A stretch of DNA of 64,000 bases, taken from the NCBI GenBank assembly GCA_050303415.1, contig JBNLBS010000019.1, forward strand, positions 16,545-80,544. Direction: 5' to 3'. The translations under genes were made by a program, and so were the position numbers. The stretch comes from Methylococcaceae bacterium. Its GTDB lineage: Bacteria; Pseudomonadota; Gammaproteobacteria; Methylococcales; Methylomonadaceae. Below the pieces are notes generated by a model. It did no database searches. It was not told the origin of the DNA and saw only the letters and a list, made by a program, of their open reading frames with translations. This document shows, one piece after another, positions 1 through 64,000 of the stretch (position 1 is the stretch's first letter; each line of letters starts with the position of its first letter).

Positions 1-1
1 T

Positions 2-982
2 TTAAAGATCGTCAGGCGTCAGTTTATTTTGTATTTGTACAGCATAATTACCATCGGAAATACCAATTTTACCTTCAAAAACCGGTACACCAGCCGCCTT
101 TAATATTACCGTTTCAGGTAATTCCACAGGAATCACATCACCCTGCTTGAATTCCATAATCTGTTTCAATGGAAGTGTTTTTTCCAGCAATAAGCTATTC
201 ACTTCCACTTCTGTACGTAACAACTCAAAGCGCAAAGAATCCTGCCAACGACTATCTACTTCTCCACGATCACTGGATACCGCATCAAGCAAATCCCTGA
301 TTGGCTCAATCATTGAATACGGCATGGTGATATTAATGTCACCGCCACCACCTTCCAATTCAACATGAATTGTCGAGATAACCACAATTTCAGATGGGCT
401 GACTATATTGGCAAACTGCGGATTCACTTCGGAGTTCATATATTCCAAATCCACATCCATAACAGGCTTCCAGGCTTCTTTAATATCCTTAAAAATCATT
501 TCCATCATCATCCTGATGACGCGCATCTCAGTTGGAGTAAACTCCCGCCCTTCAACCTTATTATAAAATTGTCCGGTACCACCAAAAAAATTATCCACCG
601 CCGTAAAAACCAGTCGTGGCTCCATCACAATTAGAGCTCTCCCACGTAAAGGCGAAAATTTAATTACATTCAGATTGGTCGGAACAAACAAGCCCTGAAC
701 ATATTCAGAAAATTTTTGCACCTGAATACCGGAAATAGAGATTTCCGCCGAACGCCGCAAAAAGTTGAACAAGGTAATACGAAAATATCTGGCAAAGCGC
801 TCATTAATCATCTCCAGAGTCGGCATTCGACCACGAACGATACGCTCCTGACTGTTAAAGTCATAGCTTTTCGCTCCGGCATCAGTTTCCTGACCATCAC
901 CTTCAGTATCTATATCGCCATCATCAACACCATGCAATAAGGCATCGATTTCATCTTGTGAGAGTAAATCAGCTGTAGCCAT
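2..982 (-). CDS. fliM: Flagellar motor switch protein FliM (complete; stop at 2-4)
   Basis: Translation MATADLLSQDEIDALLHG...FliM N-terminal CheY-P binding motif and overall length ~326 aa; adjacent to fliL. Confidence 0.9.
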   Translation of the reverse strand: MATADLLSQDEIDALLHGVDDGDIDTEGDGQETDAGAKSYDFNSQERIVRGRMPTLEMINERFARYFRITLFNFLRRSAEISISGIQVQKFSEYVQGLFVPTNLNVIKFSPLRGRALIVMEPRLVFTAVDNFFGGTGQFYNKVEGREFTPTEMRVIRMMMEMIFKDIKEAWKPVMDVDLEYMNSEVNPQFANIVSPSEIVVISTIHVELEGGGGDINITMPYSMIEPIRDLLDAVSSDRGEVDSRWQDSLRFELLRTEVEVNSLLLEKTLPLKQIMEFKQGDVIPVELPETVILKAAGVPVFEGKIGISDGNYAVQIQNKLTPDDL

Positions 983-983
983 G

Positions 984-1481
984 TTATTGCATTACAAACG
1001 CTGTAAAAAAAACTTCTTTAATTTGAGTCTTTTCTTCCATTTTTTCCATTACCTTTATAATTTCCTGCTTGATCGCATTACGCAATTGTTCCTTGCCTTC
1101 TCGTGTAGCAAAGCCATTAACATCCTGGGAACCAATCAACATTAATAAATTATTTCGAATCATCGGTTCATGTTTGGTCAAAATATCCGGGGTTCCATCA
1201 TCCTCAACAAGTAATGACAAAGACACCTGTACAAGCTTGGCAATCGACCCCGAAGGAAAGTCTACAATTAAAGGGTCCGCCATATAAAAGTAAGTTTCAT
1301 TTTTAACGGCAACCTGCTCTTCATCAACAGAGTCTTTGGGCGTATCAGTCATTAAAAAAAAGTAAACCGCTATTCCACCCGCACTTAATAACAAGACGGT
1401 TGCTACTATTATGATCAGCTTTTTAAAGGAACGCTTTCCACCCTCTTCACCCAATTCAAATTCCTGCTCACTCTCTGCCAT
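984..1481 (-). CDS. fliL: Flagellar basal-body-associated protein FliL; real start probably the ATG at 1479-1481 (MAESEQ...) preceded by GGAGAAGGG RBS, not the TTG at 1499
   Basis: Single TM helix after charged N-terminus, FliL-like C-terminal domain, position upstream of fliM. Confidence 0.8.
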   Translation of the reverse strand: MAESEQEFELGEEGGKRSFKKLIIIVATVLLLSAGGIAVYFFLMTDTPKDSVDEEQVAVKNETYFYMADPLIVDFPSGSIAKLVQVSLSLLVEDDGTPDILTKHEPMIRNNLLMLIGSQDVNGFATREGKEQLRNAIKQEIIKVMEKMEEKTQIKEVFFTAFVMQ

Positions 1482-1771
1482 ATTAAGACCCTTCTCCAAT
1501 TTTTAAATGCAAGCAAAACCTAAGCCAAATTATATTATTTTATAAAAAACAATACATTACCAATGCGCTAGAAAATACCCTATCAATAAATGCTTTGTCA
1601 AAAAACAGATATTTGACGCTCGGCCACACTATCCACACCTATTTTAACCGACTATAGTACACAATTAATGGACAGTATATACATAAAGCATGATTTACTA
1701 CAGTCACAAAAAAAGGGTAAAACCATAAAAGTATTACCCTTATTTTAAATGTTTGATTCAACACATTACAT

Positions 1772-1972
1772 TTAAAATGCGCTCCCCGGTTTAACGCCCA
1801 TTTTTTTCAAAATTATCGCCAAGGGACAAAAGCCTGTTATTGCGGACTGTAATAAATTCAAACCGACAAAACCGGTAAACCATAGCCAATACAATGAATG
1901 TAAATGTGCCAGTAATACACTGGTTAAAATAAACATGCCCGCAACAGCCAATACCATTCGATCTATCGTCAT
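1772..1972 (-). CDS. Small inner-membrane protein, DUF2892/YgaP-like
   Basis: 66 aa, two TM segments, GFCP motif typical of DUF2892. Confidence 0.5.
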
Positions 1973-2151
1973 AAAATCTCCTAGCTCTGATAAAACAAGT
2001 ACTAATTCTCGCTTCGTTAATGTAGCTTTAACAACCCAACATTAACTGCTATAATCATTCACTATTTTCACATCGTTCCATTTTATACTCACAAAAGCAC
2101 ACCTAATAATTTGATTTAAATAACAAATCCTCTTTTTAACGCATCAAGGAC

Positions 2152-2928
2152 TTGCTTATGTTAAAAGAAACTCAACTTTTTTCCATTCTGATTGCGGATG
2201 ACAATGAAATCAATCGTTTATTACTCAGTCATCAACTGGAACAGTACACGCAAAATATTACCATGGCCAAAAATGGAAATGAAGCTTTGGAATATTTTCA
2301 AAAAAACAAATTTGATCTTATCTTACTTGACCTGCAAATGCCCGGCTATAGCGGCTTTGAATTGATTAAACAATGCCGCGTTAAAGATTGTATTAACACC
2401 AATACACCAACCGTCGCTATAACCGCTCACGCCAGAGACAGCCAACGTAAAGATATCATCGCCCTGGGCTTTGATGAATGTCTGATAAAACCCGTATTAG
2501 CTGAACAGCTGGCTGAAATTATCAATCTATGGTTGCCGGAGAAACCCGAGGATAAAAATATATCGTCATCACCAGACTACATACAAATCATGTTAGACAA
2601 AACTAACTATAATTACGCACTTACTCACACGATATTCGACAAACTATTTAGCGAACTGCCCGAACAACTGGCTTCCATTAAAAACCTAATGGAAATAGAA
2701 CAATTTAAAAATGCAATGGATTTAGCTCACAAACTTTTAGGCACCGTCAGTTTTTGTGGTTTTAATGATATAAAAGAACCCTGTGCACAATTGGAAAGCG
2801 CTCTGTTAAACCAACAAAACTCTGAAGGATGGTACTATTTCAACCTGGTTCAAGAACGGACCGAGGAATTATGCGCTCAACAAGACGATATTATGAATAA
2901 ACTTAATAATGCACTGAGCCCACAATAA
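2152..2928 (+). CDS. Response-regulator receiver domain fused to C-terminal Hpt (histidine phosphotransfer) domain
   Basis: N-terminal ILIADDNEINRLLL...LDLQMPGYSGFEL receiver signature with conserved Asp; C-terminal helical Hpt-like region. Confidence 0.7.
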   Translation: MLMLKETQLFSILIADDNEINRLLLSHQLEQYTQNITMAKNGNEALEYFQKNKFDLILLDLQMPGYSGFELIKQCRVKDCINTNTPTVAITAHARDSQRKDIIALGFDECLIKPVLAEQLAEIINLWLPEKPEDKNISSSPDYIQIMLDKTNYNYALTHTIFDKLFSELPEQLASIKNLMEIEQFKNAMDLAHKLLGTVSFCGFNDIKEPCAQLESALLNQQNSEGWYYFNLVQERTEELCAQQDDIMNKLNNALSPQ

Positions 2929-2945
2929 GCCCATTTATTTTAAGC

Positions 2946-2980
2946 TATAAAAAAAGCCCTTTCGGGCTTTTTTTATAGCT
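2946..2980. terminator. Bidirectional rho-independent terminator between the convergent receiver/Hpt gene and fimV
   Basis: AAAAAGCCCTTTCGGGCTTTTT perfect hairpin flanked by A-run and T-run. Confidence 0.7.
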
Positions 2981-2994
2981 AAATGCTTAACACT

Positions 2995-5919
2995 TTAACC
3001 TAAACTGTCGATTATCGATTGAGCCACTTCTTTTTGTTTTTCATTCCCTTTCTCTAAAACTTCCCGGGCCATTGACTCAGCTGCTTCCTTATCATCCATT
3101 CCCAAATAGGCTCTTGCTAAATCAATCTTGGTTTCAAATTCATCCATGTCGGTTAGGTCAGTAACATTTTGCTCTGAACTCTGCTCTTGATTTTCAGTAT
3201 CAGGAAAATCAAGATCAAAATCGAAGTCGGATTCATCAATTGTCTTTTCCTCTTCAGCGTCAGATTCTTGTTCCAAGCCTTCCGGTAATTCAAGCGAATC
3301 TAATGAAATGCCTGACTCTTCTGTCTTCTCAAGAGTTCCTTCCTCCTCAAGAGGCAACTCAAAATCAAAATCTATTGATTCAATTTCTTCAGTATTTTCC
3401 GATGCAGCCTGTACTGAACTATCTGATGTATCAGCGACGTTTTCATTCGGCAAATCCAGTGAATCTAAATCAAAGTCCAGTGTCCGGTCTTCAGCTATTT
3501 CAGGCTTTTCCTTAGCCTCAACCTGCATATCGGAGTCCAAATCAAAGCTATCCAAATCAAAGTCTAACGTATGATTATCAATTTCCTGCACAGTCTCAGT
3601 CTCGGCCTTTATCTCAGTGACAGAGTCAGCCATAAAACTTTCTTCCGGTTCAGCTTCTGATGATTGCACCTCATCCTTCGGCTCATCAACAGCGGGTTCT
3701 TTTTCCAAATCCTCCGCCATAATATCTTCAACCGAATCATCTAAAGATAAATCAAAATCCAAAGCATCCAAGTCATCCGTATCCTCAAACTCTGACTGCT
3801 TTTCCTGTTCAAGATCATCATTTACCTGCTCAGCAGGGGATGCCTTTGCTTCTGTGTCGGAAGCTGCATTTTCAGCTGTCGTTCCAGCTTCGGACAAGCT
3901 TAACTCCGAATCAGGACTGAGTTCTTTTCTCATCTCCAACAACTTATCCCAAAAAGCACTGTCTTCCTGCTTTCCTTCGGCGGCCAGCTGATTACTATAC
4001 TCGTCAAACGCCTGCAAATTTTCATTGGCATAAAAAATTTCAAGCAATTTTAATTTGCATTCATCGCGCTCCGGCTGATCTATTATTGCCTGACGCATTA
4101 ATTCTTCAGCTTGTTGATACCGACCATAAGCTAAATAAACATCTGCTTCAGAGACGGGGTCCACTTCCGTTTGTTCGGTTTCAAAAGCATCAAAATCTGT
4201 TGCTGAAGAAAAATCGCTGATAAACGAACTTTCGCCAGTATTGCCGATATCATAACTGGCATTATCTTCCATAATAGGAACAGCCAGCGCTTCATCCGTA
4301 TTAGGCAGATTAATTTCAGACGTTGCAGCAAACATGCTTTCGCTATTGGTTTGCTCCTCAACTTTGCGCTTACGCCACCACAACACACCTAATCCGCCAA
4401 AAATTAGTGCCGCCCCCCCTGCAATAATCCATGTAAACAGTCCTATTCCCGAATCATCCGTTATAACTTCGGGTTTTGGTTTTACTCTTGTACGTACTTT
4501 TTCTTTTTTCGGTTCTTCGGATTTGATTACAGCGGGCTTGCTTGCCTCAGGAGTCGCTTCCGGTTTTTTTACTGTGGGTTTGGCTGCAGTAGCCGGTGCA
4601 GTAGTAGCTGTCGCTGTTGTTGATGCAACTTTTCCCTGGTCACCCTGTGTCTGCTGTGCTACTTGTTTTGAAGTTTCCTCTGCAACCTGATCCGGTTGAA
4701 TACTTGTCTGTGATTTTGCAACTGAATCGATTGACGCCTTCTCTTCTTCACTTACTGTTGCTTCCTTCGGCTGTGTTCTATTTTGTAATGCAGCTATCTG
4801 GGCATCTTTTAATGCCAACATTTTCTGCATCATCATCAGTTGCTGTTCCAGGCGCTCTAACTTAATTCTCAAACTAGCCGTTTCTTCAGTCTCAGCAGTT
4901 TTTGTTTCAACAGTCACTGCCGTTTCATCAACCTTAGCACCTTCATCACCCGGCACATCATCCGTCTCACCGGCGGCCAGAACAACATCTTCTGCAATAT
5001 CCTCTTCTGTTGGTGCAACTAACGTTAATTTACTGTCAATTTCCGGTTGTTTCTCCTCAGCAACTGGTTCAGACTTTTTCTCAGAAACCGGTTGTATCCG
5101 GCCCTGCCACACTTTATTTTGTCTGTTATACTCCGCCAACGCCTGCGTACGTGAAATTTTAATAATTTCATTCTTTTCAGGAACGTCTATAGAGGCATTT
5201 GCCATCAGGGCATTAATATTCTTCTTATAGAAAGCTTTCGGATTTGCCTCATATAAAGCAATAACCATCTGTTCCGTGGCAACATCATCATTATTATTGA
5301 CCCTTTCAGCCACTTTCCAAAGCGTATCGCCTTTATCAGCAGTTGTCGTCTTTACCTGTCCCTCTGTTGTCACGGCAGTCTGCTGCACTTCCTTAGCAGG
5401 AGCCTCCGGTGACTCCACCTGAAAGTCCTTAGTCACAGCCGCCGCTTTAGGTTCAGTTTTTTCAACAGCAGGTTTGGACGTTACGGTTACTGGCACCACA
5501 GTTTGCTGATAAGTAGCCGGTGGATCCACCAAAACTGTAAATTCACGATAAAGCCTGCCTTTAGGCCAGGTTACCTCCAGCATAAAATCAAGAAAGGGCT
5601 CTTTTAAAGCTTCTGATGATGTTAGCTTGATACTAATTGAACCATCTGCTCGAGCTATTTTTTCAAATTTAATTTTTGATAAAAAATAGTTCCAGGTAAT
5701 ACCGGCTTCGTCAAACTTATCAGGAGAAGCCAGTTTTACCTTAATATCATCAATATGCTCACCAACGGAAACTTCCAAACCGATCTCTGCATCGAGATTT
5801 TGATTAAGAGCCGAATGCAATTTTATATCGCCAATTCCCAATGGATACCCGCTCGCCGGAGCCAATAACGATACTAGCGCTATAGTCTTAGTTAAATTGC
5901 GCACTACATTCTCCTTCAC
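2995..5919 (-). CDS. fimV: FimV/HubP-like polar landmark protein (N-terminal periplasmic FimV domain with LysM, TM helix, very acidic repeat-rich cytoplasmic region, C-terminal TPR/FimV-C motif)
   Basis: N-terminus MKENVVRNLTKTIALVSLL...FTVLVDPP matches the FimV N-domain. LysM-like GDTLWKVAERV is present. D/E-rich low-complexity repeats follow a single TM (FGGLGVLWWRKRK). Conserved asd-leuB neighbours, as in Pseudomonas and Vibrio. Confidence 0.8.
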   Translation of the reverse strand: MKENVVRNLTKTIALVSLLAPASGYPLGIGDIKLHSALNQNLDAEIGLEVSVGEHIDDIKVKLASPDKFDEAGITWNYFLSKIKFEKIARADGSISIKLTSSEALKEPFLDFMLEVTWPKGRLYREFTVLVDPPATYQQTVVPVTVTSKPAVEKTEPKAAAVTKDFQVESPEAPAKEVQQTAVTTEGQVKTTTADKGDTLWKVAERVNNNDDVATEQMVIALYEANPKAFYKKNINALMANASIDVPEKNEIIKISRTQALAEYNRQNKVWQGRIQPVSEKKSEPVAEEKQPEIDSKLTLVAPTEEDIAEDVVLAAGETDDVPGDEGAKVDETAVTVETKTAETEETASLRIKLERLEQQLMMMQKMLALKDAQIAALQNRTQPKEATVSEEEKASIDSVAKSQTSIQPDQVAEETSKQVAQQTQGDQGKVASTTATATTAPATAAKPTVKKPEATPEASKPAVIKSEEPKKEKVRTRVKPKPEVITDDSGIGLFTWIIAGGAALIFGGLGVLWWRKRKVEEQTNSESMFAATSEINLPNTDEALAVPIMEDNASYDIGNTGESSFISDFSSATDFDAFETEQTEVDPVSEADVYLAYGRYQQAEELMRQAIIDQPERDECKLKLLEIFYANENLQAFDEYSNQLAAEGKQEDSAFWDKLLEMRKELSPDSELSLSEAGTTAENAASDTEAKASPAEQVNDDLEQEKQSEFEDTDDLDALDFDLSLDDSVEDIMAEDLEKEPAVDEPKDEVQSSEAEPEESFMADSVTEIKAETETVQEIDNHTLDFDLDSFDLDSDMQVEAKEKPEIAEDRTLDFDLDSLDLPNENVADTSDSSVQAASENTEEIESIDFDFELPLEEEGTLEKTEESGISLDSLELPEGLEQESDAEEEKTIDESDFDFDLDFPDTENQEQSSEQNVTDLTDMDEFETKIDLARAYLGMDDKEAAESMAREVLEKGNEKQKEVAQSIIDSLG

Positions 5920-5973
5920 ACAAATTCGCCATACTCTCTATCTATAACAATAAAATATACAACTAAGCTTAGC

Positions 5974-6996
5974 CTAGATGTAATTTTTTACTAGTTCTTC
6001 GGCAATTTGAACGCTATTTAATGCCGCTCCTTTACGAACATTATCTCCAACCACCCATAAATCAATACCTTTTGGATGTGAAATATCTTCGCGAATCCGG
6101 CCAACAAAAACATCATCATTCCCTGAAGACTCGGTAACAGCCGTTGGATATCCGCCATCTTTATGCTCATCCATTACCGTTACACCAGGCGCGTTAATTA
6201 ATAAATTGCGCACACTGTCTGCATCAATTTTATTTCGTGTTTCAATATGCACAGCTTCAGAGTGACCATAAAAAACCGGCACCCTAACCGCAGTAGGGTT
6301 GACATTGATAGTTTCATCACCCAGAATTTTGCGCGTCTCCCAAACCATTTTCATTTCTTCTTTGGTATAGCCATTGTCCATAAACACATCAATTTGCGGC
6401 AATACATTAAAAGCAATCTGCTTTGGATAAACTTTTGCTTCAATTGGCTTACCATTCAAAAGCCTAGAGGTTTGTTGAACAACCTCCTCTATACCTTGCT
6501 TCCCCGTACCGGAAACCGCCTGATAAGTACAAACATTGATTCGCTCAATACCCACCGCATCATAAATCGGTTTTAATGCCACTAACATTTGAATTGTGGA
6601 ACAATTCGGGTTGGCAATAATCCCTCTCGTCGTGTATTCAGCAACTTTATCCGGGTTAACCTCAGGGACCACCAGGGGAATATCATCGTCATAACGAAAT
6701 TGTGAGGTGTTATCAATCACCACACAACCTGCTGCCGCAGCTTTAGGAGCATATTCAGCAGAAATGGACGCGCCGGCAGAAAACAATCCGATTTGAACTT
6801 TGGAAAAATCAAATTCGGCCAAATCCTGAACCGTTAAACTGCCGCCATTAAAGGCTATTTTCTTTCCCACCGAACGACTACTGGCCAGGGCATATACCTC
6901 ACCGACTGGAAATTTACGTTCTTCCAGTATTGACAACATGGCTTCACCAACCGCACCGGTTGCACCGACAACGGCAACATTATATTTTTTACTCAT
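5974..6996 (-). CDS. asd: Aspartate-semialdehyde dehydrogenase
   Basis: [21 protein letters not shown]-binding motif, 340 aa, active-site Cys region. Confidence 0.92.
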   Translation of the reverse strand: MSKKYNVAVVGATGAVGEAMLSILEERKFPVGEVYALASSRSVGKKIAFNGGSLTVQDLAEFDFSKVQIGLFSAGASISAEYAPKAAAAGCVVIDNTSQFRYDDDIPLVVPEVNPDKVAEYTTRGIIANPNCSTIQMLVALKPIYDAVGIERINVCTYQAVSGTGKQGIEEVVQQTSRLLNGKPIEAKVYPKQIAFNVLPQIDVFMDNGYTKEEMKMVWETRKILGDETINVNPTAVRVPVFYGHSEAVHIETRNKIDADSVRNLLINAPGVTVMDEHKDGGYPTAVTESSGNDDVFVGRIREDISHPKGIDLWVVGDNVRKGAALNSVQIAEELVKNYI

Positions 6997-8084
6997 TAAA
7001 CTGCTCCATTCTGTAAGGCGGCAACAATCGCATCACCCATTTCAGATGTATTCACTTTTCTCATACCCTCAGAATATATATCCTCGGTACGAATATTTGC
7101 ATCCAATGCAGCATTAACTGCCGCTTCAATTCTATCTGCGGCTTCCGCCTCATCAAAGGTATAACGCAACATCATTGCTGCGGACAGAATAGTTGCAATC
7201 GGATTGGCAATACCCTGTCCTGCAATATCCGGTGCTGAACCATGAATCGGCTCATACATACCCTTACCATTAGCATCTAACGACGCCGATGGCAGCATGC
7301 CAATCGAACCGGTCAACATTGCAGCGGTATCTGACAAGATATCACCGAACATATTGGTGGTAACCATCACATCAAACTGCTTCGGGGCCCTAACCAACTG
7401 CATGGAAGCATTATCAACATACATATGAGTAACGTCTACATCCGGATAATCTTTTGCCACTTCATCAACCACTTCTCGCCACAATTCCGTGCACTCCAAC
7501 ACATTTGCCTTATCCACAGAACATAAGCGTTTATTACGCTTTTGTGCAATGTCAAAGGCTGAATGAGCGATACGCCTTATTTCCGACTCGGTATAAACCA
7601 GCGTGTTATACCCCTGACGCTCACCATCTTCCAGTATTTTTATGCCGCGAGGCTGGCCAAAATAAATACCACCGGTTAACTCTCTTACAATCATTAAATC
7701 CAAACCGGAAACCACTTCCGGTTTTAAGGTAGACGCATCCACCAATTGTGGATATAGAATGGCCGGCCGTAAATTGGAAAACAATTCCAATACCGATCTT
7801 AAACCCAGCAAACCTTTTTCCGGTCTAAGCGCAATATCCAACGACTCCCATTTTCGCCCCCCAACTGCACCCAATAACACGGCATCTGCTTGTTTAACCA
7901 ACTCTATAGTGTGCTGTGGAAACGGCGAACCATACTCATCAAAGGCTGCCCCACCGATTAAGCCATTTTCAAACTCCAGACCCAAACCCATTTGATTATT
8001 TAAACACTGCAAAACCTTAATCGCTTCTGCAATGATTTCCGGGCCTATCCCGTCCCCCGGTAGAACTGCAATTTTTTTCGTCAT
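6996..8084 (-). CDS. leuB: 3-isopropylmalate dehydrogenase
   Basis: [17 protein letters not shown]..., 362 aa, leuCDB synteny. Confidence 0.93.
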
Positions 8085-8126
8085 TAATTAACCCTATTTT
8101 CGTACAAATTGTTGTTTGTCAGAATA

Positions 8127-8762
8127 TTAATCAGCAAACAACCATGGTGCTCTTTTCGCACGTTCTTTTTCATAGGCTTTGATTTTGTCGGCATGTTGCA
8201 GAGATAAGGCAATATCATCCAAACCATTTAACAGGCGATATCTGCGATTTTCATCGACCTCAAAACTCAAACTGCGGCCTGACGGTGTGGTAATGGTTTG
8301 CTGTTCCAAATCAATGGTTAATTGGTAGCCGGGCTCCAGTTCCTTAAACAATTCATCGACCAGGTCGGCAGCCAGAACAATCGGCAACAAACCGTTCTTA
8401 AAACAGTTGTTATAAAAAATATCGGCAAAACTGGGCGCTATAATGGCTCTAAAACCATAATCCTCCAATGCCCAGGGTGCATGCTCTCGGGATGAACCAC
8501 AGCCGAAATTTTCCCGGGTTAATAAAATCTCAGCGCCTTGATATTCAGGCTTGTTCAAGACAAAATCCTGATTCAAAGGTCGGTTGGTACAATCCATTTC
8601 CGGCTCACCATGATCCAGATACCGCCATTCATCAAATAAATAGGGGCCAAAACCGGCACGTCTGATGGATTTTAAAAACTGCTTGGGAATAATGGCATCT
8701 GTATCTATGTTTGCCCTATCCAAAGGTGCAACCAATGCGCTTACTTTTTTAAATGCTTTCAT
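8127..8762 (-). CDS. leuD: 3-isopropylmalate dehydratase small subunit
   Basis: 211 aa, aconitase swivel domain, downstream of leuC. Confidence 0.92.
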
Positions 8763-8777
8763 GACTACAACACCTGA

Positions 8778-10181
8778 TTAAAGAGATCTGACATCAACAA
8801 AATGACCGGCTATAGCCGCGGCTGCCGCCATAGCAGGGCTAACCAGATGAGTACGACCACCGTATCCTTGTCTGCCTTCAAAATTACGGTTGGAGGTTGA
8901 AGCACAACGCTCTCCTTCGTCCAGCCTGTCGGCATTCATAGCCAAACACATGGAGCAACCCGGCTCACGCCATTCAAACCCTGCGTCAATAAAGATTTTG
9001 TCCAGACCTTCCGCTTCGGCTTGCTGTTTAATCAAACCGGAGCCCGGTACCATTAAAGCCAGCTTGATATTATCAGCCACCTTTTTGCCCTTGATCACTT
9101 CTGCAGCGGCACGAATATCTTCAATTCTTGAATTGGTACACGAACCGATAAACACCTTATCCAGCTTAATATCGGTAATCGCCTGCCCTGCTTTAAGATC
9201 CATATATTGCAATGCTCGCGTAATACTTTGCTTTTTAACTTCATCGGCTTCATTAGCCGGATCCGGCACCACATCATCAATCGCTACCACCATCTCCGGC
9301 GACGTCCCCCAAGTGACTTGCGGTTTAATGCTGGCAGCATCGAATTCAATCACTTTATCAAATACCGCATCAGCATCAGAATGCAATTGACGCCACATAC
9401 GTTCAGCCATAAACCAGTCATCACCCTTCGGAGATAAAGGCCGGTCTCGATAATAATCGATAGTAGTATCATCGACCGCGATTAAACCTGCACGGGCACC
9501 GGCTTCGATCGCCATATTACAGACAGTCATTCTGCCTTCCATCGACAACGCCTGAATCGCCTCACCGGCAAACTCGATGGCATAGCCGGTACCACCGGCA
9601 GTACCGATTTCACCAATAATGGCCAACACAATATCTTTGGCCGTGATACCGGCTTTAACCTGACCATTGACTTTTATCAGCAGATTTTTCGATTTTTTCT
9701 GCATCAAACACTGCGTAGCCAAGGCATGTTCCACTTCTGATGTCCCTATACCGAACGCTAAAGCCCCGGATGCGCCATGGGTTGAAGTATGCGAGTCACC
9801 ACAAACCACTGTCATACCGGGTAAAGTGGCGCCTTGTTCCGGCCCCACAACATGGACGATGCCCTGACGGATATCAGCCATATTAAACTCGGTAATACCG
9901 AACTCGGTACAGTTCTTTTCCAGCGTTTCCACCTGTAGACGGGAAACCGGATCAACGATGCCTTCATTCCGGTCGGTCGTAGGTACATTATGATCGGCCA
10001 CCGCCAGATTTCTTGACGTACGCCAGGGTTGCCTTCCGGCCAGACGCAAACCTTCAAATGCCTGAGGTGAAGTCACCTCATGGACTAATTGACGATCAAT
10101 ATAAATAAGGCAGGAACCATCATCTTCTGTATAAACAACATGATCGTCCCATAATTTGTCATATAAAGTTTTACCTGACAT
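8778..10181 (-). CDS. leuC: 3-isopropylmalate dehydratase large subunit
   Basis: [16 protein letters not shown]... 467 aa, Fe-S cluster Cys residues of the aconitase family. Confidence 0.93.
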
Positions 10182-10258
10182 AGAAGCTTCTTTAGTATCG
10201 TTACTACAACTGTTTGCAATAAATTATTCCACTGTAAAACAAGCGAAATAAACCTGAA

Positions 10259-10924
<666 letters not shown>

Positions 10925-11067
10925 TTAAAATTATAAATCGTAAAAATATTAAGGTATTTTTACCAGTCAACGTCTATTTTATAACAAATAGATGGTTTAA
11001 TCTCTTGTAAAAAAAGCTTCACTTCCTTATTCTTAGCACTTTGACATCAATTCTGGAGAAAAAAATT

Positions 11068-11541
11068 ATGCGCGTCGGAGATTTAATGACCACACAAGTG
11101 TTTACTGTCGAACCGCATGACATGATTGATCGCGTTTTTTTCTTGATTCATTATGAAAAAATTCGCCATTTACCCGTCATAGAAAAAGGTAAAGTAGTGG
11201 GTATCGTATCCGATAGAGATCTATACAAAACACTAGGCCCAAAAAGCAATTCCAATACAATTACAACAGCCGCTCCCGGTAGCACCGAACTTCATGTTAT
11301 TCCCAAAAAAGTTCAAAATATCATGCACCGTGGCGTGATTACCGTTACTGCTGACACCTATGCTTCAGAAGCAGCAGCATTAATGGCCGACAAAAAAATC
11401 GGCGCACTTCCTGTGGTCGATGACAAAAACAAAATTATCGGCATATTATCGGCTACTGATATTCTGAGAGTCTTTTCCAAAATTGAAAAAGCCAAAGAAA
11501 AAAGAGAAGAAAGAATTGCTGCCGGTGTAAGTCACACATAG
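11068..11541 (+). CDS. CBS-domain pair protein; start at ATG 11068 after GGAGAAAAAAATT
   Basis: Two CBS repeats (DLMTTQVFTV..., GALPVVDDKNKIIGILSATDILR). Confidence 0.7.
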   Translation: MRVGDLMTTQVFTVEPHDMIDRVFFLIHYEKIRHLPVIEKGKVVGIVSDRDLYKTLGPKSNSNTITTAAPGSTELHVIPKKVQNIMHRGVITVTADTYASEAAALMADKKIGALPVVDDKNKIIGILSATDILRVFSKIEKAKEKREERIAAGVSHT

Positions 11542-11606
11542 AACAACAGAGCAACATGTATTAGATTAAAAGCCCCTCATAATGGGGCTTTTTTAATGGA
11601 AAAAGC

Positions 11607-12173
11607 ATGGACACAGAAAATATTATTGCGCAAACCCAGTTATGGCTGGAAAAAGTTATTATTGCTTACAATATCTGCCCATTTGCCAAACCCGTACAGC
11701 AACAACGGCGAATACACTACATTGTTATCTGCAGCAATGATATAGAATCCGGTTTGCAAGCATTAATCCAGGCCTGCCATCAGCTGGATACCGAGACAAA
11801 AATTGAAACCACGTTGCTCATTTACCCAAACGCCTTTAGCAAATTTGACGACTACCTGGAGTTTTTAGACTATGCCAACGCACTGTTAGTTGACCAAGGC
11901 TATGAAGGCATTTACCAACTGGCCAGCTTTCATCCCGACTATTGTTTTCAAAATGCACCGGATGATGACCCGGCCAACTACACCAACCGTTCACCTTATC
12001 CAATGCTGCATCTGATCCGCGAGGCCAGCATAGAAAAAGCCCTGCAAAGTTACCCGGATCCGGAACAAATTCCACAACGCAATATAAAACTAACCCGAAA
12101 ACTGGGGCTAAAAAAAATGCAGGACCTGCTAGCAGCTTGCTATCAAACTTCAGTCGCAAAAAACGATAACTAA
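11607..12173 (+). CDS. Conserved hypothetical protein (DUF1415-like)
   Basis: 188 aa soluble protein with ICPFAKP motif; family assignment from memory only. Confidence 0.35.
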   Translation: MDTENIIAQTQLWLEKVIIAYNICPFAKPVQQQRRIHYIVICSNDIESGLQALIQACHQLDTETKIETTLLIYPNAFSKFDDYLEFLDYANALLVDQGYEGIYQLASFHPDYCFQNAPDDDPANYTNRSPYPMLHLIREASIEKALQSYPDPEQIPQRNIKLTRKLGLKKMQDLLAACYQTSVAKNDN

Positions 12174-12287
12174 TAACCTCCGGCTTCGGCACATTATGAG
12201 TTCGGTGATTAAATTGTTTGCATAGACTTATGTTCGGAAAAATATTGACACATCATATTCGATTCACTATCTTTCATAACACACAGT

Positions 12288-12307
12288 GTAAGTAAGCAAT
12301 TACTTAC
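12288..12307. promoter_or_regulatory. Perfect 8-bp inverted repeat GTAAGTAAgcaaTTACTTAC 25 nt upstream of the GGDEF gene start
   Basis: Seen directly in the sequence; candidate operator or leader hairpin. Confidence 0.4.
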
Positions 12308-12331
12308 AATCCTTTCAATTATTTTTCAACC

Positions 12332-13624
12332 ATGAATAAAACTACAGCTGAAGCCTTTGTTTTGCATTTTGCGCAAAAATATTTTTCTTATTTATTACCT
12401 CGCGAAGTACTTGATGCATTAAATACAAAGGAATCCACTGACACAAAAAAACAAAATCAAACCGAATCCAATCCCATTATAGATTGGGAAAATAGGATTT
12501 CTATCCAGTCTCACTGGCAGGGTGTAATTGAAGATAAAGAATCTGACAGAGAAAGATCTATTGCCGAAATTGTTAAACAAGCGCTATTTCACAATAAGAA
12601 ACTGGACGTTAATACCGTAGAAGAGCGATCTTTTTCATTCAACCCTTTTGGAATAGCCGTTAGAAACGAGAAGTTTTTTCTTGTCGGTTCTTATGAAAAC
12701 AGCCTGACGCCCTGCCTGATAAGCCTGGCTAAAATTGTAAACGTAAATCTAACGGATGAAAATTCCATTCCGCCTAAAAAAGACTTTGATTTAAATAGTT
12801 TTTCTGAAACCTACCTCAATCACCCGACCGAACCGAAAATCATTGACACACTCATCGTCGAGTTTCCAAACAAAGCATACTTTTATGTAAAATCACATCC
12901 TCTTAAGTGTGATGAGCTGATCTTATCTGAGCCGACAGGAACGCTAGGCTACTTTACCTTAACGGCCAAAAAGGTAAAAAATACTTTTTTATTACATCAA
13001 TGGTTAAGTTCATTTCATGATGATGCTCAAGTATTAAACCCGCCTTTTATTCGCTATCAAATTAACCGTTCATTCGTTGATAAATTAACCAATTTATACA
13101 ATCGTCAAGCATTCGAACGCCTTGGAACCAGGGAAATTGATCGATATTATCGTGACCATAATAGCTATTTCTCCATCTTGGTAATGGATATAGATCATTT
13201 TAAAAACATAAATGATCTGCATGGCCATTTGTTTGGCGATGAAGTCTTAATAAATGTATCTAACTGCTTACGCGATTATGATGCAATTCGTTATGGTGGA
13301 GAAGAATTTGTTATTTTATTGCCTAATACACATGCTTTCGAGGCAAAGCGAGCAGCCGAACGAATTAGAGAAAATATAGAGTCATTAACTCTAAAAAACA
13401 AGGAAAATGCATTAGTGCCTGTAACCATAAGTATTGGCATAGCTGAATTTCCAACACATTTGCCCGATAAAAACCTAATCAATTTACATGGTAAAGAAAA
13501 CCATAAAACGGATGAAAAAGTAAAAAACAGTTTAATGTTACTAATTACCGAACAAGCTGATAAAGCCCTTTATCAAGCCAAGCAAAAAGGACGAAACAAA
13601 TCGTTTATTTTTTCAAAAGAATAA
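12332..13624 (+). CDS. Diguanylate cyclase (GGDEF domain) with unrecognised ~250-aa N-terminal domain
   Basis: C-terminal LYNRQAFE...MDIDHFKNINDLHGH...RYGGEEFVILLP, a GGEEF active-site motif. Confidence 0.85.
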   Translation: MNKTTAEAFVLHFAQKYFSYLLPREVLDALNTKESTDTKKQNQTESNPIIDWENRISIQSHWQGVIEDKESDRERSIAEIVKQALFHNKKLDVNTVEERSFSFNPFGIAVRNEKFFLVGSYENSLTPCLISLAKIVNVNLTDENSIPPKKDFDLNSFSETYLNHPTEPKIIDTLIVEFPNKAYFYVKSHPLKCDELILSEPTGTLGYFTLTAKKVKNTFLLHQWLSSFHDDAQVLNPPFIRYQINRSFVDKLTNLYNRQAFERLGTREIDRYYRDHNSYFSILVMDIDHFKNINDLHGHLFGDEVLINVSNCLRDYDAIRYGGEEFVILLPNTHAFEAKRAAERIRENIESLTLKNKENALVPVTISIGIAEFPTHLPDKNLINLHGKENHKTDEKVKNSLMLLITEQADKALYQAKQKGRNKSFIFSKE

Positions 13625-13674
13625 AGCAATCTCAAACAACCGCCCCCTGCCGTTTCATTGTTGAATTCAAATTT

Positions 13675-14541
13675 TCAAGCCATCTGCATGGCTTTTAAGG
13701 TTTTAGAACTAAACTCGCGCCTATACAAAACCAACACCACCCATAGTGTCAACAGCATAAACAATACAGGATGCATAAACCACGATAGCGCTGCAAGACT
13801 GAAATAATAGGCTCTCAGACCGTAATTAAAGGTATTGCTGGCCAAATGCAGCACATTTGCGACTTTTTCTGCATATTTTTGACGCACCCTTTCATCCTCA
13901 CCTACTTGTGGCGCACCGCCAACCATCATGATCACCATATTGTATTGACGCATAGACCAGGTAAAAGTGAACACCGCATAGATATAAATAGCAATCAGCA
14001 ACAGCAGTTTTGCAGCTAAAAGATCAAGTGTTTTACAGTCAAAAAAGGCCATTTTGTTCATTGTCGACATGATCTGCTCCAAATTCATCAATCCGGACAA
14101 TAAACCGATCAAAACCAACATCGAAGTTGAGGCAAAAAACGCCACATTTCTTTCCAAAATGGTAAAAAAAGTCGCATCAGCAATACGTATTTCCCGATTG
14201 TTAAACGACTGCATCCAACGCAAAATATATTCATTACGAATATTTTTTAAGCAACTGACATGATGACTTCTGATCCCGGAATAATAACTGTATCCCATCC
14301 AAGCCAAAACCAGCCAAAGTACCGCTATAACATCCAAAAGATACTGATTACTCACATTATTTACTCCATAAATAAAATTTGAGCCTAACACAGTTTTATG
14401 ACACAACAATGACTCAATCAAGGCTGCAATTATATTTAATTTAAGCTTTAACACATAAAAAAAATATCCCACAACAGCCTTTAACGATAAAATAGATATC
14501 CAAGTCCTTCCCGCATATACAGCCTCCCAGATATTTATCAC
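13675..14541 (-). CDS. Polytopic integral membrane protein of unknown function
   Basis: 288 aa, 6-7 predicted TM helices; no recognised motif. Confidence 0.4.
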   Translation of the reverse strand: MINIWEAVYAGRTWISILSLKAVVGYFFYVLKLKLNIIAALIESLLCHKTVLGSNFIYGVNNVSNQYLLDVIAVLWLVLAWMGYSYYSGIRSHHVSCLKNIRNEYILRWMQSFNNREIRIADATFFTILERNVAFFASTSMLVLIGLLSGLMNLEQIMSTMNKMAFFDCKTLDLLAAKLLLLIAIYIYAVFTFTWSMRQYNMVIMMVGGAPQVGEDERVRQKYAEKVANVLHLASNTFNYGLRAYYFSLAALSWFMHPVLFMLLTLWVVLVLYRREFSSKTLKAMQMA

Positions 14542-14565
14542 TTAAGTTTGAGAACATAAAACCCA

Positions 14566-15867
14566 ATGACCTTTAATGAATTAGAGCTATCAGAACCTTT
14601 GCTTAAAGCTATTGCCGAACAAGGTTACACACAACCAACCCCGGTACAGGAACAAGCAATACCTTATATTTTACAAGGCAGAGATATGCTCGCCGGCGCT
14701 CAAACCGGCACAGGGAAAACGGCAGGATTTACTTTACCCCTATTACAACTGCTTCATAATCAAGAGCCGGGAAAAAAACCACGCCCGGTAAGAGCCTTAA
14801 TACTTACCCCGACTCGGGAATTAGCGATTCAGGTCTATGAAAGCGTGTGTACCTATGGCAAACATTTGCCTTTACATGCTGAAGTTGTCTTCGGTGGGGT
14901 CAGCATCAATTCTCAAATTAAACGCTTACAACGCGGCAGCGATATACTTGTCGCCACGCCCGGCCGACTGTTGGACTTGATGTATCAAAAGAAAGTTAAT
15001 CTGTCTCAAGTACAATTCTTTATCCTGGATGAGGCTGACCGGATGCTGGATATGGGCTTTATCAGAGATATTCGCAAAGTCATCGACGCCCTACCCGATC
15101 AAAGACAAAATCTGATGTTTTCAGCAACCTATTCCAAAGAAATAAAAGTTCTGACCGAACAATTGCTGAATGACCCCGCTGAAGTTGCCGTCGCCAGAAA
15201 AAATGCCGCTGCCGACACCGTATCACAACTGGTCTATGCCATTCAAAAAGAAAACAAACGCGAATTAATATCCTGGCTGATTGGCGATGGCAACTGGCAG
15301 CAAGTGTTGGTTTTTGTCAGAACCAAACATGGTGCAGATCGTTTATGTAAACAACTTATTCATGATGGCATTCGCTGTGCCGCGCTACACGGCAACAAAA
15401 GTCAATCGGCCCGCACCAAGGCACTGGAAGGTTTTAAAAACGGGAACATTACCGCGTTAATTGCAACTGATATAGCCGCTCGGGGTATTGATATAGATCA
15501 ACTACCACATGTGATTAATTTTGACCTGCCGGCAGTCGCCGAAGATTACGTTCATCGTATAGGTCGTACGGGTAGAGCCGGTTCACAAGGCCAGGCTATT
15601 TCATTTGTGTCCCCTGAGGAAGCACATTTACTCGGTGCCATTGAAAAACTGCTAAACAAACAAATCCCCAGAGTCGCAGATACGGGATATGCACCAGTTG
15701 CTTTGGATACGGGTAAAAAACCCAAAAACAAGCCAAAGCAAAACAACCATAAACCAGCCGCCAGAAAAAAGGTAAAAACTAAATCTCCCTACGATAACCG
15801 TTCACCAAGAACGAATAAACCCAACAAAAACCGTATCCGAAATAAAACCAGACGATTAAGCAGTTAA
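14566..15867 (+). CDS. rhlE: ATP-dependent DEAD-box RNA helicase (RhlE-like) with basic C-terminal tail
   Basis: Q-motif, AQTGTGKT Walker A, DEAD box ([13 protein letters not shown]), [13 protein letters not shown] motif VI, K/R/N-rich tail. Confidence 0.85.
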
Positions 15868-15940
15868 TTTACTCTGTCTAAAGCAAAAAAGGCAAGTATT
15901 GCCGAACAAGAAAAAATAAATTTGTTTAAAAGTTATCGGC

Positions 15941-15999
15941 TTGTAATCCATAGATTACAAAACATTGATTTTTTTGTAATCTATGGATTACAAAACATA
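15941..15999. repeat. Two 25-nt near-identical repeats (TTGTAATCCATAGATTACAAAACAT / TTGTAATCTATGGATTACAAAACAT) 9 nt apart. Each core is a 16-nt imperfect palindrome and the two cores are reverse complements of each other
   Basis: Read directly from the sequence; lies in the intergenic region between rhlE and the GlcG-like gene. Confidence 0.6.
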
Positions 16000-16239
16000 A
16001 TTTTTCATGATTTTGCACCAAAATAGTACTTTTGTACAATACAAACACAAAAAACTTGTCCTTATAATCAGATTCAGATTCACTCAGAATGAATCATAAC
16101 AACCAACCGGCATTGCCAACGGATTGGAGGTGATAAGAGAGGGGGGTGGACTTTCCTTATGCTGGAGGGGTTAATTTGAATAGGAATATCTGTATTCCAT
16201 AATGTTTAATTTAATACTCCAAGTTCAGAGGATAATAAT

Positions 16240-17034
16240 ATGAAAAAATATATTTCAATTTTGACGACAAGTTTAATCTTGGCTTCTTCATCCGTTTTTG
16301 CTGATGATGACGATGATGCAAGAGCAATTTGTCAGGATGTCCCAACGCACGAACAACTTAAAACCGCTTTAGATGCTTCTGGTTATAATTCTAATGGTGG
16401 TTTCAACCTTCATATGTGGGGCACCATCGTCAACAGAGACGGTTTTGTTTGTGCAGTTGCCTTCACAGGAACAGAGCGTGGAGACCAATGGCCTGGCAGC
16501 CGTGTAATTTCTGCTGCTAAAGCTTATACAGCAAATGCATACAGTTTAGAAGGCTATGCCCTTTCTACTGCTAATCTGTATGCTTCAGGACAGCCTGGTG
16601 GCAGCTTATGGGGCTTACAGTTCAGCAACCCGACTGACACCAAAGCCGCCTATCGAGGTAACCCAGAAAACTACGGCCAACCCAATGATCCTATGGTAGG
16701 AAGAAAAGTGGGGGGGCAAATCGTCTTTGGTGGCGGTTTTGCACTCTATAATTCAGATGGAGAAATTGTTGGCGGACTCGGTGTCAGTGGAGACACATCC
16801 TGTAAAGACCATAATTTTGGTTGGAAGGTCCGTGACAATCTGAATTTGGACTACGTTCCTAATGGTCCTAGCGGAGCCGGAGACGATAACATCATTTATG
16901 ATATGATTGGCGGAGATATTGACTTTTTAGCTTCTCATGACAACACTATTAGTCCATCGGCTTTCGGACATGTTGATTGTGATTTGGGTGAATCTGGAAT
17001 ATTATTGCCTCCAGTCAAAAAGAACGAACTATAA
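16240..17034 (+). CDS. Secreted protein with GlcG/DUF336-like (putative heme-binding) domain
   Basis: Signal peptide MKKYISILTTSLILASSSVFA followed by a DDDDD run; central GFVCAVAFTG...SRVISAAKAYTANAYS pattern resembles DUF336. Confidence 0.4.
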   Translation: MKKYISILTTSLILASSSVFADDDDDARAICQDVPTHEQLKTALDASGYNSNGGFNLHMWGTIVNRDGFVCAVAFTGTERGDQWPGSRVISAAKAYTANAYSLEGYALSTANLYASGQPGGSLWGLQFSNPTDTKAAYRGNPENYGQPNDPMVGRKVGGQIVFGGGFALYNSDGEIVGGLGVSGDTSCKDHNFGWKVRDNLNLDYVPNGPSGAGDDNIIYDMIGGDIDFLASHDNTISPSAFGHVDCDLGESGILLPPVKKNEL

Positions 17035-17168
17035 TAAATCTGCTCTTTATAGTACTGCATATGTCCGATAGAAACACTATCGGGCATATGTTGATATACT
17101 TAGGATCATTCAATCCATATCTAGTAAAAACAAAAACTTTCAAACTTAAAACTGCTTTAAACTTTCAA

Positions 17169-17963
17169 ATGGCATGCAAAAAATTGTCAATATTGTTTTT
17201 CCCAGTATTATTTTTAATAATTACGGGCTGCAGCATAAAAAAAAACCTTGATCCCGATATATCTTCATTTAGTTGCGCAATTTCTTCGCCTCAAGGTACC
17301 TCAGATAAAGCCACAGAGCTTGCTCATACGATTCAGTTGGAAAACGAAGGCGATAAACAGTTTTTTGCTAAAGACTACGACAACGCTTTCGATTGTTATA
17401 ACCATGCGTTAGAACTTAAAATAAAAAAGTTTGGTTCCAAACATCTATCTCTGATTCCGAATTTATATAATTTGGCTACTGTTTACGAAGTTAAGCAAGA
17501 TTATAAAGCCGCCAATTCTTTATATGGAAGATCACTGAATATTTTAAAAAAACAAAAACGAGCATCTGCTTATAATTCATATCAGGGCTATCAGACAGCC
17601 ATCTACTATAAAACAAACACTTCAAACGATATCATGCAGCTTCAAAACGCATTGTTAGCTTTTCAGCAGATTCATAATCCCACTAATATTCGTGTTGCAG
17701 CAATTCAACATAGACTGGCAAATATTTACCTGACAAACAAAAATTTCTTAAAATCTGAAAACGCTTTCCAGAAAGCTATTTCTATATTGCATAGATATAC
17801 GGGTAACAAACATCCATACTATGCAAAAATATTAACTGATTTTACCAAGCTTCTTGAATTAACAGATAGAACCCAACAGGCATCAAAGTTTAAAAAACAA
17901 GCTGACGTAATTTTTCAAAGCTATCCCAAAAAACTACATACCAAACTTTATTCACCAGATTAA
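17169..17963 (+). CDS. Lipoprotein with TPR-like repeats; likely start MACKKLS at 17169 (lipobox LIITGC)
   Basis: Signal peptide with lipobox, repeated Y/A/L-rich helical motifs (AFDCYNHALELK, LYNLATVYEVKQDYKAANSLYGRSL). Confidence 0.5.
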   Translation: MACKKLSILFFPVLFLIITGCSIKKNLDPDISSFSCAISSPQGTSDKATELAHTIQLENEGDKQFFAKDYDNAFDCYNHALELKIKKFGSKHLSLIPNLYNLATVYEVKQDYKAANSLYGRSLNILKKQKRASAYNSYQGYQTAIYYKTNTSNDIMQLQNALLAFQQIHNPTNIRVAAIQHRLANIYLTNKNFLKSENAFQKAISILHRYTGNKHPYYAKILTDFTKLLELTDRTQQASKFKKQADVIFQSYPKKLHTKLYSPD

Positions 17964-18043
17964 AAAAAGGATTTAGGTTTCCCAAAAATCGACGGGGTCA
18001 AGACTTGCATAGTGCATTTATAAAAAAAGCTTTGGCCATTACC

Positions 18044-18300
18044 CACTCCCCTTACACCACGCCGAGCATCGCAGTTTTTCGGTAAAATAGCCCGAAGGGT
18101 GATCACAAGGATGAGATCATTTGACAGCGGGGCTTGGATGCCCCGTTTGGCAAACCTAGTGAAAAACAAGAAGCTCAGGGGGCTTTCGTGGTGTAGGGTC
18201 GATTTTATTTGGTTACTTTCTTTTGTCGACGCAAAAGAAAGTGACTCGGCTTCGCGGACGAGCCCGCGATTAAAACAGAGGATTCGAAAAAAAATTAAAC
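18044..18300. other. Highly structured non-coding region: long-range inverted repeat (CCCTTACACCACG at 18048 / CGTGGTGTAGGG at 18187) and an 11-bp perfect hairpin ACTTTCTTTTG-tcgacg-CAAAAGAAAGT (18214-18241)
   Basis: Complementarity read directly; no convincing ORF (only repeat-derived antisense ORF). Confidence 0.4.
18106..18167. repeat. Copy A of a ~55-nt hairpin repeat family (core CGGGGCTTGGATGCCCCG)
   Basis: About 80% identical to 37683-37745 over the aligned ~55-nt core (ca. 37683-37741); GGGGC-N6-GCCCC stem-loop. Confidence 0.55.
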
Positions 18301-18606
18301 AAATTGGCTGAAAAACATGATTTAATTTCTCCTCCGCCAAACCCTCTCGGCAATTGCTCCTTCTTTGCCCTACCTTCTGCATCCTTGCAGTTGTCCATCA
18401 GGAGAGGGCTTATCTTCAAATGAAATTGAGAAAAAGGAGGCAAGCCTTAAATTTGACGTTTCATTTTTCCACTACTCAGTTTTTTGACCAAGTGCTAATA
18501 TAGCTCTAGATGATTCACTTTTTCTAAGCTATGTCTAACCGGCTCCAGAATGAAACACTTTGTACTGCAAACCAACATTACCCCACCCTTTCCAAAGCAT
18601 TTAAAA

Positions 18607-19101
18607 ATGGCTTTATTCGGGATGGGCTGCTTTTGGGGGGCGGAACGATGCTTCTGGCAAATTCCGGGTATCTACACTACTGCGGTAGGTTACAGCAATG
18701 GCGAGATTGAAAACCCGACTTATAAACAGGTTTGTACGGGATTAACCGGACATAATGAGGTGGTCAGGGTGGTTTATGATCCAAAACTGACACCCTACCA
18801 GCAATTACTGGAAACTTTTTGGCAAGCACATAATCCTACTCAAGGTATGAGGCAAGGCAATGATATTGGCAGCCAGTACCGCTCCGGTATTTATACCTAT
18901 GATCAACAGCAACTGGAAACAGCGGAAGTATCCAAGCTGCATTATCAAAAGCGTTTGTCACCAGGAGGATTTGCTTCTATTACCACCGAAGTAATACCAG
19001 CCACTACCTTTTATTATGCTGAAGATTACCATCAACAATACCTGGCAAAAAACCCTGACGGATATTGCGGTCTGGGCGGCTTGGGAATACCGTTTAATTA
19101 A
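18607..19101 (+). CDS. msrA: Peptide methionine sulfoxide reductase A; start likely [11 protein letters not shown] at 18607
   Basis: GCFWG catalytic motif, ~165 aa. Confidence 0.9.
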
Positions 19102-19683
19102 AACCAACACAATACTATCACAAGTGAAATAGCGTATTAATACTGATCTCAAACCAAATAAAGAAATCTTTTTTATACAATGAAAATTATTTTATTGGCT
19201 TTAAAACATTAAAGCTGGATATTATAACCGTGAAATAAAAAGGGATAATATTGCAATAAGTACTTATAACTACCAGCCTAATAAAAAAGCAATATAATTG
19301 ATTTATATCAATAGGTTATGAATTTTATGCTGATTTTTTTACAAAAAAAAGGTGGTTTAAAACCACCTCAGGATATTAGGAAGGATATAACGCAACTTTT
19401 AGCTGTTAACCTTAAAAATTTAAGGCCTTAAAAGTTAGAATAATAATAGCAATACTTTTTGCAAAGAAAAATGTGACATATTGTCGCACCCCTGATATTG
19501 CACTATTAAATATTCATACTACTTCACATAATCTATAAAAAAATTAGTTTAATTACTTTTATTTATTATCTAAATTACTGACTAAAAATCTTTATTTTCA
19601 ATGTGTTAACAATTTGGCGCATTTTTTTTCATTCAATGTCATAATAAATCGACTAGCAGCAACCGCTTTTTTATATTTAATCC

Positions 19684-21042
19684 ATGTTTGCACAAATATT
19701 ACCCAAATCAGGGCTATCGGCCAGACAAAACCTGGAATGGTTATTCATTCTCAGAAGCCTGATGATCGCCAGTGAAGTCATTCTAATTCTCATTTCCATT
19801 CATGTGTTAAGGATTCACCTACCCCAGGAACAGCTCTGGATGGTAATCATGTCTGTAGCTGCAGTAAACCTCTATACCTGGATGCGATTACAGACCGACG
19901 ATCCGGTGACCGAACTGGAGATTTTTTCCCAACTGGTGATTGATGTTTTCGGCATTGCCTCGTTGCTTTATCTGACTGGCGGCGCCTCCAACCCTATTAT
20001 TTGGGTTTTTTTGTTACCGCTGATTATTACTGCCATAACTTTGCCCCAGTCTTATGCCTGGTATATGGTGATACTTACCAGCTCCATGTATACCATTTTA
20101 ATTGCATACAACATTCCGCTACCCACGATTGAACCCCATATGCCAGATCCGGAACCGGAATTAAGTGATTATGAAATGCTGCTTAAAGCACACACAATAA
20201 GTGACAAGCATTACTTTAACCTACATGTCTTTGGCATGTGGTTTGGTTTTGTTTTCAGTGCCGGTCTGGTTGCTTATTTTGTCGTCGAGTTGGCAAGAAC
20301 CCTAAAGGTTCAGGAACGCAGCCTGGCTGATGCCAGGGAAAATGCACTGCGCGATGAAAAAGTCGTTTCACTGGGCACATTGGCTGCCAGTGCCGCACAT
20401 GATATGGGAACACCGCTGGCCACTATTGCCATCTGTGCTCACGAACTGGAAAAAGATTACCCGGCTCACCGTTTCCCGGATTTGCAACAAAAAACCCAGA
20501 TCATCCAGCAACAATTGGCTCGCTGTAAAGAAGCGTTATCGGTTATGTCGGCCTCAGCCGGAGAAATGCGGGCAGAGTCCGGCGAAGTTATGTTATTAAC
20601 CGAATATATCGATGAAATTTTCAACCAGTGGCGAACTCAAAAACCGGAAACCAAATTAAATTTTTTTATCTCACCCGAGGTTGCTGTCGATGCTAAAATC
20701 ATTGCTGACAGAACGCTGACCCATTCTTTTATTAATATTTTGAATAATGCCGCCGATGCAACGCCAATTGATAAAGGAATAGAGTTTCATGCTGAATGGA
20801 ATTTAAACGAAGCACATTTTAAAATCCGCGACTATGGCCCTGGCTTCCCCCCAGATTTCGACGAATTTGCAGGAAAAAAACCGGTTACCAGCAATAAGAG
20901 CGGCCTTGGGGTGGGCTTGTTCTTAACCAATACAGCAATCAAACGACTGGGTGGAACTATAAGGTTTTATAATATGGAGACGGGTGGTGCTTGCGTTGAA
21001 ATTTCACTACCCCTGTTAATGAGTGAGAATAACCATGACTGA
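19684..21042 (+). CDS. regB: Redox-responsive sensor histidine kinase, RegB/PrrB-like (multi-TM N-terminus)
   Basis: H-box LGTLAASAAHDMGTPLATI, N/G1/G2 boxes (NILNNAADA, GLGVGL), paired with RegA-like regulator with 8-nt overlap. Confidence 0.65.
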   Translation: MFAQILPKSGLSARQNLEWLFILRSLMIASEVILILISIHVLRIHLPQEQLWMVIMSVAAVNLYTWMRLQTDDPVTELEIFSQLVIDVFGIASLLYLTGGASNPIIWVFLLPLIITAITLPQSYAWYMVILTSSMYTILIAYNIPLPTIEPHMPDPEPELSDYEMLLKAHTISDKHYFNLHVFGMWFGFVFSAGLVAYFVVELARTLKVQERSLADARENALRDEKVVSLGTLAASAAHDMGTPLATIAICAHELEKDYPAHRFPDLQQKTQIIQQQLARCKEALSVMSASAGEMRAESGEVMLLTEYIDEIFNQWRTQKPETKLNFFISPEVAVDAKIIADRTLTHSFINILNNAADATPIDKGIEFHAEWNLNEAHFKIRDYGPGFPPDFDEFAGKKPVTSNKSGLGVGLFLTNTAIKRLGGTIRFYNMETGGACVEISLPLLMSENNHD

Positions 21043-21580
21043 AGACATAGACAAGCCCAGGCTGTTACTGGTCGATGATGATGAAACCTTTTGTTTGGTA
21101 TTAAAAAGTGCACTGGAAAAACGTGATTATGAAGTTTTGGTGGCTAATGATGTACAAACAGGTATTGCATTGGCGGAACAACAAGAGCCGGAATATGCCG
21201 TGATTGATCTGCGAATTGGTCATGAATCCGGCCTGGAACTGGTAAAAAAGCTGATCACCCTGGACGGCAACACACAGATAGTGATGCTGACCGGCTTTGC
21301 CAGCATTGCCACAGCCGTTGAAGCCATTAAGCTCGGTGCGATTCATTACTTAACCAAACCGGCCAATGCCGATGAAATTTTAACAGCTCTGCATAAAAAC
21401 GAAGGAGATTCTTCAGTTACGATCAGTGAAAACCCGCTCTCGATAAAACGGCTGGAATGGGAGCATTTACAAAATGTATTAATGCAACACGATGGTAATA
21501 TTTCCGCAGCAGCCAGAGCATTGAATATGCACAGACGAACATTACAACGAAAGCTTGAAAAAAAACCGGTACGGGAATAA
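21035..21580 (+). CDS. regA: Response regulator RegA/PrrA/ActR-like (receiver + Fis-type HTH); start ATG 21035 overlapping kinase stop
   Basis: LLLVDDDETF receiver, C-terminal ISAAARALNMHRRTLQRKL HTH typical of RegA family. Confidence 0.7.
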   Translation: MTEDIDKPRLLLVDDDETFCLVLKSALEKRDYEVLVANDVQTGIALAEQQEPEYAVIDLRIGHESGLELVKKLITLDGNTQIVMLTGFASIATAVEAIKLGAIHYLTKPANADEILTALHKNEGDSSVTISENPLSIKRLEWEHLQNVLMQHDGNISAAARALNMHRRTLQRKLEKKPVRE

Positions 21581-21621
21581 CCCAACAAGGTAAAGGTATG
21601 CCTGAACTATGGAGGAATCCG

Positions 21622-22422
21622 CTATTTCTTTAACACCTGTTTAGCCTCATCCCATAAGGCGTCCAGCTCGGCCAAGCGGCAATCCCTTAAACTTCGCCCT
21701 GATACCTCAACCTGTTGTTCTATATATTGAAAACGACCGGAAAACTTTTTGGTCGCTTCTTTTAACGCAATTTCAGGGTTTACTTTTAAATGTCGGGCCA
21801 GATTAACCACAACCAGTAATAAATCTCCTACTTCTTCCTGAATATGCGCCTGGTCACCCGACTCCCAGGCTTCTTTCACCTCAGACAGTTCTTCTTCCAC
21901 CTTGTCAAAAACCGGCAGCACTTCAGGCCAGTCGAAGCCATGACTGGCCGCCCGGTTTTGTATTTTTTCACATTGCACCAGGGCAGGAAGATTATTGGCT
22001 ACCCCGGATAACACACTATCCGGTTCCCTGCCGTGTCTTTTCCCCTGCCGTTCCTGTGCTTTAGCTTCTTCCCAGGCTTGTTGACGTTGTTCGTCATTGT
22101 CATAAACCACATCGAAAAAAACATGCGGATGACGTCGCACCAGTTTGTCGGAAATGCTTTCCGCCACCTGATCAAAATTAAACAACCCCAGCTCTTCCGC
22201 AATGCGCGAATGAAACACCACTTGCAGCAACAAATCACCCAGCTCCGAGCGCAGATCGTCCAGATCATTACGCTCAATGGCATCGGCAACTTCATAGGCT
22301 TCTTCTATGGTATAAGGAATCAGACTGTAAAAATCCTGCTTAACATCCCATGCACAACCGTCATCAGGATGGCGCAGTTGAGCCATAATTTCCAATAATC
22401 GTTGAGTATTATTAAGACTCAA
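21622..22422 (-). CDS. mazG: Nucleoside triphosphate pyrophosphohydrolase MazG
   Basis: Two MazG EExxE repeats (EEAYEVADAI, EELSEVKEAW), 266 aa. Confidence 0.85.
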   Translation of the reverse strand: MSLNNTQRLLEIMAQLRHPDDGCAWDVKQDFYSLIPYTIEEAYEVADAIERNDLDDLRSELGDLLLQVVFHSRIAEELGLFNFDQVAESISDKLVRRHPHVFFDVVYDNDEQRQQAWEEAKAQERQGKRHGREPDSVLSGVANNLPALVQCEKIQNRAASHGFDWPEVLPVFDKVEEELSEVKEAWESGDQAHIQEEVGDLLLVVVNLARHLKVNPEIALKEATKKFSGRFQYIEQQVEVSGRSLRDCRLAELDALWDEAKQVLKK

Positions 22423-23348
22423 AATGTTGAACCAAAATTTTCCTGATAGCGTTGTTTAAAAGCATCCATAGTAAAAGAATGATTCTGAGTACCATGGTGT
22501 TCAATTTTTATCGCCCCCATTAAAGAAGCAATACGCCCGGTCACATCCCAGTCATATTCATTCACCAAGCCATACAACAAACCGGCTCTATAAGCATCAC
22601 CACAACCGGTAGGATCACAAATTGCTTTAACCTGTGCCGATGGAATATCAATACATTGCCCGTTATAATAAATTTTAGAACCTTGTGCACCCATAGTTAT
22701 AATCAGGGCTTCCACTTTTTCTGCCAGTTGTTCCAATGACAGCCCGGTACGCTCCTGCATTAATTCAGACTCATAGTCATTAAATGTAGCCCAGGTTGCC
22801 TGTTCCATAAAAGCCAACAGCTCTTCACCACTAAACATAGGCATACCCTGACCCGGGTCAAAAATAAACGGAATATCTGCGTCGGCAAATTGTTGAGCAT
22901 GTAACTGCATCCCTTCTTTACCATCCGGTGACACTATGCCGATTTCAACCCCGTCTGTTACAACATCATTTAAATGGGAGGAATTCATCGCACCCGGATG
23001 AAACGCAGTAATCTGGTTATCATCCTCATCCGTGGTTATATACGCCTGACCGGTGAATTCACCATCGACAATACGAATATACTTGTTGGAAAGGCCGCAT
23101 TGACTCATCCAGTTGGCATAAGGACCAAAATCGTGTCCGACCGTCGCCATTACTAAAGGCGTCTCTCCCAGCAAATTGAGATTATAGGCAATGTTACCGG
23201 CACAACCGCCATATTCGCGACGCATCACCGGTACTAAAAATGACACATTCAAAATATGCACTTTTTCCGGCAATATATGATTTTTAAATTTGTCATGAAA
23301 AACCATAATGGTGTCATATGCCATAGAACCACAAATTAATGCGCTCAT
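22419..23348 (-). CDS. PfkB-family carbohydrate/nucleoside kinase
   Basis: GGCAGNIAYNL N-motif and DPTGCGDAYRAG C-terminal anion-hole motif; 4-nt overlap with mazG. Confidence 0.7.
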   Translation of the reverse strand: MSALICGSMAYDTIMVFHDKFKNHILPEKVHILNVSFLVPVMRREYGGCAGNIAYNLNLLGETPLVMATVGHDFGPYANWMSQCGLSNKYIRIVDGEFTGQAYITTDEDDNQITAFHPGAMNSSHLNDVVTDGVEIGIVSPDGKEGMQLHAQQFADADIPFIFDPGQGMPMFSGEELLAFMEQATWATFNDYESELMQERTGLSLEQLAEKVEALIITMGAQGSKIYYNGQCIDIPSAQVKAICDPTGCGDAYRAGLLYGLVNEYDWDVTGRIASLMGAIKIEHHGTQNHSFTMDAFKQRYQENFGSTF

Positions 23349-23364
23349 TTATTCCCTCTTAACT

Positions 23365-23724
23365 CTAAATTAAAATAAAAATCCAAGTAGCCGCCGCCCA
23401 TATACAAGCCAACATTACCGCCGCAGAACCTATATCTTTTGCCCGACCCGACAATTCATGCCGTTCCAAGCCAATTCTATCAACTATGGCTTCAATTGCC
23501 GAATTTAACAGTTCCACCAGTAAAATTAAGACGACACTGCCAAGCATTAATACCCTTTCTACTGATGTATTTGCCAACCAGAAAGTCAAAGGTGTAGCAA
23601 CAATCAATAAATAGACTTCCTGTCGAAAAGCCTCTTCATGCTGCCAGACCGCTTTAAAACCGGAAATTGAAAAAAAAACTGCATTTACCAGTCGTTTTAT
23701 TCCCTTTGCATTTTGATTAGCCAT
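23365..23724 (-). CDS. dgkA: Diacylglycerol kinase
   Basis: 119 aa, three TM, ELLNSAIEAIVDRI motif. Confidence 0.85.
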   Translation of the reverse strand: MANQNAKGIKRLVNAVFFSISGFKAVWQHEEAFRQEVYLLIVATPLTFWLANTSVERVLMLGSVVLILLVELLNSAIEAIVDRIGLERHELSGRAKDIGSAAVMLACIWAAATWIFILI

Positions 23725-23981
23725 AAAACCTACCTGTTACGAAAAAAAACGGCCAGTTTGTACTGGTATTAGTATAAATACACACATGCTGTACGCAACA
23801 AACTACAATATTTATAAAGATTCGTTTACAACCCCTAAAACAAAGCCTAAGTTATTGATTTTTATTTATCTTAGCAAGATGATAAAATTCAATACAATCT
23901 AAAAAAACATCAATAAAGTCAGCTTTTTATGATCTTTACACCAAACTTTCCCACAGAGTTATCCACAAAATATGTGGATAA

Positions 23982-24365
23982 CTAAGCTTCCACCATCTTT
24001 TGATAAGCATCCGCGTCCATCAACAAATCCAACGCCGATAAATCATCCGCTTTAATACAAAATATCCAGCTTTCATAAGGGTCATCATTAACCCGTTCAG
24101 GTTCATCATTCAGGCTGTCATTAATTTCTACCACTTCACCGGCAACAGGGCTGAATAAATCAGACGCCGTTTTGACTGATTCAACAACTGCGCATTGCTC
24201 ACCTGCCGCCAGTTTTTTCCCCAGCTCAGGCATTTCAACAAAAACCAAATCACCCAGCTCTTCTTGTGCAAAATCGGTAATACCAACCCGCACAAGATTA
24301 TTATCTTCCAACTTGGCCCACTCATGAGTTTTTGCATATTTTAAATTTTCCGGAAAATCGCTCAT
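23982..24365 (-). CDS. gcvH: Glycine cleavage system H protein (lipoyl carrier)
   Basis: KYAKTHEWAKLED...VESVKTASDLFSPV lipoyl-lysine motif. Confidence 0.85.
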   Translation of the reverse strand: MSDFPENLKYAKTHEWAKLEDNNLVRVGITDFAQEELGDLVFVEMPELGKKLAAGEQCAVVESVKTASDLFSPVAGEVVEINDSLNDEPERVNDDPYESWIFCIKADDLSALDLLMDADAYQKMVEA

Positions 24366-24522
24366 TTTCTCTCTCAAAATATTGTTTTAACGGGATAAGC
24401 ATAACCTGCTATTTTTTAAACACAACTAAAAAATCTATTAATTCTTCACTATCGAATACACATAACCAAATTAAGATTCGGGTTATAATTTAGCGCTAAC
24501 TTTTTAGTGACTGACAGCAAGC

Positions 24523-25575
24523 ATGTTTTCTAGCCCTTTATTTTACCTTCTCTTTGCCATTTACTTACTAACTAATGCAGATTTTTTTTCCGCACCCGCC
24601 TATGCTCAGCCAGTGCTAAACGAAGAAGAACGGATAGAAACAGATGAAGATAACAACGATGAAAAACATCAATTTATAGTCAAATTAAACCCAAACGCAC
24701 AAAAAACAGCCGGTTTAAAAACCCTGGTTTTACCAATTAGCCACTATCAGGCAGAACGGCTAAGTTACGGCAGGGTTGTATCCATTCAACCCTTATTAGA
24801 GTTACGCAAACGCTATTTTTTAGCTCAGTCTGAACAAAGTAGCGCCAAAGCCAAATTTAATCAGGCACAACAGAGCGTTAGACGTTTACAGGATTTATAT
24901 AACAATCAAGTGGTATCCGAACGCCAGATTCAAAGTCAAAAATCCAAATGGCAGGCGGATAAAGCTCAGTTTAACGCTGTTCACTTTCAGCTTAAGGCAA
25001 TTTATGCTGAATCCCTAGTCTGCTGGGGACCCGAGCTTACCGACAAAATATTATCCGATAGTAAAGAAGACGCATTAGCCGGATTTATTAGCGGTCAGCA
25101 ACATTTATTGGAAATCACCCTGCCTGCCGGTCAAGTATTAGCTGATTCGGTTACCCAGATCGTAGTCAGTCCAAATGGAGACAGACAACAGGCGATAACT
25201 GCCGATTACATCTCCATGTCACCACGCACCGGCGAAATCAACCAGGGTAATAGTTATTATTTTGTCAGCCAAAGCCCAATGTTAAAAACCGGCATGCAGA
25301 TTAGCGCATGGTTACCGGAGCATCAAAATGCACAACAAGGCGTCATTATCCCCAAGTCGGCTGTTTTCTGGCATATGGGGCAAACATTTGTTTATGTGAA
25401 ATCCGATGACGATGAATTTACCCGTATTGCTATCCCCAGATTAATTAGCACGCCGACCGGCTATTTTAACCAGCATCAACTCAAGCCTGATGATGAACTG
25501 GTCATTACCGGCGCCCAAATGCTGCTTTCCGAGGAATTTAGAGCATTAATTCCTGATGAAGACGATGACGATTAA
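24523..25575 (+). CDS. Periplasmic adaptor (membrane fusion protein) of RND efflux system
   Basis: Signal peptide, coiled-coil hairpin region, beta-barrel C-terminus; immediately upstream of RND pump. Confidence 0.6.
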   Translation: MFSSPLFYLLFAIYLLTNADFFSAPAYAQPVLNEEERIETDEDNNDEKHQFIVKLNPNAQKTAGLKTLVLPISHYQAERLSYGRVVSIQPLLELRKRYFLAQSEQSSAKAKFNQAQQSVRRLQDLYNNQVVSERQIQSQKSKWQADKAQFNAVHFQLKAIYAESLVCWGPELTDKILSDSKEDALAGFISGQQHLLEITLPAGQVLADSVTQIVVSPNGDRQQAITADYISMSPRTGEINQGNSYYFVSQSPMLKTGMQISAWLPEHQNAQQGVIIPKSAVFWHMGQTFVYVKSDDDEFTRIAIPRLISTPTGYFNQHQLKPDDELVITGAQMLLSEEFRALIPDEDDDD

Positions 25576-25583
25576 TTGATAAA

Positions 25584-28500
25584 ATGCTGGCAGCTCTTGT
25601 ACGTTTCTCCATTCGTTTCTACGGTATAGTCATTGCCTTTGCGGTACTGATTCTGCTTTACGGTGTTTTTCGTTTTTCTTCAGCCGGTCTGGATATTTTT
25701 CCGGAATTTTCACCCAAGCAGGTGATTATTCAGACAGAATCGCCGGGACTGTCTTCCGAACAGGTGGAAATTCTAGTTTCACAGCAGATCGAAACCGCCA
25801 TCAGCGGTTTGATCGGACTCAAGTCGATACGCTCGGAATCCATTCAGGGCTTGTCTATCGTTACCGCCACCTTTGACGAACACAGTGATATCTATAGAAA
25901 CCGGCAACTGGTCAGCGAAAGATTGCTCAGTATTGCCGAACAATTACCGGACGGTGTCGCCACACCGGTTCCCGTCCCCTTATCCTCCTCCTCTGCCACG
26001 GTACTGACCATCGGCTTACGTTCCGACAGTAAAAGCCTGATGGCTTTACGCAGCCTGGTGGACTGGACCATCGTACCACGTTTAATGGCTGTATCCGGTG
26101 TATCAGATGTCAATGTTTTCGGCGGCGAAATCCAACAACTGCAAATTCAGCTCGATCCGGTTCAACTGCACCGCTTTAATTTATCCGTCGACGAAGTAAT
26201 CCGGGCCGCCTCACAGGCCGGGCAGATTCAGGGCGGCGGTTTTATCGAAAACAGCAACCAGCGCTTTACCGTACAGGTAACCGGACAACCGACCAGCCCT
26301 GAACAATTCAAAAAAATAATCATCCGCCATCAACAAGGCCAGCACCTTACCCTGGGGGATATCAGTCATATTCAATATGCCGCCGAACCGCCTATTGGCG
26401 CCGCGCAAATAATGGGCAAACCGGGTATTGTGATGATGGTCATCGGTCAATACGGTGCCAACACCCTGTCCGTATCCAGACAAGTAGAACAGGCATTAAC
26501 CGAATTTGACCGAATTTTTAAACAGCAGGATATTCAATTTTATTCGCATTTATTTCGTCCTGCCGACTATATTGAACGCTCGGTCAGTAACCTGTCCGGC
26601 CACCTATTGATAGGCGGTCTGTTTGTATTAATTATTTTGTATCTGTTTTTATTTAACTTCCGTACCGCCTTTATTTCCGCCGTCGCCATCCCATTGTCTT
26701 TAGTCAGTGCAATTATAATTCTGCTGGAAACAGGGGTTAATCTGAATATTATGGTATTGGGCGGATTGGCGATAGCACTGGGTGAAGTCGTCGATGACGC
26801 CATTATCGATACTGAAAATATTTTTCGCCGGCTGCGGGAAAATCGACTGCTAAAACAGCCCTTACCCATTGCCGAAGTGGTTTACAAAGCCTCAATGGAA
26901 GTCCGCAGCTCAGTGGTTTATGCCAGCTTTATCGTAGCCTTGGTATTCGTGCCGTTATTAACCCTTAGCGGGGTTGCCGGACGCCTGTTTGCACCGTTGG
27001 GCATGTCCTATATTCTGGCGATACTAATGTCGTTACTGGTCGCCCTGTCGTTAACACCGGCCTTGTGTTATCTGTTACTTGGCCAAAATCTCAACGATCA
27101 GGACGAACCGCCGATGATCAGCCGTATCAAACCTTATTATTTGCGTTTGCTACAGGGTACATTTGATCATTTTAAAACTGTTGCCATTAGTTGCGTTGCC
27201 ATCTGCGTTTTAGGCTTATTGTCATTTTTGTTTATCGACAGCAAATTTCTGCCCGAACTGCGCGAAGGCCATTATATAGTTCACACTACCAGTATCCCCG
27301 GCACCTCATTACAGGAATCCATTCGTCAAGGCTCAAAACTGACCGAACAGTTTGTAAAAATTGACGGTATCGAATCGGTCTCGCAATGGGCCGGCCGCGC
27401 CGAACGCGGAGCCGATACCTACGGCAGCCATTACAGCGAATACGAAGTACGTTTAAAACCGATGTCAGGCAGCGAACAACAACACGTGCTCGATCAGCTC
27501 AGAGAAATCCTGTCCGGTTTTCCAGGCATCTTGTATGAAGCCAACACCTTTTTAACCGAACGCGTTGATGAAACCATTTCCGGCTACACTTCACCGGTGG
27601 TGGTTAACGTTTATGGTAATGACCTCCCAACCATAGACAACAAAGCCCAAGCCATAGCAGAAATTATGCGCACCATACCCGGCGCGGCTGATGTGCAACT
27701 GCGATCTCCGCCCGGCACCCCGCTGCTACAAATCCAACTGGATATGGATAAGCTTAACCTGTGGGGAATACGCCCGGCGCAGGTAGTTAATACCATACAA
27801 GCCGCCTACGAAAGTAAAGTGGTGGGTAAAAACCTGCAAGGCAATCGTATTTATCCCATTGCCGTTGCACTGACACCGGAGCTTAGACAACGTCCCGAAG
27901 TCATTGGTCAACTGCCTATTCGTTCTATTAGCGGGCAACTCATCCGCCTTGAACAGATTGCCGATATTAAACACACCGCCAGCCGTTACAATATTCTGCA
28001 CCAAGGCGCTCAAAGACGGCAAACAGTCACCGCGAATGTGATTAATGCAGACCTGGATGAATTTATGCATACGTTAAAACAGCGCGTACTGCATGAAGTC
28101 AGTTTTCCGGCCAATATTTATCCGGAATTTACCGGTGCCGCCGTCGAGCAGGCAGAGGCACGCAAGGATTTAATTCTGCATTCCTTAATGGCCGGTGCCG
28201 GAGTATTGATTTTTATTTATATTGCCTTGGGCAGTGTGCGCCATGTTGCGCTGACACTGGCAAACCTTCCATTCTCATTAATAGGCGGCGTAGCAGCCGT
28301 TATCCTGACCGGTGCCACCCTGTCAGTTGGTTCCATCGTCGGCTTTGTTACACTGTTCGGCATCACCGTACGCAACAGTATTATGCTGCTGTCTCATTTT
28401 CGCCATTTGGTCGAAGAGGAACAATTACCCTGGAACCAATCCACCGCCATACGCGGCGCCCAGGAAAGGCTTCCATCTATATTAATGACCGCACTGGTAA

Positions 28501-28664
28501 CCGCCCTGGCCATGTTCCCAATCGCCTTTAATAGCGATAACCCCGGGCGGGAAATCATGGGGCCCATGGCCGCCATTATTATCGGCGGGCTGTTTTCCTC
28601 AACCCTATTAAACCTGTTATTGCTACCGGTTATATTGGTGCGCTATGGACAGTTTAAAAGATAG
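25584..28664 (+). CDS. Heavy-metal-efflux (HME) RND transporter, CzcA/CusA family
   Basis: 1026 aa, 12 TM with two large periplasmic loops, conserved TM4 region ALGEVVDDAIIDTENIFRRL. Confidence 0.85.
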   Translation: MLAALVRFSIRFYGIVIAFAVLILLYGVFRFSSAGLDIFPEFSPKQVIIQTESPGLSSEQVEILVSQQIETAISGLIGLKSIRSESIQGLSIVTATFDEHSDIYRNRQLVSERLLSIAEQLPDGVATPVPVPLSSSSATVLTIGLRSDSKSLMALRSLVDWTIVPRLMAVSGVSDVNVFGGEIQQLQIQLDPVQLHRFNLSVDEVIRAASQAGQIQGGGFIENSNQRFTVQVTGQPTSPEQFKKIIIRHQQGQHLTLGDISHIQYAAEPPIGAAQIMGKPGIVMMVIGQYGANTLSVSRQVEQALTEFDRIFKQQDIQFYSHLFRPADYIERSVSNLSGHLLIGGLFVLIILYLFLFNFRTAFISAVAIPLSLVSAIIILLETGVNLNIMVLGGLAIALGEVVDDAIIDTENIFRRLRENRLLKQPLPIAEVVYKASMEVRSSVVYASFIVALVFVPLLTLSGVAGRLFAPLGMSYILAILMSLLVALSLTPALCYLLLGQNLNDQDEPPMISRIKPYYLRLLQGTFDHFKTVAISCVAICVLGLLSFLFIDSKFLPELREGHYIVHTTSIPGTSLQESIRQGSKLTEQFVKIDGIESVSQWAGRAERGADTYGSHYSEYEVRLKPMSGSEQQHVLDQLREILSGFPGILYEANTFLTERVDETISGYTSPVVVNVYGNDLPTIDNKAQAIAEIMRTIPGAADVQLRSPPGTPLLQIQLDMDKLNLWGIRPAQVVNTIQAAYESKVVGKNLQGNRIYPIAVALTPELRQRPEVIGQLPIRSISGQLIRLEQIADIKHTASRYNILHQGAQRRQTVTANVINADLDEFMHTLKQRVLHEVSFPANIYPEFTGAAVEQAEARKDLILHSLMAGAGVLIFIYIALGSVRHVALTLANLPFSLIGGVAAVILTGATLSVGSIVGFVTLFGITVRNSIMLLSHFRHLVEEEQLPWNQSTAIRGAQERLPSILMTALVTALAMFPIAFNSDNPGREIMGPMAAIIIGGLFSSTLLNLLLLPVILVRYGQFKR

Positions 28665-29364
28665 TCTCAGCCCGATTGAACAAAACTGCGAGAGTATAAT
28701 CCTGCTCCATGGACTGGCCCGGACTTATCGCTGTATGAACAAAGCAGCGCATATTTTTTCTTCTTACGGCTACCATGTCATCAATGTCAGTTATCCGTCC
28801 AGGCGTAAAACCATTGAGCAGCTTGCAATAGAAGCGATCAAACCAGCGATTGAAGAGGCCGAACAAAAACACTGCCGGCGCATACATTTTTTAACCCATT
28901 CCATGGGCGGTATACTGCTGCGTTATTATTTATCAAAAAAAACGGTTAAGAATTTGGGCCGCACCGTCATGCTGGCACCCCCCAACCGAGGCAGCGAAAT
29001 AGTCGACAAAATAGGCCACTGGAAATTATTTTATCTATGCAACGGCCCCGCCGGTTTGCAACTGGGAACCGATCAAAACAGCATACCCAGGCAACTAGGC
29101 GAATTAAACTTTGAAACCGGCATTATCACCGGCAACAAAAGCTGGAATCCATTATTATCCGACTTAATTTCAGATGCCAATGACGGCAAGGTATCGGTCA
29201 GCAGCGCCAGACTTGAAGGCATGAAAGATTTTCTGCTGCTGCCCTATTCCCACACATTTATCATGCAACATAAGTCAGTAATCGAACAGGCTCTATATTT
29301 TATTCAGCAGGGTTGTTTTGATCATAAACAATTATTTGGCAACGATACTATAAAGAATATTTGA
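28645..29364 (+). CDS. Alpha/beta-hydrolase fold protein (lipase/esterase-like, GHSMGG nucleophile elbow); overlaps RND gene 3' end by 20 nt
   Basis: IILLHGL oxyanion region, THSMGG serine motif. Confidence 0.6.
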   Translation: MDSLKDSLSPIEQNCESIILLHGLARTYRCMNKAAHIFSSYGYHVINVSYPSRRKTIEQLAIEAIKPAIEEAEQKHCRRIHFLTHSMGGILLRYYLSKKTVKNLGRTVMLAPPNRGSEIVDKIGHWKLFYLCNGPAGLQLGTDQNSIPRQLGELNFETGIITGNKSWNPLLSDLISDANDGKVSVSSARLEGMKDFLLLPYSHTFIMQHKSVIEQALYFIQQGCFDHKQLFGNDTIKNI

Positions 29365-29642
29365 TCGGTGACGACATAAAATTCATCATCATATAAATGA
29401 CATTCATTTTGAAAAAAATTGGGGCAAAGGAGTAGGTTTTGAGTAAGGCAATATTTATGGAGAAAATATTGACAAGCATTTTTAATAACATGCCAAAACA
29501 TAATGCCGGATATCTTCGTCAGCCTACGAGCAGCCTCGTATTCAAAGTCACGATCGAATATACTTCACCGGATACGGTATTTCTCAGGCACCATTATCGT
29601 CATGGTTTTTTATAATTCAGTTTTGCCTAAATTGATCCGTTT

Positions 29643-29666
29643 AAATGTAGATCGAAATCTACGTTT
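29643..29666. promoter_or_regulatory. 10-bp inverted repeat AAATGTAGAT-cgaa-ATCTACGTTT ~100 nt upstream of the MCP gene
   Basis: Read directly; candidate operator. Confidence 0.35.
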
Positions 29667-29771
29667 GAATTCCTTTTATATAAGCATTTTGCTAATCGAG
29701 GAAGGTTATAGTTTTTAGATAAAAAACCGGCCGGATCAATACATCGTTTATTAATTTTTAAAGAGACTTAT

Positions 29772-32105
29772 ATGAAAATAAAGCACAAACTCACACTTGG
29801 CACAGTTTTGTTAACCCTTTTTTCAACAATTGCCGCCTGCGTGGGTTTAGGCTGGCTTGCAATACAGTCATCCAACGAAACATTACGCTCCGAAGCAATG
29901 CGCCACATGGTCTCTGTTCGTGAAATCAATAAATTACGGATTGAACAATATTTTAAACAAATAAACAACCAGCTACTGACCTTGGCTAATGACCGTATGA
30001 TCATAGATGCCGCCAATAGTTTTAAAGCTGCAACCGCTAGTCTGGATAATGAATTCATGCCAAATACAACAAGCGGCTTGCGCGAACAGTTAAGCCAATA
30101 TTACACGCGCCAGTTTGCTGTTGAATACAACAAACAAAACGACAGCCAACAGCAGATCAATACCCGCTCGTTTTTAGAAAGATTAGACTCTACCGGTACC
30201 ACCCTGCAATACCTGTATATTCAAAACAACCGTCATCCATTAGGAGGTAAAGATGCTTTAATGCAAGCCGATGACGGAAGCCAATATAGTCAACTGCATG
30301 GTTTGTACCACCCACACATTAGAGACTACCTGAAGAAATTCGGTTATTACGATATTTTTATCGTGGATCCAGATACCGGAATGGTCGTTTATTCGGTTTT
30401 TAAAGAAATCGATTTTGCAACCTCACTCAAAAACGGTTCTTTTGCTAAATCCGGGCTGGGTAAAGCATTCGAACGGGCTAACAGGCTTTCCTCACCAAGT
30501 ACTGTGCTGGAAGATTTTGAGCCCTATGCACCGTCTTACGACTCGTCCGCAGCTTTCATGGCGACGCCTATTTTTGACCACGGCCAAAAAGTTGCCATTC
30601 TTATTTTCCAAATGCCAATCGATAAAATCAACAATATAATGACGAATAACGGCAACTGGGAATCTGTCGGCATGGGAAAATCGGGCGAGTCCTATATAGT
30701 TGGCGCCGATTTTAAAACCCGCAGTATGAGTCGATTTTTAATTGAAGACAAACCCGGCTATCTTCAAGCGTTAGAGAAAACCGGGGTTGACAAACAAATC
30801 ACCAATACGATCAGCAGCAAAAACTCCAATATCGGCCTGCAATCTGTTCGAACTAAAGGTGTGCAAGCCGCGTTGTCCGGCATATCGGGAAGTGATATTT
30901 TTACCGACTATCGCGGCGTATCGGTTTTATCAGCCTATGCGCCACTCAATATATTCGGCGTTAATTGGGCTATATTGACAGAAATAGATGAAGCCGAAGC
31001 CTTTGCACCGGCAATAAAACTGCAAAATACTATAATTATTGTTGCCTTAGCCGTTCTGGTGGCAGTCGCTATTGTTTCCACTTTTGCCGCAACACTGTTC
31101 ACCAATATATTGTCGCGTCCAATTACTGCATTTAGTAAGGCAATTGAAAAAATCGTAGCAGGTAATCGGATTGATTTAACGCAACGACTGGACACTTCCG
31201 CCAAAGATGAATTTGGTGAGTTGGCCACGCATATTAATCATCTGTTGGTAAAAAAACAGGATGCCGTACATAAAATTCTGGAGGCCAGCAACCAACTGAG
31301 TGCCGCTACTGATAGAGTAATGGCGGTTTCCACTCGAACCCAACAAAATATCTTTGAGCAGCAGCAACAAACCGAATCGGTTGCGACTGCTATGAATGAA
31401 ATGACCGCAACCGTTAACGATGTCGCCAAAAATGCCGCTCAAACTGCAAGCAGAGCAAATGATGGTGACCTACAAGCCCAAAGCGGAAAAAATGATATTT
31501 CCAATACCATTATTTCAATTAACCAGCTCTCTTCTGATATTTCATCAGCCGAAAATGTCGTTAAAGAACTGGAAAAACAAAGTAACGATATTGGCTCGGT
31601 GTTGGATGTTATTAGAGGTATTGCCGAGCAAACCAATCTATTAGCACTGAACGCGGCGATTGAAGCTGCGCGCGCGGGCGAACAAGGCCGTGGCTTTGCC
31701 GTAGTTGCTGATGAAGTTAGAACGCTTGCCAGTCGGACCCAGGTATCCACTGAAGAAATCCAGTCCATGATTGAGAAATTGCAACAAGGTGCTAAAAATA
31801 GTGCCGATGTGATGACCCGAAGCTCACAAAATGCGTTGGAAACAGCCAAGCAGGCTCAAACAGGTCAACAGGCACTGGATAATATTACCGACATGATCGC
31901 AGAAATTAATGACATGACAGCCATGATCGCCAGTGCTTCGGAAGAGCAATCAGCTGTGGCGGAAGAAATTAATGCTAATGTCATCAAGATCAGCAATTAT
32001 GCACAAGAGACATCGGAAGGTAGCCAGGAAACAACCCTCAGCAGCCAGGAAATGCAAAATCTATCTGCCCAGCTGTTAACCACTATGCAAACATTTATTG
32101 TTTAA
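29772..32105 (+). CDS. Methyl-accepting chemotaxis protein with large periplasmic sensor domain, HAMP and MCP signalling domain
   Basis: Two TM helices flanking ~390-aa periplasmic region, HAMP, highly conserved [31 protein letters not shown]. Confidence 0.85.
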
Positions 32106-32125
32106 TCATTACTGCGCTTGATATT

Positions 32126-32162
32126 AAAAACGAGGAAAAACAAAATGTTTTCCCTCGTTTGG
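32126..32162 (+). terminator. Rho-independent terminator of the MCP gene
   Basis: CGAGGAAAAACA-aaa-TGTTTTCCCTCG hairpin followed by TTTGG. Confidence 0.55.
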
Positions 32163-32326
32163 CTATCTGGCTTAGTAGAGTGGAAAACGTGGGGTGGAAA
32201 AACGCAGTGCATTCCACCAATCCCACCGACATTGTTTTAGGCATTTGTGGTTACCCAGTGTCGGATTATACCCAAAGGGCACAAGCGCTATCGCTCATCC
32301 AACCTACGCTCCTTCCGGCTTAATGG

Positions 32327-32920
32327 TTAATCCATTCGATTAAGCGCTGAGCTTAATGTTTTTACTGTTTCCAATACCAGTTTACGTTGTGCTTGATCCA
32401 AGGATGAATATAAGGTCATCAGTTCGCGTATATCTTCCGGAAATGACAAGCACAATGGATCGTGCTCAACATGCTGTTCATCCATCCAGCCCTTAGGAAG
32501 TGAAAAATGACTTTCATATTTTCTCGCAATGGTTCTGGAGATGGTTTTAAACGGGTTATCAATAAATAACAAAAGTTTATCAATATCGATGTCTAAAGAG
32601 TGTACGAATTCATTTAATTTTTTTTCCTGGTCTTTGATTTCTTCATAACTATTACACAGGTTTTGATGCCGGATGGCCTGCAGATCCCTGGCATTGGGCC
32701 GAATAGGTCCGAGCCCGAACATCAGCCAGCAGGGTGAACTTTGTGTGGCTTTGGCAATTCGTAATATATCATCCGGCCCCGGGGTTGATATACCGGCTTC
32801 ATAATTACCGATTCGTGATGCGCTCCAGCCCGGTATTTGTTCCAATAGCGCAGCCTGAGTATTAAGCCCGGCCATTTTTCTAGCCATTTTTATCCGTGCC
32901 GCAATCGTTTTTTCGCTCAT
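32327..32920 (-). CDS. XRE/Cro-CI-family HTH transcriptional regulator with unrecognised ~140-aa C-terminal domain; start probably MSEKTIA at 32920
   Basis: HTH_XRE pattern IAARIKMARKMAGLNTQAALLEQIPGWSASRIGNYEAGISTPGPDDILRIAKA. Confidence 0.7.
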   Translation of the reverse strand: MSEKTIAARIKMARKMAGLNTQAALLEQIPGWSASRIGNYEAGISTPGPDDILRIAKATQSSPCWLMFGLGPIRPNARDLQAIRHQNLCNSYEEIKDQEKKLNEFVHSLDIDIDKLLLFIDNPFKTISRTIARKYESHFSLPKGWMDEQHVEHDPLCLSFPEDIRELMTLYSSLDQAQRKLVLETVKTLSSALNRMD

Positions 32921-32999
32921 AATTTTGCTTTTTAACCTTGGTGTGAACAATCAATTCATTTATTGGCACAACATTTTACAAGAAACTTGAAAAAAAATA

Positions 33000-33027
33000 T
33001 TGACAATCTTGATTTTAATTTTATAAT
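33000..33027 (+). promoter_or_regulatory. Near-consensus sigma-70 promoter TTGACA-16 nt-TATAAT with upstream A-tract
   Basis: TTGACA 33000-33005, TATAAT 33022-33027, AAAAAAAAT UP-like element 32991-32999; divergent from XRE gene. Confidence 0.55.
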
Positions 33028-33034
33028 GCCACCA

Positions 33035-33248
33035 ACATTTAATTTATTAGGATTATTCCCTGATGACTTTTAACAACGGAAAACTAAATATACGCAAGCA
33101 GCCGGCAATAGCAATGCTTTATACATTGCATGCTGTTTGTTACAGGTTGAGTTAGGTCTTCCGTTTCAGGAAGGCCGTGCAGTTGCCTTCCAACTTATTA
33201 AAGTTTCAGTAGAAACCCCGGTTGGATCTCTGCCAACCGGGGTTTTTT
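33035..33248 (+). ncRNA. Candidate small transcript (sRNA or mRNA for a 28-aa peptide MTFNNGKLNIRKQPAIAMLYTLHAVCYRLS) ending in a strong rho-independent terminator
   Basis: Consensus promoter upstream. Internal hairpins are present. Terminator AAACCCCGGTTGG-atctctg-CCAACCGGGGTTTTTTATT lies at 33213-33250. Confidence 0.3.
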
Positions 33249-33530
33249 ATTGCCCAAGGACAGGCTACCTACTTTAACCGTTAGTTCTTGAGGTAGATTT
33301 GTCAGTCAGGTTTTGGATGCACTTAACGTGACCGGTATCAGCCTGACCGCAGAATTCAGGTAACTGACATGATTGCAAAAAGCTTGTTGTTATAACTAAA
33401 CATTAATCATCGATAATCCGATGTACCGAATTGGACGGATGCTGTTAATCCAGCGGTTCAGGTTCTGTATACCTGTCCGGCGCACGATACATTTTGTTGA
33501 CTGTGTACCCGATTAATAGTGGTTCAATAA

Positions 33531-33603
33531 CTCGAGGATAGCTCAATGGGTAGAGCGGTTGACTCATAATCAACTTGTTAAGGGTTCAAGTCCCTTTCTT
33601 CGA
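33531..33603 (+). tRNA. tRNA-Met (anticodon CAT)
   Basis: Manual cloverleaf folds in full: 7-bp acceptor TCGAGGA/TCTTCGA with one G-U pair, D-arm GCTC-AATGGGTA-GAGC, anticodon stem GTTGA/TCAAC with loop CTCATAA, T-arm AAGGG-TTCAAGT-CCCTT. CCA is not encoded. Confidence 0.7.
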
Positions 33604-33606
33604 TCC

Positions 33607-33674
33607 TGGAAAAGTAGCTCTTGGTGAGCCCGGATGATAAATCCGTTTATGTAGGTTCGAATCCTACCTTTTCA
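33607..33674 (+). other. Degenerate tRNA-like element: intact acceptor, T-arm GTAGG-TTCGAAT-CCTAC, but D-loop and anticodon loop only 5 nt each; 3 nt downstream of tRNA-Met
   Basis: Manual folding: GGAAAAG...CTTTTCA acceptor with 1-72 mismatch, D GCTC-TTGGT-GAGC, AC-stem CGGAT-GATAA-ATCCG; 68 nt, too short for a canonical tRNA. Confidence 0.35.
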
Positions 33675-34005
33675 CTTTTAACCTGCAACACAGGTTTATT
33701 TTGATCTTCGGATCGTAGGGTCGGCGCCAGTCGGCGAATATGGAGTTTGTTTGACAAAGGATGTTGGAGACAACGGCGTATTGGCTTTGCATGGTGTCAG
33801 CCGGATAAAGTTCAGAACAGTTTATTGATACAGGTCCATTCGATGGGCGCGCTTGACAGGATGTCCACATCAGCAAACAGGTCTTTACTTTTTCCGCCAG
33901 ACAACATCCGCCAATAGGTCGTGGCGCCGAACCTAAATTTTTACCAATAAGGATTTAAACAATAATACTGCCTTAAAAGGCAACAAAAAGGGAATGGAGG
34001 GAACA

Positions 34006-35145
34006 ATGTTTATCAAACGATTTATCATTGCCGAAAATGAACGCGGTTTGTTTTTTCACAACCGGACTTTACAGGACATTATGGAATCCGGCGTCTACAC
34101 CTTTGTCGATTGGCGCAACCGGATTAAAGTCGAAATTTTCGACTTGAACGAACCGGTTTTTAAACACAGTCTGGAGGATGTGTTGTTAAAGCAGCACGAG
34201 GATTTATGCAAAACCTATTTCCAGGTCATCCAGCTGAATGAAAACCAAGTAGGTTTGGTCTACCGCAACGGCCTATTATCTGAGGTGTTACCGCCTTCTA
34301 CCAGAACGTTTTACTGGAAAGGTTTGATTGATATAGACGTTGAAGTCATCGACATTAAATCCGATTTTCAATTGGATGCAGACAAGACCCGGTTATTGAC
34401 CCGTGTGCGAGATGCTGCATTGGTCAGGGTTTTGGCTAACTACATCACTGTTGCCGAAGTGGCGGACCAGCATGTCGGTTTATTGATTGTCGACGGTCAG
34501 TTGATCAAGGAATTACAGCCTGGTGTCTATGCATTTTGGCGTTTCAACCGCTCGATTAAAGTCGAAATGGTCGATAAACGGGTTCAAATGATGGAAGTCT
34601 CAGGTCAGGAAATTTTGACCGGAGACAAAGTGTCATTACGAATCAATCTGTCAGTGGCCTTTCAAATACAGGATGCGGTGAAAATACGTTCAGCATTCAA
34701 GGATATGTTCGATTACTTGTACCGCGAATTGCAATTCGGTTTACGACAAGCGGTAGCCGGTAATACGTTGGATAATTTATTAGCGGAAAAAGGTTCGGCC
34801 GAACAATGTGTATTTAAATACATTTTGGAAAGGATTCAAGATTGCGGTATTCGCTTTATTACAGTCGGTATTAAAGACATTATTTTGCCGGGTGATATGA
34901 AGTCGATTTTAAACCAGTTAGTGGAGGCGGAAAAACAGGCTCAGGCCAATGTTTTAAAACGCCGCGAAGAAACCGCAGCAACCCGGTCATTGCTGAACAC
35001 TGCAAAATTGATGGATGAAAATCCAACTTTAATGCGTTTGAAAGAGCTGGAGGTTTTGGAAAAAGTCACCGGCAAAATTGACCGCATGACCGTTTTCGGC
35101 GGTTTGGAAGGTGTCTTAAAAGATACCGTTAAAATCAATGTGTAA
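34006..35145 (+). CDS. SPFH/band-7 (stomatin-prohibitin-flotillin) domain protein. Its N-terminus has two extra tandem copies of the SPFH N-terminal beta-unit. Start ATG 34006 after GGAGGG
   Basis: C-terminal LRINLSVAFQIQD...ITVGIKDIILPGDMKSILNQLVEAEKQAQANVLKRRE SPFH core is present. Three internal repeats begin ERGLFFHN..., ENQVGLVYRNG... and DQHVGLLIVDG..., each followed by G-Y-F-W and the [IV]KVE/DVEV motif. Confidence 0.7.
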   Translation: MFIKRFIIAENERGLFFHNRTLQDIMESGVYTFVDWRNRIKVEIFDLNEPVFKHSLEDVLLKQHEDLCKTYFQVIQLNENQVGLVYRNGLLSEVLPPSTRTFYWKGLIDIDVEVIDIKSDFQLDADKTRLLTRVRDAALVRVLANYITVAEVADQHVGLLIVDGQLIKELQPGVYAFWRFNRSIKVEMVDKRVQMMEVSGQEILTGDKVSLRINLSVAFQIQDAVKIRSAFKDMFDYLYRELQFGLRQAVAGNTLDNLLAEKGSAEQCVFKYILERIQDCGIRFITVGIKDIILPGDMKSILNQLVEAEKQAQANVLKRREETAATRSLLNTAKLMDENPTLMRLKELEVLEKVTGKIDRMTVFGGLEGVLKDTVKINV

Positions 35146-35172
35146 CTATCAGATCTTCTTGGTTAAGCACCA

Positions 35173-35193
35173 TTGCAGTGTTAAACACTGCAA
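35173..35193. promoter_or_regulatory. 21-nt perfect palindrome TTGCAGTGTTaAACACTGCAA in the SPFH-rtcB spacer, followed by a second GC hairpin (GACCCGGGcaatggGGCTCGGGTC)
   Basis: Read directly from sequence. Confidence 0.4.
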
Positions 35194-35260
35194 ACTGATT
35201 TGTTACATAGAGCAGGAATAAGACCCGGGCAATGGGGCTCGGGTCGATGAGGATAAGATT

Positions 35261-36457
35261 ATGCCTATAAAAATGAAAATGACAAAAGGCAAGGTACCGG
35301 TCAAAGTTTGGACCGAAGATATTGAATACGGTGCCATTCAGCAATTATGCAATATCGCGCAAATGCCGTTTATCCATAGTCATGTTGCGGCCATGCCTGA
35401 TGTGCATCAGGGGATTGGCGCAACCGTGGGTTCGGTGATACCGACCAAGGGCGCCATTATACCTACCGCAGTGGGTGTTGATATCGGCTGCGGAATGAAT
35501 GCGGTCAGGTTAACGCTTAAAGCTGAACAATTACCGGACACTCTAAAACCGGTGCGTAACGCCATTGAAGCGGCCGTACCTGTCGGCTTTGCCATGCATA
35601 ACAAAGATATGGCCAGACATTCGACCATTATTGCTTTGGCCGAACCATTGGGCCGATTACAGGAAAAGCATCCGGCGATCAAAAAAATGCAGAAAAAGCC
35701 ATTTCAAACCTGGGTTAGACAACTGGGTACTTTGGGTGGCGGCAACCATTTTATTGAACTGTGCCTGGATGAAAGCAACGACGTCTGGATTATGCTGCAT
35801 TCCGGCAGTCGGGGTATTGGTAATGCGATCGGACGTTACTTTATCCAGTTGGCCAAAAAAGATATGGGGCAACAACTGGGACATTTACCGGATAAGGATC
35901 TGGCCTATTTTACTGAAGGTGCACAATACTTTGAGGATTATGTCGAAGCCGTGCATTGGGCGCAGGATTATGCCATGTGGAATCGCAGGGAAATAATGCG
36001 TTCGATAGTTGATGCATTGAAAGACGTCCTGCCGCGATTTCAAGTCAGCAAGGAAGCGATTAATTGCCATCATAATTATGTTGCGCTCGAACAGCATTTC
36101 GGGGAACAGGTTTATCTGACCCGCAAAGGGGCGATCAGTGCCGGCCAAGGCGAGCTGGGTATTATTCCCGGCAGCATGGGGGCCAAGTCCTATATCGTTC
36201 GGGGTAAAGGTTGTGCCGCTTCATTTCATTCCTGCTCACATGGTGCTGGCCGGGTAATGAGTCGTTCACAGGCCAAAAAACGCTACAGTTATCGGGATGT
36301 CGAAGCGCAGACTGAAGGCATTGAATGCCGAAAAGACAGCGGCGTTATCGATGAAATTCCGGCGGCCTATAAGGATATTGATCACGTAATGGAGAACCAA
36401 TCAGACTTGGTTGAGATTGTACATACCCTGAAACAAGTCGTTTGCGTCAAAGGATAA
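35261..36457 (+). CDS. rtcB: RNA-splicing ligase RtcB (3'-phosphate/5'-hydroxyl RNA ligase)
   Basis: Conserved metal/GTP-binding residues pattern: VGVDIGCGM, GGGNHFIE, HSGSRG, CHHNY, full length 398 aa. Confidence 0.9.
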   Translation: MPIKMKMTKGKVPVKVWTEDIEYGAIQQLCNIAQMPFIHSHVAAMPDVHQGIGATVGSVIPTKGAIIPTAVGVDIGCGMNAVRLTLKAEQLPDTLKPVRNAIEAAVPVGFAMHNKDMARHSTIIALAEPLGRLQEKHPAIKKMQKKPFQTWVRQLGTLGGGNHFIELCLDESNDVWIMLHSGSRGIGNAIGRYFIQLAKKDMGQQLGHLPDKDLAYFTEGAQYFEDYVEAVHWAQDYAMWNRREIMRSIVDALKDVLPRFQVSKEAINCHHNYVALEQHFGEQVYLTRKGAISAGQGELGIIPGSMGAKSYIVRGKGCAASFHSCSHGAGRVMSRSQAKKRYSYRDVEAQTEGIECRKDSGVIDEIPAAYKDIDHVMENQSDLVEIVHTLKQVVCVKG

Positions 36458-36506
36458 GCCGGATGTTCGGTTGGGCATCCGGTTTTATTGCAACAGGAAA
36501 ATTGTT

Positions 36507-37484
36507 ATGAAACTGGAAACTATTAAAGAAATTATTGAAATCATGCCTAAAGGTAAAACCAGATTTCACTATTTTAAAGATCGCTACGCTTTAATGTTGT
36601 TATCCGATTTAATTGAAGACGGGATTAAACTTTCCGAGCTTAAGACGACACCTTGGGCAAAACTGTTGAACCGACCGCTGGTTAAAAGCTTGAGCTCCCA
36701 GTGTGGTGACGGTGTGCTTTATAAGCATGATCTGGACAGTATCTGGCCGGATTTTACCAGGCAGTTTTTACTTACATTAAGCCAATGGGGCGGAGAACGG
36801 GCAAGCTGGCAACAAACCTGCCGACATGGCTACAATCTGGTATTGCAACTGAATTTCAGCAATCAGCATCATGCCTTGTTTAACAAACTGCTAAGGCCGA
36901 TGAAACATCATAGCCTACGCAGTTGCGGGCATCCGGTTATGCAGCCGGATGAACGTGAGTTATTTCGGGAAACACTGGCCTGGGCACGTATAGATCTGGA
37001 TTTTGACCGCAATGAAGCCCTGATTGAAGAAATTCAAAACGACTGGCTTAGGAATGCGCTATGGTGGTTGAGTTATGTCAAAAGATGTCAAAAAAATCAA
37101 CGACGGTTACCCGCAAATTACTGTTTGCAGACCGACTTGGAAAAAGTCCAAAGCTATTGCGATAAAGTATTAATGCCATACCGCAAAATGTGGGATGAAG
37201 CGATGTTGGCGGCCAGCATCGATTTTATCTACAAGCAGCTGGGTATAAACGTCATTTATTATCACAGCTACGAAAGCGGCGCCTGGTTAAAGTCCATCTC
37301 ATCTACGCTGCCGCCTCGGTCTTTATATACCGATTTACCTAAGCGCTTTTGTTTTACCTGTACCGAACAGGAGCCGACTTTCCTATCTGAAGATCGGTAC
37401 TTTAGAAACCGTAAACGCAAGGGTAAACACCTAAACTATTACTGGTATAGGATGGATTTGGGAGCTGGTCATGTTACGGCCTAG
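36507..37484 (+). CDS. Hypothetical Cys/His/Trp-rich protein co-transcribed with rtcB (start probably MKLETIKEI at 36507 after AGGAAA)
   Basis: 325 aa, no recognisable motif; CGDG, CRHG, CGHP, CFTCTEQ Cys clusters; 50-nt gap from rtcB. Confidence 0.45.
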   Translation: MKLETIKEIIEIMPKGKTRFHYFKDRYALMLLSDLIEDGIKLSELKTTPWAKLLNRPLVKSLSSQCGDGVLYKHDLDSIWPDFTRQFLLTLSQWGGERASWQQTCRHGYNLVLQLNFSNQHHALFNKLLRPMKHHSLRSCGHPVMQPDERELFRETLAWARIDLDFDRNEALIEEIQNDWLRNALWWLSYVKRCQKNQRRLPANYCLQTDLEKVQSYCDKVLMPYRKMWDEAMLAASIDFIYKQLGINVIYYHSYESGAWLKSISSTLPPRSLYTDLPKRFCFTCTEQEPTFLSEDRYFRNRKRKGKHLNYYWYRMDLGAGHVTA

Positions 37485-37682
37485 GAACTATGTCGCTCGT
37501 TCACCGATGTTACGCAAAGGCGGCGTGCACGAGCGTTGTCAATCCGGTAAACGCCAACAGCAAAAACAGGATCTAAAGGGTGAACTGGACTCTTTGGCGT
37601 TGACTGATCATGACCTGGAAGAAAATCAGCTAAACCCAGATGCCAATAAAAATACCGAGGAGTTTTTTAGTTAATTAACTCA

Positions 37683-37745
37683 AAGGGATAAGAGCATGTG
37701 ACAACGGGGCCTGGATGCCCCGCCTGACAAAACCACTTAAAAAAT
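37683..37745. repeat. Copy B of the ~55-nt hairpin repeat family (core CGGGGCCTGGATGCCCCG)
   Basis: Aligns with 18106-18167; generates spurious antisense ORF sharing RGIQAPLS. Confidence 0.55.
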
Positions 37746-37771
37746 AGTTAAGTACCAGAGATACTAGACAC

Positions 37772-39469
37772 TTATATAGAGGTTCTTCTATATTGCCGGT
37801 ATTCAGGAAACCAAAAGTTTTCAGCGATAGCCTGTTTAAGTTCCTCGGCGGATATTTTTTTGGCAACCTTATCTTCCATCGCCTGCATCCCTACAGCAAA
37901 GGCAATCGTCCGGCTCAGCTTACGAATATCCTTCAAAGCGGGCAACAAATCCTGACTGTCCCCCAATACCCAGGGCGAACAATCTGCCAACGCCTTACTG
38001 GCTGCCATAAACATATTATCGGTCACATACTCCGCAGCGCAGGCCACAACACCCAAGCCGACACCCGGAAAAATATAACTATTATTGCATTGGGCAATAG
38101 CGTAAGATTGCCCCTCAAAAACAACGGGCTGAAAAGGACTGCCGGTAGCCACTATCGCATTTCCCTCTGTCCAGTTGATGACATCCTCAGGCAACACCTC
38201 AACCCGTGAAGTGGGGTTAGAAAGCGGTAAAACAATGGGTCTGGAGCAATGTTGATAGATGAACTCGATCATCTCCTGCGTAATCATTCCAGGCTGACCG
38301 GAAACGCCAATGATAATGCTGGGCTTGGCTCCTTTAACAGTATCCAGTAAATCCACTTTCGGGCTCGACATTCCCCAGTCATCTAGGATAGTCACGGGCT
38401 TGGCAAATTTTTCCTGAAAATCCTGAATTCTCTCATTTCCCTCCAGCAACAGACCCTGGCTATTACAAAGGAAAATGCGATCCAAAGCCTGCTGTTCCGA
38501 TACCCCCTCCAGTTGCATATGCGCAATAATTTGTTCGGCAATACCACAACCGGCGGAACCCGCACCGACAAACACAATGGTTTGATCTTTTAACGCTTTC
38601 TTCTGTACCCGGCAAGCGGCTAACAACGTGCCGACGGCAACAGCCGCCGTACCTTGTATATCATCATTAAAGGTACAAATATTCTGACGATATTTTTGCA
38701 GCAAAGGTGTGGCATGATGCTGGGCAAAATCTTCAAATTGAATCATGGCATGCGGCCAGCGACGCTTAACTCCAGCAATAAATTGATCTATAAACCGGTA
38801 ATATTCATCGCCGGTAATTCGCTCATGCCGCCACCCCATATATAAAGGATCACTTAGTAATTGCTGATTATTGGTACCTACGTCCAGGGTAACAGGCAGA
38901 GTATAGGCCGGACTGATACCACCGCAGGCGGAATACAATGCCAGTTTGCCGATAGGAATCCCCATACCGCCTATGCCCTGGTCGCCCAACCCCAAAATAC
39001 GTTCGCTATCAGTCACCACTATAATCTTGATTTTTTGTTTGGTCACATTTTGCAGAATATCGTCTATCTGATCACGTTCGGGGTAAGCAATAAAAATCCC
39101 CCGTTTGCGCCGATAAATTCGGGAAAACAACTGGCAGGCCAGACCAACAGTGGGTGTATAGATAACCGGCATCATTTCCGGCAGATAGGTAATAATCAAA
39201 CGAAAATACAAGGTCTCATTGGCATCCTGAATATTACGCAGATAAATGTGCTTATCCAGATCATTATTAAACTGGGAAAACTGTTGATAAGCACGCTCGA
39301 CTTGCTGCTCAATGGTTTCAACAACTTCCGGCAGCAAACCTTGCAAATTGAACGTCTGCCGTTCCTCCTGACTGAATGCGCAATCTTTGTTTAGCAGCGA
39401 AGTTTCTAATAAAGACTGCCCGGAATAATGAATGTATATAGGGCGTTTTTGATGATCTTCACTATTCAT
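37772..39469 (-). CDS. maeA: NAD-dependent malic enzyme; start ATG 39467-39469 (MNSEDHQ) after AAGGA
   Basis: 565 aa, malic-enzyme N-terminal and NAD-binding domains ([11 protein letters not shown] Rossmann motif). Confidence 0.8.
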
Positions 39470-39909
39470 AGTAATTCCTTTATAAACTGACTGTTGCTGA
39501 TTCAAACCATTAATCGAGTTAATAATACAGTGTATTTTTACTCAATTTCCTCTTATTGCCTGAAAAAAGATTAAAGCGCAAAAACTCTTGGATTGATAAA
39601 CAGGTTTTTCTGAAACTTTCTTGAACCCGGACAAGAACGATAGTAGCAATTTTTACCCGTATGAACACTAGATTAGTTTTTTATCATTGCTGATTCGGGC
39701 GGAACAGCATGCTTAATACTGAATTCACATTAATAAATTTCGACCCTCCTAAATCGTTCCCTGTTTATCGACTGACCTACAATCTTAAATGTGTTCACCA
39801 AGCGAAATGTCTATGAGCTAAAACTCCAGCCAAAACCAGGGGGTTAAGGGAGAAAAAGACCGGTTTAAACTACCGCAAAGTTAAATAGTTTTGCTCAGGC
39901 TTTTGAATC

Positions 39910-40275
39910 TCACCTATATTTAAGTGATTTTAAAGCAGCTGCATATTTTTTTTTATTAAACCCTTTTAGAACTTTTCCATTGATAACGGCTAAAGGTATT
40001 CCGCTGTAACCGGGCGCTATTTCTTTTTTACGTGCAGCAGCATCCCAATCCTCTTCAATATCATATTTATTATATGAAATACCGTTGGCATCCAGATAAG
40101 CAATGGCCTTCCGACAATAAGGACACCAGCTGGTTACATAAATATCAACTTGAGCTTGGGAATCAGTTTCAGAGTAACTTCCGCTAGAACCGGAATCCCA
40201 TTCAATCACGTCAATATCTGCATAACAGGGTTGTAATGCCATAATAAAAACAACTAATAACTTCACAATATTCAT
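39910..40275 (-). CDS. Secreted glutaredoxin-like thioredoxin-fold protein
   Basis: Signal peptide + CPYC active site (VTSWCPYCRKA). Confidence 0.55.
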   Translation of the reverse strand: MNIVKLLVVFIMALQPCYADIDVIEWDSGSSGSYSETDSQAQVDIYVTSWCPYCRKAIAYLDANGISYNKYDIEEDWDAAARKKEIAPGYSGIPLAVINGKVLKGFNKKKYAAALKSLKYR

Positions 40276-40373
40276 TTTAAAATGCCCTTAATGAGTTATA
40301 GCGTCGTCGCCTGATTACCAACATTTGTATTGCTCTGACAAAAGAGCATAAAAGAAGCACGGCTTGTCAGCAA

Positions 40374-42374
40374 TCAGATTTCGCTCAGCCAGTAAAAACC
40401 GAATGACGGAATAACCAAGGTATTCTTAAAAATATCCGGTTCCTGTCCGGTATATAAGTCGATCAGATGTCCATATTGGGCTTTGGCCCAGTCACCTATC
40501 TCGTCCAGATTTAGATGTTGGGGTTTATTACTGAAATTAGCGATGACCAATACCCGCTCACTTGGTTTACTGGGTTGATAACGCCCTATTATAAATAAGT
40601 GGGGATTTTTAACTTCAATCAACTCACGGTTATTAAAATCGGCAAAGACTTCTATTTCCTTGCGTACCGCAATCATTCTTTTTAATGCCATGAATATTTC
40701 ATATTCAACGGTTCCTGTAGAATGCCTTAGCTCAGCTTTTTCCCAGTCAATGATCGGTCTATGCACCCAGCGTGAATCATCGGCTTTATTGGGGTCATTC
40801 AGATAACTACTGTCATTTATTGTGCCTAATTCATCACCATAGTAAAGTAACGGAATACCGCCGAAAGATAAAATCATTCCGTGCAACAACAGTATAATTT
40901 TGACCGCATCTGCTGTTGCCTTTTCATCCCCCGTTTCCAAAGCATATTGCAAGCCGACCAAAGATGCCAATGAACCGGAAATACGCGCATCCCCGGTTTT
41001 TTCATTCTGGCTGAAAGGCAGCCCTCTGGCGTGGGAATCATCAAATTTGCCGGTGTAATAATCAATCAGGAACTTTCGATGGGAAAACGGTTCGTACCCT
41101 GCCTGCACAATGTCTCTATCATCGAATCCCAGACCGATATCATCATGACAGCGAACATAGTTCAACCAGGTTGCCCGCTCAAGTTTAACCGGCAGACTTT
41201 TAATGCCCCGATTGAGAAGCTGGGTGTTTTTAGTGGCCACAGCATCCCATAATAAAGCCATAAACGTTGCATTATAGGCAATCTCACACTCCTTGGCGAT
41301 AACCGCATCTTCACCAAAATATTTAATGACTTCCACCGGGGCAACGATAGCTTCGGCAATAAAAACCACGCCCGGTGCTGTTACCTGACAGCAGTCTTTC
41401 ATTAATTGCAGAATTAAATGAGCATCCCGCTCATTCTGACAGGTGCTGCCAATTTTTTTTCCTAAAAAAGCGACGGCATCAAGCCGTAATATATCAGCGC
41501 CGTGATTTGCCCAATACAGCAGTACATCGAGCATTTCTATAAAAACAGTAGGATTACTGTAATTCAAGTCCCATTGATAATTGTTAAAAACCGTCATCAC
41601 CCAACGCTTCATGGTATTGTCCCAGGTAAAATTGCCCGGGGCATGTTCCGGAAATACTTCAGGCATGTTTTGCTCAAACATATCGGGGATATTCCGGTTT
41701 TTAAAGGTATAAAAATAATTCCGGTATTTTTTCTCACCTGCGCGTGCTTTTTGCGCCCATTCATGTTCATCTGAGGTATGGTTAACCACCACATCCAGAA
41801 CCAGTAGAATTTCTCTCTGGCGCATCTCAGACGTCAACTGCTGTAAATCGTCTAAGTTGCCGGCACGCTCATCTATTTTCCTGAAGTCACTGACTGCATA
41901 TCCGCCATCACTATTGCCTTCCGGACAGCTCATGATCGGCATAATATGAATCAGGTTTACACCCAGTTCTTGAAAATAATGTAAATGCTCTTTAACGCCA
42001 TTAAGGTTGCCGGCAAAACCGTTACAATATAAAGCCATGCCAACCCATTTTTGCGATAGAAACCAGTTATAGTCCTCCTCTCTGTCAAGATCGAGCTGTT
42101 TTAAATAATCGGGGCGTTTAATGTATTGACGCGCCATCGTTTCCACAAGAGCCAGGGTTTGTTGTTCAAAATCATCCCTATCCCCGTAAAGTCGTTGGAA
42201 TAGTGAATGAATCGCATAAAAATTGGCTCCCAGTCGGGTATAGAAATGGCGTAAGTCCTGTTTGGAAATTTCAGGTTTTATTTGATTAAGAATTTTGTTT
42301 AACAGTGTGTGCGAAACCTGTTCGTACATAATCCATCCTGTCACCGGTGCAAAGAAAAGAGAAGTGATAAACAC
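40374..42374 (-). CDS. ams: Amylosucrase (GH13 sucrose glucosyltransferase)
   Basis: The protein aligns along its full length with Neisseria amylosucrase, with matches at YFQELG, MPIMSCPEG, SDGGYAVSDFR, HTSDEHEWAQ and QWDLNYSNP. GH13 region ILRLDAVAF is present. It neighbours sps, spp and fruK. Confidence 0.8.
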   Translation of the reverse strand: MFITSLFFAPVTGWIMYEQVSHTLLNKILNQIKPEISKQDLRHFYTRLGANFYAIHSLFQRLYGDRDDFEQQTLALVETMARQYIKRPDYLKQLDLDREEDYNWFLSQKWVGMALYCNGFAGNLNGVKEHLHYFQELGVNLIHIMPIMSCPEGNSDGGYAVSDFRKIDERAGNLDDLQQLTSEMRQREILLVLDVVVNHTSDEHEWAQKARAGEKKYRNYFYTFKNRNIPDMFEQNMPEVFPEHAPGNFTWDNTMKRWVMTVFNNYQWDLNYSNPTVFIEMLDVLLYWANHGADILRLDAVAFLGKKIGSTCQNERDAHLILQLMKDCCQVTAPGVVFIAEAIVAPVEVIKYFGEDAVIAKECEIAYNATFMALLWDAVATKNTQLLNRGIKSLPVKLERATWLNYVRCHDDIGLGFDDRDIVQAGYEPFSHRKFLIDYYTGKFDDSHARGLPFSQNEKTGDARISGSLASLVGLQYALETGDEKATADAVKIILLLHGMILSFGGIPLLYYGDELGTINDSSYLNDPNKADDSRWVHRPIIDWEKAELRHSTGTVEYEIFMALKRMIAVRKEIEVFADFNNRELIEVKNPHLFIIGRYQPSKPSERVLVIANFSNKPQHLNLDEIGDWAKAQYGHLIDLYTGQEPDIFKNTLVIPSFGFYWLSEI

Positions 42375-42427
42375 TTTGACTTTTAGACTACCAGTTTAAA
42401 GCAGGGCAAGTCGAATAAAAAAACTCG

Positions 42428-43303
42428 TCAAAACTTCAGCTCATGATAAAAATCAACTGTCGCAGGCGTTGCACCGCGTAAACCAACAATCTTGCCGGCA
42501 AATTGCTGGGCTGCAGTCAGGGTGTCGGTAATTGACCATGCATGCAGTAAACCATGAATAAAAACCGCACTGAATGCATCTCCCGCACCGACGGTATCAA
42601 CGACGTTTTTAACGGTTTCCGGTTGGCTGTAGTGAAATTCCCCGGCCTCAGTTCGCAGTAACACGCCCTGCTCGCCCTGAGTGACAATCAATTGCTCGAT
42701 GCCAAATTGCTGCTGAAGATCTGTCATTGCCTTTTTAATATCGCCGTCTGAAAAACCTAAAAGCTGTAATTCAGCCTGATTTAATTTGACCCAACGAGCC
42801 TGCCCCAGGCACCGGTAAACATCTTCTTTTTGCCACCAGGGACTGCGTAAATTCACATCCAAAAATACGGAAAATTGTGAATTTTCCCTAAGTCGGTTAA
42901 ATGCCGCATTCGAAACGGCATTACGCAATCCCAGAGTGCCATGATACAAAATAGAGTCTGAAGCCAAAGGCTCAAGCTTGTCTGCATCTATGAAATCATA
43001 GGCACAATCCGGTGTAATAGTGTAATGCGGTTCATCATCTGTAAAACTAACCTCAACCTGCCCCGTCGGATACTTTAAATTTCGTTGCACGAAGCCCGTA
43101 TCCAGTCCCCATTCATCCATTGCCAGCAAAATGTGTTGCGCCATCTCATCATCCCCGACAGCTGAGATAAAGCTAGGCTTGTCGCCTAAAGCCTGTAGAT
43201 GCCAGGCAACATTAAAAGGAGCACCGCCCAGGACTTTTTCACCGCTTGGGAAACAGTCAAATAATACTTCGCCAAAGATATAAATTTTTTTATTGTTCAT
43301 CAT
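42428..43303 (-). CDS. fruK: Fructokinase (PfkB/ROK-less ribokinase family); start MMNNKKIY at 43303 after GAGAGG
   Basis: GGAPFNVAWHL N-motif, DTVGAGDAFSAVFIHGLL C-motif; sucrose cluster context. Confidence 0.7.
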   Translation of the reverse strand: MMNNKKIYIFGEVLFDCFPSGEKVLGGAPFNVAWHLQALGDKPSFISAVGDDEMAQHILLAMDEWGLDTGFVQRNLKYPTGQVEVSFTDDEPHYTITPDCAYDFIDADKLEPLASDSILYHGTLGLRNAVSNAAFNRLRENSQFSVFLDVNLRSPWWQKEDVYRCLGQARWVKLNQAELQLLGFSDGDIKKAMTDLQQQFGIEQLIVTQGEQGVLLRTEAGEFHYSQPETVKNVVDTVGAGDAFSAVFIHGLLHAWSITDTLTAAQQFAGKIVGLRGATPATVDFYHELKF

Positions 43304-43314
43304 GAAGCCTCTCT

Positions 43315-44157
43315 TTATTGCAGTTGACTGCGAAATTCGGGCATAAAATGCCATACGCCTTCCAAGACGCCTGCCGCGTAATTCCCATTCATTGTTAAAT
43401 ATTGGGCTTTGGCAAGATAAAGCCGGTCTTCAAGATTGTGTTGTTTGGCAAGTTTACATGCCATTTGTTTTACTTCATCGGTTGCATTTGCGACCAATAC
43501 CGATGGAATCTCGCTACTGAGTACCGGTAAATCATTACCGCTATCACCGGCAAAAATAACCTCCTTCGTGTCATAACCCAATTGCTGATATAAAAATTCG
43601 ATTGCATGTAGTTTGGTCGCGTTTTTCGGCAACACATCCAACAGTCCTATACCCTTGGGCTCATCTATACTCCAGATTAAACTGGCATCAACACCAACTT
43701 CATCCAAACAACGCTGCATCTGAGCAATAACATTATCCTTATTAACTTGTAACGGTAAGTAATAACTTAACTTATAGGTATTTTGTTTACTGACTTCCTG
43801 CAAGTTTAAGTTCTTTATATGGCGGAATAACTGTTTGATCTGTTCGTGACTTTTGCCTTTCCAGTCTTTGGCAATTTCTTCATTCCAACTCAGCAATTCG
43901 AGCCAATGCTGATTTTGAAATTGATAAATATTGGTTCCTACATCGGTAATCAGAAAATCTGGTTCTGGTAATGCATAATTTTTAATCGCCTGCTTGACCA
44001 GCGCCAGATGTCTTCCGGTTACATAGACCAATGTTACTTCCGGCAATGCACAGAAGTCAGAAAATCGTTGTCGGGCATCCAGCGACTCCGGCTGCTTTCC
44101 ATTGGGAATGACCGTTCTATCCATGTCGGAGCAGAGAAGTAATCTTGACTGATTCAT
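43315..44157 (-). CDS. spp: Sucrose-phosphate phosphatase (HAD superfamily)
   Basis: LLCSDMDRTV HAD motif I, ~280 aa, immediately downstream of sps. Confidence 0.8.
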   Translation of the reverse strand: MNQSRLLLCSDMDRTVIPNGKQPESLDARQRFSDFCALPEVTLVYVTGRHLALVKQAIKNYALPEPDFLITDVGTNIYQFQNQHWLELLSWNEEIAKDWKGKSHEQIKQLFRHIKNLNLQEVSKQNTYKLSYYLPLQVNKDNVIAQMQRCLDEVGVDASLIWSIDEPKGIGLLDVLPKNATKLHAIEFLYQQLGYDTKEVIFAGDSGNDLPVLSSEIPSVLVANATDEVKQMACKLAKQHNLEDRLYLAKAQYLTMNGNYAAGVLEGVWHFMPEFRSQLQ

Positions 44158-46314
44158 TTAACTGACCTCCTCTCTGGGGTCTTTGCATTGGTTGAAAAAA
44201 TCGTAGAAGTCCAGGGCCTCTATAATTCCGGCAGCAAATTTTTGCTTGGCAAAATAAATGCGCTCGACATCCAGTAATTGTGACAATTCCTCATAATGAC
44301 GATTAGCGACGACCGCAGCCAGCGTATTCCCTCGCATCATATCTTCATCGGCCCCCGAACCACCGGCAACAAAGATGCGTTCTAATGGAATACCCCATCT
44401 ATCCGCTACATAACGTAATGCCAAGCCTTTAGAGGCACGCTGGGGTAAAACATCCAAATATTGGCCAAATGCCAACTGTACATACACAGACTGTTCTTCC
44501 TGGTGCAATAAACTTTTAATTTCTTCTATATCCGTTGTTGAAGTATCGATGTAATAACTTAACTTGAAACGGCTTTGTTCTGTTTTGGGTTGTTTCTGCA
44601 AGCCCGGATAATTATCCAGAATTTTTCTGATCTTATGCGGCGTCCAATGAAAGTCGATATGTTTTTCCCAGGCAATATCTGTCGCTAATTTCGGCGAGTA
44701 ATTAATTTCTGTACCGCTACTGGTGATTAAAATATCCGGCTCAGGGATTTTATACTGTTTCATCAGTTTTAAGGCGGAATCTAATCGACGCCCCGTCGCT
44801 ACAGAAAATTTTGTGCTTTTACGGTGTTTACGTATCAAACCCGTCAATTCCTGCAGTGCTTCCATATCACCCAATAAGTTTTGATCCAAATCACTGACTA
44901 TGGCGCGGTCGGAATAAAGTTGATTTCGCCTGTTAACAGGCTCCCGGGTTAACCGTTCGGAATGTTGCACAATCGGCTGGACTAATTCCATATAGCGTTT
45001 GGCATGGGATTTCCAGGAATAATGTTCACGGACATTTGTTAAACCCTGTTTACTGAACTTGCACCATAGTTTCTTATCGGTCAACAACCTTAACAAGGCA
45101 TCACTGATTGATTCCGGTTCCAACGGGTCGATTAAAAAACCATTATGGCAATTTCCAATAATATCCCTTGGCCCGCCGTCTTCAGTAGCTACAATCGGCA
45201 ATCCGGTCGCCGCAGCTTCAATTAAAGTCAAACCAAAAGGTTCAGTCAGAGCCGGATTAACAAACACACCACCTAATGCAGCTGCAATTCGGTAAAACAA
45301 CACCACCTGTTGGCGTCGGTGATGTTTTGGCATGGAGACTTTTCCGTAAAGATCATAACGGTCAATGGCGACTAATAATTCATGAAAAACCTCTTGTGCA
45401 CCATCATCCAAATCGTCAATATCATCGCGGTTTCCAGCAACTATGACTAAATTGGCCAATTCCTGCAAGCGCGCCGACTGACCGTACGCTTCAACCAAAG
45501 CGGTGATATTTTTACGTTTATCAGGTCTTGAAAGAGCCAGAATAATTGGCTTTTGAGCATCTTTTAAATGATAAGTAATCTTGTCAAACAAGGGCGAGTC
45601 AAGATCATCCTGTTCCGGCGGGGTAAACTGGGTTAAATCAGTTCCAGGCGGAATAACCCGCATCTGCTCGGGTTGATAATAATCATAAAGCTCGTATTGC
45701 TCTTTAATTTCTTGACGGGTACTGGTAATGACACGTTCTGCACTTGCCAAGACCTGCTCTTCAGCTTCAATTCTGCGGGCAATATGATAACGTTCTTCAA
45801 TTTCAACACTTGAAAGACCGCTGGCCAATAAACGGTAACGCTTGACTCTGCCCAAAGAATGCCCGGTATAAATCAGAGGAACGCCAAGCAAACTGGTTAA
45901 ACGAACACCGACATAACCGGCGTCAGCATAATGACTGTGAATAATATCCGGCAGCGTATCGCTTTGTTTAAAAAAGCTGGTTACATTATCAACAAACGCA
46001 TCCATATAATCCCATAACTGCTCCTTTGGGATATATTTATCAGGGCCGGCATCGATTCGTATTATGCGTAAATTTTCTGACAAGGTTTCAACCGGTTCGG
46101 CATATTCAGGCGCTATCGTACTATCGACTATCCGTCGGGTAATCAAATCGACTCGACAAACCCCGGGTTCACTGGCCAAGGCTTTTGCCAGTTCCAGGAC
46201 ATATAATGTTTGCCCGCCGGTATCAGCATCCCGTCCTAATTCAAGGTTTTTTCCGCGAATCAAACCATGAATACTCAGTAGCACGATATACAATTGATCT
46301 TTTACTTTACTCAT
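44158..46314 (-). CDS. sps: Sucrose-phosphate synthase (GT4 glycosyltransferase with C-terminal SPP-like domain)
   Basis: 718 aa; the N-terminus (GGQTLYVLELAKAL) and the GT-B fold E-x7-E region (EPFGLTLIEAAATGLPIVAT) match SPS-family features. Confidence 0.85.
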   Translation of the reverse strand: MSKVKDQLYIVLLSIHGLIRGKNLELGRDADTGGQTLYVLELAKALASEPGVCRVDLITRRIVDSTIAPEYAEPVETLSENLRIIRIDAGPDKYIPKEQLWDYMDAFVDNVTSFFKQSDTLPDIIHSHYADAGYVGVRLTSLLGVPLIYTGHSLGRVKRYRLLASGLSSVEIEERYHIARRIEAEEQVLASAERVITSTRQEIKEQYELYDYYQPEQMRVIPPGTDLTQFTPPEQDDLDSPLFDKITYHLKDAQKPIILALSRPDKRKNITALVEAYGQSARLQELANLVIVAGNRDDIDDLDDGAQEVFHELLVAIDRYDLYGKVSMPKHHRRQQVVLFYRIAAALGGVFVNPALTEPFGLTLIEAAATGLPIVATEDGGPRDIIGNCHNGFLIDPLEPESISDALLRLLTDKKLWCKFSKQGLTNVREHYSWKSHAKRYMELVQPIVQHSERLTREPVNRRNQLYSDRAIVSDLDQNLLGDMEALQELTGLIRKHRKSTKFSVATGRRLDSALKLMKQYKIPEPDILITSSGTEINYSPKLATDIAWEKHIDFHWTPHKIRKILDNYPGLQKQPKTEQSRFKLSYYIDTSTTDIEEIKSLLHQEEQSVYVQLAFGQYLDVLPQRASKGLALRYVADRWGIPLERIFVAGGSGADEDMMRGNTLAAVVANRHYEELSQLLDVERIYFAKQKFAAGIIEALDFYDFFNQCKDPREEVS

Positions 46315-46786
46315 AATTGTATTCCACCCCCTGTTTTATAGATATATGTCAGACACTAATCAATATATCCACACTATATCAGATAAAAACACCTAATAAA
46401 TCATAACCTAGTAAACAAGTTTATGCGACCGGGCTAAAATATTAGGAAGTCAAACCTCGCACGAAGCCGGGAATTTCAGTTTTATATTTAACATATCCGT
46501 GGAGTTGATACCGGTATCGTTACTGCTTTACTGTTGGAGCAATCTTGAACAGGGGGACGATGAAATTCCTGCTGCACAAGAGGAAAATGTGGATCACCCG
46601 TTTGCAAATAATTTTGTGGTAGCAATACGCTTATAGAATACTGAAACGGCTTTCATTGGTCTGCAGTGAAAACACGATCGCCTGATATCCGAGGAAAAAA
46701 TAGTAAGTGTCGACAGCATGAGCCAACCCAGTATCTGATATGATTGGACACAGAAAACCGCTAATTCAATTAATATATAAATGAAG

Positions 46787-46808
46787 CAGGACACTCGAAA
46801 GTGTCCTG
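46787..46808 (-). terminator. Rho-independent terminator downstream of the 46833-47177 gene
   Basis: CAGGACACT-cgaa-AGTGTCCTG hairpin. Confidence 0.5.
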
Positions 46809-46832
46809 AAATGAATACCCGGCTATAATAAA

Positions 46833-47177
46833 TTAAAATTGACTTCTTAAATCAGCAAAGCCTTTACTCGCCTCGGCTAAATGTTGTTTAGCAACATCTA
46901 AGTTACCTTTTTGTGCTGCAAAGCGTGCTTGTTTTAAATGCCCGTTAGCCCGTTGACGCTTTATGTCAATGTTGTCACCTTGTGGTATTTCCTTAACTAC
47001 TTTTGCCGCCGTTCTGATTAACAGAATAACGTCTTCTTTAGATGAGCCATTGTCAATAGCCTTTGATGCTTCAGTAACTTTCTCTGATACCAGGTCTATA
47101 ATCTCACCAACGCCGGCAAAAACAACAGAAGAAGTAACGATAAAAAGAACAAACGTAATATTTTTTAAAAGTTTCAT
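46833..47177 (-). CDS. Small secreted alpha-helical protein of unknown function
   Basis: Signal peptide MKLLKNITFVLFIVTSSVVFA, 114 aa, K/A-rich. Confidence 0.4.
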   Translation of the reverse strand: MKLLKNITFVLFIVTSSVVFAGVGEIIDLVSEKVTEASKAIDNGSSKEDVILLIRTAAKVVKEIPQGDNIDIKRQRANGHLKQARFAAQKGNLDVAKQHLAEASKGFADLRSQF

Positions 47178-47505
47178 TTATTAGTCCCTATATTATTTAA
47201 CAAAATCAAAGACATATAAAAACAACTATATACCCATCTGCATTCTACCATAGATAATATAAGGAAATATTTTAAAACTGGTATTCTCTATAACAAATAT
47301 TACCCATTTTAAAAACCGTATATTTTCTTATACATTTATAATCACAATTAGAAAATATTAATACGGCTAATAAATATCCTGGCTAATTCATTGCCAAGAT
47401 CCAACCTGACAGCTATTACTAAGCTTTTTATAGCAATATATTTACTCCCCTTCATTTATACCATTATTATTTTTTATGATGCCATGAATAAGTATTTAAC
47501 AGCCA

Positions 47506-48999
47506 TTACGCATAAATGCTCAACAAGCCGTTACTGGCTACAGCCCTGCCGTTGTCAATTTCATTCGCTAGATCGTCAGCAACATCACCAGAATCACCCA
47601 CATTAGTCTGATTGCCCTGGTTCTGCCCCTGTCTCTCTTCCTGCGCCATCCGATCAAACCCCCTAGACTGACCCTGGTCAGACGATTGGTGCTGAGTCAC
47701 AGTAACTTCAGTCAAATTTAATTGCTGTGTATTGAGCATTTCTCTTAATTTAGGTAAAGCCTGTTCAAGCGCCTCCTTTACCACCGCATTTTGTGCGGTA
47801 AAAGCGATACTGGCCTGATCATGATTGACATCAAGCTTTATTGATATCGGACCAAGGTGCTGCGGATTTAACCTGACTTCTGCAGATGGAATAGTTTTAT
47901 TAAACATCCAAACCACTTTTTCACCCAACTCTTTATTCCAGCCGGGAGAGTTTACCGGTTGATTCATGGCCGGGATTTCCACCTTGTTATTCGCTGCTAC
48001 GGATGACCTGTTTTCAGGCAGCATATTCAAGACCAGTTTACTGACCGAATGTTCTTCACTGGATTTTGGCAGACTTGCCTCCGTTATCTCCAATTTTCCC
48101 TGTTTGGCAGCCGCAATCATTTCATTCGTTTTGCTTATTTTGGCTGCAAATGCATCTTTATCAAAGGGCATGTTATCGGGTTCTTTATCCAATAACGAAG
48201 CATTCGAACTTAAGCTAGCAGTTGCCTGATTTTGTGTACTCATTACTGCTTTACCCTGTTCATTATTATCTAATTGAGACAGAACCTGTTTTGCGCCCTG
48301 ACCAATTGCCACTTTTAATTTACTCAGTTCTTCACCGTCAACATGTGTTGATATACCAGGGCTACCCTCAGAATTTTTACTGAATGCCCCAGAATGTTCT
48401 GATTGAGGCTGCTCCGATGATTGAGACTGTTTAAGCAAAGATGCCAATAATGCCGCCCCCTGCGTGTCTTTCTCTAAGCCATGTTCAAGTTCATCTATTT
48501 CACCATTGACCAGTTTGACTATATTTTGTAAAGCTTCGGTGTTCTCTTCCGATGCCAGCATCTGTTTTATATCCGCCAATCCTTTGGCATTATCGATTGA
48601 CACCAGCAATTGTTTTATTTCTGCAATATTTTCTTCTGACAATTCTGCTGTTAAGGCCGCCTCGGAATCGGCAGCGGCCATTTCGATATGTTCCAGAACT
48701 TCAGTTAAAGCGGCAAGCGTCTGTTCCAGGTCTATATCCATCATACCTTCCGGCAATTCTTTGCCGGTCAGCGAGGCAAGAATTTGCGCACCGGTCAAAC
48801 CTTGTTTTTGTTGTTGTGCAATCAGTGCCTCGGCGTCAATACCGGTTAGTTGTTCAAGCTGTTCCTTAAAAGCTTCAGAGAAACCCTCGGCACCCTTTGT
48901 TCCAGACAATAATGATGAAGCTCCCGCTTCTGATTTAAACAGTTTTGCCAGTACACCTGAGTTTTCAATATTCATATTATTTCTCGCAATAATTGACAC
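47506..48999 (-). CDS. fliK: Flagellar hook-length control protein FliK
   Basis: Q/S/E-rich central region, conserved C-terminal FliK domain (LNPQHLGPISIKLDVNHDQASIAFTAQNAVVKEALEQALPKLREML). Confidence 0.8.
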   Translation of the reverse strand: MSIIARNNMNIENSGVLAKLFKSEAGASSLLSGTKGAEGFSEAFKEQLEQLTGIDAEALIAQQQKQGLTGAQILASLTGKELPEGMMDIDLEQTLAALTEVLEHIEMAAADSEAALTAELSEENIAEIKQLLVSIDNAKGLADIKQMLASEENTEALQNIVKLVNGEIDELEHGLEKDTQGAALLASLLKQSQSSEQPQSEHSGAFSKNSEGSPGISTHVDGEELSKLKVAIGQGAKQVLSQLDNNEQGKAVMSTQNQATASLSSNASLLDKEPDNMPFDKDAFAAKISKTNEMIAAAKQGKLEITEASLPKSSEEHSVSKLVLNMLPENRSSVAANNKVEIPAMNQPVNSPGWNKELGEKVVWMFNKTIPSAEVRLNPQHLGPISIKLDVNHDQASIAFTAQNAVVKEALEQALPKLREMLNTQQLNLTEVTVTQHQSSDQGQSRGFDRMAQEERQGQNQGNQTNVGDSGDVADDLANEIDNGRAVASNGLLSIYA

Positions 49000-49028
49000 A
49001 TTACGCTTTTTTTAGCTTTGCCTTAATA

Positions 49029-49493
49029 TTAAGCATTTCCCATGCCATTTGTACTATTCTGTCTGGCACTGGAAACCCGGTCATCCTGTTCGTTCTGCTC
49101 CTGCTTTGCCTGTTGCTTTTGTTCCTGTGCTAAAGCCGAGTCTGAAACCTTCTGCAAGCCTTTAATATTAAAGTGAATTTTTTCCCATCCTTGTCTACAC
49201 ATCTGCAATTTTGAATTAGCTTGTTTAACCACCTGTTCTTGTTCTTTTATCGCCTTATCCAGCTTATCCATAAAAGACCGGTATTCCAGCAACTGTTTAA
49301 TATTGACGCCACCATCTGCCAGCGCTTGATATTTCTTTAAATAATCCAGTCGGTATTGAATCAGGCTTTGCAACTGGTTTTGTTTTTGTTGATGATTTTT
49401 TTGCGACTCAGCGAAAATTTGTAAGGCCTTGCTTTCTTCAATCCCTTTGAGTTCAACAATATCGTTAATTCGTTGAGATTTTTTCTTCATCAT
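49029..49493 (-). CDS. fliJ: Flagellar export chaperone FliJ
   Basis: 154-aa coiled-coil protein between fliI and fliK. Confidence 0.8.
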   Translation of the reverse strand: MMKKKSQRINDIVELKGIEESKALQIFAESQKNHQQKQNQLQSLIQYRLDYLKKYQALADGGVNIKQLLEYRSFMDKLDKAIKEQEQVVKQANSKLQMCRQGWEKIHFNIKGLQKVSDSALAQEQKQQAKQEQNEQDDRVSSARQNSTNGMGNA

Positions 49494-50854
49494 TCACCTG
49501 CCGGAGGCTGCACATCTAGAAGCGTAGCCAGTTCGTTTAGACTACGTTCAAAATCAACTGGTTGATTCATACTTTGCTGTAAAAACTCCATAATCAGCGA
49601 ATATTTTTCAATCGCCTGATCCACTCTCGGATCAGAGCCGGGTTGATAAGCACCAACACTGATAAGGTCGCGGTTTTGTTGATATAGGGAATACATGCGT
49701 CTGAGCTCTCTGACTAACAGCATATGCTGTTCATCAACTATATCCGGCATTACCCGGCTGATGGAGCCTTCTATATCAATCGCCGGAAAATGACCGGAAT
49801 CGGCCAGGGTTCTGGATAATACAATGTGACCGTCCAAAACACCTCGAGCAGCATCGGCAATGGGATCATTGACGTCATCGCCTTCGGTTAATACGGTATA
49901 AAAAGCGGTAATTGAGCCTCCGCCCACATCGGCATTACCCGCCCGTTCGACCAAGTGAGGTAATTTAGCAAACACTGAGGGCGGGTAGCCTTTAGTGGCT
50001 GGCGGTTCATTGATGGCCAGGGCAATTTCCCGATGCGCCTGGGCATAACGAGTCAATGAATCCATTAATAACAGAACATCCAGGCCCTGGTCTCGAAAAT
50101 ATTCGGCAATACTGGTGGCCATTAATGCACCATTGGCTCTGACCAAAGGCGGATAATCAGCCGGTGTGGCAACGACAACAGCTCGCTTCATGCCTTCCTC
50201 ACCCAATGTTTTCTGGACAAATTCATTAACTTCCCGCCCCCTTTCACCAATCAACCCGACGACGACGACATCCGCATTGGTAAATTTGGTCATCATGCCT
50301 AACAAGACACTCTTACCGACCCCGGTTCCGGCAAACAGCCCCATTCTCTGCCCACGACCCACACTTAGAATTGAATTGATGCACCGAACCCCAACATCCA
50401 GATATTCTCTGATGGGTTTACGGGATAAAGGATTAATTGCCGTTCCATGCAAAGGCATTCCCGCATCTGTTCTTAACGGACCTTTGTCATCCAGCGGTTT
50501 TCCCGAACCATCCAGCACCCTGCCCAGCATACCGTAACCCACTTTTACCAGACTGTCTTTACCTAACGGGATGACTCTACACTCGGGCTCCAAACCATGC
50601 GTGTCGCCACTTGGCATCAAAAAGATTCTGTCTCCGGCAAAACCGACGACTTCGGCCTCAATTAATTCTCCGCTGACATTCTCGACTTGGCATCTGGAAC
50701 CGATTGATGCTCTGCAGCCAACGGCTTCCAATGTTAAACCGACCATGCGCGACAACTTGCCTTCTACCACCATTTCCACCGGTGCATCCAGCCTATCAGT
50801 ATACGTTTTCAACTGATTGAGCCAGGTTTCAGATCGATCAGCAGAAACTTTCAC
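49490..50854 (-). CDS. fliI: Flagellum-specific ATPase FliI
   Basis: Walker A GLFAGTGVGKS, Walker B DVLLLMDSLTR, F1-ATPase beta-like fold. Confidence 0.92.
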   Translation of the reverse strand: MKVSADRSETWLNQLKTYTDRLDAPVEMVVEGKLSRMVGLTLEAVGCRASIGSRCQVENVSGELIEAEVVGFAGDRIFLMPSGDTHGLEPECRVIPLGKDSLVKVGYGMLGRVLDGSGKPLDDKGPLRTDAGMPLHGTAINPLSRKPIREYLDVGVRCINSILSVGRGQRMGLFAGTGVGKSVLLGMMTKFTNADVVVVGLIGERGREVNEFVQKTLGEEGMKRAVVVATPADYPPLVRANGALMATSIAEYFRDQGLDVLLLMDSLTRYAQAHREIALAINEPPATKGYPPSVFAKLPHLVERAGNADVGGGSITAFYTVLTEGDDVNDPIADAARGVLDGHIVLSRTLADSGHFPAIDIEGSISRVMPDIVDEQHMLLVRELRRMYSLYQQNRDLISVGAYQPGSDPRVDQAIEKYSLIMEFLQQSMNQPVDFERSLNELATLLDVQPPAGE

Positions 50855-50856
50855 CG

Positions 50857-51570
50857 TTAACGATCCTCTCTACGTTCACCACCCATCACCTGAGCAATGA
50901 CCAAAGATAATTTGTTTTCCACAGTTGCATCTACATGAGATTGCTCGGTATCGATTTTACAGCCACCTCTAGTGATTAACGGATCTTCCTGTATATTCCA
51001 GGGTGAACTTTCTGTGTCCAGTTCCAATGCATTACGAACTAAAACAGCATCATCTGGATGTAAAGTTACCGTTACTTTTTGCGAGGACATGGGTAAAACC
51101 TCCACGCCCTGTTTAACCGCCGCAACAACCTGCCCAGGATCCATTTTTAACTCTCGCCTGAGCAGTTTTGTCGCAATAGCGATAGACAGCTTGACCAGTT
51201 CTTTCTCTACCTTTTCATCCAGGTCCTTAAACGGTTCAGCCAGAGTTTCCATCAGTCTGGAAAACTCAGCAGCCTGCTCTTGTAACAAATGCTTATTTTC
51301 TTCATAGCCATCTTTCAAACCCTGGTCATAACCTTGCTTCCTGCCTTCTTCCATACCTTGTTTAAAGCCATCTTCCTTACCCTGGGCAAAACCTTCATCA
51401 TAGGCACTTTTTTGAATGGCTTCGATCTGCTCAACGGTGACCATCGGCACTTGCTCTTCCGTATCCTGATCCGAACCATCACCATTAACCCCGGGTAAAG
51501 TCCAGACCGTTAATGTTTCAAGCTCTTCTTCGGAAAATTTCGTTACATTAGATGAGTTCATCTGATCCAC
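50857..51570 (-). CDS. fliH: Flagellar assembly protein FliH
   Basis: E/Q/K-rich coiled-coil N-terminal half, FliH C-domain, between fliG and fliI. Confidence 0.75.
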   Translation of the reverse strand: MDQMNSSNVTKFSEEELETLTVWTLPGVNGDGSDQDTEEQVPMVTVEQIEAIQKSAYDEGFAQGKEDGFKQGMEEGRKQGYDQGLKDGYEENKHLLQEQAAEFSRLMETLAEPFKDLDEKVEKELVKLSIAIATKLLRRELKMDPGQVVAAVKQGVEVLPMSSQKVTVTLHPDDAVLVRNALELDTESSPWNIQEDPLITRGGCKIDTEQSHVDATVENKLSLVIAQVMGGERREDR

Positions 51571-52579
51571 CGCTTAACATAATGTCCCCGGCATCGGCCA
51601 GTTTTTTGGCTATTGCCAACACATCTTTTTGTGCCAATTCAACTTCACTGAGTTTGACAGGGGCAGCTGCCTCCAGATCATCACGCAACATTTCTGCCGC
51701 ACGTTTAGACATGTTGTTAAAGATTTTATCTTTCAAGGAGTCATCCACCCCTCGCAGGGCAACCAATAATTGATCGGTGGATACTTCGCGTAACAACGTT
51801 TGCATACCTCGGTCATCAATATTGGCCAAGTCATCAAAGACAAACATTTTATCCTGAATTTGTTGCCCCAGTTCGGCACTGCTGTCCAGAATATCTTCCA
51901 TGATTAATTCACCGCTGGAAGCCTCCATAAAGTTCAAAATACTGGCCGCAGCATCAATACCACCTATTGAAGATGACTTCATGCTGTCACTACCGGTCAG
52001 CTGTTTCTCCATAATTTCATCCAGTTCACGTAAAGCAGCAGGCTGTACACCTTCCAGCGTGGCAACTCGCATTAAAATATCGGCACGCATATTTTCAGGT
52101 AAAAACTGTAATACTTCCGCAGACTGATCACTATCGAGCAAAGATAAAACTATGGCTATAATCTGAGGATGTTCCAAACGAATTAAATCAGCAATGGAAC
52201 GGGTATCCAGCCATTTTAATTGTTCAATTCCTTTACTGTCGGCCCCCATTAAGATTCGGTCAATAATACCGCCGGCTTTTTCAGCACCCAGCGCCTCGGT
52301 CAGCATTTTACGAATAAAATCATCTGATTTTAAACCCAGTCCTGTTTGAGTTTTGATCAGCGTGATAAATTCACTCAGTACATCATCAACGGTTGCCGCT
52401 GAGATATTCGAGATCCCCACCATGGTCGAACCCAACAGCTGTACATCTTTAGGCCCCAAATGCCTTAAAACATCCGCCGCCCGACTTTCGCCAACCGCCA
52501 ATAGAATTAATGCGGCTTTCTCAACTTGAGAAATATCACTTTCTTTTTTTCTAATATCGCTTAAATCAGCCATTGTCAT
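51548..52579 (-). CDS. fliG: Flagellar motor switch protein FliG
   Basis: 343 aa, armadillo repeats, conserved charged torque helix region. Confidence 0.9.
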   Translation of the reverse strand: MTMADLSDIRKKESDISQVEKAALILLAVGESRAADVLRHLGPKDVQLLGSTMVGISNISAATVDDVLSEFITLIKTQTGLGLKSDDFIRKMLTEALGAEKAGGIIDRILMGADSKGIEQLKWLDTRSIADLIRLEHPQIIAIVLSLLDSDQSAEVLQFLPENMRADILMRVATLEGVQPAALRELDEIMEKQLTGSDSMKSSSIGGIDAAASILNFMEASSGELIMEDILDSSAELGQQIQDKMFVFDDLANIDDRGMQTLLREVSTDQLLVALRGVDDSLKDKIFNNMSKRAAEMLRDDLEAAAPVKLSEVELAQKDVLAIAKKLADAGDIMLSGGSDELI

Positions 52580-54374
52580 TCAGCCATTGTTTTATAACCT
52601 GAGCAACCAACGCGGCATCTTCTTTAATTAATTCCTGCACATATTCCAGACGTGCGTCATAACTGATTGGCGCTTCCAATAACAATAAATCTTCTGTTGC
52701 CGCACTATATCTTCCTTCCCCTTCCTGGCCGGCCGGTACAGCAATGGGTACCCCTTTCTCATCGACAGGTTTCCCCTTGTCATCGACACGTACCGCCATC
52801 GGGTTGCCGTTTTTGTCAAACATGACTATGCCGCCAATTTCTTTAGCCTGTTGCTGAACAAGTAATAGCTGTTGAGCCTTTTCCTCTTCTTCAGATCGAC
52901 CAATCAAACCACGCATAGTTGGTTTTAAAACACCAAACACTAAAAATACAATAACCAAAGCGGCCGCGAGTTGTTTCATTAAATCAATAAACCAGCCTTG
53001 CTCCCAGAGCGGAATGTCCGGCAATGCTTCCATTTTTTCCGGCATTTTAAAAGCCACATTGGTTACAGTTACCTGGTCCCCCCGGGTACTGTCAAAGCCT
53101 ACCGCCTGTTTGACCAGGTCGGCGAAACGATTGATATCTTCCTGCGCATAGACCTGACTGATTACAGTACCGTCTTCAGCCGGAACATGCCGATTATCAA
53201 TAACCACGGCAACCGACAAGCGACGCAAGACCCCGCTGGCCAGCCGAGTATGAGTAATTGTTTTATCCAATTCATAATTTCGTGTTGCACTTTTGCTGGC
53301 AGAACCGGGCGAGGCAACGGTACCGCCTCCGGCTTCATCACCACCAGATACCTTCTCCGGTGCAACACCTGCAGGTGGCGGTTGATTGGATAATGCGCCG
53401 GGCACCCCCTGGACAGAAGACATATTACTGCTGTCTTCCTGCACCTGTTCACTTCGTAGAGCAGGTAAATCAGGATTAAACATTTCCTGGGTTCTTTCTG
53501 TAACGGCAAAATCCACATCGGCACTAACCTGGGCTCGCATGCCGTTACTGCCCACTAGCGGTATCAATATATTTTCAATGCGGGCGGTTAAATGTTCCTC
53601 TACATTTTTTTTGTATTCAAATTGCTTGGTCGATAAACCTAATTCAGTCGAAGATTCTTTTGAATTTAGTAACCGTCCTTTCTGATCGACAACAGTCACC
53701 TGACTGGATTCCATCATGGGAACACTGGAAGAAACCAAATGAATAATCGATTCAATCTGGCCCTTTTCCAATATCCTTCCCGGATAAAGATTAACCACAA
53801 CCGAGGCGCTGGGTTTTTTACGCTTACGTAAAAAAACGGATTGTTCCGGTAAAGCCAATAATACTCTTGCGGTCTTTACATTCTGAATCGCCATGATAGT
53901 CCGGGCGATTTCACCCTCCAAAGCCCTTTGATAACGGGTTCTTTCTGCACTTTTACTGGAACCAAACCCCTGTTCCTTATCCAGTAACTCATAACCTGTA
54001 CCGGTGGTTCTTGGCAAACCTTGCGCCGCCAGTTGCAGCTTGATTTTACGCACATCATCAGTCGGCACCATGATCGCGCCTGAACCGGTATCAACTTTAT
54101 ATTCAATGTTCTGCTGTTGGAGAATTTCCAGAATTTCGGCAGAGTCAGCCTCGGAAACATTGCTATACAATAAATCGTACGAATCTTCTTGTGACCATAG
54201 AACAACAGCCACAGCGATAGCAACACTAAAAGCCAAACCCAGCATCAAACCGATTTGTCTGACCATATTCATACCGGACAGACCTTTTATTGCCGGATGT
54301 ATAAAAGGTGGCTCGGAGGCAGCTTGTTTAGAACCGACTTCTACCAGATTATTGACGTTTTGCTGTTCACTCAT
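52566..54374 (-). CDS. fliF: Flagellar MS-ring protein FliF
   Basis: 602 aa, two TM helices flanking large periplasmic domain, overlaps fliG start. Confidence 0.9.
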   Translation of the reverse strand: MSEQQNVNNLVEVGSKQAASEPPFIHPAIKGLSGMNMVRQIGLMLGLAFSVAIAVAVVLWSQEDSYDLLYSNVSEADSAEILEILQQQNIEYKVDTGSGAIMVPTDDVRKIKLQLAAQGLPRTTGTGYELLDKEQGFGSSKSAERTRYQRALEGEIARTIMAIQNVKTARVLLALPEQSVFLRKRKKPSASVVVNLYPGRILEKGQIESIIHLVSSSVPMMESSQVTVVDQKGRLLNSKESSTELGLSTKQFEYKKNVEEHLTARIENILIPLVGSNGMRAQVSADVDFAVTERTQEMFNPDLPALRSEQVQEDSSNMSSVQGVPGALSNQPPPAGVAPEKVSGGDEAGGGTVASPGSASKSATRNYELDKTITHTRLASGVLRRLSVAVVIDNRHVPAEDGTVISQVYAQEDINRFADLVKQAVGFDSTRGDQVTVTNVAFKMPEKMEALPDIPLWEQGWFIDLMKQLAAALVIVFLVFGVLKPTMRGLIGRSEEEEKAQQLLLVQQQAKEIGGIVMFDKNGNPMAVRVDDKGKPVDEKGVPIAVPAGQEGEGRYSAATEDLLLLEAPISYDARLEYVQELIKEDAALVAQVIKQWLNDNG

Positions 54375-54398
54375 GCTATAAAATCACTAAATAGTCCA

Positions 54399-54716
54399 TT
54401 ACATCGGCATGTTCATAATGTCTTGATAAGCGTCGACTAATTTATTTCTGACTTGAACCATGGCCTGAAAAGAAACATTGGCTTTTTGTAAAGACACCAT
54501 TACTTCTGCGACACTGGCATCTGATTCGCCGGTTTCAAATGCATTGACCATCTTTCCCGCTGTTTGTTGGGTTTCATTAACAGCATCTATCGACTGTTTT
54601 AATAACGCGCCAAAATCCGCCCCGCTACCTGACTCGGCCGGCTGCGGTTTACTACCGGCATCAACAGACATTGCCCGCATTTGTGCCAAAACTTGATTTA
54701 CATTTATATCACTCAT
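54399..54716 (-). CDS. fliE: Flagellar hook-basal body protein FliE
   Basis: 105 aa, conserved C-terminal FliE helix (VSLQKANVSFQAMVQVRNKLVDAYQDIMNM). Confidence 0.85.
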   Translation of the reverse strand: MSDINVNQVLAQMRAMSVDAGSKPQPAESGSGADFGALLKQSIDAVNETQQTAGKMVNAFETGESDASVAEVMVSLQKANVSFQAMVQVRNKLVDAYQDIMNMPM

Positions 54717-54778
54717 GAACTGTCTCCTGACGGTTAAAGCATACTAACAGAACGATAAGCATTTTTCACGCCAACTTT

Positions 54779-56137
54779 TCAGCATGGAATAACAACTCCG
54801 GCATCTTTCATTCTGGCAATTTTATAGCGCAAAGTCCTTGGGCTGATACCTAATTTTTCTGCTGTCGATTTACGGCTGCCTTTTTCCTCATTCAAAGTTT
54901 GTAAAATAATTTTTTCCTCTGCTGAACGAATACCGTCACCTAAACTGGAAACTGAATCCTGCTCTTGTTTTTCAAAAACTTGGCTATCATCTGAGATTTT
55001 ATCCGTCAAAACAAAAGGCATATCATCCAAAATCAGGTCGTCGACTGTTATTTCGGATCCTGAAGACAAAATCAGCGCTCTTTGAACAACATTTTCCAAC
55101 TCGCGCACATTTCCCGGCCAGCTATAAGCTCGCATTTTTTCGACCGCATCCGCTGAAAAAACAGGGCGCTTTTGACCATTAGAACAATGCCTCTGCATCA
55201 ATTCCATTGCCAGTGGCAAAATATCATCAACCCGCTCTCGTAGAGCCGGTATACGCATAGGAAAAACATTTAAGCGATAATACAAATCTTCCCTAAACAA
55301 GCCATTATCAACTTGCTGTTTTAATTGCTGATTCGTTGCCGCCAAAATTCTGACATTTAATTTTATTTTTTTCTGGCTACCAATGCGCTCCACTTCTTTT
55401 TCCTGAAGCACACGTAACAGTTTAGCTTGTAATGCTAAATCCATTTCGGCAATCTCATCCAAAAACAAAGTACCCCCCTGAGCTTGTTCAAACTTGCCGG
55501 CCATCGATTGCACGGCACCGGTAAAGGCGCCTTTTTCATAACCAAATAACATGGCTTCCAGCATATTTTCAGGAATAGCTGCACAATTTACCGCGACAAA
55601 AGGTCCTTGATATTTGGAGTTGTGATGAATAAATTGGGCAAAAACTTCTTTACCAACACCGCTTTCACCCTGTAAAAACACCGCCACATCAGTTTTAGCC
55701 ACCTTTGCCGCCAGGGTATACAGTTTTTTCATACTATTATCATGAACCACCCTGTCATTAGCCGCACTTGGTTTAGCGGTCACATAATCATTCACCTTTG
55801 AAACCAGCGCACTGGCCTCAAAAGGCTTAATCAAATAATCGCTGGCGCCTGACTGCATCGCCTTTACCGCTTTGGACACTGTGCCATATGCTGTCATCAA
55901 CACCACCGGCGTTTCGCTGTATTGATTTTTAATGTTATACAATAACTGAAAGCCATCCATCACCGGCATTTGTACATCACTAATGACTATTTTAAATTTG
56001 TCTTTTGCCAGACAGGACATTGCTTCTGTTCCATTATTAGCCGAAATAACCCGATAACCTTCAATTTCCAAGGTATCGCACAATGCTTCGCACAAGGCTA
56101 TATCATCCTCAACAACTAACACATCATACTGATTCAT
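54779..56137 (-). CDS. fleR: Sigma-54-dependent two-component response regulator FleR/FlrC
   Basis: Receiver (LVVEDD..D53 region), AAA+ GESGVGKE, GAFTGA motif, C-terminal Fis HTH. Confidence 0.8.
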   Translation of the reverse strand: MNQYDVLVVEDDIALCEALCDTLEIEGYRVISANNGTEAMSCLAKDKFKIVISDVQMPVMDGFQLLYNIKNQYSETPVVLMTAYGTVSKAVKAMQSGASDYLIKPFEASALVSKVNDYVTAKPSAANDRVVHDNSMKKLYTLAAKVAKTDVAVFLQGESGVGKEVFAQFIHHNSKYQGPFVAVNCAAIPENMLEAMLFGYEKGAFTGAVQSMAGKFEQAQGGTLFLDEIAEMDLALQAKLLRVLQEKEVERIGSQKKIKLNVRILAATNQQLKQQVDNGLFREDLYYRLNVFPMRIPALRERVDDILPLAMELMQRHCSNGQKRPVFSADAVEKMRAYSWPGNVRELENVVQRALILSSGSEITVDDLILDDMPFVLTDKISDDSQVFEKQEQDSVSSLGDGIRSAEEKIILQTLNEEKGSRKSTAEKLGISPRTLRYKIARMKDAGVVIPC

Positions 56138-57371
56138 GAGTCACCTCTTGTTCGATCAGGCTTTTACCGGAAAACCCTCCCGGCAAGAAAGAGAATTTAT
56201 TGTTCTTATTCGGCAGGGATAAGGTAAAAGCCGTCCCCTTTCCGGGTTCCGAATCACAACGAATGATGCCGTTGTGGGCTCGAATAACATTCTCAACTAC
56301 CGCCAGGCCAAGACCGGTACCCTGTGATTTGGTAGTATAAAACGGTTCAAAAATTCGTTCACATTGGGCATTATTAATACCCGGACCATTATCAGAAATA
56401 ACGATGTCAATATTTTGTCCTGTCTGCTTTACCTTCATTTCTATTACTCCGGCTGAATCGGCCAAAGCCTCAACAGCATTGGTCAAAATATTCATTAAAG
56501 CACCCCGCAAGGCATTTTCATTACCTTGAAATTCGTCTTCAGCCAAACAACTTTGTAACCTGAAATTAATTGCTGATCCGACAAGGTCTTCCGCCATGTT
56601 TTCTTTTATCCGTTCAAATAAACCGGTCAAGGAAAAAGCCGTCATGGACAAACGGCCTTCCTTGGCAAACACCAGCATATCACTGACTTGTCTCTCCAAA
56701 TGCTGTAAACGTTCCAGAATTTTTTTCGAATAACGTTGACGTTTACCCTCATTTAATGCGGGATTACTCATTTGAGATGCATAGAGAATAGCGGTGGATA
56801 ACGGAGTTCTTACCTGGTGCGCCATACTGGCTACCATTTCACCCATTGAGGATAAATGCTTCTGCTGATTGACCATATCCTGTAAAGCATGCATTTCAGT
56901 GACATCAGATAATAAAATAACCTGTTCAGAATGCCCGGCCAATTGACTGCTGGTCAAACTGACCCGCTGACCATTTTTTAACTGCCTTTCATGCGGACTG
57001 TTAGATACAGACATCAAGCTGCGTTCAACTACTTGCTCCCAGGGTAAACCGATTAAAGGCTCTGCCAAATACTCCACGGCAATGGCATTACAATCCAACA
57101 CCTGTGAATGCGCATTTAAAATAACCACCGCCGCAGGTAAAGCGGCCATAATTTCCTGCAAACGATTGGCTATTTTCTCTTTCTCAACCAGTGTATTAAT
57201 ACGTTCTGTTCGTGCAGCAGAGAGCTCTTGGTGTAATTTGGCGACCTGTGCTTCCAGGCCTTGATAGGACTGGGTCAGGTTTTGAGATAACTGATTAAAG
57301 ATGCGAAACGCATCGGTCAGTTGTTCGGTCTTATGATTGTGCTGATGATCTAATGTACTCATTTTGCTCAT
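56124..57371 (-). CDS. fleS: Sensor histidine kinase FleS/FlrB (PAS + HisKA + HATPase)
   Basis: H-box MAHQVRTPL, G-boxes GTGLGL, soluble PAS-containing N-terminus; overlaps fleR start. Confidence 0.75.
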   Translation of the reverse strand: MSKMSTLDHQHNHKTEQLTDAFRIFNQLSQNLTQSYQGLEAQVAKLHQELSAARTERINTLVEKEKIANRLQEIMAALPAAVVILNAHSQVLDCNAIAVEYLAEPLIGLPWEQVVERSLMSVSNSPHERQLKNGQRVSLTSSQLAGHSEQVILLSDVTEMHALQDMVNQQKHLSSMGEMVASMAHQVRTPLSTAILYASQMSNPALNEGKRQRYSKKILERLQHLERQVSDMLVFAKEGRLSMTAFSLTGLFERIKENMAEDLVGSAINFRLQSCLAEDEFQGNENALRGALMNILTNAVEALADSAGVIEMKVKQTGQNIDIVISDNGPGINNAQCERIFEPFYTTKSQGTGLGLAVVENVIRAHNGIIRCDSEPGKGTAFTLSLPNKNNKFSFLPGGFSGKSLIEQEVTHESV

Positions 57372-57625
57372 TTCACTTTAAACAGATGTTTTTGTGAAAA
57401 AAGCAATTTTCAGGCCAAGACAATAAAATCAGACTAGGCAAACCTTCTGAATCCTGTATAAGAATGTCTTAAAACCGGAATATTCTTACCTCCATACCGG
57501 CCATTCCCACTCACTCCATATCCCAACGATCAATGTACCAGGAATCACGCAGTGATTTTGCCAGCACCCTTATTTATAAAGAAATTTAACGATAATTCCA
57601 ACCGTCAAAATAATGACATCTCCAA

Positions 57626-59062
57626 TTAACGATTTAAATCCAATTTTCGCATTTTCTCAACCAAGGTAGTACGTCCCATATTTAATCGCTTGGCGGCATG
57701 TGCGACTACACCATTACACTCAGCCAAGGCCTGTTTTATCAGCACACTTTCCATATCATTCAGATATTCTTTTAAATCGATACCCTGTTCCGGTATACCC
57801 GGTATAACGGAAGTAACCGTAACAGGAGCCTCCATTTCTGCCTCTGTCTGATTAATTTCAGGCTCTGGTTCATCCCGGTCAATTTTAAAATCCTCAGGAA
57901 CCACATAATTCTGAAATTTTTCCGGTAAATCTATGCAGTCAACCACGCCTTTGGGATTAATAATTGCCAAGCGTTCCACCAGGTTTGCCAGTTCCCTGAC
58001 ATTACCCGGCCAATTGTGCTGCATTAATAGCGCCAACGCATTATCGGTCAGCCTCACTGAACCACGATTTGCTGCTTCCATTCTGGCAATCAAATCCTTT
58101 ACCAGCAATGGAATATCTTCGGTACGCTCTCTTAAGGCAGGCATTTCAATAGGAAATACATTTAACCGGTAGAACAAATCCTCTCTAAAGCGGTTTGCAT
58201 TGATCTCATCTTCAAGATGCCTATGCGTGGCGGCAATAATGCGTACATCACAGTCAATTGTTTTATTACTGCCCACCCGTTCAAAAGTTCTTTCCTGCAG
58301 CACCCGGAGTAACTTCACCTGCATTGCCATAGGCATATCACCAATTTCATCCAGAAACAGCGTTCCACCCTCTGCCATCTCAAACCGCCCCTGCCGAGAA
58401 GTTAAGGCTCCGGTAAATGCACCTTTTTCATGCCCGAATAATTCACTTTCCAGTAATTCACCTGGAATCGCACCGCAATTAACCGGCACAAAAGGTTTGC
58501 TTCTCCGAGTTGATGAATCATGTAAAGATCTGGCCACAACCTCTTTACCGGTACCGGACTCACCCAGTATCAATACTGTGGCGTCCGACTCGGCAACCTG
58601 CTCGATCAATTGACATACTTGAGAAATCCCCTGGCTCTTACCCTTCAATTTCTGCCGGGCAATTGATGGTTTTGAGAATGCTTGAACAACCGTAGAAGTT
58701 TTTTCAGGTACTGGGATTTTTGCCATAAATGACTGCAAAACAGGATATGTTAAGGGCCATTCCAAAATACTTGATACGGTGTTATTTATCGCACTGGGTA
58801 CTTTTAGCGCTGTTCCCTTATCTATCAGTAAAACCAAAGGGATGTCACCAACCTGAGCCGATATATTTTTAATAATGGCGGCTTGTTTTTCCATCCCACT
58901 GCCGATAAATACAACGGACACGTCAGAAATATCGTTTAATCTGTCTTCATAATTTTCAGAATCACTTTGTTCTACAGAATATTCCATGAACTGGAAAATT
59001 GTTTCAAATTGCGATGACCTGAGTTTGCTATCATCAATTAACAAAATACCTGGCAATGCCAT
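57626..59062 (-). CDS. fleQ: Sigma-54-dependent master flagellar regulator FleQ/FlrA
   Basis: Atypical receiver-like FleQ N-domain, AAA+ sigma-54 activation domain ([14 protein letters not shown]), Fis HTH. Confidence 0.8.
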
Positions 59063-59368
59063 ATTATTTAACTCATCCGATAATTATGAAGTAAAACTAG
59101 ACGCTAAACTTAATTCAACCTTGTAATTAAGTAAAGTGACTGAATCCCAAAAAGAACCTTAACATTTAAATTTGCTTAAATTCCAGCTGGTCATCCTACA
59201 ATTAAACATAAAGTTAAGCATCGATTATAAAGCCTGTCAAAAATTCTTTTATATCAACTTGTTCAGACAGTTTCTTAATTCATTTTAATACCATTCGCCA
59301 GCAACATTATAGCTTAGATACTTGACAAATTTTTCTCATCATAGAAACTAGGGTTGTTTTAATAACTA

Positions 59369-60628
59369 TTGAGTACCCCTTCGTTGAACGATATTCCCCT
59401 TAGTATGCTATTTGGCATACTTGCATTAATGCTAGTACTGTCTGCTTTTTTTTCCGGCTCTGAAACTGCATTAATGTCTCTAAACCGCTATCGCCTGCAA
59501 CACTTAGTCAAGAAAAAGCATGCTGGAGCTATTAGGGCAAACCGCTTATTAAAAAGACCGGATCGCTTGATTGGTCTTATTTTATTAGGTAATAATTTTG
59601 TTAATGTCCTGGCTTCGGCATTAACCACTATCATAGCAATGCGTATTGCCGGAGAATCAGGTATTGCTATCGGCGCCCTGTTATTAACCCTGATCATTCT
59701 TATTTTCTCCGAAGTCACACCTAAAACGCTGGCGGCCATAAAACCAGAAGTGCTTGCTTTTCCTGCGGCCCGGATATATGGGCCGTTACTCAAACTTTTA
59801 TACCCTTTTGTCTGGCTGGTTAACTTATTTACCAATTTATTACTTAGAATTATCGGTATCAACGCCAGCAAACACCAGGAAGACACACTAAGTAAAGAGG
59901 AGTTAAAAACTGTGGTTTCAGAGGCGGGTAATTTAATGCCTACTCGTTATCAAAACATGCTGTTGGGTATTTTAGATCTAGAATCTGCGACGGTGGAAGA
60001 CATAATGACTCCACGCAATGAAATCAAAGGCATTAATCTTGACGACTCGATTGAAGATATTATCGATCAAATTCAGCGCAGCAATTTAACACGTTTACCC
60101 GTTTATAGAAAAAGCATTGATCGCGTTATCGGATTTCTGCACTTAAGGCGCGTGCTGATTCTTATCAATAAGGATAAATTAGATAAACAACATATTGTCA
60201 GTAGCTTAATTAAGCCTTTTTTCATTCCTGAAAATACGCCTTTACACCAACAGATGCAAAATTTTAAAGCTGAAAAGCAACGGATCGGTTTAGTCGTTGA
60301 TGAATATGGCGACGTACAGGGACTGGTCAGCATGGAAGATCTGTTACAGGAAATAGTCGGTGGTTTAACTGTAGAAAAAAACCATATAAGAAAACAGACA
60401 GATGGCAGTTTTCTGGTCGATGGCAGTGTAACTGTTAGAGAGCTTAACCGGGAAACCAATTGGTCCTTACCAACAGAAGGTCCAAAAACCATTAACGGCC
60501 TGATTATTGATGTAATGGAAACCATCCCCGAACCGGGAACCAGCGTCAGACTCTACGGTTATCCTTTGGAAATCATCAAGCGTGATAAAAACACCATTAA
60601 ACTGGTCAGGTTTCACCCGCAGACCTAA
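59369..60628 (+). CDS. CNNM/CorC-HlyC family transporter (DUF21 membrane domain + CBS pair + CorC_HlyC)
   Basis: FFSGSETALMSLNR DUF21 signature, CBS pair, C-terminal transporter-associated domain. Confidence 0.75.
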   Translation: MSTPSLNDIPLSMLFGILALMLVLSAFFSGSETALMSLNRYRLQHLVKKKHAGAIRANRLLKRPDRLIGLILLGNNFVNVLASALTTIIAMRIAGESGIAIGALLLTLIILIFSEVTPKTLAAIKPEVLAFPAARIYGPLLKLLYPFVWLVNLFTNLLLRIIGINASKHQEDTLSKEELKTVVSEAGNLMPTRYQNMLLGILDLESATVEDIMTPRNEIKGINLDDSIEDIIDQIQRSNLTRLPVYRKSIDRVIGFLHLRRVLILINKDKLDKQHIVSSLIKPFFIPENTPLHQQMQNFKAEKQRIGLVVDEYGDVQGLVSMEDLLQEIVGGLTVEKNHIRKQTDGSFLVDGSVTVRELNRETNWSLPTEGPKTINGLIIDVMETIPEPGTSVRLYGYPLEIIKRDKNTIKLVRFHPQT

Positions 60629-60745
60629 GTACAATAATGCCGATAAAGAAATCGGTAATTGTTCGCGAAATTATGTTTTTTTTTAAGCACAAAAAACAAA
60701 CCGGACTATACTTAGTTTCTGTGGACGGGGTGATAAAAACAAATA

Positions 60746-61369
60746 ATGGCTAAATTTACTGTTTTTTTTAAAGATAAGGCAATCCAATCAGATTTGATTG
60801 ATAGTGGTGTTGCGCATATTGGTCGAGATGAAACCAATGATATAACTGTCGATAGTTTGGCAGTAGCGCCTGCGCACGCGGCTGTCATCATTAACGATCA
60901 GGAATGTATTATTAAACAGCTTAACGATGATTATCCATTGATCATCAATGGCGAAGAAACTAAATCCTGTACATTACAGGATAATGACAAAATAACCATT
61001 GGAAAACACTACATAATATTCAATACCGCCGAGTCATTTGTTGATGAGGAAATCCGACAGCCCGAACAGGAAGAAGATAGTTTCCATCTTGAAACGGAAC
61101 ACTCTTTGCCGGAAGGTAATTTGCAAATTATGAATGGCAAACATATCGGTAGAATTTTACCGCTAAAAAAAGTCATGACTAAACTTGGTCATAAAGGCAG
61201 CGGTGTTATTGTTATAGCAAAAAGAAAAGAAGGTTATTTTGTATCTGCGTTGGAGAACAATGCATCCTTGGCTATTAACAAAACGCCGTTAGGCGATACC
61301 ACTGTTAAATTGAACAATAATGATATTATTGTGGTTGACAACGCTACAATGCAGTTTTTTCAGGATTAA
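60746..61369 (+). CDS. Protein with two FHA-like domains
   Basis: HIGRDETNDITVDS...SRAHA-like APAHAAVI...INGEE...DKITIGKH pattern, repeated in C-terminal half. Confidence 0.4.
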   Translation: MAKFTVFFKDKAIQSDLIDSGVAHIGRDETNDITVDSLAVAPAHAAVIINDQECIIKQLNDDYPLIINGEETKSCTLQDNDKITIGKHYIIFNTAESFVDEEIRQPEQEEDSFHLETEHSLPEGNLQIMNGKHIGRILPLKKVMTKLGHKGSGVIVIAKRKEGYFVSALENNASLAINKTPLGDTTVKLNNNDIIVVDNATMQFFQD

Positions 61370-61375
61370 TTCAGC

Positions 61376-61744
61376 ATGACCATTGAAAAAAAAGATCATC
61401 AGCGACATTTTCATCGCATTCTTTATCATGCCAATGCAAAGTTAAGTTCACAACAACAAATCTGGGACTGCGAAATTCTGGACTTGTCTTTAAAAGGCTG
61501 TCTGCTGAAATTTGAAAATACCTGGCATGAAGACCCGGATCAAAACTATACCTTAACTCTTGAGCTATCTGTGGATGCAAAAATACAAATGACACTGTCT
61601 GTATCACATGCCATAGACAATAAAGTCGGATTCAAATGTGAACATATAGATATCGACAGCATCTCACAGTTACGCAGACTGGTCGAATTAAACCTGGGCG
61701 ATAGCGAAATACTTGAAAGAGATTTACTGGCTTTAGCCGAATAA
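61376..61744 (+). CDS. PilZ-domain c-di-GMP receptor
   Basis: RxxxR (QRHFHR) and DxSxxG (DLSLKG) motifs. Confidence 0.7.
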   Translation: MTIEKKDHQRHFHRILYHANAKLSSQQQIWDCEILDLSLKGCLLKFENTWHEDPDQNYTLTLELSVDAKIQMTLSVSHAIDNKVGFKCEHIDIDSISQLRRLVELNLGDSEILERDLLALAE

Positions 61745-62003
61745 CCAGGCAGGAAAAAGACTCTTTAACTGTTGCCGGGCTTTCAAACCGTAGGCACCAC
61801 TGCCACGTGATAGATTTTGGAGCATCCCAGCCAGCCAAAATCGACGTCGCTGACGTAGCAACCATTATTTCCCCGATTCGTCTTGCACCCGGACTCAGCA
61901 AATCTCTATTGAATAAACAAGAAGGTCCCTAGGGCTTCAGATCTTTAAGTTGTTGTAAAATAGCCTTTTCAGTAACAAAGCCTATATCACAGGTATTTTC
62001 TAT

Positions 62004-62100
62004 TTACTCTATTTCCTGACTGCGCAAGTAATCTTCATAATTACCCCTAAAATCGACAATACCGGAGGGTGTCAGCTCCAGCATACGGGTGGCCAGCAAG
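62004..62100 (-). pseudogene. 3'-terminal remnant of an ABC-F (YbiT/Uup-like) ATPase gene (encodes ...[31 protein letters not shown]) with no upstream body
   Basis: In-frame translation of minus strand; resemblance to ABC-F C-termini is from memory; rest of gene absent. Confidence 0.35.
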
Positions 62101-62231
62101 AATCAAGGGGGCCTGATTTTAAATTGTGGTGATTTAAATTAATCAGATTCTTGCGATGCCTTATTACCTAGTAAAAGTGTTGCACTTGGAACTTGAATTC
62201 ACCTAAACTAGGGGAGCTTCATTTTGACCCC

Positions 62232-62741
62232 CTATTTTTCGGGTTCCTTCTTACGTGCTGACCTAGTAGAAATGAAAGCAGATAATAATTCATCATCTGA
62301 AGCTAAACTAATTCTGCTTTTCCTTTCAAGATACTTGCCTTTAGGTCTGGCTTCAATAGAAATAAACCCAGACATTTCTTTGGCTTTTATACTTATTTCT
62401 TTAGATGGATATTTATGTATAGAATCATCATCGGAAAAAGATGGCAAGAGCCCCCAAAATTTATAGATTTGGAAATTATCAGATAGCTTTTCAATAGTTA
62501 TTTGACTAATTAATCCGCAACCATTTGGCAAACGTGCATTGAGCAAAGGCCAATATAATTCTGATATACCTTCAAACACAATCCAAGCACGACGGAGTGG
62601 AGCATCAGCAGCTTCAGAAACTGGAACATCAAGATCTAAAACAAGACACCAAGGTATTAAGTCCCAGCGCAAGGCTAACAATCTAGCGTCAATAGTTAAT
62701 TTTTTTGTTTTCTCTTGATCAAGTTCAGTAATGTTTTTCAA
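62232..62741 (-). CDS. Hypothetical 169-aa protein; candidate immunity protein of the adjacent orphan Rhs toxin tip
   Basis: No recognised motif; position downstream of Rhs-CT (separated by inserted transposase). Confidence 0.35.
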   Translation of the reverse strand: MKNITELDQEKTKKLTIDARLLALRWDLIPWCLVLDLDVPVSEAADAPLRRAWIVFEGISELYWPLLNARLPNGCGLISQITIEKLSDNFQIYKFWGLLPSFSDDDSIHKYPSKEISIKAKEMSGFISIEARPKGKYLERKSRISLASDDELLSAFISTRSARKKEPEK

Positions 62742-62786
62742 TGTATCCTCTACATTATCTTTTCATCGGTGGAGCAGGTTTTGCTA

Positions 62787-63607
62787 GTCCTGATTGAAGG
62801 GGTCAGCCAACTTGATTTTTATAGTTTTCACTTTTTCTATCTCCTCCATGTGATGTAAGCTTTGTTGTTCTTGAAATTAACTGACTGATTTTATGGTGAA
62901 ACTCACTACTACCATAAACTTCGCCTCGTATAGTTGCTTCCGTAATTTGTTGGTCTTGTGATTTGCTACTTGGAGTATTAAATATTTTCTGATAATTCGC
63001 TGTCCGGCTCGCTACACTTTCGCCCAAACTCCTATATAACTCATGTTCCGTAATTAAACTATTTTCTTCGCCTAATGCATTATGTCGATAACTCGACCAT
63101 GGATAATCAGCCATTTTCTTAACCATATTCGCTTTGACAGGATTCATTTCAATATAGCGATAGAGACTAAAAAGGTAATTTTCACTGTCAATTAAACATG
63201 ACTTAAACCGACCTTCCCAGATAGTGCCTGTTCTATTTCGGGTGGCATTAAAATAACGAACATATCGATTAGCCATTGTTTGCATAAACTGACTCAGCTG
63301 TGTTTTTTCAGCAGGCGTGATTAGCAAATGTAAATGATTGGTCATGATGACATAAGCATGTAGAGAACAGCTTGATTTGGCTAGGGCATAGGCTATATCT
63401 TCTTTGATGCGAATCATATCCTCTTCAGATTCAAAGATATCCTGTCTATTATTTCCACGGTGCATAATATGCAACGGTTGATTGGGAACAACAATTCGGG
63501 GTAATCTGGCCATTTATGAACTTTAGTAAACCTTTGTCTCCAAATCAAGTTGGCTGACCCCTTGATTTCTTTGTCTCCAAATCAAGTTGGCTGACCCCTT
63601 GATTTTT
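62787..63607 (-). mobile_element. RAYT/IS200-like unit: Y1 (HUH) transposase gene flanked by inverted REP-like hairpin repeats, one copy on the left and a tandem doublet on the right
   Basis: Left flank GATTGAAGGGGTCAGCCAACTTGATTT (62791-62820). Right flank carries 2 copies of TTTGTCTCCAAATCAAGTTGGCTGACCCCTTGATTT (63534-63607). Each forms an AAATCAAG/CTTGATTT stem. Confidence 0.7.
62803..63513 (-). CDS. IS200/IS605-family Y1 tyrosine transposase (REP-associated tyrosine transposase-like), extended C-terminus
   Basis: HUH motif HLHLLI, catalytic Tyr region (NYLFSLYRYIEMNPVKA), 236 aa; stop codon lies inside the left hairpin repeat. Confidence 0.8.
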   Translation of the reverse strand: MARLPRIVVPNQPLHIMHRGNNRQDIFESEEDMIRIKEDIAYALAKSSCSLHAYVIMTNHLHLLITPAEKTQLSQFMQTMANRYVRYFNATRNRTGTIWEGRFKSCLIDSENYLFSLYRYIEMNPVKANMVKKMADYPWSSYRHNALGEENSLITEHELYRSLGESVASRTANYQKIFNTPSSKSQDQQITEATIRGEVYGSSEFHHKISQLISRTTKLTSHGGDRKSENYKNQVG

Positions 63608-63932
63608 GTTGTTCAATTATGTAACTTCCCGTTGGTAATGGTCCATGATCCTGAACATCAGTATGATCAGGGTTATTTTGGCAATCCTTACATGAGGAAC
63701 TTTGGTTATTTCCTGCTGTGTATTCATTGCTAGAAAAATAGGGGTTCTTAGGATCGTTCGGTGTACAACTCATAAAATGCAGGCTTATTGAATAATAGCA
63801 ATAATATAAGCCTGATGGGTCCACTATTTTCATCGGATTCCCCCCAACATAAGCATAAGTATTAAGACCACCGACTAGGTCGATAGGATCACTGGTAATA
63901 TACCTCCCTTGTTCAGGATCATATGTAGTGGT
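63582..63932 (-). CDS. Orphan Rhs/YD-repeat C-terminal toxin fragment (end of RHS core [41 protein letters not shown] followed by ~70-aa Cys-rich variable tip); no N-terminal body, in-frame stop at 63933-63935
   Basis: Manual minus-strand translation of 63834-63932 extends the listed ORF upstream through the canonical Rhs core terminus and PxxxxDPxGL demarcation; upstream frames lack YD repeats. Confidence 0.6.
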
Positions 63933-64000
63933 TTAATAGCACCGGACACTTTAATGAGAGACAATACACGTCAAACATTAAGGTATCAAAATGGGACAGA

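Follow-up and report, generated by a model that had tools for sequence, protein, structure and literature searches.

REPs are short (20-40 bp) palindromes that form a stem-loop, have an unpaired tag (GTAG or CGTC) at one end, normally occur in tens to hundreds of copies and are often arranged as inverted doublets (REPIN/BIME). Copies also flank the gene of their cognate RAYT (REP-associated tyrosine transposase), and RAYTs mobilise hairpin repeats in the form of single-stranded DNA. Most REPs are extragenic and follow ORFs, in the spacers of unidirectional or convergent gene pairs, and a role in protecting or delimiting transcript 3' ends has been proposed for them (PMC3733652). Other described systems that invite comparison with a small structured element are MITEs (Correia/NEMIS, ERIC and those of the large sulfur bacteria), mRNA 3'-end stem-loops and 3'UTR-derived sRNAs, and the Csr/Rsm sponge sRNAs (CsrB, CsrC, RsmX, RsmY and RsmZ), which present GGA in hairpin loops.

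Here we describe a 43-nt hairpin module that occurs twice in a 64-kb stretch of DNA of ~42% GC from an uncultured gammaproteobacterium (the whole of this stretch is referred to below as the window). For one of the encoded proteins, the named homologues come from Gammaproteobacteria, including Methylococcales, Beggiatoa and hydrothermal-vent bacteria. Flagellar genes (fliM, fliL, fliE and fliF) are found at both ends of the window (1-1500 and 54779-61369; L021) and are accompanied there by genes for sigma-54 activators (a FleQ-like regulator and a two-component pair), which places the window within or beside a flagellar regulon. An earlier note on this DNA had reported two copies of a stem-loop element and had suggested either a REP/MITE-like repeat family or a family of sRNA genes. 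We tentatively favor the reading, at somewhat less than an even chance, that the two copies (A and B) represent a low-copy, lineage-restricted, REP-like extragenic hairpin module that spread as DNA and now lies downstream of plus-strand genes. The features on which this reading draws are collected in Table 1.

Table 1. Positions of the module copies and of associated features in the window
Feature	Position	Strand	Description	Match or remark
Variable stretch with copy A	17954-18465		512 nt; the sister-species counterpart is an unrelated 282 nt	
Antisense ORF over copy A	17960-18382	-	140 aa	NCBI record protein P0136
Closed structured domain	18050-18198	+	~150 nt; outer stem 18050-18067/18180-18198; inner hairpins UGAUCACAAGGAUGAGAUCA and the GC hairpin	
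Copy A	18103-18145	+	25-nt 5' arm TCACAAGGATGAGATCATTTGACAG and hairpin CGGGGC-TTGGAT-GCCCCG at 18128-18145	model R1, 89.5 bits
AT-rich hairpin	18211-18246		11-bp perfect core ACTTTCTTTTG/CAAAAGAAAGT	
Hairpin-2	18238-18277	+	stem-loop TCGCGG-ACGAGC-CCGCGA, then TTAAAAC	unrelated to the 43-nt module
Spacer B	37675-37771		97 nt, from the 67-aa ORF to the convergent malic-enzyme gene	block kept in sister species
Copy B	37680-37722	+	arm TCAAAGGGATAAGAGCATGTGACAA and hairpin CGGGGC-CTGGAT-GCCCCG at 37705-37722	model R1, 100.6 bits
RAYT	62803-63513	-	236-aa Y1/HUH protein	NF047646, 86.1 bits (cut-off 80)

Anatomy and number of the module copies

The two copies lie 19.6 kb apart at intergenic sites and in the same orientation. 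Alignment of copy A (TCACAAGGATGAGATCATTTGACAGCGGGGCTTGGATGCCCCG) with copy B (TCAAAGGGATAAGAGCATGTGACAACGGGGCCTGGATGCCCCG) by blastn yielded 43 nt in common at 83.7% identity (E 2e-6), which agrees with the ~80% identity that the earlier note gave for the core and refines the limits that it had placed at 18106-18167 and 37683-37745. For the ungapped extension given below, the local score was 58, as compared with 18.4 +/- 2.3 (maximum 28) in 500 shuffles, and the 23-nt core GACARCGGGGCYTGGATGCCCCG is present twice in the window with 0 occurrences expected from 100 shuffles. The most strongly conserved part is the CGGGGC-YTGGAT-GCCCCG stem-loop that had already been singled out, in which the stem is identical at 12/12 positions and the loop reads YTGGAT in both copies, while the 25-nt arm is identical at 19/25. 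The hairpin is perfect over 18 nt (6-bp stem and 6-nt loop) and extends to 22 nt with wobble pairs; on the plus strand of copy A, the stem lengthens to 8 bp via A-U and G-U pairs. The alignment can be extended without gaps to 18103-18166 and 37680-37743 (48 of 64 positions identical, 75%), but the flanks beyond the core, when tested on their own, were not significantly similar (P 0.19 for the upstream one and 0.62 for the other). The shared unit is therefore asymmetric, with the 25-nt arm on one side of the stem. Inspection by eye revealed no coding potential common to the two copies.

Within the window, an all-against-all comparison of the 30 spacers (10.2 kb) found A and B to be the sole similarity between different spacers. 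We also built a covariance model (R1) from copy A, copy B and the sister-species copy of B, and ran it with the filters off. It detected no third copy in the window, where the next best match scored 13.9 bits (E 1.3), and nothing besides orthologues of B in ~150 kb of related and control loci; likewise, ~19 kb of sister-species sequence contained no copy apart from the orthologue of B. An exact-core pattern, ACANCGGGGCNTGGATGCCCCG, was scanned against 185,579 species (one genome each), the JGI metagenomes and IMG/VR, and it returned only chance matches in unrelated, mostly high-GC DNA, the source genome apparently being outside the representative set. Five exact-core matches from the genome and metagenome collections were rejected, as none of the five had a matching flank and four were located in DNA of 66-73% GC; the fifth (L007, 56% GC) lies beneath a 135-aa minus-strand ORF that reads like coding sequence. 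When viral contigs were scanned with a looser pattern, eight matches were obtained, all of which were set aside since they cover the 18-nt hairpin alone. As a genome-wide proxy, we searched for ORFs that encode the module in any of the six frames and recovered only the window's own antisense ORF at 27 bits, a self-match so low that diverged copies would be missed by this approach. No match to the copy A region was found among plasmids, the core sequence does not occur in the literature searched, and HIP1 and TAACTGA repeats were not found.

The two sites in related genomes

Copy A is located in a gene-free spacer of 586 nt (17964-18549), which is considerably longer than the ~250-nt non-coding region described in the earlier note; the spacer follows a TPR gene (17061-17963, +) and precedes msrA (18550-19101, +). 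Copy B begins 6 nt past the stop codon of a 67-aa ORF on the plus strand, the last in the gene string Band_7 / RtcB / 325-aa / 67-aa, and on its other side a convergent malic-enzyme gene on the minus strand ends. Both copies are thus extragenic and downstream of ORFs, A between a unidirectional and B between a convergent gene pair, and each follows a gene on its own strand. The string of Band_7 (SPFH), 325-aa and overlapping 62-67-aa genes is itself conserved (33994-37674 in the window and 2457-4804 in L019). Its small 62-67-aa protein is basic at the N-terminus and acidic at the C-terminus, the 325-aa protein has ~1,800 homologues in Gammaproteobacteria, and neither of the two matches Pfam or NCBIfam. 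An RtcB gene interrupts this string in the lineage of the window and in its sister species, and apparently also in a 73% relative (L018); L019 lacks it.

Both loci are present in the same gene order in a sister species, represented by the Logan assemblies of SRR29270391 and SRR29270392. At locus B, the DNA identity is ~91% across 8 kb, and copy B is found at the same site (L016 8170-8241; model R1, 93.2 bits). There, the spacer holds copy B with eight differences, one of which changes the loop from CTGGAT to CGGGAT and keeps its GGAT. Spacer B is identical at 89/96 aligned positions, as compared with 0.78 at the third codon positions of the flanking genes (binomial P 1.2e-4) and 0.79 in four other tRNA-free spacers aligned at the locus (binomial P 2.6e-4). 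Identity is 39/43 in the core and 45/49 in the remainder, so the constraint spans the whole spacer and is not specific to the core. To judge from this alignment, the whole of spacer B has been under purifying selection and changes more slowly than synonymous sites. At locus A, gene identity is ~84%, and the stretch that contains copy A is replaced in the sister species (Table 1); only the ~85 nt proximal to msrA (18466-18549) align across the TPR-msrA spacer. This conserved portion includes TTGACC-N17-TAATAT, which is probably the msrA promoter, and copy A would accordingly not be part of that promoter. More distant relatives that keep the pair of 325-aa and small ORFs (73% and 58% protein identity) have no module downstream of it. 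Together, these comparisons indicate that copy B is fixed and constrained in a narrow clade and that copy A is a recent gain or loss. A separate variable island was observed at 29453-32319 of the window, with a 777-aa ORF whose place is taken in the sister species by V4R and Roadblock/LC7 genes (L016 924-2779); only the terminator hairpin at 32128-32160 is common to both.

The surroundings of copy A are strongly structured on both strands. The region 18040-18300 folds far better than its shuffled versions (z -4.6 for the plus and -3.7 for the minus strand), and the long-range inverted repeats that had been noticed there are real, consisting of a 12-nt pair (18050-18061/18187-18198) and a 13-nt pair (17974-17986/18146-18158) of 92% each. 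The 11-bp perfect hairpin reported alongside them sits inside 14-nt arms (18212-18225/18232-18245) and is overlapped by a promoter-like minus-strand site, TCGACA-16-TAAAAT (18229-18202). A further, long AT-rich palindrome is located elsewhere in the window, at 15940-16005 upstream of an HbpS-like gene; it is also a 33-nt tandem repeat (TTGTAATCCATAGATTACAAAA..., with a stem of 22-23 bp) and may be an operator or regulatory site. The antisense ORFs over the two copies, that of copy B spanning 37675-37866 (63 aa), share the peptide RGIQAPLS and are by-products of the repeat, as the earlier note had proposed. The 140-aa ORF over copy A has no Pfam match and falls in the stretch missing from the sister species; it is almost certainly spurious and probably an artefact of the repeat.

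Next to copy A, hairpin-2 (AAGTRACTCGGCTTCGCKGACGAGCCMGCGATTAAAAC) provides an instance of displacement. A 92.5% copy of it exists in the sister species at a non-orthologous site (L016 2628-2667), and two of the three differences constitute a compensatory exchange of G:C for T:A in the stem; no viral match to it was found. Judged by this pair of sequences, short hairpin modules are shown to move between sites in the lineage. Logan contigs of the same organism (SRR36185838) stop at ~18070 and restart exactly at 18248 (L004), where the hairpin-2 core begins; the similarity to the copy in the sister species stops at 18277. Such breaks are expected at repeats or polymorphic insertions in an assembly graph that we take to be of k=31. 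They could also reflect low coverage. As a result of the breaks, the segment 18071-18247 is absent from the independent Logan contigs and is represented only in the MAG assembly.

The window also encodes a RAYT, which matches E. coli TnpArep (PDB 4ER8), so the lineage has machinery of the kind known to mobilise hairpin repeats. The RAYT gene is flanked by a repeat of its own, AAATCAAG-TTGGCTGACCC-CTTGATTT, with two perfect tandem units of 37 nt at 63532-63605 and an inverted copy with 3 mismatches (62792-62818) that overlaps the gene at its 3' end. We found no significant similarity between this repeat and copies A and B. A TTTGYC-N3-stem layout on the minus strand of A and B recurs in the two tandem units and is absent from the third copy; with a background of 0.001 per position, we treat the common layout as a weak lead. 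A Logan contig carrying the RAYT gene extends over just 1,387 nt, suggesting that the assembly broke at the flanking repeats.

The module could instead be a functionless relic, that is, an old segmental duplication or gene-conversion patch in which part of spacer B was carried into the TPR-msrA spacer. We regard this as possible, though on the unlikely side. A relic would account for there being just two detectable copies, for the lack of common element-like termini, terminal inverted repeats and target-site duplications, and for a gapped alignment that hints at similarity reaching the last codons of the 67-aa ORF. That hint, however, belongs to the upstream extension which was not significant when tested alone, and divergence has spared the pairing part of the module (the stem) relative to its arm. 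The constraint upon spacer B is likewise not what a functionless sequence would be expected to show, and the displacement of hairpin-2 next to copy A demonstrates real movement of short hairpin modules in this lineage.

RNA-level readings of the hairpin

Another alternative, which we consider rather unlikely, is that A and B are paralogous sRNA genes or cis-acting RNA elements with GGA loops that bind a CsrA/RsmA-type protein. In this case, copy A would offer both a ACAAGGAUGA stem-loop and the UUGGAU loop of the module. GGAT is indeed invariant in the loops of all three sequences (TTGGAT, CTGGAT and CGGGAT), and a second GGAT occurs 23-27 nt upstream. In the minimum-free-energy fold of copy A, AGGA is placed in a tetraloop closed by CA/UG, which fits the high-affinity CsrA/RsmE consensus, (A/U)CANGGANG(U/A). 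The purifying selection on spacer B and the folding of region A, which is stronger on the plus strand, are both consistent with a functional RNA, and the arrangement of GGA in hairpin loops at two paralogous loci resembles the Csr/Rsm sponges. However, GGA is found at the background rate (0.0098 per nt): the copy A spacer (586 nt) contains 7 and spacer B (97 nt) contains 2, and the 126-nt domain surrounding copy A contains 2. The module thus has two GGA sites per copy, and it differs from the sponges also in having no GacA-type upstream box and no terminator. By eye, no GacA-type box, sigma-54 promoter or sRNA promoter is conserved between A and B, no promoter-like site is common to the two, and a U-tract terminator follows neither. 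Their homology is confined to 43 nt and lacks the ends that a gene needs. A csrA gene was not found in the window.

Database comparisons and phylogenetic distribution point in the same direction. Rfam 15 gave no relevant match at gathering scores across the whole window, nor at E<=10 in the two regions, and this includes CsrB, CsrC, RsmX, RsmY and RsmZ. An 18-nt match to 'CRISPR-DR16' (12 bits) was rejected, as it is merely the module hairpin. Copy A is missing in the sister species and copy B is missing in the distant relatives with the neighboring gene pair, so conservation reaches no further than one sister species. Taken together with the absence of a common promoter or terminator, these results give no positive support to the sRNA gene family put forward in the earlier note. 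A tRNA, tmRNA or tRNA-like origin was rejected as well, since the ARAGORN and Rfam tRNA matches are only at 33532-33675. The latter site consists of a tRNA-Met (CAT) followed, after one base, by a weak second tRNA-like sequence (Rfam 31.4 bits, just above gathering, with no ARAGORN call), which may be a degenerate or unusual tRNA.

A more elaborate proposal would combine the DNA and RNA levels, and we consider it improbable. The 43-nt module and hairpin-2 would then form an undescribed, tag-less REP-like class mobilised by the window's RAYT, and copy B would have been co-opted as a conserved RNA element of transcript 3' ends, where the invariant GGAU in its loop would bring an RNA-binding protein such as CsrA to the ends of the convergent RtcB-operon and malic-enzyme transcripts. 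Very improbable in our view is the weakest named alternative, in which the copies are ordinary intrinsic (Rho-independent) terminators that came to resemble one another by convergence on a GC-rich stem: both do lie downstream of genes, B between convergent genes where a terminator is expected, and the stem is a perfect 6-bp GC helix, but a terminator scan gave 0 sites in both regions, the hairpin tails contain <= 2 T in 8 on either strand, the clear bidirectional terminators of the window (2943-2980, 11568-11592, 19349-19369, 32128-32160 and 33211-33247) carry A and T tracts, and convergence would leave 25 nt of common sequence upstream of the stem unexplained. The remainder of the probability falls to other explanations that involve DNA-binding sites.

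A proposed REP-like module and its relation to known systems

Under the REP-like reading that we prefer, copy A would have been acquired through DNA-level copying, either by HUH/Y1-type mobilisation or by recombination, and not through vertical descent at that site. Copy B, and perhaps A, would form the 3' end of the transcript from the upstream operon, where the GC hairpin might stop exonucleases that act 3'-to-5' or, after factor-dependent termination, define where the transcript ends. By analogy with the role proposed for REPs, the module is probably a 3'-end RNA stem-loop, and such a role would explain the selection on spacer B. If the module proves to be multi-copy genome-wide, it would constitute a REP-like family that lacks the GTAG/CGTC tag, in a RAYT-carrying gammaproteobacterial lineage that has been poorly sampled, and it would bear on how RAYTs choose their substrates. 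If there are truly two copies, spacer B becomes a candidate 3'-end regulatory RNA beside the RtcB RNA-repair operon. The consequence for annotation would be the same either way, in that the 140-aa 'protein' across copy A is to be read as a repeat artefact. The module touches upon no long-standing open question.

Among the known systems, MITEs resemble the module in being small, non-coding and structured, and copy A in particular lies in a species-variable spacer, within a domain of ~150 nt that 12-nt inverted repeats close off. These inverted repeats, however, exist at copy A only and have no flanking direct repeat. The common part is the 43 nt rather than a whole element, and the homology between A and B stops at the hairpin. 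The MITE-like reading of the earlier note is consequently unsupported, because the copies have neither common terminal inverted repeats nor target-site duplications. The mRNA 3'-end stem-loops and 3'UTR-derived sRNAs are comparable in that each copy follows a same-strand gene, that the GC stem is stable and lacks a U tract, and that spacer B is constrained; a simple exonuclease block, on the other hand, needs no sequence-conserved arm of 25 nt.

An 18-22-nt hairpin agrees with the short palindromic stem-loop of a REP, and the placement of both copies, between the unidirectional TPR and msrA genes and between the convergent 67-aa ORF and malic-enzyme gene, is that typical of REPs. One of the two copies (A) occupies a site that varies between close species, and the genome encodes a RAYT with flanking inverted hairpin repeats. 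The module departs from REPs in several respects. Copy number is the weak point of the comparison, as two copies were seen in 64 kb and none besides the orthologues of B in the related and control loci. The conserved part of the module is asymmetric, the 25-nt arm being present on a single side of the stem. The GTAG or CGTC tag and its complements are missing from the hairpin flanks (copy A, TTTGACAG / TTTGGCAA; copy B, TGTGACAA / CCTGACAA), neither copy has an inverted partner nearby, and the window's RAYT is flanked by a different hairpin repeat instead. Since these three defining features are lacking, formal membership among the REPs is unproven, and of the REP-like reading first proposed for this DNA, it is the anatomy, the extragenic placement and the variable spacer that stand, while the tag, the doublets and the RAYT flanking do not. 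The module is therefore best filed as a new, sparsely populated entry in the known class of extragenic hairpin repeats.

Follow-up and report, generated by a model that had tools for sequence, protein, structure and literature searches.

A probable RtcB-centered RNA-repair and rescue operon in a Methylococcaceae bacterium, with an SPFH protein, tRNA-like RNA, and a candidate leader-peptide attenuator

Why a gene for the RNA ligase RtcB stands among a tRNA, a tRNA-like element, an SPFH protein, and a 325-aa protein (P325) is the question raised by a 64,000-nucleotide stretch of Methylococcaceae DNA (GCA_050303415.1 JBNLBS010000019.1:16545-80544), here called the window. A sequence-only reading had placed an XRE repressor, a strongly promoted small transcript, tRNA-Met, a tRNA-like element, SPFH, RtcB, and the 325-aa open reading frame between positions 32327 and 37484, and each was recovered at or near its proposed position. 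The 3′ limit had to be moved, as a conserved 67-aa open reading frame carries the unit on to 37674. The known RtcB partners that the same reading had called missing were indeed not found: RtcA queries from related loci gave no tblastn match in the 64-kb window, and RtcR, archease, and Ro60/TROVE were absent from the cassette and from the genes on either side of it, among them those for an MCP, a hydrolase, malic enzyme, glutaredoxin, and an amylase. A neighborhood check across 80 related loci indicated that the gene order is conserved well beyond the source genome, with RtcB adjoining P325 in 44 of the 80, SPFH present in 17, and XRE in 10, and these loci support the earlier reading of an RNA-repair or stress module centered on RtcB. 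Other neighbors were ArfB-like, PrfH, RbfA-like, RtcA, and HNH genes, and in three loci (L030, L053, and L060) P325 adjoins an RtcB-PrfH pair. We conclude that the region from approximately 33000 to 37674 is probably one operon, divergent from its XRE regulator, and a compact representative of the SPFH/Band-7, tRNA-like RNA, and RtcB repair systems to which a GNAT-fold P325 and a small basic protein have been added.

RtcB joins RNA ends carrying a 3′-phosphate or 2′,3′-cyclic phosphate to 5′-OH ends. The RtcB of the window (35261 to 36457, plus strand) matched PF01139 at E=4e-131, and its motifs DIGCG, GGGNHF, HSGSRG, HHN, and SHGAGR, including the Cys, His, and nucleophile-His motifs, aligned to those of RtcB proteins in the PDB, the solved P. 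horikoshii RtcB among them. Judged by that alignment, the active site is intact. The gene beside it (33994 to 35145, plus strand; gene callers start at 34006) encodes a cytoplasmic SPFH/Band-7 protein of the slipin, PA4582 type (Band_7 E=3e-24), and its homologues carry PA4582 and slipin names. The first SPFH beta unit is repeated twice more at the N terminus, and a long helix lies at the C terminus. The triple repeat had been proposed from the sequence and was borne out both by pairwise BLAST (unit 1 versus 3, E=7e-6; unit 2 versus 3, E=2e-4) and by an AF2 model with three five-strand units at residues 7-50, 76-120, and 151-194.

Upstream of the SPFH gene, ARAGORN called a plus-strand tRNA-Met(CAU) at 33532 to 33606, with an Rfam score of 68.6 bits and no encoded CCA. 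Directly 5′ of the tRNA lies a structured RNA element of three predicted helices (33444 to 33531, plus strand), of which about 35 nt were 83-94% identical in most related loci by blastn and in which RNAalifold indicated compensatory changes at 13 of 22 pairs. Directly downstream, at 33608 to 33675 on the same strand, is a second, degenerate tRNA-like element that scored 31.4 bits against a gathering score of 29 for the Rfam tRNA model and was not called by ARAGORN; its T-arm, GGTTCGAATCC, is conserved, and its anticodon loop, UGAUAAA, lacks U33. At the equivalent position, aligned relatives mostly carry an anticodon-like hairpin, a GNRA hairpin, and a T-arm that covary, and the element of the window differs in architecture from that three-hairpin arrangement. 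A long structured spacer or 5′ untranslated region follows (33716 to 33935, plus strand), with inverted repeats at 33716-29/33922-35 and 33773-85/33910-22; the fold of 33676-33993 had a z of -4.0. The spacer is only partly conserved, through the motif CATCCGC..GTGG and a single nhmmer match, in L015.

In the related loci whose upstream region was covered, the SPFH gene is preceded at a distance of 316-529 bp by a tRNA with the same conserved body, the exceptions being L064, in which none was found, L042 and L048, in which SPFH is truncated, and L077, which has another gene order. The anticodon of this SPFH-linked tRNA differs among loci, reading CAT, GAT, TAG, TGT, or TCT, or is replaced by a degenerate loop, as in L036 and L067. 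This conserved arrangement argues that the tRNA and the tRNA-like element are true parts of the module, as first proposed, and not chance neighbors. We conclude from the alignments that the tRNA is embedded in a larger conserved, putatively structured RNA in which the anticodon varies, a combination for which no published description was found in the literature examined.

The operon is faced by a divergent XRE-family helix-turn-helix gene (32327 to 32950, minus strand; Pfam HTH_3 E=4e-6, DicA-like in NCBIfam), the only regulator adjacent to it; the sigma-54 activator RtcR, with its CARF domain, does not adjoin the operon. The open reading frame gives 207 aa from a TTG and 197 aa from the ATG at 32920, and the latter is the likely start because homologues align from residue 16. 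Ten related loci have a homologue (46-68% identity) that is likewise divergent and in the same position. An operator-like palindrome, TACAAGAAACTTGA (32977 to 32990, plus strand), sits just 5′ of a -35 hexamer and is conserved when all XRE loci are aligned. Among the 81 loci, the motif ACAAGAWNCTTGW was found in a single copy in every one of the 10 XRE loci, as well as in L055 and in the contig copy of the window itself, and had no further occurrence. The palindrome is presumed to be the XRE binding site. The hexamer belongs to a sigma-70 promoter, TTGACA-16-TATAAT (33000 to 33027, plus strand), which matches the consensus at 12 of 12 positions and keeps its place in the leader alignment.

The small transcript attributed to this locus has a perfect promoter and terminator, and is here recast as the leader of the operon. 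It is approximately 215 nt long, with a folding z of -5.6, and contains a 30-aa open reading frame, MTFNNGKLNIRKQPAIAMLYTLHAVCYRLS (33063 to 33155, plus strand), preceded 10 nt upstream by AGGA. The TAG stop codon (33153-33155) abuts segment A of a putative attenuator (33156 to 33251, plus strand) composed of segments A (33156-33163), B (33166-33175), and C (33185-33194) and an intrinsic terminator, a 13-bp hairpin at 33213-33245 followed by a T run, the U run of the RNA. Constrained folding indicated that A:B and B:C pairing are mutually exclusive and that the left arm of the terminator is an alternative partner for C; the folds switch between A:B with antiterminator and B:C with terminator. 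Across 11 loci the A:B helix was 96.6% paired with compensatory changes at 4 of 8 pairs, the B:C helix 91.8% paired with 4 of 10, the terminator 95.8% paired, and the antiterminator 82.8% paired, the last being a short helix with almost no covariation. The full-length minimum free energy structure usually prefers B:C and the terminator even without a ribosome, and read-through would therefore depend on kinetics.

A covariance model of the attenuator (R1) scored 61.4 bits in the window and matched 28 further loci, and all 29 matches had the orientation of the operon and preceded tRNA arrays, RtcB, or P325; RtcB was lacking from 15 of the 29. Most attenuator-bearing loci have an open reading frame of 9-83 aa whose stop falls at one common alignment position, and a C terminus of ...MT* is frequent among them; the window's leader peptide lacks it. 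No Rfam family matched the element, and no published description of the leader was found in the literature examined. We conclude that the transcript resembles a transcription attenuator of the leader-peptide type, with covariation in its alternative helices, and that the leader appears built for sensing failing translation, a putative logic read from folding and covariation.

P325 (36507 to 37484, plus strand) had been described as rich in Cys, His, and Trp, which its composition bears out only to a modest degree (C 2.5%, H 3.4%, W 3.4%), and as having no recognizable family. The second description holds for sequence families, as P325 is uncharacterized and had no match in Pfam, NCBIfam, PADLOC, or PDB sequences, but not for the fold, which is recognizably GNAT-like. 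The structure model is confident and contains the GNAT core with an extra N-terminal domain and insertions. Motif A is noncanonical (EEIQNDWLR); at the position of the Q/RxxGxG/A pyrophosphate-binding loop, between beta4 and alpha3, P325 reads Q-N-D-W-L-R and appears to have no Gly-rich acetyl-CoA loop. Moreover, GNAT profiles of Pfam and NCBIfam gave no match at E<0.1, and a P325 profile matched no PDB sequence. P325 is modeled as a GNAT-like fold protein and is a candidate enzyme, a role that is putative because the acetyl-CoA loop appears to be missing and a GNAT profile match is lacking. The 67-aa basic protein that follows (37471 to 37674, plus strand; motif RN.VA.SP(L/M)LRKGG.H) overlaps the P325 stop by 14 nt, and the overlap makes translational coupling likely. 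Gene calling on an independent assembly also includes it, tblastn found it in 45 of 80 loci, and it directly follows P325 in 36 of 78; it had no Pfam or PDB match and no RHH or HTH match. The pairing of a conserved acetyltransferase-fold protein with a small basic protein is apparently undescribed. SPFH is present in only 17 of the 80 P325 loci, which suggests that the units formed by SPFH/tRNA and by P325 may not depend on each other.

Taken together with the operon assignment as one joint explanation, the likely function is RNA repair and rescue induced by translation failure. XRE would bind the conserved palindrome beside the promoter, and transcripts that started would normally be halted at the attenuator, where a ribosome at the leader stop is proposed to cover segment A, leaving B to pair with C and the terminator to form. 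If translation were compromised by cleaved or depleted tRNAs, damaged ribosomes, or antibiotics, the ribosome would remain short of the stop codon, A would pair with B, C would pair with the terminator's left arm, and read-through by RNA polymerase would follow. The product would carry a structured RNA that includes the band-7-associated (b7a) tRNA and the second tRNA-like module, and then SPFH, RtcB, P325, and the small protein. RtcB would reseal breaks with 2′,3′-cyclic-phosphate and 5′-OH ends in tRNA or rRNA, and an oligomerizing SPFH with the tRNA-like RNA may act as a scaffold, a cofactor, or a decoy for nucleases, along the lines suggested for Ro60 and Y RNA. To our knowledge, a physical or functional interaction among SPFH, the tRNA-like RNA, and RtcB has never been shown for any member of the system. 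P325 and the small basic protein would make up a rescue unit of their own, whose target is probably tRNA ends or stalled ribosomes, and the 17 to 20 tRNA genes that some relatives carry in the same slot would serve as a backup tRNA set.

Alternatively, the cassette might be the decayed remnant of a horizontally spread island with a long tRNA array (L-array), whose main job was to supply spare tRNAs, with the single tRNA an ordinary functional tRNA-Met or tRNA-Ile2 and with SPFH, RtcB, and P325 as passengers. Relatives with the XRE-leader-SPFH layout do carry such arrays between XRE and SPFH (20 tRNA genes in L005, 17 in L011, and 19 in L036) and an HNH endonuclease, like cyanobacterial L-arrays, and the window's tRNA scores as a good tRNA. 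We nonetheless consider this unlikely, as the SPFH-adjacent tRNA is a distinct conserved species that has conserved structured RNA of its own on both the 5′ and the 3′ side, no encoded CCA, and a freely changing, sometimes degenerate anticodon. Moreover, a single tRNA and a single tRNA-like element are present in the window where a long array would be expected to have more than 10 tRNA genes, the window shows neither compositional anomaly nor mobility genes, and most P325/RtcB loci are without any tRNA. That the tRNA stands next to SPFH-RtcB by coincidence hardly deserves credence: tRNA genes often serve as landmarks of bacterial genomes, but chance adjacency is refuted by recurrence of the arrangement, with conserved spacing and flanking RNA structure, in at least 12 independent loci of different lineages.

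Antiphage defense or abortive infection, with the tRNA mimic sensing phage attack, was the other candidate of the sequence-only reading, and no support for it was found. RtcB counters ribotoxins, XRE regulators are common in defense islands, and the leader would also fire upon phage shutdown of host translation. None of the five proteins, however, matched a PADLOC defense model apart from weak HTH noise in XRE (E of about 1e-3), no P325 family member occurred among 50,697 phage and 72,556 plasmid records, the neighbors are housekeeping genes and do not make up a defense island, and the conserved partners are repair and rescue factors (ArfB-like, PrfH, RbfA-like, and RtcA), making defense improbable. 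It is very improbable that P325 and the small gene are a GNAT-toxin/antitoxin pair of the TacT/AtaT type that acetylates aminoacyl-tRNA and sits beside RtcB with no repair role. The GNAT-like fold, the tightly coupled small partner, and the tRNA-related context would suit such a pair, but P325 is twice the size of known GNAT toxins, appears to lack the acetyl-CoA loop, has no GNAT or toxin-antitoxin profile match in Pfam, NCBIfam, or PADLOC, and precedes its partner, which matched neither RHH nor HTH; the unit would also be under attenuator control and not autoregulated.

The RNA repair and rescue reading admits a bolder, tentative extension: P325 and the small basic protein could be an unrecognized attenuator-controlled rescue module, with P325 a new GNAT-fold enzyme and the leader a new class of cis-regulatory RNA. 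If so, the P325 module would occur by itself in roughly one-third of the loci examined and, in the others, would have been joined repeatedly with RtcB, SPFH/tRNA-mimic, ArfB-like, PrfH, or tRNA-array genes. Its substrate would be damaged tRNA ends, aminoacyl- or peptidyl-tRNA, or stalled ribosomes, and its leader would read global translation failure through ribosome occupancy of the leader stop codon.

The gene association had been thought undescribed, which does not hold for its core. According to the citing account in bioRxiv 10.1101/312249, RtcB, Band-7/SPFH, and a b7a-tRNA were predicted computationally as a system by Burroughs and Aravind in 2016 (NAR 44:8525); an SPFH gene lies within the P. 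aeruginosa rtc locus (PMC13086221), and a tRNA-array/rtcB neighborhood is described in cyanobacteria (PMC8421152). On that account, the core of the cassette is a widespread bacterial RNA-repair operon already predicted in 2016, sharing with those systems RtcB, the adjoining Band-7 gene, the tRNA-like gene beside it, and a sporadic distribution that looks horizontal. Relative to the 2016 systems as citing papers portray them, the window adds P325, the small basic protein, XRE, the attenuator, the conserved structured flanks, and the second tRNA-like module.

The same SPFH family adjoins RtcB in the P. aeruginosa locus rtcR-PA4582(PaFlo8)-rtcB-rtcA, but that locus has the sigma-54 activator RtcR and RtcA, whereas here there is neither and control is apparently by XRE and attenuation. 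Salmonella rsr-yrlBA-rtcBA, which is induced by tRNA damage, likewise encodes an oligomeric scaffold protein and a tRNA-mimicking noncoding RNA with RtcB, a Y RNA with a tRNA-like domain; here SPFH stands in place of Ro60/TROVE, and the Rfam YrlA model scored 16.1 bits against a gathering score of 69. The cyanobacterial L-array (trn operon) regulon also combines tRNA arrays, an HNH gene, and rtcB in one neighborhood, of which the window keeps only one tRNA and one mimic. There, induction of the arrays and rtcB by translation inhibitors is experimental and promoter direct repeats are credited with regulation (PMC8421152), whereas here induction by translation failure is inferred and an attenuator and XRE operator would regulate. 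The RtcB2-PrfH rescue and repair module similarly couples an RtcB paralogue to a ribosome-acting factor, but the window lacks PrfH, and the identity between its RtcB and PrfH-linked RtcB is only 27-29%. Relative to the GNAT acyl-CoA N-acyltransferase superfamily, P325 is set apart by the missing profile match, the extra N-terminal domain, and the insertions. Finally, like the ribosome-mediated transcription attenuators of the trp/his, erm/cat, and P. aeruginosa PA5471 leaders, the leader places a short open reading frame, mutually exclusive helices, and an intrinsic terminator, here behind its own promoter, 5′ of the regulated genes, but it has no regulatory codon run, and it is apparently the ribosome at the stop codon that masks segment A.

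A divergent XRE/HTH gene (32327-32950, minus strand; Pfam HTH_3, NCBIfam DicA-like) marks one end of the cassette and is followed by a perfect consensus match to a sigma-70 promoter (33000-33027) and by a 13-bp terminator hairpin ending in a T run (33213-33245). Next come tRNA-Met(CAU) (33532-33606), called by ARAGORN and scoring 68.6 bits with Rfam, and a second tRNA-like element (33608-33675) that was uncalled by ARAGORN and scored 31.4 bits with the Rfam tRNA model, narrowly above the threshold of 29. Genes for a 383-aa SPFH/Band-7 protein (33994-35145), a 398-aa RtcB (35261-36457), and a 325-aa protein, here called P325 (36507-37484, plus strand), complete the list of elements named by the sequence-only reading, each of which was located. 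The end of the cassette, placed by that reading at 37484, has to be moved, since an ORF for a small basic protein of 67 aa (37471-37674) starts within the 3′ end of the P325 gene, overlapping its stop codon, and continues to 37674. A second, independently made assembly of this organism annotates the small ORF as a gene. As had been stated, the usual RtcB partners are absent: RtcA was not found anywhere in the 64-kb window, and RtcR, archease, and Ro60 were not found in the cassette or its flanks. The cassette neighbors are ordinary chromosomal genes (MCP and malic enzyme), and no compositional anomaly was detected in the window.

The region downstream of the promoter had been taken for a strongly promoted small transcript. 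Both promoter and terminator stand, but the element has alternative helices and a leader ORF and looks like an attenuator. In an alignment of XRE-proximal intergenic regions from 11 loci, the order of features is an operator-like palindrome, the promoter, an RBS with a short ORF, three segments called A, B, and C, and a strong intrinsic terminator. The leader ORF in the window (33063-33155) encodes 30 aa, and segments A (33156-33163), B (33166-33175), and C (33185-33194) lie directly 3′ of its stop codon, where A and C are alternative pairing partners of B. When the fold was constrained by a ribosome occupying the stop codon (15 nt masked), B:C was paired and the terminator was free to form. 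With no ribosome there and a transcript ending before the right terminator arm, A:B was paired and C paired with the left terminator arm. Across the 11 loci, helix A:B was 96.6% paired (compensatory changes in 4 of 8 pairs), helix B:C 91.8% (4 of 10), the terminator helix 95.8% (3 of 11), and the antiterminator formed by C with the left arm 82.8% (1 of 9). We conclude that the small transcript region looks like a leader-peptide attenuator, as judged from its folding and covariation.

A covariance model of the attenuator matched the window at 61.4 bits and 28 further loci, on the operon strand and always 5′ of a tRNA array, RtcB, or P325; RtcB was missing from 15 of the attenuator-bearing loci. 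The leader ORFs are 9 to 83 aa long, stop at the first position of the model in most loci, and often end in ...MT*. Their peptides use 17 to 20 kinds of amino acid, which by our estimate is unremarkable for their length. No Rfam family matched the attenuator, and within the leader/tRNA region the Rfam His-leader and YrlA models scored far below threshold. Among the titles and abstracts retrieved for RtcB with a leader peptide or terminator, or for PA4582, none describes such a leader. The palindrome, ACAAGAWNCTTGW, occurs once per XRE locus and otherwise, among 81 loci, only in L055. This locus carries the operator motif (L055:5940-5952) and the attenuator, yet no XRE homologue was found in it by tblastn; a different regulator may use the XRE operator site there. 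In the simplest reading, healthy translation would lead to termination at the leader, and failed translation would allow read-through into the operon. XRE would act as a repressor.

The tRNA is embedded in a larger structured RNA. In SPFH loci with the upstream region covered, a tRNA or tRNA-like gene lies 316 to 529 bp 5′ of the SPFH start, the exceptions being L064 (none found), L042 and L048 (SPFH truncated), and L077 (gene order differs). These SPFH-linked tRNAs have a conserved body (D-arm TAGCTCA..GGGTAGAGC, acceptor GAAGA/TCTTC) and varied anticodons (CAT, GAT, TAG, TGT, and TCT, with degenerate loops in two loci). Because the anticodons vary, selection for a single decoding identity is a poor explanation, and the pattern fits a mimic or bait. 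A conserved three-helix element lies 5′ of the tRNA (33444-33531 in the window) with compensatory changes in 13 of 22 pairs, and the 3′ flank in aligned relatives consists mostly of an anticodon-like hairpin, a GNRA hairpin, and a T-arm. Compensatory changes affect 26 of the 52 pairs of the composite RNA taken as a whole. The window has a fuller but degenerate tRNA-like element in place of those downstream hairpins of the relatives, with which it shares the T-arm. A stretch of roughly 220 nt (33716-33935) in the spacer from the tRNA-like element to the SPFH gene is strongly structured (z = −4.0) and only patchily conserved. A short motif, CATCCGC..GTGG, is kept 5′ of the SPFH RBS in 12 of 13 loci. 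The window also contains a 13-nt direct repeat, TCAGGTTTTGGAT at 33306-33318 and TCAGGTTCTGTAT at 33458-33470; the second copy forms the hairpin of the conserved 5′ element, and the first may be a degenerate remnant of a lost tRNA module.

RtcB is widespread in bacteria, and to our knowledge the natural substrates, cofactors, and inducing signals of bacterial RtcBs have been worked out in few cases only, namely RtcR-controlled operons and RtcB2-PrfH. We know of no experiment on the SPFH/tRNA-mimic branch of RtcB systems, the core of which was reportedly described by Burroughs and Aravind in 2016 (as cited in bioRxiv 10.1101/312249). The RtcB of the window retains the catalytic motifs of solved RtcBs and has an intact active site. 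The triple repeat of the SPFH protein is real, and its homologues are annotated as "slipin family" or "PA4582." An SPFH gene, PaFlo8/PA14_60630, sits within the rtcR-rtcB-rtcA locus of P. aeruginosa (PMC13086221). The association proposed as undescribed is therefore known in its core. The apparent novelty lies in the attenuator, in the extended structured RNA, and in P325 paired with the small protein. A role as scaffold or decoy is proposed for SPFH and the tRNA mimic.

P325 has a GNAT-like fold and, as claimed, belongs to no recognizable family, with no match in Pfam or NCBIfam. Its 1,236 homologues all lack a Pfam domain, fall into 831 clusters at 50% identity, and are nearly always about 300 to 335 aa long. 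Invariant residues include Q177, D179, W180, H253, K262, and Y274. Where GNATs have a Gly-rich acetyl-CoA loop, P325 reads EEIQNDWLR, a strand equivalence that we infer, and classical acetyl-CoA use is therefore doubtful. P325 gave no match in PADLOC, in PDB sequences by profile, or in phages and plasmids by tblastn, and the suggested defense role is unsupported. Members of the small basic ORF family share the motif RN.VA.SPLLRKGG.H, and the family matched nothing in the databases. An ArfA-like identity, suggested by a resemblance, found no support in Pfam or PDB profiles. Four distant P325 homologues (P0307, P0325, P0368, and P0374) carry a basic, Gly-rich N-terminal extension of about 80 aa with ..GGMGGRLGRSNM.H.., which looks like the small ORF, but the Rosetta-stone link was discarded as evidence because hhalign gave a probability of 2.4%.

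A scan of species-representative genomes returned 533 P325 relatives, and the best 80 of the 533 were compared as loci. RtcB directly adjoins P325 on the same strand in 44 of the 80, and 40 of those 44 RtcBs are at least 60% identical to that of the window. SPFH is present in 17 of the 80 loci, an XRE regulator in 10, and a detectable small basic ORF in 45 (immediately 3′ of P325 in 36 of 78). Further recurrent neighbors came out of ORF clustering and Pfam scanning: an RbfA-like protein immediately upstream of RtcB in 18 P325 loci (e.g., L047:3971-4420, 150 aa, PF02033, E = 6e-9; the window lacks it), an HNH endonuclease in 8, RtcA in 5, an ArfB-like RF-1-domain (GGQ) protein after P325 in 4 (L042:3082-3507, L035, L055, and L067), and PrfH with RtcB beside P325 in 3 Desulfobacterota loci (L030, L053, and L060). 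These neighbors are RNA-repair or ribosome-rescue factors. Three Methylococcales loci (L014, L019, and L025) have two RtcB paralogues within 5 kb, about 57% and 70% identical to that of the window, with RtcA and an RbfA-like gene beside them. We conclude that the original interpretation as RNA repair or stress was right in kind. P325 and the small protein could have a rescue role, and P325 would be a new enzyme family within RNA and ribosome quality control.

The cassette thus offers a compact, testable model for switching on RNA repair and spare tRNAs upon translation failure, with a mutable switch (operator, leader ORF, A/B/C, and terminator) and two partner proteins, both unstudied. Should the attenuator model hold, translation failure itself would induce the repair genes and spare tRNAs, with no dedicated protein sensor needed. 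In three relatives, ARAGORN identified tRNA arrays between XRE and SPFH, with 20 tRNAs in L005 (1452-4367), 17 in L011 (56-2947), and 19 in L036 (3008-5037). The arrays cover most amino acids and are flanked by XRE/leader and HNH/SPFH/RtcB genes. As relatives hold 17 to 20 tRNAs in the same slot, the window cassette, with one tRNA and one mimic in about 4.7 kb of ordinary chromosomal context, is a minimal version. The arrays recall the horizontally spread "L-arrays" of cyanobacteria, which are expressed only once translation is inhibited and whose neighborhood includes rtcB and an HNH gene (PMC8421152). The same attenuator model, if correct, would tie the systems of proteobacteria to the cyanobacterial tRNA arrays that are induced by stress.

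Follow-up and report, generated by a model that had tools for sequence, protein, structure and literature searches.

Promoter, regulator gene and downstream operon

The window, that is the whole stretch of 64,000 nt analysed here, carries at 33000-33027 a sigma-70 promoter, TTGACA-16-TATAAT, which agrees with the consensus at 12 of 12 positions, is preceded by an A-tract and is the only such site within 31500-35000 (coordinates refer to the forward strand unless stated otherwise). A preliminary description made from the letters of this DNA had already pointed to this promoter and its A-tract, and our analysis bears it out. The -35 hexamer TTGACA occupies 33000-33005 and the -10 hexamer TATAAT 33022-33027, from which transcription would start at about 33034. 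Behind the -35 hexamer lies a CTTG half-site (33008-33011), and 10 nt upstream of the hexamer is the palindrome ACAAGAAACTTG (CAAG-N3-CTTG; 32978-32989). In related loci the place of the -35 hexamer and its half-site is taken by TTGACAnnCTTG or CTTGCAnnCTTG, and the -10 hexamer reads TATAMT or TAGACT at unchanged spacing; the palindrome is kept in both position and sequence in about 45 loci. The combined promoter/operator pattern occurs once in the window, against a chance expectation of 0.01.

Divergent from this promoter, on the minus strand at 32327-32920, is the gene for an XRE-family helix-turn-helix regulator of 197 aa, counted from the ATG at 32920; an alternative upstream start, TTG at 32950, is possible. 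The protein, whose divergent gene had been recognized before, consists of an N-terminal HTH_3 domain and a conserved helical C-terminal domain of about 120 aa that is uncharacterised. The CAAG/CTTG half-sites flanking the promoter are most likely the operator of this repressor. The divergent layout had also been likened to a phage-type switch, a comparison that we do not adopt. In the CI/Cro switch a Cro-like gene is divergent from the repressor gene and the context is a prophage, whereas here the ORF behind the divergent promoter is variable and, with 30 aa, far too short for Cro, and the neighbours are MCP, Band7 and RtcB genes. No relatives of the XRE protein were found in 2.9 million viral contigs, and its likeness to phage repressors is confined to the HTH fold. 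Exact-sequence look-ups with the XRE and Band7 proteins of the window gave no match, and the annotated neighbours include no gene recognisable as RtcR- or IrrE-like.

Downstream of the promoter and of the terminator described below, the forward strand carries a conserved 35-nt element (33448-33485), a tRNA-like gene with the anticodon CAT (33532-33606), a second, degenerate tRNA-like gene (33608-33675) and a hairpin with a T run resembling a second terminator (33680-33702). The region 33448-33702 is 97.7% identical to that of the nearest relative, locus L072, whose XRE protein is 95% identical to that of the window. Then follow, on the same strand, genes for an SPFH/Band7 protein (33994-35145), the RNA ligase RtcB (35261-36457) and a conserved unknown protein of 337 aa (36471-37484), all assigned by Pfam, NCBIfam and synteny in related loci. 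An MCP gene is also among the neighbours. A sigma-54 promoter in the 35-nt element was considered and dropped, as inspection by eye gave no GG-N10-GC match. Reading the tRNA-like pair as the Y RNA YrlA gave an Rfam E-value of 9.5, and no Ro/Rsr gene lies nearby. The tRNA-like genes beside RtcB are unusual, and their anticodons are unconstrained.

A family of leaders with a conserved open reading frame

The module of promoter, short ORF and terminator is not confined to the window. It recurs in 48 gammaproteobacterial loci, where it is always divergent from a conserved XRE repressor gene and always upstream of an operon with tRNA-like genes or with tRNA arrays of 10 to 25 genes, into which the genes for SPFH/Band7, RtcB and the 337-aa protein are mixed. 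Carriers that can be cultivated include Thiocystis violacea DSM 207 and Thiorhodococcus (loci L009, L011 and L012). Thirty-three other leaders, without that of the window, served to build a covariance model, which matched 33138-33250 of the forward strand from end to end (50.7 bits, E = 2.6e-10) and found a single copy within the window. Since the promoter/operator pattern is unique and the module is kept in 48 loci, the arrangement is not a product of chance.

When 33030-33250 was compared with all 4227 families of Rfam release 15, nothing reached the gathering threshold. The best match was His_leader (26.1 bits against a threshold of 49), and the weak matches to His_leader, ohsC, P15 and anti-hemB all rest on the terminator; that to ohsC, with 20 bits against 50, covers nothing else. 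Over 11 related loci only tRNA passed. By blastn, the intergenic region gave matches only for the promoter, the 35-nt element, the tRNA-like gene and the terminator, and the body of the ORF found none; a search by sequence homology alone therefore misses the family, which is absent from Rfam and from the literature searched. The preliminary description was to count as refuted if Rfam identified the transcript as part of a long tRNA leader. The comparison of loci comes near to this, as the element leads into tRNA-like genes in the window and into tRNA arrays elsewhere, but it is unknown to Rfam.

The distance from the terminator to the next gene varies among the loci. RtcB stands directly behind the leader in five of them (L003, L004, L006, L042 and L053), whereas in the window the tRNA-like genes and Band7 come first and RtcB is second among the protein genes. 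The gap between the U tract and the first gene is 29-44 nt in L006 and L053 (RtcB) and in L034 and L039 (337-aa protein), and 80 nt in L003 (RtcB). Gaps of 29-80 nt are too short to hold a separate promoter, which leaves read-through as the only way to express these genes. In the window the stretch from the terminator to the next gene is 285 nt long, the second terminator-like hairpin lies before Band7, and there may be extra promoters downstream of the leader.

The ORF of the window (33063-33155) has 30 codons and a TAG stop, its predicted product being MTFNNGKLNIRKQPAIAMLYTLHAVCYRLS; an embedded ORF had been described correctly, its length of 28 residues had not. The weak ribosome-binding site reported with it was recovered as AGGA (33049-33052), a Shine-Dalgarno-like motif made weak by its spacing of 10 nt from the ATG. 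A Shine-Dalgarno motif with an ATG was found in most loci, and the homologue in locus L075 was picked up as a gene by a gene caller. Among 33 leaders (1382 codons) not one stop interrupts the frame, whereas the two alternative frames contain 100 and 82, and the openness of the frame summed over 21 representatives gives log10 P = -22. An ATG-initiated ORF of at least 20 codons ends at a common alignment column in 44 of the 48 leaders, and in 45 of the 48 the stop codon abuts, in identical alignment columns, the first of the structural segments described below. The last codons are synonymous between clades (CTG AGC TGA in one, TTG AGT TAG in another).

The peptide, on the other hand, drifts freely. 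Its length ranges from 23 to 68 aa across loci, 7 of the 30 residues differ between the window and its nearest relative, and nearly all nucleotide changes between these two ORFs are non-synonymous. Features that recur are a QPG-like motif and ends of the form x-M-x-stop or L-S-stop. No runs of a single codon were found in the ORF of the window, whose 30 residues draw on 17 amino acids, and the amino-acid diversity of the leaders is slightly greater than in random stretches of protein (mean z = +1.08). For these two reasons the leader does not belong to the amino-acid-sensing subtype of attenuators; lacking a codon run, it would respond to how well translation works overall, not to the availability of a particular amino acid. 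Codon adaptation of the ORF is low (1.5th percentile), which is equally expected of any weakly selected ORF. An 'all-tRNA sensor' was considered and given up, neither the diversity score nor the low codon adaptation being decisive.

Terminator and alternative helices

The transcript of about 215 nt, which had been put at about 210 nt, folds far better than its shuffled counterparts (z = -5.0; 0 of 200). It ends in an intrinsic terminator at 33212-33248, whose 5' arm (segment 4, 33212-33225, GAAACCCCGGUUGG) and 3' arm (segment 5, 33233-33246, CCAACCGGGGUUUU) form 14 pairs with a 10-bp G+C-rich core, enclose a loop at 33226-33232 and have a predicted stability of -24.2 kcal/mol. A T6 tail (33243-33248) is followed by ATT. 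The GC-rich terminator seen earlier is thus present, although it had been given 13 bp and a tail of seven T. In the 48 loci it is kept in position and sequence, with 96% of cells paired and compensatory changes in 7 of 11 pairs; against the nearest relative it shows a compensatory change from C-G to U-A, and the six substitutions in the 3' domain are all structure-neutral or compensatory.

Between the ORF and the terminator lie three further segments. The final base of the stop codon is also the first of segment 1 (GGUCUUCC, 33155-33162), whose partner is segment 2 (GGAAGGCC, 33169-33176). Segment 2 can pair instead with the sequence GCCUUCC (33185-33191) of segment 3 (33185-33195). The two helices, 1:2 and 2:3, are mutually exclusive through their common segment 2, and both covary. 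On alignments that were fitted by covariance models, so that the counts favour the modelled structure, helix 1:2 has 78.9% of cells paired against 68.8% in shuffled controls (0 of 500; 49 leaders) with compensatory changes in 9 of 10 pairs, helix 2:3 has 97% paired with compensatory changes in 8 of 9 pairs, and the structure with the terminator formed, here called the off state, has 96.7% paired with compensatory changes in 15 of 20 pairs, a level reached by 0 of 500 shuffles and far above the 34-57% of slid controls.

A candidate antiterminator would be formed by segments 3 and 4, with UCCAACU (33189-33195) pairing with GGUUGGA (33220-33226) in the 5' arm and loop of the terminator. In the window the native duplex has a predicted energy of -9.3 kcal/mol, compared with -6.9 kcal/mol for swapped partners; the family means are -14.4 kcal/mol for native pairs and -11.5 kcal/mol for cross-clade swaps (z = -2.2). 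The columns involved are not homologous between clades, and co-variation lends this helix moderate support.

We folded the nascent RNA of the window with its 3' end at 33228-33236. With no ribosome, or with a ribosome stalled in the middle of the ORF, the predicted structure contains helices 1:2 and 3:4; when a ribosome masks the stop codon, 2:3 is predicted instead. In an equilibrium simulation over the family, the 5' arm of the terminator was pre-paired with a probability of 0.59 when the ribosome was absent or in mid-ORF and of 0.55 when it stood at the stop codon, a difference that is not significant (p = 0.07-0.18); in the window alone the corresponding probabilities do not drop (0.75 vs 0.81). 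In the leaders of Chromatiaceae the stability of helix 2:3 (-20 to -24 kcal/mol) greatly exceeds that of 1:2 (about -9 kcal/mol), which means that an 'on' state could arise in this group only by kinetics. The RNA may, in addition, form a '0:1' pairing.

Proposed attenuation, rival readings and known systems

Taking these features together, we consider that 32978-33248 is probably the control region of a translation-damage response operon, in which a ribosome-dependent transcription attenuator is placed behind an XRE-controlled promoter. The operon would be controlled in two layers. In the first, the XRE repressor would act on the promoter through the CAAG/CTTG half-sites; in the second, the leader of about 215 nt would attenuate transcription according to the position of the ribosome. 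A ribosome that reaches the stop codon would cover segment 1 and leave segment 2 to pair with segment 3, so that the terminator 4:5 forms and transcription stops at about 33248, the short terminated RNA being the 'off' product. If the ribosome is late, stalled in the ORF or absent, segment 1 would pair with segment 2, segment 3 would be free to pair with the 5' arm of the terminator, and RNA polymerase would read through into the tRNA-like RNAs, SPFH/Band7, RtcB and the 337-aa protein. Cleaved or scarce tRNA, damaged ribosomes and inhibitors are candidate causes of stalling. The weakest part of this mechanism is the putative antiterminator helix.

What the leader senses can be proposed only tentatively. 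It might be a generic 'translation-capacity sensor', in which RNA polymerase waits during translation of an ORF that is diverse in codons and free to drift, and slower decoding of whatever cause leads to read-through, switching on RtcB, SPFH and RNAs that would serve as spare tRNAs or tRNA-like decoys.

Three other explanations were weighed against the attenuator. The one that survives best, which we nevertheless regard as unlikely, is that the operon is controlled by the XRE protein alone, or by a protein or an RNA ligand such as damaged tRNA that binds the leader; the alternative helices would then bring about antitermination in the manner of a riboswitch or with the help of a protein, and the ORF would be incidental or at most modulatory. 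This would fit the conserved operator-like sites around the -35 hexamer, the conserved C-terminal domain of the XRE protein, which could sense a signal, the non-significant family-wide ribosome simulation and the control of rtcB by proteins in other bacteria (RtcR, TrcR, DdrO/IrrE). It would leave unaccounted for a frame that is open in every lineage despite free sequence drift and a stop codon locked to segment 1, neither of which is expected of an incidental ORF. Moreover, no conserved unpaired region resembling a ligand pocket was seen outside the helices.

Slightly less probable is the suggestion, made in the preliminary description, of a free-standing sRNA, which would act in trans by pairing with other mRNAs and make the ORF and the downstream genes irrelevant. 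The element always lies between the same regulator and the same operon, and in several loci the next gene begins 29-44 nt behind the terminator. Its conserved parts are mutually exclusive helices tied to the stop codon, while the RNA body upstream of the stop codon is not conserved, so that no conserved seed region is evident; nor did any Rfam sRNA family match. These points outweigh the strong promoter and terminator, the stable fold and the 285 nt to the next gene in the window, all of which an sRNA gene might show, and the terminated RNA is better read as the 'off' product of the attenuator. The two roles are compatible, and attenuator RNAs can moonlight as sRNAs, as is reported for rnTrpL of Sinorhizobium.

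That the ORF encodes a small protein with a function of its own, such as the type I toxin suggested earlier or a regulatory micro-protein whose expression the RNA structures control, is very improbable: the frame with its ribosome-binding site and the recurring motif and ends would suit it, but the residues drift and the length spreads as described above, the peptide has no transmembrane-like segment (maximum 17-aa Kyte-Doolittle window 0.97; -0.47 to 1.62 across 27 leader peptides), neither an antisense RNA nor a promoter for one is evident, as the sole promoter-like site on the minus strand (33114-33087) matches 9 of 12 positions, a chance frequency, and the ohsC match covers the terminator only.

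RNA-repair genes and 'cryptic' tRNA arrays are induced when bacterial translation is compromised. To our knowledge, the sensing step is known only for RtcR, which responds to tRNA fragments, and in part for armZ. In dozens of genomes the family described here places a simple, testable candidate sensor, a leader ORF with its stop codon locked to a structural switch and an XRE repressor as second layer, ahead of RtcB as well as of tRNA arrays. It yields a defined RNA family with covariance models for annotation, and it joins two literatures that have so far been unconnected, those on the armZ leader peptide and on the Anabaena trn/TrcR regulon. If the proposal is true, the locus would be a self-contained module for damage sensing and repair, widespread in sulfur-oxidising and methane-oxidising Gammaproteobacteria, and would supply the sensing step still missing for stress-induced long tRNA arrays.

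The closest precedent, likened here by its published description, is found in Pseudomonas aeruginosa, where the RtcB-like gene armZ (PA5471) is controlled by the leader peptide PA5471.1; in the published model a terminator forms when the peptide is translated to its end, and RNA polymerase reads through when ribosomes stall, when an amber codon comes early or when tRNA maturation (cca) is defective (PMC13041342, PMC12057347). Both systems have a short ORF and an intrinsic terminator before an RtcB-family gene, the polarity is the same as proposed here, and both would report general translation trouble rather than one amino acid. They differ in that PA5471.1 has 13 aa, compared with 23-68 aa here, and its leader four segments with the terminator formed by 3:4, compared with five and 4:5. 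The Pseudomonas promoter is described as constitutive and has no adjacent XRE gene, whereas an XRE gene adjoins here, and the genes downstream are armZ and PA5470 instead of tRNA-like genes, Band7 and RtcB.

In Anabaena, translational stress turns on tRNA arrays and rtcB, and TrcR is a ribbon-helix-helix protein that binds direct repeats over the -10 hexamer (PMC8421152, PMC10272220). The likeness lies in a long tRNA array, rtcB and a slipin/SPFH gene that are co-regulated and silent until translation is impaired. However, the Anabaena genes are scattered and repressed by TrcR, whereas here they form one operon with an XRE regulator and a putative leader-peptide attenuator; the TrcR repeats are TGTAGTAT-like and lie over the -10 hexamer, whereas CAAG-N3-CTTG surrounds the -35 hexamer and the regulator has a helix-turn-helix. 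The papers on the trn/TrcR system make no mention of a leader, an attenuator or an XRE protein (PMC8421152, PMC10272220).

With the classical attenuators (trp, his, leu, thr and pheL) the leader shares an ORF, mutually exclusive hairpins, an intrinsic terminator and comparable helix stabilities. Unlike them it has no regulatory codon runs, its ORF ends before segment 1 instead of inside segments 1-2, and the extra segment would invert the outcome of the 'no ribosome' case. In BmrB-bmrCD of Bacillus subtilis (PMC4191407) and in mef/mel (PMC4335068) a ribosome on a leader ORF likewise controls read-through of a terminator, but these regulate efflux or ribosome protection rather than RNA repair and tRNAs, and taxa and sequences differ; homology is not implied.

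Dedicated regulators of rtcB are known from other systems. The rtcBA operon of E. coli and Salmonella also has its own regulator and is induced by RNA or translation damage, but it uses RtcR and a sigma-54 promoter, whereas the promoter here is a sigma-70 consensus and the regulator a 197-aa XRE protein. In Deinococcus the repressor DdrO belongs, like the regulator described here, to the XRE family, and the genes induced in the IrrE/DdrO response include one for RtcB. Compared with both systems, the attenuator would add a second layer of control.

Conservation of the promoter and leader divergent from the XRE gene

A near-perfect promoter facing away from an XRE regulator gene had been reported in the preliminary description, and both were confirmed: TTGACA-16-TATAAT lies at 33000-33027 (+) and matches the consensus in full (12 of 12), and the divergent gene, which encodes a helix-turn-helix (HTH) protein of 197 aa, occupies 32327-32920. 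The remaining promoter-like sites in 31500-35000 number six and match at 9 of 12 positions each, a chance frequency. The embedded short ORF is also present (33063-33155, +, with AGGA 10 nt 5' of the ATG), but it has 30 codons and not the 28 first counted; likewise, sequence and folding identified the terminator, a 14-bp hairpin (33212-33225 paired with 33233-33246, +), but its T run is six rather than seven. The transcript of about 215 nt folds far more strongly than shuffled sequences (z = -5.0). The promoter, ORF and terminator first observed are genuine, and their arrangement is very unlikely to be accidental.

The XRE protein is one of a closely knit family with 400 homologues and 54 invariant columns; its HTH domain is similar to those of ImmR, P22 C2, TP901-1 CI and DdrO, and its C-terminal domain had no match among solved structures. 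A genome scan identified 55 gammaproteobacterial loci (L-numbered here) carrying a gene of this family, from Chromatiaceae, Sedimenticolaceae including Thiodiazotropha, Ectothiorhodospiraceae, Thioalkalispiraceae, Thiogranum and Methylococcales; with few exceptions it is divergent from the genes for Band7, RtcB and a 337-aa protein, the order of which varies. The promoter is conserved as ACAAG-N3-CTTG, 8-10 nt, TTGACA or TTGCA plus CTTG, then TATAMT, a pattern occurring once in the window, where 0.01 occurrences are expected by chance. In almost every locus there follow a Shine-Dalgarno sequence with a short ORF (23-68 codons), some 60 nt later a terminator whose sequence is conserved (AAACCCCG...CGGGGTTTTTT), and lastly 1 to 25 tRNA genes and the protein genes. 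In some Chromatiaceae loci (L009, L052 and L011) short tandem repeats of GCAGTTG(G) or GGGCAGT (6-8 units) separate the XRE start codon from the putative operator.

When 33 leaders other than that of the window were used to build a covariance model, it matched 33138-33250 (+) end to end (50.7 bits, E = 2.6e-10), and no second plus-strand copy was found in the window with it. Four closer relatives were added, among them the nearest, L072, whose XRE protein is 95% identical and whose leader ORF has the same length and frame with 7 of 30 residues different; all 6 substitutions in its 3' domain are structure-neutral or compensatory (e.g. CCCCGG/CCGGGG to CCCTGG/CCAGGG). Conservation is shown for the promoter and terminator, for the frame of the ORF and the place of its stop codon, and for helices 1:2 and 2:3 (described below). 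The initial guesses of an sRNA, a toxin or a phage-type switch have given way to a conserved element that is probably a leader-peptide attenuator, combined with a putative repressor operator. When the window and related loci were scanned, no family corresponding to it was found in Rfam 15; the top hit of the leader, below threshold, was His_leader (26.1 bits vs a gathering score of 49).

Leader reading frame and alternative helices

In 33 leaders the leader frame contains no in-frame stop, whereas the two alternative frames contain 100 and 82, and its openness gave a summed log10 P of -22, with 21 dissimilar representatives treated as independent. In the model-based alignment, the stop codon falls in the same three columns in 45 of 48 leaders, and 44 of the 48 have an ATG ORF of 20 codons or more that closes there. 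The last codons show synonymous differences between clades (CTG AGC TGA vs TTG AGT TAG), and the peptides are not hydrophobic. Judged from the sequences, this is a genuine reading frame whose product is not a conserved protein. Codon runs are lacking in the window ORF, and its 30 residues comprise 17 different amino acids; such a composition would suit a sensor of translation in general better than one for a particular amino acid, though the tests of diversity and codon usage are suggestive at most. In most clades the peptides close with x-Met-x-stop, whereas Chromatiaceae and the window clade (window/L072; window end 33144-33155) have Leu-Ser, Leu-Arg or Leu-Lys ahead of the stop; peptide release kinetics are one possible explanation of these endings. 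A QPG-like motif recurs near residues 10-15, and the remainder of the peptide drifts.

Three pairing segments (all +) lie from the 3' end of the ORF onward: segment 1, GGUCUUCC (33155-33162), which starts at the final base of the stop codon; segment 2, GGAAGGCC (33169-33176), which can pair with segment 1 or 3; and segment 3, GCCUUCC (33185-33191). Segments 4 and 5 are the terminator arms. In alignments fitted by covariance models, and therefore biased toward the modelled structure, helix 2:3 plus the terminator was 96.7% paired (0 of 500 shuffles reached this; slid controls, 34-57%) with compensatory changes in 15 of 20 pairs, and helix 1:2 was 78.9% paired vs 68.8% in shuffles (0 of 500) with compensatory changes in 9 of 10 pairs. 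The 3' flank of segment 3 can pair with the terminator 5' arm and loop in 34 of 34 leaders (-7 to -18 kcal/mol), giving a candidate helix 3:4, in the window UCCAACU (33189-33195) with GGUUGGA (33220-33226). Because its register differs between clades, covariation of 3:4 is not countable by column; native duplexes averaged -14.4 vs -11.5 kcal/mol for cross-clade swaps (window, -9.3 vs -6.9 kcal/mol), and the pairing gave z = -2.2 against shuffles.

Proposed attenuation and its precedents

In five loci little separates the U tract from the first protein gene: no more than about 44 nt in L006, L053, L034 and L039, and 80 nt in L003; that gene is RtcB in L006, L053 and L003 and the 337-aa gene in L034 and L039. 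Most of these gaps leave no room for a promoter, so expression of such genes must depend on read-through past the conserved terminator, which favours an attenuator over a free sRNA. We consider it likely that the leader-peptide attenuator and the repressor operator jointly control the RNA-repair and tRNA operon. The XRE protein would repress at the CAAG/CTTG sites. A ribosome finishing the leader ORF would cover segment 1, so that 2:3 and the terminator form; with the ribosome late, stalled or missing, 1:2 would stay, 3:4 would form and polymerase would run on past the terminator into the tRNA-like genes, Band7, RtcB and the 337-aa gene. The chances are about even that the precise antiterminator helix and the direction of switching are as described.

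Minimum-energy folds of the nascent window RNA (3' ends 33228-33236) contained 1:2 and 3:4 without a ribosome or with one stalled inside the ORF, and 2:3 when 33138-33167 was masked to represent a ribosome at the stop codon. Termination gives the more stable state (-36.2 kcal/mol, vs -20.3 kcal/mol for antitermination), so the decision would be kinetic; the energies of the trp leader are similar. The 'on' structure is the least secure part of the attenuator model, because a family-wide pair-probability version of the masking test was not significant (0.59 vs 0.55, p = 0.07-0.18), 2:3 is much more stable than 1:2 in Chromatiaceae, and segment 1 may have an extra partner there. In an alignment of full leaders (L009-L019 and L052), the Chromatiaceae stop-codon/segment-1 region CUGAGUC can pair with GACUCAG directly 5' of the leader ATG, a possible 'segment 0' that would make untranslated RNA terminate.

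The closest case is armZ (PA5471) of P. aeruginosa, which encodes an RtcB-like protein and is attenuated by a 13-aa leader peptide, PA5471.1: complete translation allows the terminator to form, and read-through results when ribosomes stall, when the peptide has an early amber codon or when the CCA-adding enzyme is lost (PMC13041342, PMC12057347). Its logic and polarity are those proposed for the window leader, a likeness of function. The attenuator type itself is known, and the present leader, with this close functional precedent in Pseudomonas, is absent from Rfam and the searched literature, where nothing further was found on an rtcB or tRNA-array leader peptide or an XRE link. In gene content the window operon is paralleled by the Anabaena TrcR regulon (a long tRNA array, rtcB and slipin), which is silent until translation is impaired; its regulator is a ribbon-helix-helix protein, in contrast to the XRE protein here, and the TrcR papers make no mention of a leader or attenuator (PMC8421152, PMC10272220). 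In Deinococcus, the DdrO/IrrE-dependent response includes induction of an RtcB gene.

Downstream operon and RNA module

Upstream of the XRE gene in L021, L023, L033, L038, L041, L044, L047 and L055, long arrays of 10-25 tRNA genes lie between the same promoter/leader and Band7/RtcB; they are gammaproteobacterial counterparts of the Anabaena 'L-arrays', which to our knowledge have been studied only in Anabaena. In the window, a tRNA-like gene with anticodon CAT (33532-33606) and a second, degenerate one (33608-33675) lie downstream of the leader on the same strand, followed on that strand by SPFH/Band7, the RNA ligase RtcB and the 337-aa ORF. The 337-aa protein (36471-37484) had no Pfam or NCBIfam match; it is kept in the operon with 36-48% identity across loci, and in some its gene is the first 3' of the attenuator.

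Both tRNA-like genes belong to a conserved RNA module (33448-33702) between the attenuator and Band7, comprising a 35-nt element, CAGCGGTTCAGGTTCTGTATACCTGTCCGGCGCAC (identity up to 94% in distant loci), GTGTGTAC, the tRNA-like gene (U1-A72, CCA not encoded), its degenerate neighbour and a terminator-like hairpin. With 97.7% identity to L072, the module is better conserved than the leader. The sole hint from Rfam was a weak YrlA (Y RNA-like) match (E = 9.5), and the neighbouring genes examined included no Ro/Rsr gene. The orthologous tRNA-like gene proximal to Band7 (e.g. L011 557-630, L012 440-514, L024 2495-2566, L037 3145-3223) keeps its body between genomes, and its anticodon changes freely (cat, gat, ttg, tct, caa, aaa, tgt, tga, att, even tta). 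Such variation in a persisting body suggests a decoy, substrate or regulatory RNA linked to RtcB rather than a decoding tRNA.

Follow-up and report, generated by a model that had tools for sequence, protein, structure and literature searches.

We analyzed a 64,000-nt stretch of a Methylococcaceae genome (hereafter the window, with positions counted from its first letter), in which two tRNA-shaped elements, E1 and E2, lie upstream of a gene for a Band-7/SPFH protein of the kind annotated as slipin (Table 1). E2, the element under study, ends 330 nt before the Band-7 coding sequence on the same strand, and rtcB, encoding an RNA ligase, is the next gene, followed by a third operon gene. The earlier note on this DNA had linked a tRNA mimic to the rtcB locus, and this is supported by the gene order, with Band_7 and then rtcB directly downstream; the key neighbour of E2 is the Band-7/SPFH gene. 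A regulator gene with a helix-turn-helix (HTH) domain is encoded divergently upstream. The wider context is that of an ordinary chromosome (leuB, leuC, asd, flagellar genes and sucrose metabolism), and no TROVE/Ro60, RtcR, RtcA or integrase gene was found among the window ORFs of at least 300 aa. In a PADLOC search, the Band-7 protein, RtcB and the third gene matched no known defence-system protein, and the HTH regulator gave a marginal match to RmrA (E 0.00099). In one close relative (L141, 2682-3337), the place of RtcB after the Band-7 gene is taken by a MazE-like antitoxin and a PIN-domain (VapC-type) protein.

Table 1. Features of the Band-7/rtcB locus (window coordinates) and placement of the mini elements in other Band-7 loci
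Feature	Position	Strand	Basis and remarks
HTH_3 (DicA/XRE-like) regulator, divergent	32327..32950	-	Pfam, NCBIfam; upstream in 9 related loci
Sigma-70 promoter TTGACA-16-TATAAT	33000-33027	+	Consensus scan; adjoins palindrome ACAAGAAACTTG
Strong intrinsic terminator	33216-33248	+	About 190 nt past the promoter/palindrome block
Motif TGTGTACCCGAT	33502..33513	+	19 nt 5' of E1; in all clade members
E1, near-canonical tRNA-like module, ARAGORN tRNA-Met(CAU)	33532..33604	+	ARAGORN, Rfam, R1
E2, reduced tRNA-like module	33608..33675	+	Rfam tRNA, R1, fold, orthologue covariation
Hairpin P1, AACCUG-CAACA-CAGGUU	33680..33696	+	Terminator-like in scan; covaries GCCUG/CAGGC, UCUGU/ACAGA in relatives
Hairpin P2, GAUC-UUCG-GAUC	33703..33714	+	Covaries GACC/GGUC, GGCC/GGCC in relatives
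Leader domain, about 215 nt	33718..33933	+	RNAalifold covariation; single-sequence fold
Band_7/SPFH ("slipin")	34006..35145	+	PF01145, 3.4e-24; mechanical ORF from 33994, likely start 34006
RtcB RNA ligase	35261..36457	+	Pfam PF01139, 4.1e-131
Third operon gene, no family match, GNAT-like core	36504..37484	+	326-337 aa
Mini elements in other loci	20-60 nt past main element		L003, L005-L012, L014, L015, L018, L019, L021, L026, L029, L030, L042, L045, L054, L056, L061, L062, L065, L067, L073

The region between the HTH gene and the tRNA-like pair holds a promoter-terminator block (33000-33248), which is kept in three relatives (L140, L004 and L141) and may represent a small RNA or an attenuator. 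No sigma-70 consensus is present directly 5' of E1. The motif TGTGTACCCGAT is possibly a promoter or an operator; sigma-54 and sigma-E readings of its region were also tried and rejected, as neither gave a fit by eye.

The existence of a 68-nt tRNA-like element, as reported in the earlier note, was confirmed by two covariance models and by folding. The Rfam tRNA model (RF00005) matches E2 at 33608-33675(+) with 31.4 bits, a marginal pass against the gathering score of 29. R1, a covariance model made from 60 aligned elements of other genomes with no window sequence included, found E2 in the 64 kb at 33608-33676 (40.9 bits, E 5.5e-11); its matches on the window were limited to E1 and E2, both with scores above those of the generic tRNA model. 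The minimum free energy (MFE) fold of 33607-33678 is a compact cloverleaf (-20.5 kcal/mol, z = -2.5 vs shuffles). Chance is ruled out as the source of E2, and the element is real. Its best register is 33608-33675, replacing the interval 33607-33674 proposed before. As to whether a tRNA finder would take it for a normal tRNA, ARAGORN left E2 uncalled over the whole window (the single tRNA reported was tRNA-Met(CAU) at 33532-33606), and the Rfam tRNA model passes it marginally only.

Most of the anatomy first read from the sequence was recovered, with corrections at two places. The T arm is canonical (GUAGG-UUCGAAU-CCUAC, 33651-33667, with GGTTCGAATCC at 33654-33664), and the D loop has the five nucleotides ascribed to it (UUGGU), closed by the D stem GCUC/GAGC (33617-20 with 33626-29). 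The acceptor stem, described as having 7 bp, actually consists of six Watson-Crick pairs (G33609-G33614 with C33668-C33673) and a 1:72 mismatch (G33608.A33674). The 5-nt anticodon loop holds as a reading of the MFE fold, where a 5-bp stem (33631-35 with 33641-45) encloses GAUAA; it does not hold in the orthologue alignment, where the anticodon region comprises seven loop positions, UGAUAAA, on four conserved pairs. In this alignment, U32 and A38 are pairable, and U33 is absent, position 33 being a G. By either reading (a 5-nt loop, or a 7-nt loop with G33 on a 4-bp stem), the arm departs from that of a canonical tRNA. The variable region is UUUAU, and E2 is 1 nt shorter than its orthologues and 2 nt shorter than a canonical tRNA, the deficit being sited between the D and T stems. 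Among the core features of the family described below, U8, A9, the D stem, the GG of the D loop and the T loop are retained, and A14 and A21 are missing, as the 5-nt D loop has no room for them. E2 and the Competibacter elements have the ends GGAAAxG...CCUUUUCAC in common.

The neighbouring E1 scores far higher than E2 (68.6 bits with the Rfam tRNA model at 33532-33604 and 75.9 bits with R1). It encodes no CCA, and its sequence ends with ..UCUUCGA-U-CCU. Among close relatives, its acceptor stem is constant and its anticodon loop is CAU, UUU, GAU, CAA, one of several odd 7-mers or a 5-nt loop. Such variation of the loop among close relatives argues that E1 is no housekeeping tRNA. Thus, the position of E2 immediately 3' of the tRNA-Met call stands as noted earlier, and the status of that call as a decoding tRNA does not, in view of the R1 score and the drifting loop. 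Judged by its sequence, the "tRNA-Met" of the window belongs to the same non-decoding family as E2 and should not be counted as a translation tRNA.

We then compared E2 with its counterparts in the closest relatives, whose Band-7 proteins are 63-82% identical and seven of which have the E1 and E2 pair. The tandem was present in each relative with enough upstream sequence (7/7). In these copies, E1 scores 59-84 bits, a gap of 1-5 nt comes next, and E2 scores lower, at 23-48 bits. Five of these seven E2 copies are 58-73% identical to that of the window, and those of the most distant relatives, L137 and L001, are 41% and 48% identical, respectively; E1 and E2 of the window share 48% identity overall and 46% in their 3' halves. 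E2 copies are therefore mostly closer to one another than to E1, which indicates that the duplication is old and does not represent an att-type repeat. The same identities uphold the previous statements that E2 does not duplicate the 3' end of tRNA-Met and that a simple att-site duplication is unlikely. Duplication of an att site or a tRNA 3' end was rejected on the 46% identity of the 3' halves, the absence of an integrase among the ORFs of at least 300 aa and the chromosomal context. In addition, a blastn search of positions 33000-34000 against a phage collection gave only generic tRNA similarity to E1 over 57-62 nt and no sign of a prophage.

Compensatory base changes, proposed in the earlier note as a check, were found in these relatives. 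Across the eight E2 sequences, 94.4% of stem cells pair, compared to 78.6% in shuffles (0/500 reached the observed value) and 38-59% in slid-partner controls of the E2 stems. Changes on both sides have occurred in 13 of the 16 pairs, and a count based on the covariance model gives 153 paired cells out of 161. The short D hairpin is common to all E2 copies. Since the stems have been kept through compensatory changes in seven relatives, E2 appears to be a maintained RNA structure and not a pseudogene, which speaks against the decayed tRNA gene that had been offered as one possibility.

A broader survey was carried out upstream of Band-7 genes. Close homologues of the Band-7 protein ("slipin family protein") number in the thousands; 27 were aligned, and 80 loci from different species were taken. 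ARAGORN reported one or two tRNA-like genes in most of the 80 loci, 250-650 nt 5' of Band-7 and on the same strand, with assorted "anticodons" (Met, Ile, Thr, His, Arg, Gln, Pro, Leu and others) and many abnormal loops. Of the 80 loci, 77 have an R1 match 5' of Band-7 in the same orientation, again mostly at a distance of 250-650 nt. In the alignment of 60 elements, 93% of stem cells are paired, with covariation in the acceptor, anticodon and T stems; the covariation score of 0.685 compares with 0.166 in shuffles and 0.10-0.15 in slid controls. Invariant features comprise U8-A9, the GCUC/GAGC D stem, A14, G18 (the first G of the D-loop GG), A21 and the T loop GGUUCnAnUCC, and G19 and A26 are kept in at least 90% of the 60 elements. 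The 1:72 pair is missing in 36 of them. Anticodon arms fall 1-5 nt below the canonical length in 25 of 98 family members, and those of the Pseudomonas copies are capped by a UUCG-type tetraloop. Seven Pseudomonas loci of the survey have a pair of odd tRNA-like elements 5' of Band-7. The elbow is conserved across the family, and the anticodon loops drift and have frequently become shorter; judged from these alignments, selection acts on the body of the tRNA, comprising the acceptor/T stack and the D/T elbow, rather than on its anticodon. By this standard, E2 is a reduced form, since it no longer has A14 and A21, both invariant across the main family.

The protein-coding neighbours are less constant than the RNA. 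Only 38 of 87 Band-7 loci (L001-L083 and L137-L141) have RtcB encoded no more than about 4 kb away, and the HTH regulator and the third operon gene are present in nine and eight of the same loci, respectively. The link to ligation is thus not obligatory, and the invariant pair appears to be the RNA and the Band-7 gene.

Arrays of 9-20 apparently normal tRNA genes were also observed by many Band-7 loci, on the 5' side in L012, L021, L067, L057, L071, L016 and L007 and on the 3' side in L056; L109 has one as well. A metagenome pattern scan with the 3' half of E2 (AGGTTCGAWTCCTRCCTTTTC) yielded 53 matches, nearly all of them unrelated tRNAs and none of the E2 type of the window. Among these matches, a Band-7 gene was detected by tblastn for only L109, L112 and L115, and L124 and L104 are b7a-like by sequence and R1 score only.

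Besides the main element, a second T-arm element lies within 140 nt of it in 54 of 76 loci (71%). Some of these second modules are full cloverleaves as E2 is, and about 28 are "mini" elements, usually located just 3' of the main element. A mini element consists of YGGUAAAG, a 3-5-bp hairpin (often with a GNRA-type loop) and a T arm, the acceptor and D stems being absent; the T stems covary (GCGG/CCGC, GUGG/CCAC and GGGG/CCCC). No Rfam family was found for the mini or other second-module elements. On these sequence comparisons, E2 can be regarded as the fully cloverleaf form of a recurrent second module. In Burkholderiales (L070-L077, such as L074 at 3629-3746), an extra T-arm or mini element was observed 5' of the main element; this pair gives a sub-threshold YrlA match (27.3 bits vs a cutoff of 69) and may have a permuted, YrlA-like arrangement.

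The sequence that follows E2 is structured as well. About 320 nt between E2 and Band-7 are conserved in the clade of the window, with the leader at 33677-33945. Over six relatives, RNAalifold predicted 58 pairs, 33 of them with compensatory changes; the structure comprises hairpins P1 and P2 and the leader domain. A long-range helix between GGGUCGGCGCC and GGCGCCGAACC closes this domain, a long inner helix pairs CGGCGUAUUGGC with GCCAAUAGGUCG, and a conserved U run comes after the domain. The window sequence alone gives the same fold (z = -3.85). A closed domain of analogous form, flanked by the same motifs, is found in Competibacter loci, and a strict scan for motifs plus complementarity detected the inner helix in 6 of 78 loci, with none expected from shuffles. 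An nhmmer search with the clade leader alignment gave matches confined to close relatives. Rfam, also at a permissive threshold, contains no family matching the leader and none but tRNA for the elements, the sub-threshold YrlA, SpF41 and plastid matches being look-alikes. By sequence comparison, the domain appears in the window clade, L004, L007 and Competibacter, that is, in several lineages at least. A hairpin of any kind followed by a U run was found between the RNA and Band-7 in only 13 of 78 loci, and this rarity of canonical terminators before Band-7 argues for co-transcription with the operon.

The RNA class to which E2 can be assigned has been predicted before. As quoted by Wang et al. 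(bioRxiv 10.1101/312249), Burroughs and Aravind (2016) described a band 7-associated tRNA class (b7a-tRNA) with a predicted role as a cofactor of RNA repair, and the same preprint gives the class as still unvalidated in 2018. The family definition used here combines this secondary quotation with the present survey. In the quoted description, b7a-tRNA is, as in the window, a tRNA-like noncoding RNA by a Band-7 protein and RtcB, for which a ligation or repair role was proposed, and it "strongly resembles an authentic tRNA", as E1 does. Compared with the class as quoted there, E2 stands out as a second copy of reduced form, in which both the D hairpin and the anticodon arm are short, and a covarying leader of about 215 nt comes after the pair. 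Because it lies beside Band-7 and RtcB, is homologous by R1 and has orthologues in relatives, we place E2 in this class, whose quoted definition it fits at the sequence level. Our literature search found no later experimental work on the Band-7-associated RNA and met the name "b7a-tRNA" only in the preprint of Wang et al. No RNA is mentioned in the papers found on the Pseudomonas aeruginosa Band-7 protein PaFlo8/PA4582, which is encoded inside the rtc locus.

Several better known systems resemble the locus in part. The Y RNA YrlA, suggested as a lead in the earlier note, is like E2 a tRNA mimic with T- and D-arm features, belongs to an RtcB locus and has a putative scaffold protein beside it. 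YrlA, however, goes with Ro60/Rsr in rsr-yrlBA-rtcBA operons and combines a permuted tRNA-like domain with a stem that binds Ro, whereas the arms of E2 follow the canonical order in a plain cloverleaf. The lead was not borne out by the searches, as the YrlA model (RF02553) scored 16.1 bits against a cutoff of 69 and no TROVE/Ro60 gene is found among window ORFs of at least 300 aa. This match merely spans the T arm of E1 and the D arm of E2, and tandem tRNAs are a known type of false positive for the YrlA model (PMC4201824). Plant mitochondrial t-elements and MALAT1 mascRNA are, like E2, degenerate tRNA shapes in longer transcripts, in which the acceptor/T-arm matters and the anticodon does not; they are defined by RNase P and RNase Z cleavage, whereas E2 is compared with them by shape alone, and the taxa and partners differ. 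Extra tRNA genes are linked to rtcB and an HTH repressor in the Anabaena trn operon and TrcR regulon, which includes a slipin gene. The arrays of up to 20 tRNAs at many surveyed Band-7 loci recall the stress-induced tRNA L-arrays of Anabaena that are co-regulated with rtcB. The tRNAs of such arrays become aminoacylated and serve in decoding (PMC8421152), whereas E1 and E2 are two only, have a fixed position and show drifting or shortened anticodon loops.

A further likeness concerns the protein. In the AlphaFold (AF2) model of the Band-7 protein (pLDDT 79), three beta repeats at the N terminus precede an SPFH domain, and a long helix forms the C-terminal part; no transmembrane segment is evident, and the modelled protein looks cytosolic. 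Foldseek matched the model to the cage-forming SPFH proteins stomatin, HflK/C and prohibitin (E ~1e-14 to 1e-10), and the longest alignments, which take in the full length of the protein, were with the major vault protein (410-460 columns, E ~1e-9, TM ~0.45, 10-13% identity). The vault particle likewise combines beta repeats, an SPFH-like shoulder and a long helix in a cage-type protein with small structured RNAs. This likeness is one of fold and architecture of the predicted model only, and vault RNAs are no cloverleaves.

Taken as a whole, the comparison of the loci shows E2 to be a conserved, structurally constrained and, as far as its sequence tells, non-decoding tRNA-shaped module of the Band-7-associated RNA. 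The tandem of E1 and E2 would head a structured RNA of about 400 nt on the same strand, 5' of Band-7 and rtcB. E2 would share its transcript with E1, the leader domain and, probably, Band-7, and would act via its L-shape, that is, the acceptor/T-arm stack and the elbow of T loop and GG, and not via an anticodon. It could thereby offer a tRNA-shaped handle to the operon proteins, namely a vault-like Band-7 oligomer and/or RtcB, in a ribonucleoprotein (RNP) that would support, or sense the need for, the repair of broken tRNAs. We consider it likely that E2 is such a Band-7-associated, non-decoding module working by its L-shape as a handle in or for a repair RNP; which protein is its specific partner is much less certain. 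A more far-reaching version, which we put forward only tentatively, is that E1, E2, the two hairpins and the domain of about 215 nt make up a single undescribed RNA, about 400 nt long, as cognate partner of a vault-like cytosolic SPFH cage, with elbows that either serve as a grip for the cage or RtcB, or are competed for by damaged tRNAs, which would turn the operon on.

Both a cis-acting leader and a trans-acting cofactor would agree with the fixed upstream, same-strand position. E1 and E2 could be purely cis-acting, either as tRNA-shaped punctuation cut by RNase P and RNase Z, in the manner of t-elements or mascRNA, or as a tRNA-mimic operator bound by an operon protein for feedback as in the thrS leader. 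In both cases they would set the ends, stability or translation of the leader and Band-7 mRNA and would not function as free RNAs. RNase P and RNase Z recognise acceptor/T-arm and elbow parts, precisely those to which conservation is limited here, and the elements are always 5' of Band-7 on the same strand, are rarely separated from it by a terminator and are followed by a conserved structured leader. Yet the elements are 300-450 nt away from the ribosome-binding site, with a large domain between, and the D-arm invariance of the main family is stricter than a processing signal needs. Moreover, the mini second elements cannot be substrates of RNase P or RNase Z, since they have no acceptor stem. 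On balance, a purely cis-acting role seems unlikely.

Somewhat less likely again is a role as decoys or sensors for tRNA-targeting nucleases (anticodon nucleases or VapC/PIN proteins), with RtcB resealing the modules. PIN toxins commonly cut tRNAs, one relative has the MazE/PIN pair by its Band-7 gene, RtcB is in the operon, and the anticodon loops of E1 diversify fast and mimic frequent toxin targets (CAU, UUU and GAU); similar ideas have been voiced for YrlA as a competitive inhibitor (PMC7790460) and for operonic tRNAs as a "sponge" (PMC8421152). Against it, the tetraloop-capped arms, the mini elements and E2, whose loop is shortened and has no U33, offer no anticodon loop to attack. That E2 is a decaying pseudogene from a tandem duplication would agree with its low tRNA score, the missing ARAGORN call and the shortened D and anticodon regions, but seven relatives have orthologues with 94% of stem cells paired and double changes in 13/16 pairs, the short D hairpin is clade-wide, and identity to E1 is only 48%; we regard this origin as very improbable. 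The T arm, the D-loop GG, the nearby rtcB and the marginal Rfam tRNA pass might still suggest that E2 is a Y RNA of the YrlA type or an unusually folded decoding tRNA. The YrlA score far below the cutoff, the lack of a Ro60/TROVE gene among window ORFs of at least 300 aa and the unpermuted order of the arms count against the former, and the absence of U33, A14 and A21, the short loop and the 1:72 mismatch against the latter, leaving both with hardly any credibility.

To our knowledge, bacterial RtcB repair systems are widespread and their substrates and cofactors largely unknown, and we know of no experimental attention to their Band-7 branch. The locus, together with the comparison of 80 genomes, provides a concrete RNA candidate for this branch, comprising two tRNA-shaped modules and a covarying leader, and the modelled Band-7 protein would supply a vault-like candidate partner. 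E2 belongs to a class that, as quoted, was already predicted; the evidence for a tandem module and a leader is added here. The class thus emerges as one with two elbow modules and, in several lineages at least, a large structured leader. For genome annotation, when tRNAs are called directly 5' of slipin/Band-7 genes and their anticodons are assorted or given as '???', they are probably mimics that stand outside the decoding set.

Follow-up and report, generated by a model that had tools for sequence, protein, structure and literature searches.

An anchor-free SPFH/Band-7 protein with three tandem SPFH1-like units encoded beside tRNA-like genes and rtcB in a Methylococcaceae bacterium

Described Band-7 modules and the Methylococcaceae locus

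In the abstract of their 2016 study, Burroughs and Aravind reportedly proposed that SPFH/Band-7 modules serve as scaffolding cofactors with a novel tRNA-like molecule. [quoted passage not shown] According to the first, rtcB in some bacteria neighbours genes for a Band-7 protein and for a predicted "band 7-associated tRNA", with b7a-tRNA lacking experimental validation as of 2018 (bioRxiv 10.1101/312249), and the second places "MVP homologs" (MVP, major vault protein) in operons shared with RtcB (PMC13404743). In Pseudomonas aeruginosa, PaFlo8 (PA14_60630) is encoded inside the rtc locus under RtcR regulation, and a paFlo8 deletion strain showed no phenotype when assayed for growth, virulence factors, motility, biofilm, or oxidative stress (peroxide); RNase toxins and translation inhibitors are not among the assays described in the sections consulted (PMC13086221). 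In Anabaena, a trcR mutant displayed derepression of alr0739 (71-fold) and alr0740 (42-fold; "slipin family protein"), alongside rtcB (77-fold), an HNH gene, and a 26-tRNA trn operon (PMC10272220), all of which are also induced by translational stress (PMC10272220; PMC8421152). Ro60/Rsr and the tRNA-like Y RNA YrlA, encoded in rsr-yrlBA-rtcBA operons, likewise represent a proposed pairing of a protein with a tRNA-like RNA cofactor beside RtcB, although the folds are unrelated (a TROVE ring versus SPFH); Ro60/Rsr and Band-7 modules are reported to replace one another (bioRxiv 10.1101/312249).

Here, we analyzed a 64-kb stretch of DNA (64,000 nucleotides, hereafter "the window") from a Methylococcaceae bacterium (GenBank assembly GCA_050303415.1, contig JBNLBS010000019.1). 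The Band-7 gene, an open ORF on the forward strand at 34006..35145, encodes 379 amino acids arranged as three SPFH1-like units, an SPFH2 core, a coiled coil, and a C-terminal strand. We consider these coordinates to be right because a GGAGG motif lies six bases 5′ of the ATG at 34006 and the N-termini of homologues (MFGLKR or MFIKR) correspond to this start; the alternative ATG at 33994 would add four residues that are absent from homologues. An earlier sequence-only reading had called the product an SPFH/band-7 protein, which we could verify: Pfam Band_7 (PF01145) matched residues 152–322 only, at 86.4 bits (cut-off 23.6; E = 3e-24), and the SPFH alpha/beta fold is followed by a coiled-coil helix, as is characteristic of the superfamily.

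Two tRNA-like genes precede the Band-7 gene in tandem on the same strand. The first (33532..33606), located 399 nt upstream of the Band-7 start, is the sole tRNA called by ARAGORN in the 64-kb window, scores 68.6 bits with the Rfam tRNA model, and has a Met-like cloverleaf with a CAU anticodon and no encoded CCA, making it a candidate b7a-tRNA. The second (33608..33675; 330 nt upstream) was not called by ARAGORN and scores 31.4 bits against an Rfam gathering score of 29, with a short D-loop, an aberrant anticodon arm, and a cloverleaf-like fold (z = −2.8). This organization recurs across the family, as a same-strand tRNA-like gene was found upstream of the Band-7 gene in 69 of the 78 loci with enough upstream sequence, at a median distance of 375 nt, and as a tandem pair in 21 of these 69. 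The "anticodons" of these elements vary, CAU being the commonest and 13 elements having abnormal anticodon loops, while their D- and T-arms are strongly conserved; the window element aligns with about 30 of them.

Downstream, rtcB (35261..36457, forward strand; RNA 3′-phosphate/5′-OH ligase, Pfam RtcB E = 4e-131) begins 115 nt 3′ of the Band-7 gene. Co-occurrence with rtcB had been put forward as a property to look for in homologues, and it held for half of the cases, 40 of 80 loci having rtcB ≤5 kb from the Band-7 gene; the constant partner is instead the tRNA-like gene directly upstream. In rtcB-less loci, the first downstream ORFs (22 loci with one) share no similarity that would indicate a common partner, and the domains encoded downstream are mixed (transposase, TPR regulator, AAA, DEAD helicase, PhyH, Phd antitoxin). 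Because no downstream gene is shared by these loci, the core module consists of the tRNA-like gene and the Band-7 gene.

The third gene of the operon (36471..37484, forward strand), directly after rtcB, is a 337-aa ORF encoding a conserved hypothetical protein without a Pfam, NCBIfam, or PADLOC match. It has 1236 homologues, none of them named, with lengths of 312–348 aa. The two closest are 325 aa long, so that Met13 at 36507 is a possible start, and homologues adjoin Band-7 or rtcB genes in four of the loci (L002, L009, L015, L043). The PADLOC defence-system models likewise returned no match for the Band-7 protein or RtcB. On the opposite strand, an HTH_3/DicA-like regulator (32327..32950; Pfam HTH_3 E = 4e-6; NCBIfam DicA E = 2.4e-10, below cut-off) occupies the regulator position, as its homologues do, likewise divergently, in four other loci (L009, L015, L017, L026), and this divergent protein probably represses the operon. 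With an adjacent tRNA-like gene and RtcB in the same gene cluster, the locus has the components of the b7a-tRNA/RtcB module, and bases 32327..37484, comprising the HTH regulator, two tRNA-like genes, Band-7, rtcB, and the conserved hypothetical gene, are best annotated from their sequence as one putative RNA-repair or translational-stress module.

As in the RNA-repair Band-7 modules, a Band-7 gene stands beside a tRNA-like gene and RtcB, and the layout of Pseudomonas loci (tRNA-like gene, Band-7, rtcB) is that of the window. One homologue (P0097), 57% identical over its whole length, bears the source label "PA4582", the assignment of PA4582 and PaFlo8 to this family being made by label or locus description and not by sequence. 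Where the P. aeruginosa locus is described as controlled by RtcR (PMC13086221), the window carries the divergent HTH_3/DicA-like gene; it also differs from the described modules by the additional conserved hypothetical gene after rtcB, and no rtcA homologue was found among the ORFs scanned near the Band-7 gene.

The Anabaena TrcR regulon places a slipin gene, rtcB, an HNH gene, and a long tRNA array under one repressor, and the same set is physically linked in another locus of our survey (L081), which contains 20 tRNA genes, HNH, a tRNA-like gene, Band_7, PcfJ, a 316-aa gene, and, further downstream, RtcB. In contrast to the long tRNA array of Anabaena, the window contains two tRNA-like genes and no array, and alr0740 is likened to the family by its annotation name rather than by its repeat content. 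The 316-aa gene of L081 is unannotated and occupies a position equivalent to that of the 337-aa ORF, a match by position and not by sequence. Enterobacterial loci follow another order: in Citrobacter freundii, a divergent rtcR is followed by the slipin gene and a nucleotidyltransferase gene, and E. coli STEC639 carries the slipin gene with the nucleotidyltransferase. Neither ARAGORN nor Rfam detected a tRNA-like gene in the enterobacterial loci, in searches that extended to a permissive threshold for L085 alone and yielded only a T-arm-like 15-mer. Overall, the gene very probably belongs to the RNA-repair-associated Band-7 family; it is a further member of a known, experimentally uncharacterised kind, and as a gene it is unremarkable in this window.

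Three SPFH1-like units in an anchor-free protein

The sequence-only reading had also proposed that the N-terminal beta-unit is present in three consecutive copies of about 60 residues. The three segments stand as named, starting at residues 12 (ERGLFFHN), 79 (ENQVGLVYRNG), and 153 (DQHVGLLIVDG); these starts give a period of about 67–74 aa, not 60. To compare the units, we cut the protein into residues 1–70, 71–145, and 146–215. Although the units are only 24–33% identical, which would leave room for chance similarity between beta-rich segments, Smith–Waterman scores between them reached 53, 58, and 58, against 22–24 ± 4.2 for shuffled partners (z = 7.0–8.4), values attained by none of 2000 shuffles. 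BLASTP between units yielded E values of 2e-5, 2e-6, and 4e-6, and profile–profile comparison with hhalign, built on an alignment of 46 full-length homologues, gave E values of 1.2e-6 (units 1 and 2), 2.3e-8 (units 1 and 3), and 1.5e-6 (units 2 and 3) with probabilities of 90–95%. The triplication is thus real, conserved in the family, and beyond chance.

Structure prediction adds an identical five-strand topology in all three units. In the AlphaFold2 model, unit 1 (aa 1–71; 34006..34218) comprises five antiparallel strands at residues 3–46 and two short helices at 57–71, and unit 2 (aa 72–146; 34219..34443) five strands at 72–116 and two helices at 125–144; both resemble additional SPFH1 copies, and unit 2 bears a conserved YWKG motif. 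Unit 3 (aa 147–192; 34444..34581), with strands at 147–190, corresponds to the canonical SPFH1 beta part and opens the Pfam Band_7 match. A repeat HMM matched the three units with E values of 7e-20, 3e-22, and 1e-23, respectively. As had been proposed, the helical SPFH core and coiled coil continue from unit 3 only, in the model as in the extent of the Pfam match. The SPFH2 alpha/beta core (aa 193–295; 34582..34890) is modelled at residues 194–293 and the coiled-coil helices (aa 296–359) at 296–338 and 340–359, followed by a C-terminal strand region (aa 360–379; together with the helices, 34891..35142) in which the homologue alignment reveals the invariant residues T362, F364, G365, and G366 of a T-V-F-G-G (T-x-F-G-G) motif, modelled with low confidence. 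The whole-protein model, made on the 46-homologue alignment, has a mean pLDDT of 80.1 and a pTM of 0.56, and because of the latter it is uncertain how the three units are positioned with respect to one another. When residues 1–146 were modelled separately (pLDDT 85.2, pTM 0.73), the topology was the same as in the full model.

We next considered the nature of the two extra units. Of 69 diverse "extra" units gathered from homologues, 14 matched Pfam Band_7 when searched individually (best E = 2.4e-4), and the three such matches that we inspected, although sub-threshold, were in register and covered positions 2–44 of the 176 profile positions, i.e., the N-terminal beta part. Searching PDB sequences with the repeat-unit profile retrieved nothing significant (best E = 0.017 over 24 residues). 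On these grounds, the two extra units represent duplicated SPFH1 copies and not a foreign domain, in keeping with the sequence-only reading. A different known domain in the N-terminal 150 residues was rejected, as searches of Pfam, NCBIfam, and PDB sequences gave no further match. Accidental resemblance of the units, or an unrelated N-terminal domain, is therefore refuted by the shuffle and profile–profile tests and the domain searches, and retains a negligible probability given that units recur four to nine times in relatives.

An N-terminal membrane anchor is typical of the SPFH family without being universal, MVP being a member that has none. The duplicated part of the window protein had been described as membrane-proximal, a term that is probably inapplicable here. 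The search for a transmembrane or hairpin segment in the Band-7 protein was negative, with a maximum 19-residue Kyte–Doolittle average of 1.07, from which we conclude that the protein has no transmembrane helix or hairpin of the stomatin type. Instead of the family's membrane anchor, its N-terminus is directly beta unit 1. In comparison, stomatin, prohibitin, erlin, HflK/C, and QmcA carry a transmembrane helix or hairpin (PMC12624060).

Repeat number, distribution, and vault-like layout

Full-length homologues were found at 46–100% identity, nearly all of them 379–384 aa long, under source names such as "slipin family protein", "regulator of protease activity HflC", and "membrane protease subunit", with "PA4582" occurring once. 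Searched alone, the N-terminal 150 aa matched, at E ≤ 1e-3, the representatives of at least 586 clusters (50% identity), 187 of them at E ≤ 1e-10, and when species were surveyed with one genome each, the family was encoded at no fewer than 598 sites. Most loci kept from the species scan came from Gamma- and Betaproteobacteria, with further ones from Chloroflexota, Verrucomicrobia, and cyanobacteria. Plasmid records searched by tblastn yielded Burkholderia secondary replicons and some E. coli and Citrobacter, and a phage origin was rejected, as there was no tblastn match in 50,697 phage records. The description of the repeat architecture as unusual is therefore apt with respect to textbook SPFH proteins, and does not extend to bacteria at large, among which the architecture is common and defines a large and widespread family.

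Among 163 full-length-looking sequences, the repeat HMM recognized three units in 144, four in 7, and five in 8, proportions that are rough because the sample is biased towards close relatives; three SPFH1 units are thus the usual number in the family. In the five-unit proteins, a block of two units seems to have been duplicated in tandem recently. Seven units were counted in one relative (P0198, 637 aa) and eight to nine in another (P0172, 787 aa), and a 924-aa relative (P0186) was too diverged for its units to be counted.

Among solved structures, the PDB profile search placed Pyrococcus horikoshii stomatin closest (E = 1e-27), followed by human stomatin (E = 9e-24), whose alignment extends through the C-terminal strand, to residue 365. 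Stomatin (PH1511 and the human protein, a 16-mer cage) and E. coli QmcA each have a single SPFH1 unit, compared with three in the window protein, which further differs from stomatins and slipins by the missing N-terminal hairpin or transmembrane anchor and by having no NfeD gene among the neighbours scanned. Vaults are the exception among SPFH assemblies in having no membrane association, and in MVP, small beta-sheet repeats in tandem precede an SPFH-type domain and a cap helix (PMC12624060; PMC12280208). With Foldseek, the window protein aligned to human MVP over 420 columns (E = 3.4e-9) and to rat MVP over 418; among the matches listed, every other target aligned over at most 276 columns, MVP being the only solved structure to span the whole protein. 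The parts of the window protein are colinear with those of MVP, and it too is anchor-free; in the vault itself, MVP forms closed 39-mer half-shells that pair with one another. We nevertheless ruled out membership of the MVP family itself: Pfam Vault repeat and MVP_shoulder gave no match at E ≤ 1 in the protein or in the 69 isolated units, and because no MVP signal is present at the sequence level, we class the protein as MVP-like in layout ("built like" MVP) rather than as an MVP family member.

A putative scaffold for RNA repair

Taken together, these comparisons suggest the following model. The protein is an anchor-less, probably cytoplasmic SPFH member with a stomatin-like C-terminal two thirds, in which the five-stranded SPFH1 has been duplicated to give three tandem copies. 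Its genetic core is a tRNA-like gene with the Band-7 gene after it, often joined by RtcB and, in enterobacteria, by a nucleotidyltransferase, under the control of RtcR in some lineages and probably of the divergent HTH repressor here. As in solved SPFH proteins, oligomerisation into a ring or dome may proceed via SPFH2–SPFH2 contacts, the coiled-coil helix, and the C-terminal strand, and the stacked SPFH1 copies may substitute for membrane contact and lengthen the wall, like the N-terminal repeats of MVP. The resulting soluble scaffold or compartment could hold the tRNA-like RNA and, when translation is under stress or RNase toxins attack, present cleaved tRNA or rRNA to RtcB, with the tRNA-like RNA possibly acting as a cofactor, decoy, or specificity element of RtcB-dependent repair.

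On balance, and with appreciable reservation, we consider it probable that the protein is an RNA-repair Band-7 member whose SPFH1 copies form part of a ring or cage scaffold. The narrower idea that these copies act as wall segments, drawn by analogy with MVP, is tentative and slightly more apt to be wrong than right; that the repeats alter cage geometry, as the sequence-only reading had raised for the oligomer or cage, is plausible on the same analogy. Against the main explanation we count the half of loci without rtcB nearby, the paFlo8 deletion reported without phenotype (PMC13086221), the acidic extra units, and the pTM of 0.56.

Two other explanations have to be weighed against this scaffold. 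The protein might be an ordinary membrane-associated slipin whose extra SPFH1 copies add membrane-binding surface, and which organises a microdomain or regulates a membrane protease. Its closest solved relatives (stomatin, QmcA, HflK) are indeed membrane proteins, hydrophobic SPFH1 residues contact the membrane in canonical SPFH proteins (PMC12624060), and the source names "regulator of protease activity HflC" and "membrane protease subunit" imply a similar role. However, such names are at odds with the NCBIfam HflK and HflC models, which score the protein far under their cut-offs (TIGR01933, 27.9 bits versus 159.4; TIGR01932, 20.2 versus 134.4), neither NfeD nor a protease is encoded by the four ORFs scanned around the gene, and the conserved partners are instead a tRNA-like gene, RtcB or a nucleotidyltransferase, and RtcR. 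Together with the missing transmembrane or hairpin segment, this makes a membrane slipin quite improbable.

Alternatively, the beta units could be ligand-binding modules that dock the tRNA-like RNA, damaged tRNA, or a partner, so that repeat number would reflect valency and no closed cage would form. The differing number of units among relatives would fit this notion, as would the single or paired tRNA-like genes upstream, accompanied in some cases by entire tRNA arrays, and the functionally analogous Ro60/Rsr works through binding of tRNA-like Y RNA (bioRxiv 10.1101/312249). However, the extra units are acidic (pI 5.85 and 5.17), which does not suggest that they bind RNA directly, they contain no recognisable RNA-binding motif or domain, and the ring-forming elements of stomatin are all kept. 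We thus regard docking modules without a cage as unlikely, and the scaffold remains our preferred reading.

An extended version of the scaffold reading would be that the proteins assemble into soluble cages or half-cages resembling vaults ("bacterial mini-vaults"), with a wall height set by three to at least nine SPFH1 copies, that enclose or organise the tRNA-like RNA and RtcB, and that tandem duplication of SPFH1 was an evolutionary route to the repeat wall of the eukaryotic vault. We view this combined proposal as doubtful, if not quite as unlikely as docking modules.

In our literature search, we found no purification or functional assay of the Band-7 repeat family. The practical result for the window is the annotation of 32327..37484, and it is the family itself that is worth study. 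Widespread and including Pseudomonas, Xanthomonas, Burkholderia, and some E. coli and Citrobacter, it bears on three poorly understood matters, namely non-membrane SPFH assemblies, tRNA-like RNAs beside RtcB, and the origin of vault architecture. Natural variants with 3, 4, 5, 7, and 8–9 repeats would provide a direct route to probing whether SPFH1 copies can serve as stackable wall segments.

tRNA gene arrays and other neighbours of the Band-7 genes

In many of the homologous Band-7 loci, a same-strand array of tRNA genes lies immediately 5' of the Band-7 gene. Such upstream arrays were found in L003, L006, L010, L012, L030, L051, L053, L069, L073, L074, L076, and L081 (2249..7645); the L081 array has 20 tRNA genes, and those of the genome loci have 5–9. 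Long tRNA arrays are part of the Anabaena translational-stress regulon, and those of the Band-7 loci look similar (PMC8421152, PMC10272220). No tRNA array is present in the window itself. In L081, an HNH endonuclease gene separates the array from the Band-7 gene, and the Band-7 gene and an orf337-like gene have a PcfJ-family protein gene (PF14284, 475 aa; 9227..10654) inserted between them, an insertion seen at this one locus.

In the window, the gene directly after rtcB (orf337, 36471..37484, + strand) encodes a conserved protein with no match in Pfam, NCBIfam, or PADLOC, and its true start is possibly Met13 (36507). Its 1236 homologues, of about 312–348 aa, include none with a name; homologues adjoin Band-7 or rtcB in L002, L009, L015, and L043, and the L081 counterpart, an unannotated 316-aa gene, was matched by position.

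Long relatives and enterobacterial loci

Tandem SPFH1-like units, numbering from 7 to at least 9, also characterize the long Band-7 relatives P0172 (787 aa), P0186 (924 aa), and P0198 (637 aa), which, judged by length, are the most vault-like members of the family. The N-terminal region of P0186, about 690 aa, is diverged, and there the profile of the SPFH1-like unit (repeat HMM) finds two units only.

In the enterobacterial loci of C. freundii (L085, 2960..6913) and E. coli STEC639 (L084, 5004..6928), a 'nucleotidyltransferase domain-containing protein' takes the place of RtcB beside the repeat-bearing slipin gene. No tRNA-like gene was detected upstream of the slipin gene in either locus with ARAGORN or Rfam. 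Since the sole tRNA-like trace in this position is a T-arm-like 15-mer (L085 4808..4822), the enterobacterial versions may have a diverged RNA partner or lack one.

Regulator and promoter upstream of the tRNA-like genes

Between the HTH regulator gene and the tRNA-like genes of the window, a sigma-70 consensus promoter (33000..33027, + strand; TTGACA, 16 nt, TATAAT; 12/12 match) is followed about 210 nt downstream by a strong stem-loop that carries a U-run, at roughly 33208..33248 (+ strand), of which the terminator scan listed 33228..33242 only. The 217-nt promoter-to-stem-loop interval folds far better than its shuffles (z −5.0; 0/200 as good), and from its sequence the 33000..33250 element could represent a small RNA or, alternatively, a leader carrying an ORF of 28 codons. 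Across the fetched Band-7 loci, blastn revealed no conservation of its body, the sole match falling on the terminator stem in reverse orientation, and Rfam returned a single weak match (His_leader, 26 bits).

The divergent regulator gene itself (32327..32950, − strand) encodes a 207-aa HTH_3/DicA-like protein, whose homologues (43–54% identity) keep the divergent position in four loci (L009, L015, L017, and L026). In Citrobacter, where the slipin/nucleotidyltransferase pair is under RtcR, this slot is instead occupied by RtcR, as it is in Pseudomonas according to the published description. As a candidate repressor, the HTH_3/DicA-like protein would be the analogue of Anabaena TrcR.
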